A stretch of 24,000 bases of DNA, taken from positions 2,721,202 through 2,745,201 of the forward strand of contig CP070768.1 of NCBI GenBank assembly GCA_020345745.1, read 5' to 3'. This document shows positions 1 through 24,000 of the stretch, piece by piece (the stretch's first letter is position 1; the number at the start of each line of letters is the position of its first letter). The stretch comes from Desulfobacterales bacterium. Its GTDB lineage: Bacteria > Desulfobacterota > Desulfobacteria > Desulfobacterales > UBA11574. Under the pieces are notes generated by a model, which did not search any database, was not told the DNA's origin, and saw nothing but the letters and a program-made list of their open reading frames with translations. A program made the translations under genes and the position numbers.

Positions 1-89
1 CGATAAAACACTGATGCAGAATATAAAACCCCTCAGTCTGTTTGAATTTACCGGCATGAGCACGTCGTTTATCTAATCGGTCAGTATGT

Positions 90-140
90 AACCTTTGAAA
101 AACTTCCTTTATCCACTCTCTTTGTCACACAAAGAGAGTG
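90..140 (-). repeat. Copy C of a ~50-nt intergenic repeat family. It contains a perfect 12-bp inverted repeat (114-125 / 129-140, 3-nt loop).
   Basis: The minus strand reads GACAAAGAGAGTGGATAAAGGAAGTTTTTCAAAGGTTAC. This shares the blocks TGACAnAGAGAnTGGnTAAA and TTTTCAAAGG with copies at 4131-4192, 11854-11905, 23813-23867 and 23902-23956. CACTCTCTTTGT/ACAAAGAGAGTG form a perfect hairpin. Confidence 0.7.
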
Positions 141-285
141 ATCTAAGGTTTAATTACGCTAATATCACAGGTGAAAAAGAAATGCAATTTTAGTCTTCGA
201 AACAATTAGAATTTTTTAATATTTAGATATCTTATACATCTTTTTCCAAAGCAGCCAATTGGATTTGGCATTGAATTCACAACAG

Positions 286-3200
286 CTACTCGGCATTCGG
301 TCCTACAATCAAACATGGGCTCTGTTCATCCTTATCGTCCATTACCACATACCACAAATATCCCAATGCGCGGGCGGGCAGAAATACATACGGCAGCAAT
401 ATTTCACCAGCCAACCTTGCAGCCTCTTTGAATGGCATTTTTCTTATGGAAGGATTGACAAGCGATCCATGGATAGATATGGCTGAGCTGAGTTCGGGGA
501 TACCCTTTTTGGGCGTTGGTCGCAGAACAATATCCAGGGTCTCGGATGCCAGGTCTACAGACCCTCCCCCTCTGGTTCTGACATTGGGCGTGTCATAGTA
601 GATGGCTTGACTTTTTCCAACACCCTCCGCAAAGGTGAATTTAAGCACCAGACAGTTTAGATCCTGATAATCCTTTAGCTTGGGCAGGCCCGTTATCACA
701 TCAAAAGCATCTGCGGTGAGCATTTCAACATCTCGTTTGATTCGTCCGTTTTCGACGGCAACGCCAAGCTCACCTTCGAGTGATGAAGCCATTTCATGAA
801 AAGAATTCCCGGCACCATGCAAGTCAACCGCTAGATTCAACTGGCCGCCCAATATTATGGGTTTGTGAGCATAGGCTAAAAAAGCATCGACATTTAAATC
901 TTCAGCACTGGCTTTTAATGTGACCTCAGGTTTGGACTCGCTGGTTTTCAAGGTGGACTCAATTGATATGTCCCCTCCTGCATAGCCAATCTTGGCAGGG
1001 CTGATACGAAGCTGTCCATCACTTAATGACAAGCCAAAGTCAAGATGGTTCATTGCAAAACGTTTTCCCATTACTTTATCCGCATCAATGTTGAGAGAAA
1101 GATCAATGGCTTTAAATAGATTGAAGGACAACGGTTCTTTGCTAAATAACCGACCTGAACCTGGACGGGCCACTTTTTTCTTGTCGGTCTCTGCAATCGA
1201 TTCGTCAGGAAAAATACCCAGGTCCGACAAATAGACATTAGGGGAATACACGTTTAGGCTCAGATAGGGTTTATGATTTTGAACAGAACGATGGGCTTTT
1301 GTATTAAAAATGGTGTTGCCAAAACTAACCTCACCTGCAAACCCGGCTTTTTCCCCTAAATTGAATCGGCCGTTGGCTGTTAGAGGACTGAACGACGGCA
1401 AGGAAATTCCCAACATCGATTCAAATACAGCTGGATCCTTTGCATCAGCTGAAATTTGCACATCCATGGTGTAAGATCCGTCCCGCTTTTTTACCAGGCC
1501 ATTGGCCTTCAAGGATAACGGTTGTTGGTCATCTGTTTTAATATCCATGGCGTCAATGCGGATATGATCGGACTCAAGGACAAATGCCAGCCGCCCAAGC
1601 AGTTTGTGGTTATTCAATACCGGTCGATGGATCAGCCTTTTCACCCATGGTAATGTCTGAATCTCAAATTTTGCGCTTACCTTTACCTTTTCTTCTATGG
1701 TGGCACCATGAATATCTCCTTGCATAAGAAGAGCGGACGCTTCTTCTTGACCCGCATATAGCATCAATTGTCGAATATCGAGTTCATTATCCCCACCATA
1801 CATTTTTGCTGTCATGCTTAGAGATCCCAGACCCGAAAGGCCCATATCGGCTAACATCGGGATGGCGCTCACATGTGAAAGCGACGCTGTAAGATCAAAA
1901 TCAGCTCCAGACACAGTGACTTTGCCTTGACGCATAATCGAATCGATCTTTCCAGCGGCCTTTAAAAGGAGACCTTCTTCTTTACCAACAGAGAGTTTGA
2001 TGTCAGCAAAATCAAAGTCACCGTCATGATCAACCAGGCGCCATGTTCCTTGCAACGGTCCAAAACCTGGGATAGACACCCCAAAGAATGAACCAAGATC
2101 CGACGTTTCATCGGCATATATTGAACCGTTGATGTTACATTCAGTGATGATCCGACCGCTTGCCACCGGGATTTTACCGATGTCTCCTCGCGCCTCCATG
2201 CGAACAGAGCCCGGCTGACCTGCAGTTATCACAACATTAATCAGCGATAAGGTTTCGGTGGTTCCGGTTACCTGTGCTTCGCCGACCACCGGTCCGATGT
2301 CTGTTAAAAGCCTTGTTCCCAATAATGGCTCGGCAACACCCATGTTTGGAGCGGTCATCCGGATGCGAAAGTCCACATCGCCATGAGGCTGCGGGGATTG
2401 GCTCTGGATTTTCCCCGTGCTTCCGGAAAAGGCTACTTTCAATCCCTTCATATTGGACGTCTGCACATCAACCTCGTTAAATTGCAGCCTGTCGTCCAGG
2501 TAATAGGCGCGAAAACGAGCGGCTACCGCGCCAAGCTCCGGCAAGGGCATATTTAAAGCCGTGGAGAGCAGTATTGTCTTCTCAGCCTGTATCGATACGA
2601 ACAGATCGAGTTCTGAAATGTGCATCCCTTTTTGGGTTGGAATTTGTCCAATACGTCCTTTAGACATTACTTTTAATGGTCCGGATTCATTGATTCCTAT
2701 GGCTAGATCTTCTAGCGAGAGCCGATGCATGGAGCCTATCAGCCGTCCTTTTCCTTGCACCGGACCGATTTCCGGCAACCAATCGAGCAAAAAGCGTTTG
2801 GCAGCATTGGTTGTTGGCGATGTAAGCTGGAGGTCCAAGTCTATTTCTTTAATATTAAAATGGCTTTTTAGATCACCAAGATTTATGCTGCCGAAAGCGC
2901 TCATGGCAAGATCCTGGCTATTAAATCCATTGGCATCAATGTCTTCTAAAATATAGTCAGTTTGTTGTTTACTCAATCGGCATTGAATATCAAGTCGACT
3001 AAAATCCGCCATAATAGACGGCAAAAACAGTTCAATAATATCATTATTCGAGGTTGATCCATTGATAACAATATCAATGCCATCCCCATTGATTATATTT
3101 CTTGCCGAGCCTTTTGCGGTAATTTGTGTATTGGATTCTTTAAAAATGTTGACATACAGATTGGATACCTCAGGTGTTGACATTTTTCCGGTTACGTCCG

Positions 3201-4032
3201 CTATAAACGTCATGCGTCCAAGCCCGGGAGGCTGCACCGTGAAGAGACTCAATGTGTTTGATAGATCGGCAACTTCACCTGAAAGCTGAAGGTCGAGACC
3301 TTCTCCGTGGATAAAATCATCGATCTTTCCAGAAACGTTGAGGTCAAAATTGGCTGTATTCACATTCATCGAAACAGGGAATGGCTGGCGTGAATTGAAA
3401 ATCTGTGCAACGGACCCCAGCCGTCCTTGGATTTTAAATTCTTGAGCATTAACCACCCCTTCGCCGGTGACATCTCGATAACCGCTCTCACCGGTATCAT
3501 CGATCTTCAAATGGCGAAGTCCAATTTTGGCAGTGCTGCCTTTGATCTGGTCTGAAATATTGACGGTGATATTTTGCAAGACAGCATTTTCCAGCACCGG
3601 AATAAACCTGGAAGAAATGCTTTTCTTTTTTCGTGCCCTTGTGGAACGTTTTTGCTGGTCCTCTGCAACCGTTAATAAAAGGGTCACCTCGTCAATCGTC
3701 AATTGTTTGAACAACAGCTTACCCGCGACCAGATGCGCAACACTAAGTTTTAGTTGCAGTTGCCCGATATGATCAATATAGGGCTGTGATCCGCCTCTTC
3801 CGGGTTCGAATCGAACGTCTGAGACAGCCAAATAAGGCTCGGACGACAAAACCAAGGTAAAATCCCCTTGGACGTCCACTTCATATCCAGTAAAATATTC
3901 CACTGTACGTATTGCTATTTTTCGGTAGTCGGCCTCATCCAGTGTCGTCGCAATAAGGGCAATACATAGGAAACATAGAACGACCATACCCGCCAGGAAT
4001 AGAAGAATATATTTTATCTTTCGTTTCATCAC
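286..4032 (-). CDS. AsmA-family outer-membrane biogenesis / lipid-transfer protein. At 1,248 aa it is TamB/YhdP-sized.
   Basis: Long uninterrupted ORF with an N-terminal membrane anchor (KYILLFLAGMVVLCFLCIALIATTL). The body is long, repetitive and beta-rich, and the C-terminus is AsmA-like (GGGSVDLASETLDIVLRPTPKKG...ISIHGSLVNPSI). The first codon at 4032 is GTG, followed immediately by ATG at 4029, so either could be the start. Confidence 0.8.
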   Translation of the reverse strand: MMKRKIKYILLFLAGMVVLCFLCIALIATTLDEADYRKIAIRTVEYFTGYEVDVQGDFTLVLSSEPYLAVSDVRFEPGRGGSQPYIDHIGQLQLKLSVAHLVAGKLLFKQLTIDEVTLLLTVAEDQQKRSTRARKKKSISSRFIPVLENAVLQNITVNISDQIKGSTAKIGLRHLKIDDTGESGYRDVTGEGVVNAQEFKIQGRLGSVAQIFNSRQPFPVSMNVNTANFDLNVSGKIDDFIHGEGLDLQLSGEVADLSNTLSLFTVQPPGLGRMTFIADVTGKMSTPEVSNLYVNIFKESNTQITAKGSARNIINGDGIDIVINGSTSNNDIIELFLPSIMADFSRLDIQCRLSKQQTDYILEDIDANGFNSQDLAMSAFGSINLGDLKSHFNIKEIDLDLQLTSPTTNAAKRFLLDWLPEIGPVQGKGRLIGSMHRLSLEDLAIGINESGPLKVMSKGRIGQIPTQKGMHISELDLFVSIQAEKTILLSTALNMPLPELGAVAARFRAYYLDDRLQFNEVDVQTSNMKGLKVAFSGSTGKIQSQSPQPHGDVDFRIRMTAPNMGVAEPLLGTRLLTDIGPVVGEAQVTGTTETLSLINVVITAGQPGSVRMEARGDIGKIPVASGRIITECNINGSIYADETSDLGSFFGVSIPGFGPLQGTWRLVDHDGDFDFADIKLSVGKEEGLLLKAAGKIDSIMRQGKVTVSGADFDLTASLSHVSAIPMLADMGLSGLGSLSMTAKMYGGDNELDIRQLMLYAGQEEASALLMQGDIHGATIEEKVKVSAKFEIQTLPWVKRLIHRPVLNNHKLLGRLAFVLESDHIRIDAMDIKTDDQQPLSLKANGLVKKRDGSYTMDVQISADAKDPAVFESMLGISLPSFSPLTANGRFNLGEKAGFAGEVSFGNTIFNTKAHRSVQNHKPYLSLNVYSPNVYLSDLGIFPDESIAETDKKKVARPGSGRLFSKEPLSFNLFKAIDLSLNIDADKVMGKRFAMNHLDFGLSLSDGQLRISPAKIGYAGGDISIESTLKTSESKPEVTLKASAEDLNVDAFLAYAHKPIILGGQLNLAVDLHGAGNSFHEMASSLEGELGVAVENGRIKRDVEMLTADAFDVITGLPKLKDYQDLNCLVLKFTFAEGVGKSQAIYYDTPNVRTRGGGSVDLASETLDIVLRPTPKKGIPELSSAISIHGSLVNPSIRKMPFKEAARLAGEILLPYVFLPARALGYLWYVVMDDKDEQSPCLIVGPNAE

Positions 4033-4091
4033 AAATGAACCAATGTCCTAACTTGATCAACAGGATCAGGTGATCCCAAAACACCACGGCG

Positions 4092-4120
4092 ACTATAGCG
4101 CTATAATATTTTGAGTGCAA
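4092..4120 (-). promoter_or_regulatory. Candidate sigma70-type promoter for the asmA-like gene
   Basis: The minus strand reads TTGCAC (4120-4115), a 17-nt spacer, then TATAGT (4097-4092), about 55-60 nt upstream of the start codon. The -10 lies inside a 12-bp palindrome, TATAGCGCTATA (4094-4105). This is sequence pattern only. Confidence 0.35.
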
Positions 4121-4130
4121 TAGAAACATA

Positions 4131-4192
4131 CTTGAAAAGAGGCCGTTGCAAAACGACCTCTTTTACCCAATCTCTATGTCATGCTCAAATTG
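4131..4192 (-). repeat. Copy A of the intergenic repeat family. The central variable segment is replaced by a 13-bp stem-loop (4135-4164).
   Basis: Positions 4161-4193 match 23836-23868 at 29 of 33 positions (hand count). The stem AAAAGAGGCCGTT/AACGACCTCTTTT has one mismatch, a GCAA loop, and is flanked by A- and T-runs. Confidence 0.75.
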
Positions 4193-4279
4193 CTTGAATA
4201 TCTGATTGATATATAATAGAATAACGGTGATTTTATGGCGATGGATACTGCCTGAACACTTACTTGATTTATACATCCC

Positions 4280-4894
4280 ATGGTTAAAACGATGCCATTG
4301 ATCGCCTGTCATGAATGCGACTTGCTGCACCGTGCACGGCCTGTCCCAGAGGAAAGCATAGCCAAATGCCGGCGCTGCGGTGCGGTACTGTATCGCCACA
4401 AACGTAATAGTCTCGATATTACCCTAGCCATGGCTATTGCCGGTTTGATCCTTTTTATTATCTGCAATACCCATCCTTTTCTGGCATTGAAACAAGAGGG
4501 TCTTATACAGGAAACCACAATCATTACCGGAGTCAAGGAGCTGTACAACCAAGGCATGCATGCACTGGCGCTGCTCGTTCTAATTACCAGCGTTGTCGCA
4601 CCCCTTATCCACCTAGCAGGAATGGTGTATGTCTTGCTGCCGCTGAAGTTAAACCGAATGCCCTGGAAGATGCCGGCTACTTTTCGTTTCCTGCAAACCA
4701 TACAGCAATGGACCCTAATGGAAGTTTTTATGTTGGGTATATTGGTCTCCATGGTCAAGCTGAGCAAAACAGCCACCGTTGTTCCGGGTATCGCCCTATA
4801 CTGTTTTTTGGTTCTGATATTCGTTATGGCAGGCACCACTGCATCACTTGATCCGCGAATCATCTGGGAGAAATTGGGACATACGCATGAATAA
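4280..4894 (+). CDS. pqiA: PqiA-family integral membrane protein, N-terminal-half equivalent
   Basis: It has a CxxC...CxxC motif (CHECDLL...CRRCGAVL) followed by several hydrophobic segments consistent with TM helices, typical of one PqiA repeat. It lies first in a pqiA-pqiA-pqiB-pqiC arrangement. An alternative ATG is at 4292. Confidence 0.85.
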   Translation: MVKTMPLIACHECDLLHRARPVPEESIAKCRRCGAVLYRHKRNSLDITLAMAIAGLILFIICNTHPFLALKQEGLIQETTIITGVKELYNQGMHALALLVLITSVVAPLIHLAGMVYVLLPLKLNRMPWKMPATFRFLQTIQQWTLMEVFMLGILVSMVKLSKTATVVPGIALYCFLVLIFVMAGTTASLDPRIIWEKLGHTHE

Positions 4895-5525
4895 CTTATC
4901 CTTAACAGCGGCGAAAGCCGCACTTATGAATTGCCCTCGTTGTGATCTGCTCTCAAAATATAAACATTCTCAACCCATCAAACACGCTGTCTGCCCCCGC
5001 TGCGGGGCTGCCGTGCATTTACGTAAACCCAACAGTATCAACAGAACCTGGGCGTTGATCATCGCTGCTGCTATTTTTTACATCCCAGCCAACATTTTTC
5101 CGATTACATTCGTCACCTCTTTGGGAAAGGTCCAATCCGATACCATCATAAGCGGTGTCATCTACTTCATCAACACGGGCATGTGGCCCATCGCACTGGT
5201 GATTTTCACTGCAAGTATCGTGGTACCGCTATTGAAGCTTTTGGTCCTGTCGTTTCTTTTGGTGTCGATTCAGCGGAAATCCTCATGGCGTCCAGGTGAT
5301 CGCACGCATCTTTTCCGCATAACTGAAGCTGTAGGACGGTGGTCAATGGTCGATATCTATGCCCTCACCATAGTGGTTGCCCTGCTGAAATTGGGCTTTT
5401 TTGCAACGGTTGAGGCCGGACCCGCGGCCGTCTATTTTGCTGCGGTTGTCGTCATCACCATGCTTGCTGCAAAGGTCTTTGATCCAAGACTGACCTGGGA
5501 TGCCATGGAGTCTGAAAATGAATGA
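4887..5525 (+). CDS. pqiA: PqiA-family integral membrane protein, C-terminal-half equivalent
   Basis: It carries a second CxxC...CxxC motif (CPRCDLL...CPRCGAAV) plus hydrophobic TM-like segments. I chose the ATG at 4887 (MNNLSLTAAK...), which overlaps the upstream stop by 8 nt. The ORF track extends it to 4848. Confidence 0.85.
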   Translation: MNNLSLTAAKAALMNCPRCDLLSKYKHSQPIKHAVCPRCGAAVHLRKPNSINRTWALIIAAAIFYIPANIFPITFVTSLGKVQSDTIISGVIYFINTGMWPIALVIFTASIVVPLLKLLVLSFLLVSIQRKSSWRPGDRTHLFRITEAVGRWSMVDIYALTIVVALLKLGFFATVEAGPAAVYFAAVVVITMLAAKVFDPRLTWDAMESENE

Positions 5526-7191
5526 ACCGAACATCGATGAAACGGCGGTACCGGACGTGCCTGACGTCATTGTCCATTCGAAAAAAACCTTTTCTATCGT
5601 TTGGCTGGTCCCGATTGTTGCCGCCATCATCGGCGGCTGGCTGGCCTATAAGGCCATTTCTGAAAAAGGGCCGACCATTACCATTATTTTCAAGTCAGCC
5701 GAGGGGCTAGAAGCCGGTAAGTCGAAAATCAAGTACAAGGATGTCGAAATCGGCCAGGTTGAAGACATCAGTCTAAGCAAAGACCTTTCCGGGGTCATTG
5801 TCACGGCTGTGATGGTAAAACAAGCCGAACAATATTTGACGGAAAATACCCGGTTTTGGATCGTTCGTGCCCGAATCAGTGCATCTGGAGCTTCCGGACT
5901 GGGAACGCTTTTTTCAGGTACCTATATCAGTATCGATCCGGTGCGAGGCGGGACCCCGACTCGCGAATTTAACGGTTTGGAACGTCCTCCGGTGGTAACA
6001 AGAGATTTGCCAGGCCGCCATTTCATGCTCCACGCTGATCGACTGAGCTCGCTGGATATCGGTTCCCCGGTCTATTTCCGCCAAATCAAAGTGGGACAGG
6101 TGGTGGCATACCACATCGATAACGAGGGTAATAGGGTCATGGTCAATGTGTTTGTGCGTGCTCCCTATCACCATTTTGTACGAAAAAATACACGTTTTTG
6201 GAATGCGGGCGGATTGGACATTTCTGTTGATGCCACAGGAATTGAGATAGACACCGAATCATTTGTAACGCTTTTGCTTGGTGGCATTGCCTTTGAAACC
6301 CCTGTCGACTTGGAACCTGGCGATATTGCGGAAGAGGGTGACATGTTTGTCCTATATAGAAACCATGAAAGCATCTATGAAAAGACTTATCTAAAAAAGA
6401 GTTACTGGGTGCTGCATTTCGATGGTTCTGTAAAAGGACTTGCCGTAGGGGCTCCCGTCGATTTCAGGGGTATCAAGATCGGCAGGGTTGCAGATATCCG
6501 GTTGGAATTCCTTATGGCGGATAGTGCTGTTCGAATCCCGGTCTTGATCGAACTTGAGCCCGAAAGGATTGCGGTAACAGGTGAGCAACCGGAAACTATG
6601 GACAGACCCCGACTCATGGACCATCTCGTGAATAAAGGGCTCAGGGCACAGCTTAAAAGAGGAAGCCTGCTCACCGATCAACTATTTATAGAGCTAAACT
6701 TCCACCCCCATGCTCCTGTCCGACGCATCGTGTGGGAAGGGAAATATCCGGAGCTTCCAACCATCCCCTCGCCTTTAGAGGGGATAGCCACCAGCTTAGC
6801 TCAACTTATGGACAGGCTGGAGAATTTTCCTTTGGAACAGATTGGCAACAGCCTGCAAAATACCTTTCGAGGGACCGAGCATTTGGTGACATCGCCAGAA
6901 CTTATAGAATCGATTCATTCGCTCAACAATTCCCTTAAGCAACTAAACACATTTTCATCACGTCTAAATGAAGATATGATCCCTGCGGTCAACTCCACTC
7001 TGGAAAAAACCCAGAAAACATTGACAGAAGCCGAGAACATTCTTCGCTCTGACTCTCGGTTCCGCCACCAACTAAACCACGCACTCACAGAACTGGCCGG
7101 TGCCGCACGATCGGTTCGCCTGCTGGTTGATTATCTTGAACAACATCCCGAAGCCTTGCTCAAAGGAAAGGATCGATCCGATGAGAAATAA
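5518..7191 (+). CDS. pqiB: PqiB / MlaD-family (multi-MCE domain) intermembrane transport protein
   Basis: It has an N-terminal TM segment (FSIVWLVPIVAAIIGGWLAY). Repeated MCE-like segments follow (ITIIFKSAEGLEAGKSKIKYKDVEIGQV; GSPVYFRQIKVGQV; GAPVDFRGIKIGRV), then a long C-terminal helical tail. The ATG at 5518 overlaps the pqiA stop (ATGAATGA). Confidence 0.9.
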   Translation: MNEPNIDETAVPDVPDVIVHSKKTFSIVWLVPIVAAIIGGWLAYKAISEKGPTITIIFKSAEGLEAGKSKIKYKDVEIGQVEDISLSKDLSGVIVTAVMVKQAEQYLTENTRFWIVRARISASGASGLGTLFSGTYISIDPVRGGTPTREFNGLERPPVVTRDLPGRHFMLHADRLSSLDIGSPVYFRQIKVGQVVAYHIDNEGNRVMVNVFVRAPYHHFVRKNTRFWNAGGLDISVDATGIEIDTESFVTLLLGGIAFETPVDLEPGDIAEEGDMFVLYRNHESIYEKTYLKKSYWVLHFDGSVKGLAVGAPVDFRGIKIGRVADIRLEFLMADSAVRIPVLIELEPERIAVTGEQPETMDRPRLMDHLVNKGLRAQLKRGSLLTDQLFIELNFHPHAPVRRIVWEGKYPELPTIPSPLEGIATSLAQLMDRLENFPLEQIGNSLQNTFRGTEHLVTSPELIESIHSLNNSLKQLNTFSSRLNEDMIPAVNSTLEKTQKTLTEAENILRSDSRFRHQLNHALTELAGAARSVRLLVDYLEQHPEALLKGKDRSDEK

Positions 7192-7804
7192 CTACACGAA
7201 TTCATTCATCCTGCATAACAAATGGGTTTTACTAGGCGTTGTTCTGGTGATGTTGATGGGGTGCGGCACCACCCAAACATCGAGGTACTATACCTTGAGT
7301 TCCTTAACCAGCAGTGGCGATGAAATGCAAGTGTTTAGAGACGCATATCGTCTATCCATTGAGGTGGGCCCTGTACACCTTCCAAAATATTTGCAAAGGC
7401 CCCAGATTATTACCCGTCTCAGCCCGAATAAAATCGAGACGGCAGATTTCGACAGATGGGCTGAGCCTTTGGAAGATAACGTCTTAAGGGTTCTGGTTGA
7501 AAACCTTGCCCATCTCCTCTGGGACGACCACATTGCCGTTTTCCCTTGGATAGGTTCGACAGGCGTCAATTACCGTATTTCAGTAAACATCACTCGATTT
7601 GACGGTCAATTGGGAGGGGATATTTTTTTGATGGCTGGATGGGCGATTTATGATAGAGAGACAAACAACATCCTGTTGGAAAGAAGATCCGTCTTAAAGG
7701 AGGCATCCGGTCAGCCGGGTTACAGCGCAATGGTCTCTGCAAAAAGCAGGGCATTGGCGGACCTTAGTCGGGAAATCGCTAATGGGATCCGTTCCATGGA
7801 TTAG
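7181..7804 (+). CDS. pqiC: PqiC/YmbA-like lipoprotein (ABC-type transport auxiliary component)
   Basis: A lipoprotein signal with lipobox (LVMLMGC) is followed by SRYYTL, as in the PqiC family. It sits directly after pqiB and overlaps it by 11 nt. The ORF track starts at 7100, but the ATG at 7181 gives the signal peptide. Confidence 0.8.
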   Translation: MRNNYTNSFILHNKWVLLGVVLVMLMGCGTTQTSRYYTLSSLTSSGDEMQVFRDAYRLSIEVGPVHLPKYLQRPQIITRLSPNKIETADFDRWAEPLEDNVLRVLVENLAHLLWDDHIAVFPWIGSTGVNYRISVNITRFDGQLGGDIFLMAGWAIYDRETNNILLERRSVLKEASGQPGYSAMVSAKSRALADLSREIANGIRSMD

Positions 7805-7837
7805 AATTCATCATACCTGGGCGTTACACGGTTCAGG

Positions 7838-9220
7838 TCAACCATCTTTTTTAAGCTTTCCAAAAACCTGGTCTAATACGTCTTTAGACAAAACACCCTC
7901 CATGCTCGCAATTTCTCTGATTGTTCTCCCTGTCTCACTGGCCTTTTTTGCAATGGCAGCCGCCCGATCGTAACCGATATGAGGAACCAGACCAGTCGAT
8001 AAGGCCAAACTTTTCTCAATGTATGCGGCACATTGTTCCCGATTAGCTAAAGTGCCGCTTAAACATTTTCGAGCAAATGTTTCAGTGGCTGCTGCTAGCA
8101 GATGGATCGATTGCAATAAATTATATGCGACCACCGGCAGCGTCACATTCAGTTCAAAATTCCCGGATTGGCCGCCCATCATGATGGTGGTGTCGTTGCC
8201 CATGATTTGTGCCGCCACTTGAATCACCGCTTCTGGGATGACCGGGTTGACCTTCCCCGGCATGATCGAAGAGCCCGGCTGCAGAGAGGGAATATGAATT
8301 TCCCCTATCCCACATCTGGGGCCAGAGGCCAGCCACCGAATGTCATTGGCAATTTTTACAAGGCCCACAGCGATGGTTTTTAGCGCCCCGCTGGTCTCTA
8401 CCACAGCATCCCTGGCAGCTTGCGCCTCAAAATGATTTTCAGCCTCTTTAAATGGCAGATGGGTGTACGCAGATATAAGATCAACAACCCTCGCACCAAA
8501 TTCAGGGTGGGTGTTTAATCCCGTTCCAACGGCAGTTCCCCCAATAGCCAGTTCAGAAAGTCTTTCCTCAGTTGCTATTATTCTTGATCTCCCGAGTTCA
8601 ATTTGTCGCGCATACCCTGAGAACTCCTGTCCCAGCGTCATGGGTACCGCATCCTGTAAATGGGTTCTTCCGATTTTTTGGATGTCAACAAATTCTTCGG
8701 CTTTTTGTAAAAGGGTTGCATGCAGCAACTGGAGCGACGGCAGAAGCCGATCCCGAATGGATATTAACGCAGATACGTGAATCGCTGAAGGGATGACATC
8801 GTTGCTCGATTGGCCCAGGTTAACATGATCATTGGGGTGGACTGGGGCCTTTCCCCCTTTTTTACCGGTCATCATTTCATTGGCCCTTGCGGCAATGACC
8901 TCATTCATATTCATGTTCGTCGATGTCCCTGATCCAGTCTGGAAGATATCCACCACGAACTGGTCATCAAATATGCCGTCCATAACCTCTTGGGCAGCGT
9001 CCGTGATAGCCGCAGCGACGGACCTATCTAGCCCTTCAAGATCTTTGTTGACCTTCGCAGAACATTGTTTGATCAACGCAAGGGCGTGTATAAAAACCGG
9101 TGGAAGCGTTAGCCCGCTAATGGAAAAGTTTTCTAGCGCACGCTGCGTCTGCGGTCCGTAATAGGCCTCCTCAGGAACACGAACGGTTCCCATGGTGTCT
9201 TTTTCTTCTCTAAAATTCAT
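7838..9220 (-). CDS. fumC: Class II fumarate hydratase
   Basis: It carries the GSSIMPGKVNP signature. FumC-type blocks are present: YGPQTQRA, FQTGSGTSTNMNMNEV, QSSNDVIPSAIH, KIGRTHLQDA and NDIRWLASGPRCGIGEI. At 460 aa the length is typical. Confidence 0.9.
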   Translation of the reverse strand: MNFREEKDTMGTVRVPEEAYYGPQTQRALENFSISGLTLPPVFIHALALIKQCSAKVNKDLEGLDRSVAAAITDAAQEVMDGIFDDQFVVDIFQTGSGTSTNMNMNEVIAARANEMMTGKKGGKAPVHPNDHVNLGQSSNDVIPSAIHVSALISIRDRLLPSLQLLHATLLQKAEEFVDIQKIGRTHLQDAVPMTLGQEFSGYARQIELGRSRIIATEERLSELAIGGTAVGTGLNTHPEFGARVVDLISAYTHLPFKEAENHFEAQAARDAVVETSGALKTIAVGLVKIANDIRWLASGPRCGIGEIHIPSLQPGSSIMPGKVNPVIPEAVIQVAAQIMGNDTTIMMGGQSGNFELNVTLPVVAYNLLQSIHLLAAATETFARKCLSGTLANREQCAAYIEKSLALSTGLVPHIGYDRAAAIAKKASETGRTIREIASMEGVLSKDVLDQVFGKLKKDG

Positions 9221-9266
9221 CCGTCAAGCTATGCCTTTTTAACCATTTGAAACGCTTAAATTGTAT

Positions 9267-9584
9267 TTATTCGTCTTTTCCCACATAGAGCCTGGCCTCT
9301 GTGCCCATTTTAATCTTTCTGATTTGTCTATTATTTACTTTTACCACCGCGTATTTATCTGTCGTCCTCAAAATCGTTCCGCATAAAAGCTCTTCACCTG
9401 AAACTGAATAGAAACATACCTTGGCGCCTTTCATAAATCCAGCCCCTTTGCCTTCATTGATAAAGATATGCCCTCTATTCCTATTCATCCTCGTCACCTC
9501 TGCCGCCGCAACATTGCCTGAAAAATAGGCGATCGTTAATACCACAACCGTCACTACAAAAAAACATATTTTGACTCGACGCAT
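9267..9584 (-). CDS. Small secreted protein of unknown function (105 aa)
   Basis: A strong SD (AAGGAGGG) sits 5 nt upstream of the ATG. There is a signal peptide (VVTVVVLTIAYFSGNVAAA|E). I recognised no family. Confidence 0.6.
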   Translation of the reverse strand: MRRVKICFFVVTVVVLTIAYFSGNVAAAEVTRMNRNRGHIFINEGKGAGFMKGAKVCFYSVSGEELLCGTILRTTDKYAVVKVNNRQIRKIKMGTEARLYVGKDE

Positions 9585-9710
9585 CCATCCCTCCTTGTCA
9601 TAAATTAGGAAAAAGTTTGCTGTTCAAGGGTCTCTCTCACCCGGATGTTTCAGTTTAAGAGAAAAACGTTTCGGGCGCAATGGGTAACTTGGACTTAATT
9701 GATATTTACC

Positions 9711-10550
9711 CTATAGCTTTTTGTTTTTTAGAATATAAAAATGAATATCTTTACCGCTGGCGCCCACCACATACGCTCCAGAAAAGCTGGCTGAACCTCT
9801 GGTCATCTCAAATTGTACCAGATCTTGAATGTAATCGTATAGTAAGCGCCGATTAAAATTGGTCAGTGAAAAACGTCCACTAGAACGAAACGGGTTTACG
9901 GAAAGATTTCCTTCCCAATGGATCAGCCCGCCCTCACCAGAAGATGCTGTGAAGGCATACGGACTCTCGCTGTCTTCATGGGTGCTGAAATTGTCTGTCG
10001 TTATCTTTATGGGAAAAATCTCAGTTTCATATGGCGTGGGACGCGACAGGTCGCTGAACAAGATTCGGCCTTGATCGAGCCGCAACCGTAAAATCAAAAC
10101 AGGAAACACTCCTCTATCTTGACTGTTTTCAGATTTCGGTGTTTCGGTTGAAGTCAGAAGATCCGAGAAGTTAAGCCTCTTATCAGGCAAAACCTTCACC
10201 CGAAGGCTAGGTGAATGCAAACGGATTTCATCAAATGTGAACGTGCGTCGAAGAATCGAAGAAAGCTGAAAATTAATGAACAGTTCTTTGCAATCGAAAA
10301 ATCTCTCCCCATTGGGATCATGCATTTGAAATCCTGTAACCGTCACAGACAAGGCAAACGGATTCACCTTGATTTTTTCTACCACGGCTGCTCGTTCAAG
10401 ATGCTTGGAAATACTTGAGACCAAACGGGTTTCAAGTATTGAAGGAGCAATTAAAAGCCCAAAAATAGCATATACCAAGATGGCAAAAACCGCTAAAACC
10501 GCACCTTTTTTTGGGCGTGACAACCGGATGAAAGATGAGAAAAGACCCAC
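9711..10550 (-). CDS. DUF748-like (AsmA-clan) protein, unusually short at 279 aa
   Basis: The N-terminal TM anchor and the motif pattern ...APSILETRLVSSISKHLERAAVVEKIKVNPFALSVTVTGFQMHDPNGE...DEIRLHSPSLRVKVLPDKRLNFSDLL match my recollection of DUF748 N-termini. It has a GTG start. Confidence 0.6.
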   Translation of the reverse strand: MGLFSSFIRLSRPKKGAVLAVFAILVYAIFGLLIAPSILETRLVSSISKHLERAAVVEKIKVNPFALSVTVTGFQMHDPNGERFFDCKELFINFQLSSILRRTFTFDEIRLHSPSLRVKVLPDKRLNFSDLLTSTETPKSENSQDRGVFPVLILRLRLDQGRILFSDLSRPTPYETEIFPIKITTDNFSTHEDSESPYAFTASSGEGGLIHWEGNLSVNPFRSSGRFSLTNFNRRLLYDYIQDLVQFEMTRGSASFSGAYVVGASGKDIHFYILKNKKL

Positions 10551-10699
10551 TGGGACGTATCCTGTTCTTCGGCATCGACTCAGCTTTGATATCGAATGAG
10601 TTGGTTTATAATAAAAATATTTTAGTTTACTTTATCCATGAGTGCAAATAAAAAACAATATGAAACTACCTCGGATTTTAAGTTGAAAGGAGACTGATT

Positions 10700-11560
10700 A
10701 TGAAAGACGAACTAGGAACGATACAAAACCTTTTCAACGTTGTCATGGAATTTTTAGTCAACTACGGATTTCAAGTGATCGGGGCCATTATTATTTTATG
10801 TGTCGGCGTATTTGTGGCCCGAAAGTTGTCTAATCTTATCATTAAAATATGTGAAAAACAGGATTTGGATCTTACGTTGTCAACATTTTTCGGCAACGTG
10901 GTAAAAATTGTGGTCCTAACTTTTGTGGTTATTGTCGTATTGGGCAAATTTGGTATTTCCATCGCACCGTTTGTTGCGGCTATCGGAGCGGCAGCTTTGG
11001 GAGCGAGTTTTGCCATTCAGGGTCCGTTATCCAATTATGGTGCTGGCTTGGCTATCATACTCACCCGTCCTTTTGTTATTGGAGATACGCTTACGGTTAA
11101 AGGAGTCAGCGGTGTGGTATATGAAATCAGTTTGGCGTATACGCTTTTAACAACCGAAGATGAGGAGAGGATTACGATTCCCAACAATCAGATTATGGGG
11201 GAGATTTTGCAAAATTCGTTTAATAACAAAGTTGTTGAATCCACAATCGGTATTGCCTATCAGGATGATCCGGTAAAGGCAGTTGATATCATTAGAAAAA
11301 CGCTCAAGCAGTTCGCTCAGATATCTTCAGACTCGCCGCCACAAATTGGCATCGAGGCATTTGGGGACTCATCTATCAATATTGGTATACGCTATTGGGT
11401 TCCTACCAAAAAATATTTTCAAACCACGTATGCGGTCAATTTATCTGTGTACCAAGCCCTAAAAGACTCAAAGATACGGATTCCATACCCCCAAAGAGAG
11501 GTGCGTATGATTTCTCAGCCCGCAACAACCGACTTATCAGATTCCCAAGGCTTCGCATGA
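10700..11560 (+). CDS. Small-conductance mechanosensitive channel (MscS family)
   Basis: There is an SD (AAAGGAG). Hydrophobic TM-like segments are followed by the MscS core (QGPLSNYGAGLAIILTRPFVIGDTLTVKGVSGVVYEISLAYTLLTTEDEERITIPNNQI). Confidence 0.9.
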   Translation: MKDELGTIQNLFNVVMEFLVNYGFQVIGAIIILCVGVFVARKLSNLIIKICEKQDLDLTLSTFFGNVVKIVVLTFVVIVVLGKFGISIAPFVAAIGAAALGASFAIQGPLSNYGAGLAIILTRPFVIGDTLTVKGVSGVVYEISLAYTLLTTEDEERITIPNNQIMGEILQNSFNNKVVESTIGIAYQDDPVKAVDIIRKTLKQFAQISSDSPPQIGIEAFGDSSINIGIRYWVPTKKYFQTTYAVNLSVYQALKDSKIRIPYPQREVRMISQPATTDLSDSQGFA

Positions 11561-11838
11561 AGACGACCGATGCTTGCTTTGTCCTGACTGTCACTCCAAT
11601 ACACGAGGGAACAGATCCGCCTGTCATCGGGGAGCACGAGTGCACACGTGCCCTTGGCGTGATGGATTGTACGATAATTAAAGAAATCTTTGAAAAATAT
11701 TTCCCGCTAAAGCGGGATTCAAAATCAAGGACAATTTCGCAGGATAACGGAATTGAACAGCTGGACAAGCTGCTCGATAAGGCGAGGGGCATGGACGCCC
11801 CGAGTCAACGCGAAAATATTAACCACAGACAATATTGA
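11557..11838 (+). CDS. Hypothetical protein (93 aa). Its coding status is uncertain.
   Basis: Its ATG overlaps the mscS stop (ATGA), which suggests translational coupling. I recognised no motif, and an antisense ORF of similar size exists. Confidence 0.3.
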   Translation: MKTTDACFVLTVTPIHEGTDPPVIGEHECTRALGVMDCTIIKEIFEKYFPLKRDSKSRTISQDNGIEQLDKLLDKARGMDAPSQRENINHRQY

Positions 11839-11853
11839 GTATTCCACGGATAA

Positions 11854-11905
11854 AAATTGAGCCTGACAAAGAGTTTGGTAAAACAGGGTGCTCTTCAAAG
11901 GTCTC
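11854..11905 (+). repeat. Copy D of the intergenic repeat family (plus orientation)
   Basis: The sequence is AAATTGAGCCTGACAAAGAGTTTGGTAAAACAGGGTGCTCTTCAAAGGTCTC. It shares two perfect 12-nt blocks with copy B on the opposite strand: TTGAGCCTGACA and TTCAAAGGTCTC. Its 3' end abuts the stop codon of the convergent mscS gene. Confidence 0.8.
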
Positions 11906-12720
11906 TATTCTTCCTTATGCTGATACACATGCACATCTTGTTGGGGAAAAGGAATCGATACGCCTTCAGCATCGAACCGTTTCTTAACGTTCTCTGTTAA
12001 TTCAAAATATACATCCCAATAGTCGTCCGATTTTACCCAGGGACGAACGACAAAATTGACGCTGCTGTCCGCTAATTCCACCACCGCTATTTTCACAGGA
12101 GGATCATCCAAAATGCGATTATCGTTTGCCACAAGATCCTCCAATATACTCTTGGCTGTGTCGATGTCATCCCCATATCCGATTCCAAATACCATATCAA
12201 CGCGCCGGGTACCTTTCATGGTATAGTTGGTGATGTTGTCACCAGTTATTTTGGCGTTGGGAACAATGCCCGTTTTATTGTCAGGGGTCTTCAACTGAGT
12301 GGTAAAAATCTGAATCGCCTCTACAGTTCCAGCAACCCCGGCACCCTCAATATAGTCTCCGACCTTGAAAGGACGAAAAATAATCATGAGAAAACCTGCA
12401 GCAAAATTGGACAACGACCCTTGGAGTGCCAGACCGATCGCAAGACCTGCGGCACCGATCACAGCGATAAATGAAGTGGTCTGGATACCCAGCTGTCCTA
12501 AAGCTGCCAACACCACAAACACCAGCAAAGCAATGTAAGTGAGACTCTTAACAAAGGATATGATCGTGGCGTCGACCTCTTTTTTGTTTAAGACTTTTTC
12601 TATAACTTTGGTCAAACCTTTGGCTATCCACCGCCCCAATAGTAATACGACAATCGCTGCAACAACTCTTAACCCATAAAGGGTCAGCAGTCCCCATATT
12701 TTTGTAACTGTATCCTCCAT
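11905..12720 (-). CDS. Small-conductance mechanosensitive channel (MscS family)
   Basis: There is a strong SD (AAGGAGG). The MscS core is present (LQGSLSNFAAGFLMIIFRPFKVGDYIEGAGVAGTVEAIQIFTTQLKTPDNKTGIVPNAKI). Confidence 0.9.
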   Translation of the reverse strand: MEDTVTKIWGLLTLYGLRVVAAIVVLLLGRWIAKGLTKVIEKVLNKKEVDATIISFVKSLTYIALLVFVVLAALGQLGIQTTSFIAVIGAAGLAIGLALQGSLSNFAAGFLMIIFRPFKVGDYIEGAGVAGTVEAIQIFTTQLKTPDNKTGIVPNAKITGDNITNYTMKGTRRVDMVFGIGYGDDIDTAKSILEDLVANDNRILDDPPVKIAVVELADSSVNFVVRPWVKSDDYWDVYFELTENVKKRFDAEGVSIPFPQQDVHVYQHKEE

Positions 12721-13188
12721 TTTTATCCTCCTTTAAATTCAAAGTGCTTATAATCTATCCATCAAACCTTCAAAAGGTAATCTGTGTAAAAGGCCTAGCA
12801 ACATTCTCACGACATATTCCGGCTAAATGATTATTTTATGGATAGGTACGACTAAGAACAACCCAATACATAATAACGATATTCTTAAAAAATCAAGTAC
12901 CTACTCGAAATAATCTGTCGGATGGATTGCAGCCTTTGCCAAAAGCGAAGAAGAATCATCTTGTTAAAATTCTGGAAATGTGTTGGGCAAAAATCAGTAG
13001 ATATTGCTTGATTTTTCTAAACATCCTTATAGTATTCGATTAGGGTGTCACGATTAACATCTGTATGGGTTTCAAAACATTGCTTCAAATCCTTAATAAT
13101 GGAACATGCACGACCGAAACGGCTCGCTGGGAGCATACGCTGAACACCACAGACAACCTAAAAAAAATATAAAAAAAAACGAGGTGTT

Positions 13189-13443
13189 ATGATGGATTCC
13201 GTTGATGATTATTGGAAGAAGAATTATCGAATCGTCACGGTCAAGTTTAGAGACGGCACAACGATTACCGGGAAACTAAACACCGGTGAATATCCACGAG
13301 TGTCCGATTTTTTTAGAAGCTCTCCACATCAATTTTTTGTTCTAACCGATGCCCAACATAGTGATTCAACGGACAAATTCGTTGTGGTTATCAATAAAAA
13401 TGAAGTGATGTGGGCTGCAATGAGGCTGCCTTCTGTCAAATAA
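13189..13443 (+). CDS. Small hypothetical protein (84 aa)
   Basis: GAGGTG lies just upstream of tandem ATGs at 13189/13192. The ORF looks beta-strand-rich by eye. A weak hairpin with a T-rich tail follows it. I recognised no family. Confidence 0.55.
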   Translation: MMDSVDDYWKKNYRIVTVKFRDGTTITGKLNTGEYPRVSDFFRSSPHQFFVLTDAQHSDSTDKFVVVINKNEVMWAAMRLPSVK

Positions 13444-13474
13444 TAACCAGGCTAGGTTATTTTGGTTTGTCTTT
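13442..13474 (+). terminator. Weak intrinsic-terminator-like hairpin after the 84-aa ORF
   Basis: AATAACC (13442-13448) pairs with GGTTATT (13455-13461) around a 6-nt loop, followed by TTGGTTTGTCTTT. The stem is AT-rich, so stability is low. Confidence 0.35.
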
Positions 13475-13495
13475 AATTCTTAGGCGGGCAAAGGA

Positions 13496-13828
13496 TTATG
13501 CCAAATGTTTCAAAATAACATGTTTTTTTTCATTTTCCAAGGTAGCGGCAGGAATCAAATGCTTGAGCAACGCGCCGAATTCGCCGTTCTTTTCCCATAC
13601 AATCTCCCCTTCGATTTCCATTGATTCTCCACATAAAAACATTGCCGTTCCTGATATCTTTCCGCCCAACGCAATTCCTTTGGTATTGACCAACCGCACG
13701 CCACCTTGGGAAATGTCCGCCACTTCGAATTCATCTTCACCTACACGCAATTTTGCCCTATTTTCAATTCTATACGTGATTCTGAAATAAATCCTTCTTT
13801 CTGAACCTTGGTACGATTGGTTTACCAT
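13496..13828 (-). CDS. Stand-alone PilZ-domain protein (putative c-di-GMP receptor)
   Basis: It has the RxxxR motif (RRIYFR) and the DxSxxG motif (DISQGG) at canonical spacing. I chose the ATG at 13828; the ORF track's 13888 start is a TTG. Confidence 0.75.
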   Translation of the reverse strand: MVNQSYQGSERRIYFRITYRIENRAKLRVGEDEFEVADISQGGVRLVNTKGIALGGKISGTAMFLCGESMEIEGEIVWEKNGEFGALLKHLIPAATLENEKKHVILKHLA

Positions 13829-13948
13829 CAACGTCTCTTTTGCCCAATAGATTCGCACCGTGTCGAGTACATGTAAGGCGCAACGCAAAGATAAGCAACA
13901 GCAGAGTGACCATCAATGAATGGGTTATCCAAGTAACGCATTATCGAA

Positions 13949-14566
13949 CTATAATGCATAAAATTTTGAAATGGCTTCCCTTCTTCTTGACTCAAATTCG
14001 ATGGACGTGCTCATCTCCTTGTCAAACCCCCATTCCTTCATCTTTTTCTTGATGGTATCTTCATCACGCGTCCCAAGAATGATTTTTCCCAGCTCACGCA
14101 TAATACAGAATCTACCCAGGAACCATGGAAACGTCGCGATTTCATGATTAAACACCACGACTTTCAAATCAGCTTTTTCGTCCATCGGTATCTTGAGATT
14201 GATTATCTCAAAATTTTTAACATAAGCGTTACTTGCAGGGCTATAAATATAGAAGGTGTTTTTGGATCCGCAAAGTTTATCAAAATTGTCTCTAGAAAGG
14301 CTGGCCAGAACGGAAATGAACATCATGGTAAATTTTTGGCAATTACTGCATTTAAACTGAGTTAACGGTTCAAAATGACAATTGAGTTTGTCGATTAAAG
14401 GTTCAAGGGCATCTAAATACGCATCGTATGTCTGATGTCTTTCACCAAAAAAGATATTACTCTCTTCATCAAAAAAATCAAAATTGGCACGCTTGATTTC
14501 CAGGAGAAGTTTTTCAGGCATCTCAGGATTATTATCTTTTAAATACGGTATAACCCAATCTTCCAT
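13949..14566 (-). CDS. Hypothetical protein (205 aa)
   Basis: It has an SD-like GAAGGTGA upstream of the ATG and an intact ORF. The coding sequence looks AT-rich. Cysteines occur at NCHF...CSNCQKF...LCG. I recognised no family. Confidence 0.6.
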   Translation of the reverse strand: MEDWVIPYLKDNNPEMPEKLLLEIKRANFDFFDEESNIFFGERHQTYDAYLDALEPLIDKLNCHFEPLTQFKCSNCQKFTMMFISVLASLSRDNFDKLCGSKNTFYIYSPASNAYVKNFEIINLKIPMDEKADLKVVVFNHEIATFPWFLGRFCIMRELGKIILGTRDEDTIKKKMKEWGFDKEMSTSIEFESRRREAISKFYAL

Positions 14567-14738
14567 GGTATATCACCTTCTCTTTCGCAGAATCCAAGAT
14601 ATAGTATAGGATACGATTCATTGCAAACCCTTTTGGGAATCATGGTTAATAAGCTGAAAGGCAAAGAAACACTTTTTGGGAAAGACGGATTATTGCAAAG
14701 GGCAACCTTTGAAAAATATATCATGTGCAGCGTGATTC

Positions 14739-15170
14739 TCAGTCGCTTTTTATCATCTGTACCAGGCTCTTAATGACCGCTGCCTGGACTTGGCTTTCTA
14801 CGATAAATTTCACACCAATACCTTCTGGAGTAACCCGCACCACGTCGCCACTGATTTTGAAAGGTTTCTGGTTGTCGGGAGACATGAAGGTCATGAGGAT
14901 CTGTTGTCCGGGCAAGACATTTTGAGACGTTTTGATAAATACACCCGTATCGCTCACATCTTGTATAAAATCTCTAAAATACCGGTCCTGGACAACATAG
15001 TCGACGCTCATAAAAAAGGTTTTTCGATCATGTTGTCTTCGCTTTCTGTCCTGTCTCCCATCCAACTCATGCAAAAGCACTTCCTGGTTTTCCAATGTCA
15101 TGCGTTTTATTCGCTCAATCAACTGATCCGTAACACTGGCCCCTTTTATTTCTTGATTCTGGCTATTCAT
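14739..15170 (-). CDS. Stand-alone PilZ-domain protein (putative c-di-GMP receptor)
   Basis: It has RxxxR (RQHDR) and DxSxxG (DVSDTG) motifs after an N-terminal segment of about 45 aa. An SD (GGGGA) is present. Confidence 0.8.
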   Translation of the reverse strand: MNSQNQEIKGASVTDQLIERIKRMTLENQEVLLHELDGRQDRKRRQHDRKTFFMSVDYVVQDRYFRDFIQDVSDTGVFIKTSQNVLPGQQILMTFMSPDNQKPFKISGDVVRVTPEGIGVKFIVESQVQAAVIKSLVQMIKSD

Positions 15171-15389
15171 ATTTTCCCCTATAAATAGATAGCTTGTTCC
15201 TTATAGCTGAAGATTATCACCAATATTTGTAACATTATCAGATAGCTAGTCGGTTGTCAATTTTAATCGATAAAATCTTATAACGATTTTACAAAAAAGG
15301 ACTTGAAAGCCCTTTTTCATTATGATACGCGTTTCCTTTGATTTTTACTGCCCTTTATCAAAACAAAACATTGAAAGGAACGGTTTGAA

Positions 15390-15848
15390 ATGACTCCAAA
15401 AAAAGAACTTCAGGTGGCAACGTGGCTGGCTGCTATATTATTGGTTGTAAGTGTTATCTGCTATGCAGCCGCTCCTGTTAAAACACCTGACGAGCCCGTG
15501 CGGAAAATGTTCAAAGTTGTTGCAGGAAACGTTTTATTTGATCACAAAACACACACGTCAGCAACAGGCTATGGGCTCGCCTGTTTTGATTGTCATCATC
15601 ACCCGGAAGATCCGGAGGATGAAAAAGAGGCGCTGGTCGCTTGTGGTCAATGCCATCAGCTCCCCAAAGAAGGAGAACTGTTCCCGCAAAGCTGTTCGGA
15701 ATGCCATGAACCAGAAGATATTGAAGATACAGAGGTAACGAGGCGTTCAGATGCCTTCCATGCGCAATGCGAGGAGTGCCATAAAGACGGTGGTATTGGC
15801 CCAGTAAAAGAGGATGACAGATGTCAGTGGTGTCATTTTATGAAGTAA
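15390..15848 (+). CDS. Membrane-anchored multihaem cytochrome c (c3/class III-like) with five CxxCH motifs
   Basis: There is an N-terminal TM/signal anchor (VATWLAAILLVVSVICYAAA). The CxxCH motifs are CFDCH, CGQCH, CSECH, CEECH and CQWCH. The LFDHKTH motif is typical of c3-type folds. It lies directly upstream of rnfC. Confidence 0.85.
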   Translation: MTPKKELQVATWLAAILLVVSVICYAAAPVKTPDEPVRKMFKVVAGNVLFDHKTHTSATGYGLACFDCHHHPEDPEDEKEALVACGQCHQLPKEGELFPQSCSECHEPEDIEDTEVTRRSDAFHAQCEECHKDGGIGPVKEDDRCQWCHFMK

Positions 15849-15933
15849 CTCATGCTCGTGCAATCACCGGCCGAGAGCGTTACCATCACCTTCATCCATA
15901 ATGCAGAAGAACCTATAATAAAAAGGCTTAACT

Positions 15934-17217
15934 ATGATAAAAAGATCTTTTATCGGTTTTACAAAACCATTGATAGCGTATGACGCCCTGGAATCAGCGC
16001 CACCGGAGCCAAAACAGATTCAAACGCCAAAAAAGATTACGCTTTTTATAGATACACCTTATAATTATAAGGATTCATTGCTGTTGAATATCGGAGACAA
16101 CGTTAAAACGGGGCAGAGGCTTTCTTATTCCGAAGATAACGATGCATACGTCATCGCTTCCGCTACCGGGACCATATCATCCATAACTTCCATCCTCGGT
16201 GATTACGGCAAGTCATATACCGCTGTTACGATTGATACCAACGAAACCGAAGAAATGGATGATCACTTCACTGCGCTGCGAAAAGATCCCACATTCGATA
16301 CTGCCAAAAATTATCTTGACAGCATGCCCGGAAAGCCGTCGTTTAACCGCTTCATAGATAGTGAAAATTCAATCGATACCATTATCATCTGCGGTATGGA
16401 TGCCGATCTATACATAAAAACAAATCAATATATATTGAAAGCCGAATTAGAAGCCATTGCAAACGGCATACGAATTCTAAAGGACATCACTCAGGTTGAC
16501 CATGTTATCATTGCGGTACCTGAGAGCCTGATGCAAGACGCCATTCTACTCGGAACCGAGGTCCGAACCGTAAACACCGAATACCCTGCCGCCCTCCCCC
16601 ATCTGATGGTAAAATCATTTACCGGTCAGGCGGTACCGGTAGGAAAAGATTTTGGAGACATCGGCATCTGTTTTTTCACTGCAGAAGCCGTAGCATCTAT
16701 TGGTAAAACTTTTGCGAACGGAAGCATACCCGTAACCAAGACCTTCACCTTTATTGATAAAAATGAGATCAAAACACTGGTATCGGCAAAGATTGGGACA
16801 ACAGTAAGTGAGATCCTTGATGCATTTGATATCACTCTGGATGAAAAAGACCGTATTATTTTCGGCGGCCCGATGACAGGCTCTGCGATATATTCAGCAG
16901 ATTATCCGATATTACCGGATACGGATGCAATTATTGTTCAGGCCAGAGATAAACTCGACTATATTTCAGATTACCCCTGCATCAACTGCGGCGACTGCGT
17001 CAGATCTTGTCCGGCTAACATCCCGGTTAACATGCTTGTTCGCCTCCTGGAAGCCGGACAGTATGAGGAAGCTTCCGATCAATATGATTTGTACTCCTGT
17101 ATTGAATGCGGTCTATGCAGTTATGTTTGCGTATCAAAAATACCCGTATTTCACTATATCAAGCTGGCCAAATATGAACTTGACCTAACCAGAACAGCGG
17201 AGGCGACGAATGCTTAG
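15934..17217 (+). CDS. rnfC: RnfC-like subunit. It keeps two 4Fe-4S motifs, but the FMN/NADH-binding motifs appear degenerate.
   Basis: It holds the first position in rnfCDGEAB order. GGPMTG is present, as are CINCGDCVRSCP and CIECGLCSYVC. The positions expected to carry G(M)GGAxFPT and NGAECEPY instead read SMPGKPSFN and CGMDADLY. Confidence 0.8.
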   Translation: MIKRSFIGFTKPLIAYDALESAPPEPKQIQTPKKITLFIDTPYNYKDSLLLNIGDNVKTGQRLSYSEDNDAYVIASATGTISSITSILGDYGKSYTAVTIDTNETEEMDDHFTALRKDPTFDTAKNYLDSMPGKPSFNRFIDSENSIDTIIICGMDADLYIKTNQYILKAELEAIANGIRILKDITQVDHVIIAVPESLMQDAILLGTEVRTVNTEYPAALPHLMVKSFTGQAVPVGKDFGDIGICFFTAEAVASIGKTFANGSIPVTKTFTFIDKNEIKTLVSAKIGTTVSEILDAFDITLDEKDRIIFGGPMTGSAIYSADYPILPDTDAIIVQARDKLDYISDYPCINCGDCVRSCPANIPVNMLVRLLEAGQYEEASDQYDLYSCIECGLCSYVCVSKIPVFHYIKLAKYELDLTRTAEATNA

Positions 17218-18169
17218 TCATAAAAAACTCACTGTCTCACATGCGCCTTTCTGGCATGATGGAAGCAGCATATCCGCAAGAAGTTATCATACCATGCTTG
17301 CAACATTACCTGCAGTCCTATTTGGTCTGTTTTCTTACGGATTTCTCGCCTTCGGCGTTGTTTCACTTTCCATTTCCTTTGCCATGATTTGGGAACTGGC
17401 AATTAACAAGGTGACCAAACGATCCATCAGTATTGGAGACGGTAATGCTGCACTGATCGGCCTTATCTTTGCCATGCTGTTGCCGGCAACATCCCCGTGG
17501 TGGCTGGTAATAACCGGAACATTTGTTGCCGTGGTCATCGGAAAACACATATTCGGTGGCATTGGTGCCAATCCCTTCAACCCGGTACTCATTGGACTCG
17601 CCATGCTGATGGTATCCTGGACAGATTTTTTTGATTTCGATCAGGCCCTTTTGAATTATGACTTGGGCTTTGTCATGGTATATCCGCTGGCCGCACTTAA
17701 ACATCTGGGCCCTGCCGGCATTGATGCCTTCAGTACAACGGACCTGTTAATGGGTCAGCAGACCGGCGGTATCGGGGCAACATTTTCTTTAGGTCTTATT
17801 GCAGGCGGCATCTATTTAATGATCAGAGGATTTATTCGCTGGGAAATTTCACTCTCTTTTCTGGCCGGTGTATTTGTCACCGCATTGCTATTTAATTTAA
17901 AAAACCCTGCAATGTATGCTGATCCGCTGTTTCATCTTTTCACCGGTTATACCTTGATCGGAGCCTTTTTCTTGGCACCCGAGGATTCGTCTTCGCCGGT
18001 CAATTTCATTCCGATGCTGATTTACGGCGCCGGAGGCGGCATTATGACCGTCCTGATAAGAAATGCTGGGGCGTATATCGATGGGGTGGTTTTCGCCATT
18101 CTGTTAATGAATATCATCAATCCACTGATAGATAAAATTAGGCCAAAAGCGCTTGGAAAGGTTGTTTAA
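17210..18169 (+). CDS. rnfD: Rnf electron transport complex subunit D
   Basis: This is a polytopic membrane protein with RnfD/NqrB-type blocks (HAPFWHDG, GGIGANPFNP, GYTLIGAFFLAPEDSSSP). It overlaps the rnfC stop by 8 nt. Confidence 0.9.
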   Translation: MLSHKKLTVSHAPFWHDGSSISARSYHTMLATLPAVLFGLFSYGFLAFGVVSLSISFAMIWELAINKVTKRSISIGDGNAALIGLIFAMLLPATSPWWLVITGTFVAVVIGKHIFGGIGANPFNPVLIGLAMLMVSWTDFFDFDQALLNYDLGFVMVYPLAALKHLGPAGIDAFSTTDLLMGQQTGGIGATFSLGLIAGGIYLMIRGFIRWEISLSFLAGVFVTALLFNLKNPAMYADPLFHLFTGYTLIGAFFLAPEDSSSPVNFIPMLIYGAGGGIMTVLIRNAGAYIDGVVFAILLMNIINPLIDKIRPKALGKVV

Positions 18170-18170
18170 T

Positions 18171-18761
18171 ATGCGTGAATTGATCAAAATGGTTATCGTC
18201 CTTACAATTTTGAGCGCCTTCTCGGGAGGTTTGCTGGCCGGTCTTCGAATCAGTACTGCTGCTCAGATCGAAAATCAGCAACTTAAATTCGTAAAAGGCC
18301 CGGCAATAAAAGCCATTCTCGAAGGTGCCGCCAATGATCCCATCGTTGACCGATTCAAGGTAACCGACGGCGATATTGATCGAAGTTTCTTTGTGGGAAA
18401 ATTTAATGGAAAGGCCAACACCGTTGCATTCGAAAGTTTCGGGAAAGGGTACGGTGGTGAGGTGGGTCTCATGGTAGGTGTCGATTTAGACAATGACAAG
18501 ATTATCGGCGTCGGTGTTACGACCCATAGTGAAACGCCCGGCCTGGGAGCCCAAGCAAAAGATGACCCTACATTTGTATCACAATTTAAAGGCTTTGCCA
18601 TCGTGGAACCGGTTAAGGTCACTACAGACGGCGGGAAGATAAATGCCATGAGCGGTGCAACCATTACCTCCCGTGCCGTTTGCTCGGCAGCTACCGACGC
18701 CGGCCAAATATACCAAAAACTAAAACCGCAACTTGCTGAAAAATTAAAGGAATTCGAATAA
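18171..18761 (+). CDS. rnfG: Rnf electron transport complex subunit G (FMN-binding)
   Basis: It has an N-terminal TM anchor and the covalent-FMN motif SGATITSRAV (18651-18680). The ATG at 18171 is 2 nt after the rnfD stop; the ORF track extends it to 18153. Confidence 0.9.
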   Translation: MRELIKMVIVLTILSAFSGGLLAGLRISTAAQIENQQLKFVKGPAIKAILEGAANDPIVDRFKVTDGDIDRSFFVGKFNGKANTVAFESFGKGYGGEVGLMVGVDLDNDKIIGVGVTTHSETPGLGAQAKDDPTFVSQFKGFAIVEPVKVTTDGGKINAMSGATITSRAVCSAATDAGQIYQKLKPQLAEKLKEFE

Positions 18762-18774
18762 AAGGGAGATAAGG

Positions 18775-19368
18775 ATGGCCAAATCTTTCACCCAGGAATT
18801 TGTCAAAGGTCTATGGGAAGAAATACCACCGTTTAGGCTTGTGTTGGGTTTGTGTCCGGTGTTGGGTGTTACCACCACCATGGAAAACGGCATCGGGATG
18901 GGACTTGCCACAACATTTGTTCTGTTATGCTCCAATGTTTTAGTTTCGCTCCTTCGCAACATAATCCCCTCAAAGGTGAGGATCGCCTGCTTTATCATTA
19001 TCATTGCCACCTTTGTCATTGTCGTCGAACTATTGATGCAGGCCTACACCTATCCCCTGTTTCTCAAGCTGGGTGTGTTCATACCCCTGATTGTGGTTAA
19101 TTGTGTTGTTCTGGGACGTGCAGAAGCATTTGCATCTAAAAACAGTCTTTTGCCTTCCATCGCCGATGGTCTTGGAATCGGTATCGGATTCACCCTTTCA
19201 CTTGCCGCATTAGGCGCTCTGCGGGAAATCCTTGGAACTGGCACATTTTACGGCGCTATGGTATTCGGTCCCTTCTTTAAACCGTTTACATTCATGGTTC
19301 AGGCACCGGGTGCCTTTGTTTGCCTGGGGCTTATGCTTTGTGTCATGAACCTTTTTGGAAGCAAATAG
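18775..19368 (+). CDS. rnfE: Rnf electron transport complex subunit E
   Basis: RnfE/NqrD-type blocks are present: GLWEEIPPFRLVLGLCPVLGVTT and IPLIVVNCVVLGRAEAFA. Confidence 0.9.
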   Translation: MAKSFTQEFVKGLWEEIPPFRLVLGLCPVLGVTTTMENGIGMGLATTFVLLCSNVLVSLLRNIIPSKVRIACFIIIIATFVIVVELLMQAYTYPLFLKLGVFIPLIVVNCVVLGRAEAFASKNSLLPSIADGLGIGIGFTLSLAALGALREILGTGTFYGAMVFGPFFKPFTFMVQAPGAFVCLGLMLCVMNLFGSK

Positions 19369-19378
19369 GAGAATATAA

Positions 19379-19951
19379 ATGGGCTACTTTGAAATAATTA
19401 TCAGCACCATCTTTGTTAACAACATCCTGCTTGCACAGTTTTTGGGCAACTGTCCGTTTCTTGGTACATCAAAGAAAATGGAGACCGCTGTCGGCATGTC
19501 ATTTGCGGTGGTTTTTGTGTTGGTTCTGGCAGGTGTTATCACCTGGATGATCTACTATTTTATATTAGCCCCCGCCGGTTTGGTATACCTTCGAACCATT
19601 GCATTCATCCTGGTGATCGCTTCTCTTGTTCAATTTGTTGAAATGTTTTTAAAAAAGAGCATTCCAGCGCTGTACGCTGGACTTGGCATCTTTTTGCCGT
19701 TGATTACCACCAACTGTGCCGTTATGGGTGCTTGCGTTTTAAACGTCGACCAAGAACTTAACTTCATGCAGTCCTTGGTTGCATCTTTTGGCTATGCCGT
19801 AGGTTTTGGTGTCGCGCTTATTCTCTTCGCGGGTATACGCGAACGAATTATGCTGGCCAGGGTTCCAAAACCACTTCAGGATACATCCATCGGACTGGTC
19901 ACAGCAGGTATTATATCCCTCTCCTTTTATGCGTTTAAAGGGATGGTATAG
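19379..19951 (+). CDS. rnfA: Rnf electron transport complex subunit A
   Basis: RnfA/NqrE-type blocks are present: VNNILLAQFLGNCPFLG and LPLITTNCAVMGA. Confidence 0.9.
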   Translation: MGYFEIIISTIFVNNILLAQFLGNCPFLGTSKKMETAVGMSFAVVFVLVLAGVITWMIYYFILAPAGLVYLRTIAFILVIASLVQFVEMFLKKSIPALYAGLGIFLPLITTNCAVMGACVLNVDQELNFMQSLVASFGYAVGFGVALILFAGIRERIMLARVPKPLQDTSIGLVTAGIISLSFYAFKGMV

Positions 19952-19973
19952 GGAATGATTTAAGGAGGTCGTT

Positions 19974-21152
19974 GTGTTTTCAGCTATTTTGTTTATGTTG
20001 GGGCTTGGCGCATTATGCGGTGTTATGCTGAGTGTTGCCTCCAAAGTGTTCTATGTTTATGAAGATCCCCGAATTGCCGAGATTGAGGCAATGACAGCGG
20101 GTGCCAACTGCGGGGGTTGTGGATATGCGGGGTGCGCGGCTGCAGCAGTAGCTGTGGTTGCAGGTGAAGCCCCGCCAAGTATCTGTATTATAGCGGGCCC
20201 CGAAGCGGCTGTCAATATCGCAGGCGTGATGGGTGTTGATCCCGGAACAGCAGAAACCGTGCTTTCCTATAATACCTGCATGGGTGGCCATCGGGCTGAA
20301 ACCAAATTTCATTATATGGGTATCAACAGCTGTCAGGGGCTCGCGATCTTATATGGGGGACAACGCGACTGTCCTGTTGGCTGTCTGGGCTTAGGTGATT
20401 GTGTCAAGGCGTGTGCTTTTGATGCCCTTATAATCGGACCGGATGGTTATCCTGTCGTTGACGAAATCAAATGTGTCGGATGCGGTGCCTGTCTAAAGGT
20501 CTGCCCTAAAGATATTATGGAAATTAAAACCATGTCCCAACGACTGCTTCATCTCAACCAGTACGACGACCGGATTGCGCCCTGTCAGCAAACCTGCCCG
20601 GCTGAAATCGACATCGTCAAATACATATACCAAATTAAACAAGGCGATTACGAAGGCGCCGTAAATACAATAAGAGAGCGAAATCCACTACTGTTATCTT
20701 GTGGCCGGGTTTGCCCGCATCCTTGTGAAGATAAATGCCGCAGGGGAATAGAAGAGGAGTCTATTTCCATCAATCAACTGAAACGGTTTGTGGCCGACTA
20801 TGAAATGAATTCAGGGAAACGGCTGCCCATATCTTGCGCACCTTCCACCGGAAAGAAAGTGGCCGTTATCGGTGGTGGTCCGGCCGGCTTGAGCAACGCA
20901 TTTTTTCTGCGACGCCTCGGCCATGATGTTACCATTTTTGATGCCATGCCAAAACTGGGCGGAATGATCCGTTATGGGATCCCTGAATATCGCCTTCCGA
21001 AAGAGGTTCTGGCCTGGGAAATCCAAGGAATTCTCGATTTGGGAGTAGAACACAAGCCAAACGTGGTGCTGGGACGAGACTTTGACATCGGGTCACTGGT
21101 CGCATCTGGGTTTGATGCGGTATTTCTCGGTATAGGCCCCTGGAAAGATTAA
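19974..21152 (+). CDS. rnfB: RnfB fused to the N-terminal part of a GltD/NfnB-like FAD/NAD(P)H oxidoreductase. It ends at an in-frame TAA.
   Basis: A GTG start follows AAGGAGG. RnfB features are an N-terminal TM, CGGCGYAGC, and the dicluster CPVGCLGLGDCVKAC...CVGCGACLKVCP. The GltD-type Fe-S helical domain follows (PCQQTCP...CGRVCPHPCEDKC) and then the FAD Rossmann motif (KVAVIGGGPAGL). The ORF stops at TAA 21150-21152, in the middle of the domain. Confidence 0.85.
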   Translation: MFSAILFMLGLGALCGVMLSVASKVFYVYEDPRIAEIEAMTAGANCGGCGYAGCAAAAVAVVAGEAPPSICIIAGPEAAVNIAGVMGVDPGTAETVLSYNTCMGGHRAETKFHYMGINSCQGLAILYGGQRDCPVGCLGLGDCVKACAFDALIIGPDGYPVVDEIKCVGCGACLKVCPKDIMEIKTMSQRLLHLNQYDDRIAPCQQTCPAEIDIVKYIYQIKQGDYEGAVNTIRERNPLLLSCGRVCPHPCEDKCRRGIEEESISINQLKRFVADYEMNSGKRLPISCAPSTGKKVAVIGGGPAGLSNAFFLRRLGHDVTIFDAMPKLGGMIRYGIPEYRLPKEVLAWEIQGILDLGVEHKPNVVLGRDFDIGSLVASGFDAVFLGIGPWKD

Positions 21153-21170
21153 AACCTGGGGGTTGAAGGC

Positions 21171-22064
21171 GTGAAATTGAAGGGCAGCTATACGGGAATC
21201 AATTTTCTATCAAGCTTTTCGCTATGGCAACAAGGAGAAACCGCGAAAGATCAACCTTTTGTCGGAAAAAAATGCGTGGTTATCGGCGGTGGTAACACAG
21301 CCATCGACTGTGTCCGGACACTCATTCGCCTGGGTGCTGAAGAGGTATCGATCGTTTATCGCCGAACCCGGAAAGAGATGCCGGCCAATCTGGTTGAAAT
21401 CGAGGCCGCTGAACATGAAGGGGTTCAATTTACCTTTCTAGCGGCACCTACACGGGTCCTAGGAGACGACAATGACAACGTCCTTGGGCTTGAATATCTC
21501 AAAATGGAGCTCGGAGAACCGGATGCCAGCGGACGGCGCCGGCCGGTACCGATCGAGGGCTCTGAAACTGTCATCGACATCGACATGTTGATCACTGCCA
21601 TTGGACAGGGCCCGGATATCTTCTTCAAGGATGAAAGTAAACGACTTGACGAGGATCTGAACATTACGCGATGGAATACCATCGACTGCGAAGATCCTGT
21701 GGCACTCCAGTCAAGCATACCGTATATTTTTACTGGTGGAGACTCTGCTACGGGAGCCGCTTTAGTTGTCGACGCCATCGGCGCCGGCAGAAGGGCCGCT
21801 AGATCGATTCACATGTATCTGACCGGTGAAAAAATAACACCTCCGGACAAAACGCTCTTTCAGGATAACATCCCCGTATCGATTTTTGACTCTGTTGACG
21901 GGTTGGGTAAATCGGAGCGCACAAAGATGCCGGAACTACCCGTGGATGAGCGGATTAAAACCTTTGAGGAAGCAGACCTTGTTATTACAGAGGAAGAAGC
22001 CAAGTATGAATCCAACCGCTGCCTTCAGTGCTGCCTCACGTGCTACAACAAAGACGTCGCCTAA
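21171..22064 (+). CDS. C-terminal part of the same GltD/NfnB-like oxidoreductase (NAD(P)H-binding Rossmann fold plus FAD-binding C-terminus). It is in frame with the upstream ORF.
   Basis: It contains KCVVIGGGNTAIDC, the GEPDASGRRRP loop typical of GltD/NfnB, and IFTGGDSATGAALVVDAIGAGRRAA. It is in the same frame as 19974-21152 and separated from it only by TAA plus 6 sense codons. The start is a putative GTG. Confidence 0.8.
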   Translation: MKLKGSYTGINFLSSFSLWQQGETAKDQPFVGKKCVVIGGGNTAIDCVRTLIRLGAEEVSIVYRRTRKEMPANLVEIEAAEHEGVQFTFLAAPTRVLGDDNDNVLGLEYLKMELGEPDASGRRRPVPIEGSETVIDIDMLITAIGQGPDIFFKDESKRLDEDLNITRWNTIDCEDPVALQSSIPYIFTGGDSATGAALVVDAIGAGRRAARSIHMYLTGEKITPPDKTLFQDNIPVSIFDSVDGLGKSERTKMPELPVDERIKTFEEADLVITEEEAKYESNRCLQCCLTCYNKDVA

Positions 22065-22091
22065 AACATTCATAAGTCCCTCACCTTTATC

Positions 22092-22129
22092 ACACCGCAG
22101 AGCCGATAGCGCTCTGCGGTGTTGTGTTT
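22092..22129 (+). terminator. Rho-independent terminator of the cytochrome-rnf operon
   Basis: CACCGCAGAGC (22093-22103) and GCTCTGCGGTG (22111-22121) form a perfect 11-bp GC-rich stem with a 7-nt loop. It is followed by TTGTGTTT and lies 28 nt after the stop codon. Confidence 0.85.
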
Positions 22130-22240
22130 ATAAACACGAATCGATCCGACCTGTGCGGGCGTCCGGCTTTTTCTTCCAGTCGCTATCAATATCGTCCTAA
22201 CCGCGTGACCCCATATTTTATGATGTTGGCTTTTTTAAAG

Positions 22241-23797
22241 CTAAGCTTGAATGATAAGGTTTTTTGCGGTCATCTCTTCGGGTATTTTTAAGCCGAGCAG
22301 GTACAGTACCGTAGGCGCGATATCCGAAAGTTTGCCGCGCTTGAGGAGTTGTTTCCCCTTCGAATCACCAGCAACATAGATACATTCGACAGGGTTGAGG
22401 GTGTGACTGGTTTTGGTCATACCGATCTGGTAATCGACCATTTGTTCGGAATTACCGTGGTCAGCGGTAATGAGAATATGGGCATCAAGTTCACGCAGGC
22501 GTTTGACGATCTTTCCCACACATTCATCAACGATTTCAATCGCTCTTGTTGCTGCAGCCATGTTACCGGTATGTCCTACCATATCGCCGTTGGCATAGTT
22601 TACCGCGATAAACTGATAAGGATTTTGCTGAAGTCGTCTGATGAGTTCTCCTGTTACGTTGTAGGCCTCCATCTCCGGGTGACTGGCAAATGTCGCAGGA
22701 TCAAAACGACTCGGTATATCAACCTGATCTTCATTCGCATATGGTGTCGTTGCTTTGCCATTAAAGAAGCTGGTAACATGCCTGAACTTTTGCGTTTCGG
22801 CAATGCGAAGCTGCCGCAAACCTTTATTGGAAATGACTTCTCCGAGCAAGTTTTCCATACCTCCCCCGGCATCGATCGCACCGAGCATATATGCTTCGAA
22901 CTCATCCCAATAGCGGGTCAACCCGACATATGTAACACGACGTTTGAATGTTGAGTTTCCTGGATACGCCGGATCGACAAATGCCATAGAGAGCTGAATG
23001 GCCCTGTCCTGTCGATAATTGGTATGCAAGACACTGTCACCATCCCTGACGCCGTCATAGCCACCTATTACATGAGGAGGGATATATTCATCAAACATAT
23101 CCACACCATCCGGCGTTTTATCCCGAGCATACGATGCCTCAACGGCTGCCCTAGGATCAAGAACTTTGCGTCCCTCACTGGCAACAATACACTGGTAGGC
23201 CAAGTCGGTCAGTTGCCAGTTTCTGGATCGGTCCATTCCATAATAACGCCCCATTAACGTACCGATGGTGCAACCGCCAATTTCATCCATGACGTTTTTG
23301 AGCGTAGCCAAATATTCCAGGCAGCTTTGCGGCGGCGTGTCTCTGCCGTCTAAAAAGGGGTGAACGATGATGACTCCCTCGGGATATTCTTGCCGTGCCC
23401 GGCGCATGATCTTGAAGAGATGCTCCTGGTGTGCATGCACGCCTTCATCCTGTAACAGGCCCAAAAGATGAAGCCGACTCTGATTCTCTTGCCAATTGGC
23501 GACCAGAAGTTTCCAGTGCTCTACTCCAAATAGCTCCCCGGTACGAAGTCCATCATCGATTCGTTTGAGCTCTTGAATAACGATTCGTCCGGCACCCATG
23601 TTGAGATGTCCCACCTCTGATGAACCCTGGTAACCATTTGGAAGTCCGACGGGCTCACCGGCGCAATCGAGGATTGTCCAAGGATAATGTTCTTTGTAAA
23701 AATCTATATTCGGCGTTTGGGCCGCAAATACGGCGTTTCCTTCGTGTTTTTCACTGTATCCCCAGCCATCGCGAATAATCAGGCATACGGGTCGCAT
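22241..23797 (-). CDS. gpmI: 2,3-bisphosphoglycerate-independent phosphoglycerate mutase
   Basis: iPGM blocks are present: LIIRDGWG, SSEVGHLNMGAGR, HPFLDGRDTPP, GRYYGMDRSRNW, NYANGDMVGHTG and ITADHGN. I chose the ATG at 23797 (MRPVCLII..., SD GGAAAG). The ORF-track start at 23863 is a TTG lying inside the repeat element. Confidence 0.92.
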   Translation of the reverse strand: MRPVCLIIRDGWGYSEKHEGNAVFAAQTPNIDFYKEHYPWTILDCAGEPVGLPNGYQGSSEVGHLNMGAGRIVIQELKRIDDGLRTGELFGVEHWKLLVANWQENQSRLHLLGLLQDEGVHAHQEHLFKIMRRARQEYPEGVIIVHPFLDGRDTPPQSCLEYLATLKNVMDEIGGCTIGTLMGRYYGMDRSRNWQLTDLAYQCIVASEGRKVLDPRAAVEASYARDKTPDGVDMFDEYIPPHVIGGYDGVRDGDSVLHTNYRQDRAIQLSMAFVDPAYPGNSTFKRRVTYVGLTRYWDEFEAYMLGAIDAGGGMENLLGEVISNKGLRQLRIAETQKFRHVTSFFNGKATTPYANEDQVDIPSRFDPATFASHPEMEAYNVTGELIRRLQQNPYQFIAVNYANGDMVGHTGNMAAATRAIEIVDECVGKIVKRLRELDAHILITADHGNSEQMVDYQIGMTKTSHTLNPVECIYVAGDSKGKQLLKRGKLSDIAPTVLYLLGLKIPEEMTAKNLIIQA

Positions 23798-23812
23798 AGC
23801 TTTCCTTTCTGT

Positions 23813-23867
23813 GGAGACCTTTGAAAAACGCCCTTTTTTACCCACTCTCTGTGTCAGGCTCAAATTT
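23813..23867 (-). repeat. Copy B of the intergenic repeat family, ending 15 nt upstream of the gpmI start
   Basis: The minus strand reads AAATTTGAGCCTGACACAGAGAGTGGGTAAAAAAGGGCGTTTTTCAAAGGTCTCC. See copies A, C, D and E. Confidence 0.8.
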
Positions 23868-23901
23868 CAATCCGCGAAATACTCTGTGTATTCCTGTGGT
23901 T

Positions 23902-23956
23902 AAAATTTTCGCCTTCCTTGACATTGGATAAAACGGAACATTTTTCAAAGATCTCC
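23902..23956 (+). repeat. Copy E of the intergenic repeat family (plus orientation, with an internal ~6-nt deletion), head-to-head with copy B
   Basis: The plus strand reads AAAATTTTCGCCTTCCTTGACATTGGATAAAACGGAACATTTTTCAAAGATCTCC. It keeps the TGACA, TGGATAAAAC and TTTTTCAAAGATCTCC blocks. Confidence 0.6.
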
Positions 23957-24000
23957 CGTTATAAATCTTAGAAAAAAAGATTCTGACAGATATATCTACA

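Follow-up and report, generated by a model that had tools for sequence, protein, structure and literature searches.

An Rnf2-type operon from a Desulfobacterales genome: predicted cofactor sites and an in-frame stop codon in the fused rnfB gene

Gene content and identity of the operon

The window analyzed here is a 24-kb stretch of DNA from a 3.42-Mb contig of a Desulfobacterales MAG. Within it lie seven genes in the order cytochrome c, rnfC, D, G, E, A, and rnfB-gltD, based on open reading frames and Pfam/NCBIfam matches (Table 1). A first-pass annotation made from the sequence had given the same order and coordinates, and its description of the opening gene as a cytochrome with five CxxCH motifs agrees with the motif count. 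Elsewhere in the window, a two-gene PqiA has a natural ATGA overlap and no frameshift.

Table 1. Features of the operon, with positions in the window
Feature	Position	Strand	Evidence
Small multihaem cytochrome c, 152 aa	15390..15848	+	Motif count, Pfam, NCBIfam
RnfC variant, 427 aa, RnfC fold and two [4Fe-4S] motifs	15934..17217	+	TIGR01945, Pfam, alignment, AF2
RnfD, 319 aa	17210..18169	+	Pfam NQR2_RnfD_RnfE, 301.9 bits
RnfG, about 196-202 aa, start TTG 18153 or ATG 18171	18153..18761	+	NCBIfam NF045876 RnfG_DVU2794, 255.3 bits (cutoff 205)
RnfE, 197 aa, membrane subunit	18775..19368	+	Pfam Rnf-Nqr, 217 bits; TIGR01948, 247 bits, over cutoff
RnfA, 190 aa, membrane subunit	19379..19951	+	Pfam Rnf-Nqr, 193 bits; TIGR01943, 248.9 bits, over cutoff
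RnfB fused to NfnL/GltD-type module, 696 codons	19974..22064	+	Pfam/NCBIfam, homologues, PDB matches
In-frame TAA nonsense codon in fused rnfB	21150..21152	+	Conserved Tyr replaced; TAT in L081
Terminator-like hairpin, 12-bp stem, 8 GC pairs, T-rich tail	22092..22122	+	28 nt past the operon's last stop codon

We assign the region from 15390 to 22064 by sequence to Rnf2, the Desulfobacula toluolica Tol2-type Rnf operon of Desulfobacterales, based on its domain content, a shared gene set and order, and a point-by-point match to published descriptions. Profile-HMM searches of each open reading frame gave a domain content that matches Rnf2. In a survey of genomes, the cytochrome, the altered RnfC, and the fused RnfB occurred together in about 30 Desulfobacterales loci; these have the same gene set and most have the same order, which is common to the close relative L081 and Desulfosarcina alkanivorans, among others.

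Rnf2 has been known in Desulfobacteraceae since 2016, is reported in every Desulfobacteraceae genome, is listed in the core genome of the family, and is reported to be expressed constitutively and abundantly (Wöhlbrand 2016, Proteomics, doi 10.1002/pmic.201500360; Dörries 2016, PMC5109826; Sci Adv 2025, PMC11887813). In the published type, RnfB is about 700 aa long and includes a pyridine-nucleotide domain, RnfC lacks the NADH/FMN and SLBB domains, and the gene cluster also encodes a 15-kDa cytochrome (PMC5109826; PMC11887813). The architecture at this locus is already known; the first-pass annotation had regarded the combination of cytochrome, degenerate RnfC, and RnfB-GltD fusion as undescribed, and in this it was mistaken. 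The literature describes Rnf2 as a type, not as a standard ferredoxin:NAD+ Rnf, and the describing papers themselves state that its mode of action awaits verification (PMC5109826; PMC11887813).

Subunits and their predicted cofactor sites

The cytochrome has CxxCH motifs at residues 65, 85, 102, 127, and 145 and five further His, a composition that fits bis-His, c3/c7-like haems. Five of the seven CxxCH found across the six frames of the window lie in this gene. The protein matches Pfam Cytochrome_C7 (34.2 bits) and, under the cutoff, an NCBIfam TmcA-like model (46.5 bits); its NCBI record is UCD89290.1, "cytochrome c3 family protein." The sequence of its hydrophobic N-terminal helix is conserved among homologues, which fits the membrane anchor suggested in the first-pass annotation, but the helix may instead be a cleaved signal peptide. 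Homologues encoded 5' of rnfC in about 30 loci have 4, 5, 7, or 8 CxxCH. Altered RnfC accompanies fused RnfB in 37 of 37 cases, but six fused-RnfB loci (L036, L038-L041, and L049) lack the small cytochrome, which is thus not obligatory for this pair.

RnfC retains two CxxCxxCxxxC motifs (C349-C359 and C389-C399), and because none of its eight Fe-S cysteines varies within the clade, it is probably still on some electron path, one beyond the route proposed below. The FMN/NADH loops, in contrast, are degenerate, as the first-pass annotation had claimed. Alignment with the solved chains 8ahx_C, 7zc6_C, and 9eri_C revealed no intact nucleotide/FMN site: "GxGGAxFP" is replaced by "SMPGKPSF," "NGxECEPYLTxD" by "CGMDADLYIKTN," and "YPQGAEKQL" by "YPAALPHLM." At these loops, members of the clade share a different set of invariant residues (P132-G133, D158-L159, P218, and P222). 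Complex1_51K scored 32.9 bits on this RnfC versus 172-192 bits on canonical RnfC controls, the SLBB profile gave no match versus 49-52 bits on the controls, and the TIGR01945 score of 200.7 bits is under the cutoff of 245.95. The NCBI record, UCD89291.1, reads only "4Fe-4S dicluster domain-containing protein." All 37 full-length RnfC encoded beside a fused RnfB have lost the loops, across two clades only 26-28% identical in RnfC. This loss and the low Complex1_51K score are consistent with an RnfC that is not the nucleotide site. The proposed resemblance to NqrA extends to the lost nucleotide and flavin loops, but both Fe-S motifs are kept and sequence and fold are nearer RnfC: the AF2 model (pLDDT 77.8) best matched RnfC (8ahx/9eri/7zc6, TM 0.63-0.69) and then NqrA (TM 0.54-0.57), and residues 1-341 scored 113 bits versus RnfC and 53 bits versus NqrA.

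Among the remaining core subunits, RnfG is the predicted periplasmic FMN subunit and retains the SGAT flavinylation Thr ("NAMSGATITSRAV"; alignment with 8ahx_G and 7zc6_G). RnfD retains the riboflavin-site Asn (N124, equivalent to N123 of Acetobacterium woodii), and its covalent-FMN Thr and recognition motif are gone, with "TVTTATPL" replaced by "GFVMVYPL" and Tyr158 (HMMER alignment with 9eri_D and 7zc6_D). The FMN attachment site in A. woodii RnfD is T156 (PMC11889175). RnfD without this Thr could still bind FMN non-covalently. In our clade survey, the cytochrome-bearing clade has Y, A, H, D, or F at the position and the clade that lacks the small cytochrome retains T or S, an association that amounts to effectively one evolutionary event because it rests on two clades. 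The accessible parts of the texts describing Rnf2 make no mention of this loss, and the other subunits are called "very similar" there.

Residues 1-200 of the fused RnfB comprise a transmembrane helix, the PF04060 Fe-S domain, and a 2x[4Fe-4S] ferredoxin domain. Without a new start, the frame then enters Fer4_20 (two [4Fe-4S]) and FAD and NAD(P)H Rossmann domains and ends in a C-terminal CxxCCxxC (residues 200-696). The first-pass annotation recognized this fusion but overlooked the in-frame TAA and took the gene as intact. There are 120 full-length homologues in a single open reading frame (660-708 aa, 76-91% identity). The best PDB matches of the module are 9bov_A (NfnA, E 1e-118), 9n5u_A, 8oh5_C (StnC), and 4ylf_B (NfnB). 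In NfnABC, the NfnA domain is non-bifurcating and forms the terminus of an Fe-S wire, where it binds NADPH and FAD (PMC11829005). The Cys3-Lys ligands of the NfnABC proximal cluster (C108, C147, C151, and K170) align with invariant C208, C247, C251, and K270 of the fused RnfB, and the NADPH-domain strand "VYRRTRKEMPA" differs little from "LYRRTREEMPA" of 9bov_A. Homology thus points to NADPH, not NADH, as the nucleotide.

The stop codon and candidate electron routes

The TAA occupies a position that is Tyr in 119 of 120 homologues and reads TAT in L081, a 91%-identical relative. As written, the gene yields an N-terminal fragment of 392 aa, after which a second open reading frame of 297 aa could start at GTG 21171. 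The codons after the stop show no decay: codons 394-696 have the lowest dN/dS of the fused gene versus L081 (0.082), and every column with 98% or higher conservation is respected beyond residue 405. This suggests that the change from TAT to TAA arose very recently or is an error in the sequence.

We lean toward Rnf2 as an ion-pumping NAD(P)H (possibly also ferredoxin):cytochrome c oxidoreductase whose wiring resembles that of Na+-NQR. The FAD of the NfnL/GltD-like module would be reduced by NADPH, and single electrons would pass via the module's two [4Fe-4S] clusters to the RnfB clusters, where ferredoxin may also donate. They would continue through the RnfA/E center and reach the FMN covalently attached to periplasmic RnfG; in canonical Rnf, this final transfer powers Na+/H+ export, and export is coupled to electrons running from RnfB via RnfA/E to RnfG (PMC11889175). 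The exit would lead from RnfG to the small multihaem cytochrome c and onward, probably, to Qrc and then menaquinone. We propose this exit because the RnfG Thr is kept, the RnfD Thr is lost in the cytochrome-bearing clade, and there are two parallels: Methanosarcina Rnf makes no use of NAD(P) and passes its electrons to a multihaem cytochrome co-transcribed with it (PMC4023990), and two-subunit Nqr/Rnf-like complexes, which lack the NqrB/RnfD flavinylation site, are proposed outward electron carriers from NAD(P)H (PMC10979944). As in Na+-NQR, the subunit corresponding to RnfC/NqrA would be nucleotide-blind, and an NAD(P)H dehydrogenase module would occupy the RnfB/NqrF position. A nucleotide site moved to the RnfB side, an RnfC without FMN/NADH, and a periplasmic cytochrome port had also been suggested in the first-pass annotation and in the published hypothesis for Rnf2 (PMC5109826, section 23; PMC11887813, supplementary text); this reading is consistent with the loop loss in every paired RnfC and with the NADPH-binding, NfnL-type nearest relatives.

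It is possible, though doubtful, that the operon is defective in this genome. A real TAA would end the NAD(P)H/FAD module after residue 392, leaving the complex without a complete module and either non-functional or ferredoxin-only via the remaining RnfB clusters. The TAA is present in the assembled sequence and is followed by A, an efficient termination context. Of the six highly conserved columns violated in the fused RnfB, four lie within residues 389-405 (A389P, Y393*, E400V, and C405S). Neither half-product is in the protein collection, which fits a pseudogene annotation, while the cytochrome and RnfC of the same NCBI contig are present. However, the constraint on the 302 codons past the stop means that any inactivation would be very recent, Rnf2 is a reported core-genome, constitutively abundant complex (sources above), the TAA rests on a single MAG assembly, and no damage is apparent in the other genes examined in the window.

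A ferredoxin:NADP+ oxidoreductase with swapped ends is unlikely. NADP(H) would bind at the RnfB fusion, ferredoxin would dock at RnfC with its two [4Fe-4S] clusters, and the role of the cytochrome would be accessory. The invariant RnfC cysteines agree with this arrangement, and it may fit the clade without the small cytochrome better, as those six loci combine fused RnfB and altered RnfC with a kept RnfD Thr/Ser. Yet, by the canonical mechanism (PMC11889175), flow from NADPH to ferredoxin in the pump-export direction would be uphill on both counts, and flow from ferredoxin to NADP+, although downhill, would drive the pump backwards and therefore conserve no energy. The covalent-FMN site of RnfD, on the route to RnfC, is also lost in the cytochrome-bearing clade.

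Electron bifurcation, in which the NfnL-like FAD would split the NADPH pair and send the low-potential electron to the Rnf pump and the high-potential one to the cytochrome or RnfC, has homology to bifurcating NfnSL (4ylf_B, E 8e-101; 5jca_L, E 8e-93) in its favor but is very improbable, as the nearest relatives (9bov_A, 9n5u_A, and 8oh5_C) use the domain as a non-bifurcating NADPH input (PMC11829005), the operon has no NfnS/NfnA-like FAD and [2Fe-2S] partner, and the proximal cluster is ligated by Cys3-Lys as in NfnABC.

Comparison with known systems

The operon shares with Rnf2/Tol2-type Rnf the roughly 700-aa RnfB that includes a pyridine-nucleotide oxidoreductase domain, the RnfC without NADH/FMN and SLBB signatures, the small cytochrome c3-like gene, ordinary RnfDGEA, and the Desulfobacterales lineage; it differs in the in-frame TAA. 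Canonical Rnf (A. woodii 9eri, Clostridium tetanomorphum 7zc6, and Azotobacter vinelandii 8ahx) has the same six-subunit core, RnfA/E, flavinylated RnfG Thr, two RnfC [4Fe-4S] clusters, and N-terminal 200 residues of RnfB. In contrast to it, the operon lacks the RnfC FMN/NADH site and the RnfD covalent-FMN Thr and adds the RnfB-fused NADPH/FAD module and the cytochrome c gene.

The likeness to Na+-NQR (NqrABCDEF) is one of wiring logic, with an NAD(P)H dehydrogenase flavoprotein at RnfB/NqrF, a nucleotide-blind RnfC/NqrA homologue, and an acceptor of higher potential than NAD(P)H. Here, however, the input module is NfnL/GltD-type whereas NqrF is FNR-like, RnfC keeps the Fe-S clusters that NqrA lacks, the likely acceptor is cytochrome c and not a quinone bound in NqrB, and the subunits are Rnf, not Nqr, by sequence and fold.

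Methanosarcina acetivorans Rnf with MmcA (MA0658-0665) likewise has a cytochrome c gene first in the operon, an RnfC without NAD(P) use, and a proposed route from RnfG via cytochrome c to a membrane carrier (PMC4023990). There, however, ferredoxin donates electrons to an ordinary RnfB that lacks an NADPH module, and an extra membrane protein, MA0665, is present, whereas all seven genes here are assigned. In Desulfovibrio dhcA-rnfCDGEAB, a multihaem cytochrome gene also adjoins rnf and RnfG falls in the same NCBIfam model (RnfG_DVU2794), but Desulfovibrionaceae are reported to have Rnf1, in which the domains of RnfB and RnfC are ordinary (PMC11887813).

The NfnL-like domain of NfnA/StnC (9bov, 9n5u, and 8oh5) is the best match to residues 200-696, with the same Fer4_20 clusters, Cys3-Lys ligation, FAD, and NADPH strand ("YRRTRxEMPA"), and in NfnABC/StnABC it is the NADPH input to an Fe-S wire. 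There it is fused to a formate-dehydrogenase-like domain, here to a membrane-anchored RnfB, which stops right after CxxCCxxC where NfnA continues.

Architecture of the operon and its RnfC

The operon at 15390-22064 on the plus strand is a further member of the described Rnf2 variant, the Desulfobacula toluolica Tol2-type Rnf of Desulfobacteraceae. ORF calling and profile searches recovered seven closely packed ORFs, all of which could be assigned, with no extra membrane ORF among them. The traits that define Rnf2 are present: a large RnfB, an RnfC devoid of FMN/NADH and SLBB signatures, and a gene for a small c3-like cytochrome. The first-pass annotation took this combination to be undescribed, but it has been published as Rnf2 since 2016 (Wöhlbrand et al.; PMC5109826; PMC11887813). 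Dörries et al. 2016, with reference to Wöhlbrand et al. 2016, also record a 15-kDa cytochrome in the rnf2 cluster of Desulfococcus multivorans (PMC5109826). A 2025 Science Advances study placed Rnf2 in the Desulfobacteraceae core genome, found it formed abundantly and constitutively in six strains, and reported the type from Desulfarculus baarsii and Desulfovibrio salexigens as well (PMC11887813). Proteomic detection has been in cultured strains only (PMC5109826, PMC11887813), and a literature search returned no biochemical characterisation of Rnf2. Only the nonsense codon in the fused rnfB and the lost flavinylation site of RnfD are window-specific or possibly new.

Directly upstream of rnfC lies a 152-aa cytochrome ORF with five CxxCH motifs and five more histidines, as the first-pass annotation had described; across the six frames of the whole window, only seven CxxCH motifs occur. 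A multihaem cytochrome gene, dhcA, also adjoins rnf in Desulfovibrio. A PilZ-domain gene (14739-15170, minus strand) diverges from the operon, an arrangement kept in L081, a syntenic relative. Promoters presumably lie in the 219-bp intergenic region between them (15171-15389), where a consensus promoter scan gave one weak minus-strand match only. Farther away, at 286-7804, is an envelope lipid-transport cluster. Its split PqiA was considered as a frameshift, a sign of poor assembly; this was rejected, as the two reading frames are natural separate genes with an ATGA overlap.

Features of the operon and of the envelope lipid-transport cluster, with the profile matches that support them
Feature	Position	Strand	Evidence or remark
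Cytochrome c	first operon gene	+	Cytochrome_C7, 34 bits
RnfC	15934-17217	+	TIGR01945, 200.7 bits, under the 245.95 cutoff
RnfD	17210-18169	+	NQR2_RnfD_RnfE, 302 bits
RnfG		+	NF045876 RnfG_DVU2794, 255 bits (cutoff 205)
RnfE and RnfA		+	TIGR01948 and TIGR01943, both exceeding cutoffs
Fused RnfB	ends operon	+	frame runs on into Fer4_20, FAD and NAD(P)H domains
Terminator-like hairpin	22092-22122		12-bp stem; closes operon
AsmA/YhdP-like giant protein	within 286-7804	minus	envelope lipid-transport cluster
PqiA-domain genes (two)	4280-4894 and 4888-5525		ATGA stop/start overlap at 4888-4894
PqiB with three MlaD domains, and PqiC	within 286-7804		envelope lipid-transport cluster

RnfC keeps two CxxCxxCxxxC motifs and lacks the canonical site for non-covalent FMN and NADH with its Nqo1/NuoF-like loops. 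On Complex1_51K it scored 32.9 bits, against 172-192 bits for two solved canonical RnfC sequences, and an SLBB profile search of the window RnfC gave no match where the same controls reached 49-52 bits. Residue alignment with the RnfC chains of the solved canonical complexes (8ahx_C, 7zc6_C, 9eri_C) showed 'G(L/M)GGAxFP' replaced by 'SMPGKPSF', 'N(G/A)xECEPYLTxD' by 'CGMDADLYIKTN', and 'YPQGAEKQL' by 'YPAALPHLM'. The pattern 'YPxGxE' was not used as an RnfC criterion because Azotobacter vinelandii has YPMGSA, so that the motif is not universal. The alignment and the Complex1_51K score thus bear out the earlier claim of an RnfC without FMN/NADH loops but with both 4Fe-4S motifs. Within the Desulfobacterales clade, RnfC has invariant loop residues of its own (P132-G133, D158-L159, P218 and P222), and the Fe-S cysteines are likewise invariant. 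Its dN/dS of 0.23 relative to L081 is the operon maximum, yet still reflects purifying selection.

The resemblance to cofactor-less NqrA suggested in the first-pass annotation extends to the loss of the nucleotide and flavin loops but not to the cofactors, since both Fe-S motifs are kept. A conversion of RnfC into NqrA was rejected, because these motifs are retained and both RnfC profile models and RnfC folds fit better: for residues 1-341 the rnfC model gave 113 bits, against 53 bits from the best nqrA model, and the AlphaFold model (pLDDT 77.8) matched solved RnfC with TM scores of 0.63-0.69, NqrA coming next at 0.54-0.57. The window protein is RnfC minus its nucleotide and flavin loops, not NqrA. 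Because its score falls under the TIGR01945 cutoff, its NCBI name is no more specific than '4Fe-4S dicluster domain-containing protein' (UCD89291.1), and Rnf2-type RnfC proteins are systematically under-annotated.

The RnfB fusion and its in-frame stop codon

The fused rnfB, a single frame of 696 codons, encodes Fer4_20 (81.6 bits) and Pyr_redox_2 domains and is interrupted by a TAA at codon 393 (21150-21152). The continuous frame into a GltD-type module that the first-pass annotation proposed therefore stands, but its intact gene does not, the stop having been missed. Residues 1-200 match NF005503 and TIGR01944, and the operon retains the canonical RnfA/RnfE pair together with an RnfB that has an N-terminal helix and Fe-S domains. 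The fused gene product is 76-91% identical to 120 full-length homologues, each a single ORF of 660-708 aa.

The closest solved relative of the fused module is NfnA of the Caldicellulosiruptor NfnABC complex (9bov_A, E 1e-118, alignment over residues 10-502 of a 510-residue query), followed by Thermococcus NfnA (9n5u_A), StnC (8oh5_C) and NfnB/NfnL (4ylf_B, 5jca_L); GltD and dihydropyrimidine dehydrogenase are more remote. In NfnABC, the NfnL-like domain, which binds NADPH and FAD, terminates an Fe-S wire; it is explicitly stated not to be where bifurcation takes place, and its first cluster is held by Cys108, Cys147, Cys151 and Lys170 (PMC11829005). Residues C208, C247, C251 and K270 of the fusion align with these Cys3-Lys ligands and are invariant in the clade. 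The NADPH-domain strand 'VYRRTRKEMPA' is near-identical to that of 9bov_A, and 'VIGGGNTAIDC' is also conserved. With the Fer4_20 Cys3-Lys set, the FAD GxGxxG and GGGNTAxD...YRR all present, the predicted cofactors are those of NfnL/GltD-type proteins. From this homology we infer an NADPH-type input wired into the RnfB clusters. At the C-terminal end of the fused protein, an invariant CxxCCxxC (22020-22043) lines up with the point in NfnA where a further Fe-S domain begins ('RCLECGC' in 9bov_A) and could be an additional metal or cluster site.

At the position of the stop, 119 of the 120 full-length homologues have Tyr, within 'GAWKDYxL', and the syntenic relative L081 (91% identical) has TAT. 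Selenocysteine and pyrrolysine were rejected as recoding explanations because the codon is TAA, not TGA or TAG, and no sign of programmed read-through was seen at the TAA. Among 380 columns at least 98% conserved, six are violated in the window, four of them within 17 codons at residues 389-405 (A389P, Y393*, E400V and C405S) and none beyond residue 405. Codons 394-696 have a dN/dS of 0.082 relative to L081, the lowest in the fused gene and about that of the neighbouring phosphoglycerate mutase, so purifying selection on the 302 codons past the stop has been strong. The low downstream value and the absence of violations past residue 405 therefore point to a nonsense lesion that is either very recent or an assembly error. 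The window lies on a 3.42-Mb contig of a Desulfobacterales MAG, of which the protein collection includes the cytochrome (UCD89290.1) and RnfC (UCD89291.1) but neither half of the fused gene; annotation as a pseudogene would fit this. An exact search of metagenome contigs with the 32-nt stop context in either allele returned no match.

Distribution of the gene set and the flavin sites

Our survey, which took a single genome for each species, gave 80 loci. In about 30 Desulfobacterales loci the cytochrome, at the same place, accompanies rnfCDGEA and the fused rnfB, mostly with the gene order of the window; among them are Desulfosarcina alkanivorans PL12, Desulfobacula, Desulfatirhabdium and Desulfatibacillum. 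The fused rnfB lies upstream of the cytochrome and rnfCDGEA in six loci (L015, L016, L029, L033, L044 and L048), and in five the fused gene stands as an orphan. A second, divergent group (L036, L038-L041 and L049), with Desulfocarbo indianensis among its members, lacks the small cytochrome but has rnfCDGEA and the fused rnfB; its RnfC is only 26-28% identical. A fused RnfB with an altered RnfC therefore also occurs where the small cytochrome is absent. Each of the 37 full-length RnfC proteins that adjoin a fused RnfB, from both groups, has its FMN/NADH loops replaced, and this strict pairing over two clades is, like the lost RnfD flavinylation site, a modest addition.

Several loci showed further arrangements. 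At L008 (5766-7112 and 9013-11055) and L031 (8479-11832), orphan RnfB-NfnL copies have no rnf within 9 kb. They adjoin ORFs in which, from reading the sequences, a cyclic-nucleotide-binding-like domain is joined to a thioredoxin-like [2Fe-2S] ferredoxin, and the module may thus have another role that does not involve Rnf. Two UBP15-type genomes that lack the small cytochrome have, immediately after the fused rnfB, an ORF of some 570 aa carrying 22 CxxCH motifs (L038, 11612-13312; L040, 11587-13308). The tblastn matches to rnfC/rnfG contain a stop in L023 (4909-6186 and 7138-7734) and L039 (7113-7700), and may be additional disrupted copies, unless the alignments simply extend beyond the genes.

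In Acetobacterium woodii, RnfD carries covalent FMN on T156 and RnfG on T185 (PMC11889175). The window RnfG keeps its SGAT flavinylation Thr, 'MSGATITSRAV' aligning with 'AGATITPRAV' and 'TGATITSKAV'. The covalent-FMN Thr of RnfD is gone: 'TVTTATPL' is replaced by 'GFVMVYPL', with Tyr158 (17681-17683) aligned to T156 and 'TTAT' changed to 'VMVY'. Across the cytochrome-bearing clade, Y, A, H, D or F stands in place of T156, the sole exception being a Thr in L026 from a partial RnfD match; the clade that lacks the small cytochrome has T or S there. The association of Thr loss with the cytochrome is suggestive only, because the contrast is effectively one evolutionary event. Loss of the RnfD flavinylation site does not appear in the accessible Rnf2 papers. 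RnfG of the RnfG_DVU2794 type was rejected as a marker of cytochrome-associated Rnf, as loci without the small cytochrome score 205-212 bits.

Proposed electron path and comparison with known systems

Since the Thr and its motif are lost from RnfD and the Thr is kept in RnfG, the U-turn through RnfD to RnfC may be gone. Electrons would most likely pass from NADPH to the FAD of the NfnL-like module and through its two [4Fe-4S] clusters to the RnfB clusters, where ferredoxin might also feed in. From there they would move through RnfA/E to RnfG-FMN, the step of ion export in canonical Rnf, and on to the membrane-anchored multihaem cytochrome c in the periplasm, and probably to Qrc and menaquinone. 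Tentatively, and with more doubt than confidence, we propose that Rnf2 is a one-way ion-pumping NADPH:cytochrome c oxidoreductase, rewired in parallel to and independently of NQR, in which the RnfC clusters have a new or vestigial role. A cytochrome c3 has been proposed as an extra electron exit to Qrc and menaquinone (PMC11887813). The functional interpretation in the first-pass annotation, with NAD(P)H coupled to the cytochrome c pool, was reasonable and coincides with the published hypothesis (PMC5109826, PMC11887813), but it does not describe a new architecture.

The ends of the complex could instead simply be swapped, so that RnfB would serve NADP(H) and RnfC ferredoxin. This is thermodynamically awkward because RnfB-to-RnfG is the ion-exporting direction: reduction of ferredoxin by NADPH would be uphill on two counts, and no energy would be conserved in the opposite reaction, from ferredoxin to NADP+.

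Desulfobacteraceae account for a large share of marine-sediment carbon oxidation (PMC11887813). If oxidation of NADPH, with or without ferredoxin, drives cytochrome c reduction and ion pumping, Rnf2 would be a main energy-conserving link from cytoplasmic catabolism through Qrc, menaquinone and Qmo to sulfate reduction. In that case an Rnf would have become an NQR-like NAD(P)H dehydrogenase a second time, independently.

A precedent is found in two-subunit Nqr/Rnf-like complexes, which likewise lack the NqrB/RnfD flavinylation site and have been proposed to carry electrons in a single direction, from NAD(P)H to acceptors outside the cytosol (PMC10979944). In Na+-NQR, the NADH dehydrogenase NqrF took the place of RnfB, and NqrA is a cofactor-less homologue of RnfC (PMC4014512, PMC11889175). 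The proposed wiring of the window operon parallels that layout; the parts differ, in that the input is of the NfnL/GltD type, with no NqrF-type ORF or domain (FNR-like FAD/NADH and [2Fe-2S]), and RnfC is not cofactor-less like NqrA, keeping both invariant CxxCxxCxxxC motifs. The Rnf of Methanosarcina reduces a co-transcribed multihaem cytochrome without using NAD(P) (PMC4023990). It resembles the window operon in the proposed cytochrome exit, and differs in that the window operon has no MA0665-like membrane protein and, where ferredoxin is the only donor in the Methanosarcina type, its RnfB carries the predicted NADPH module.
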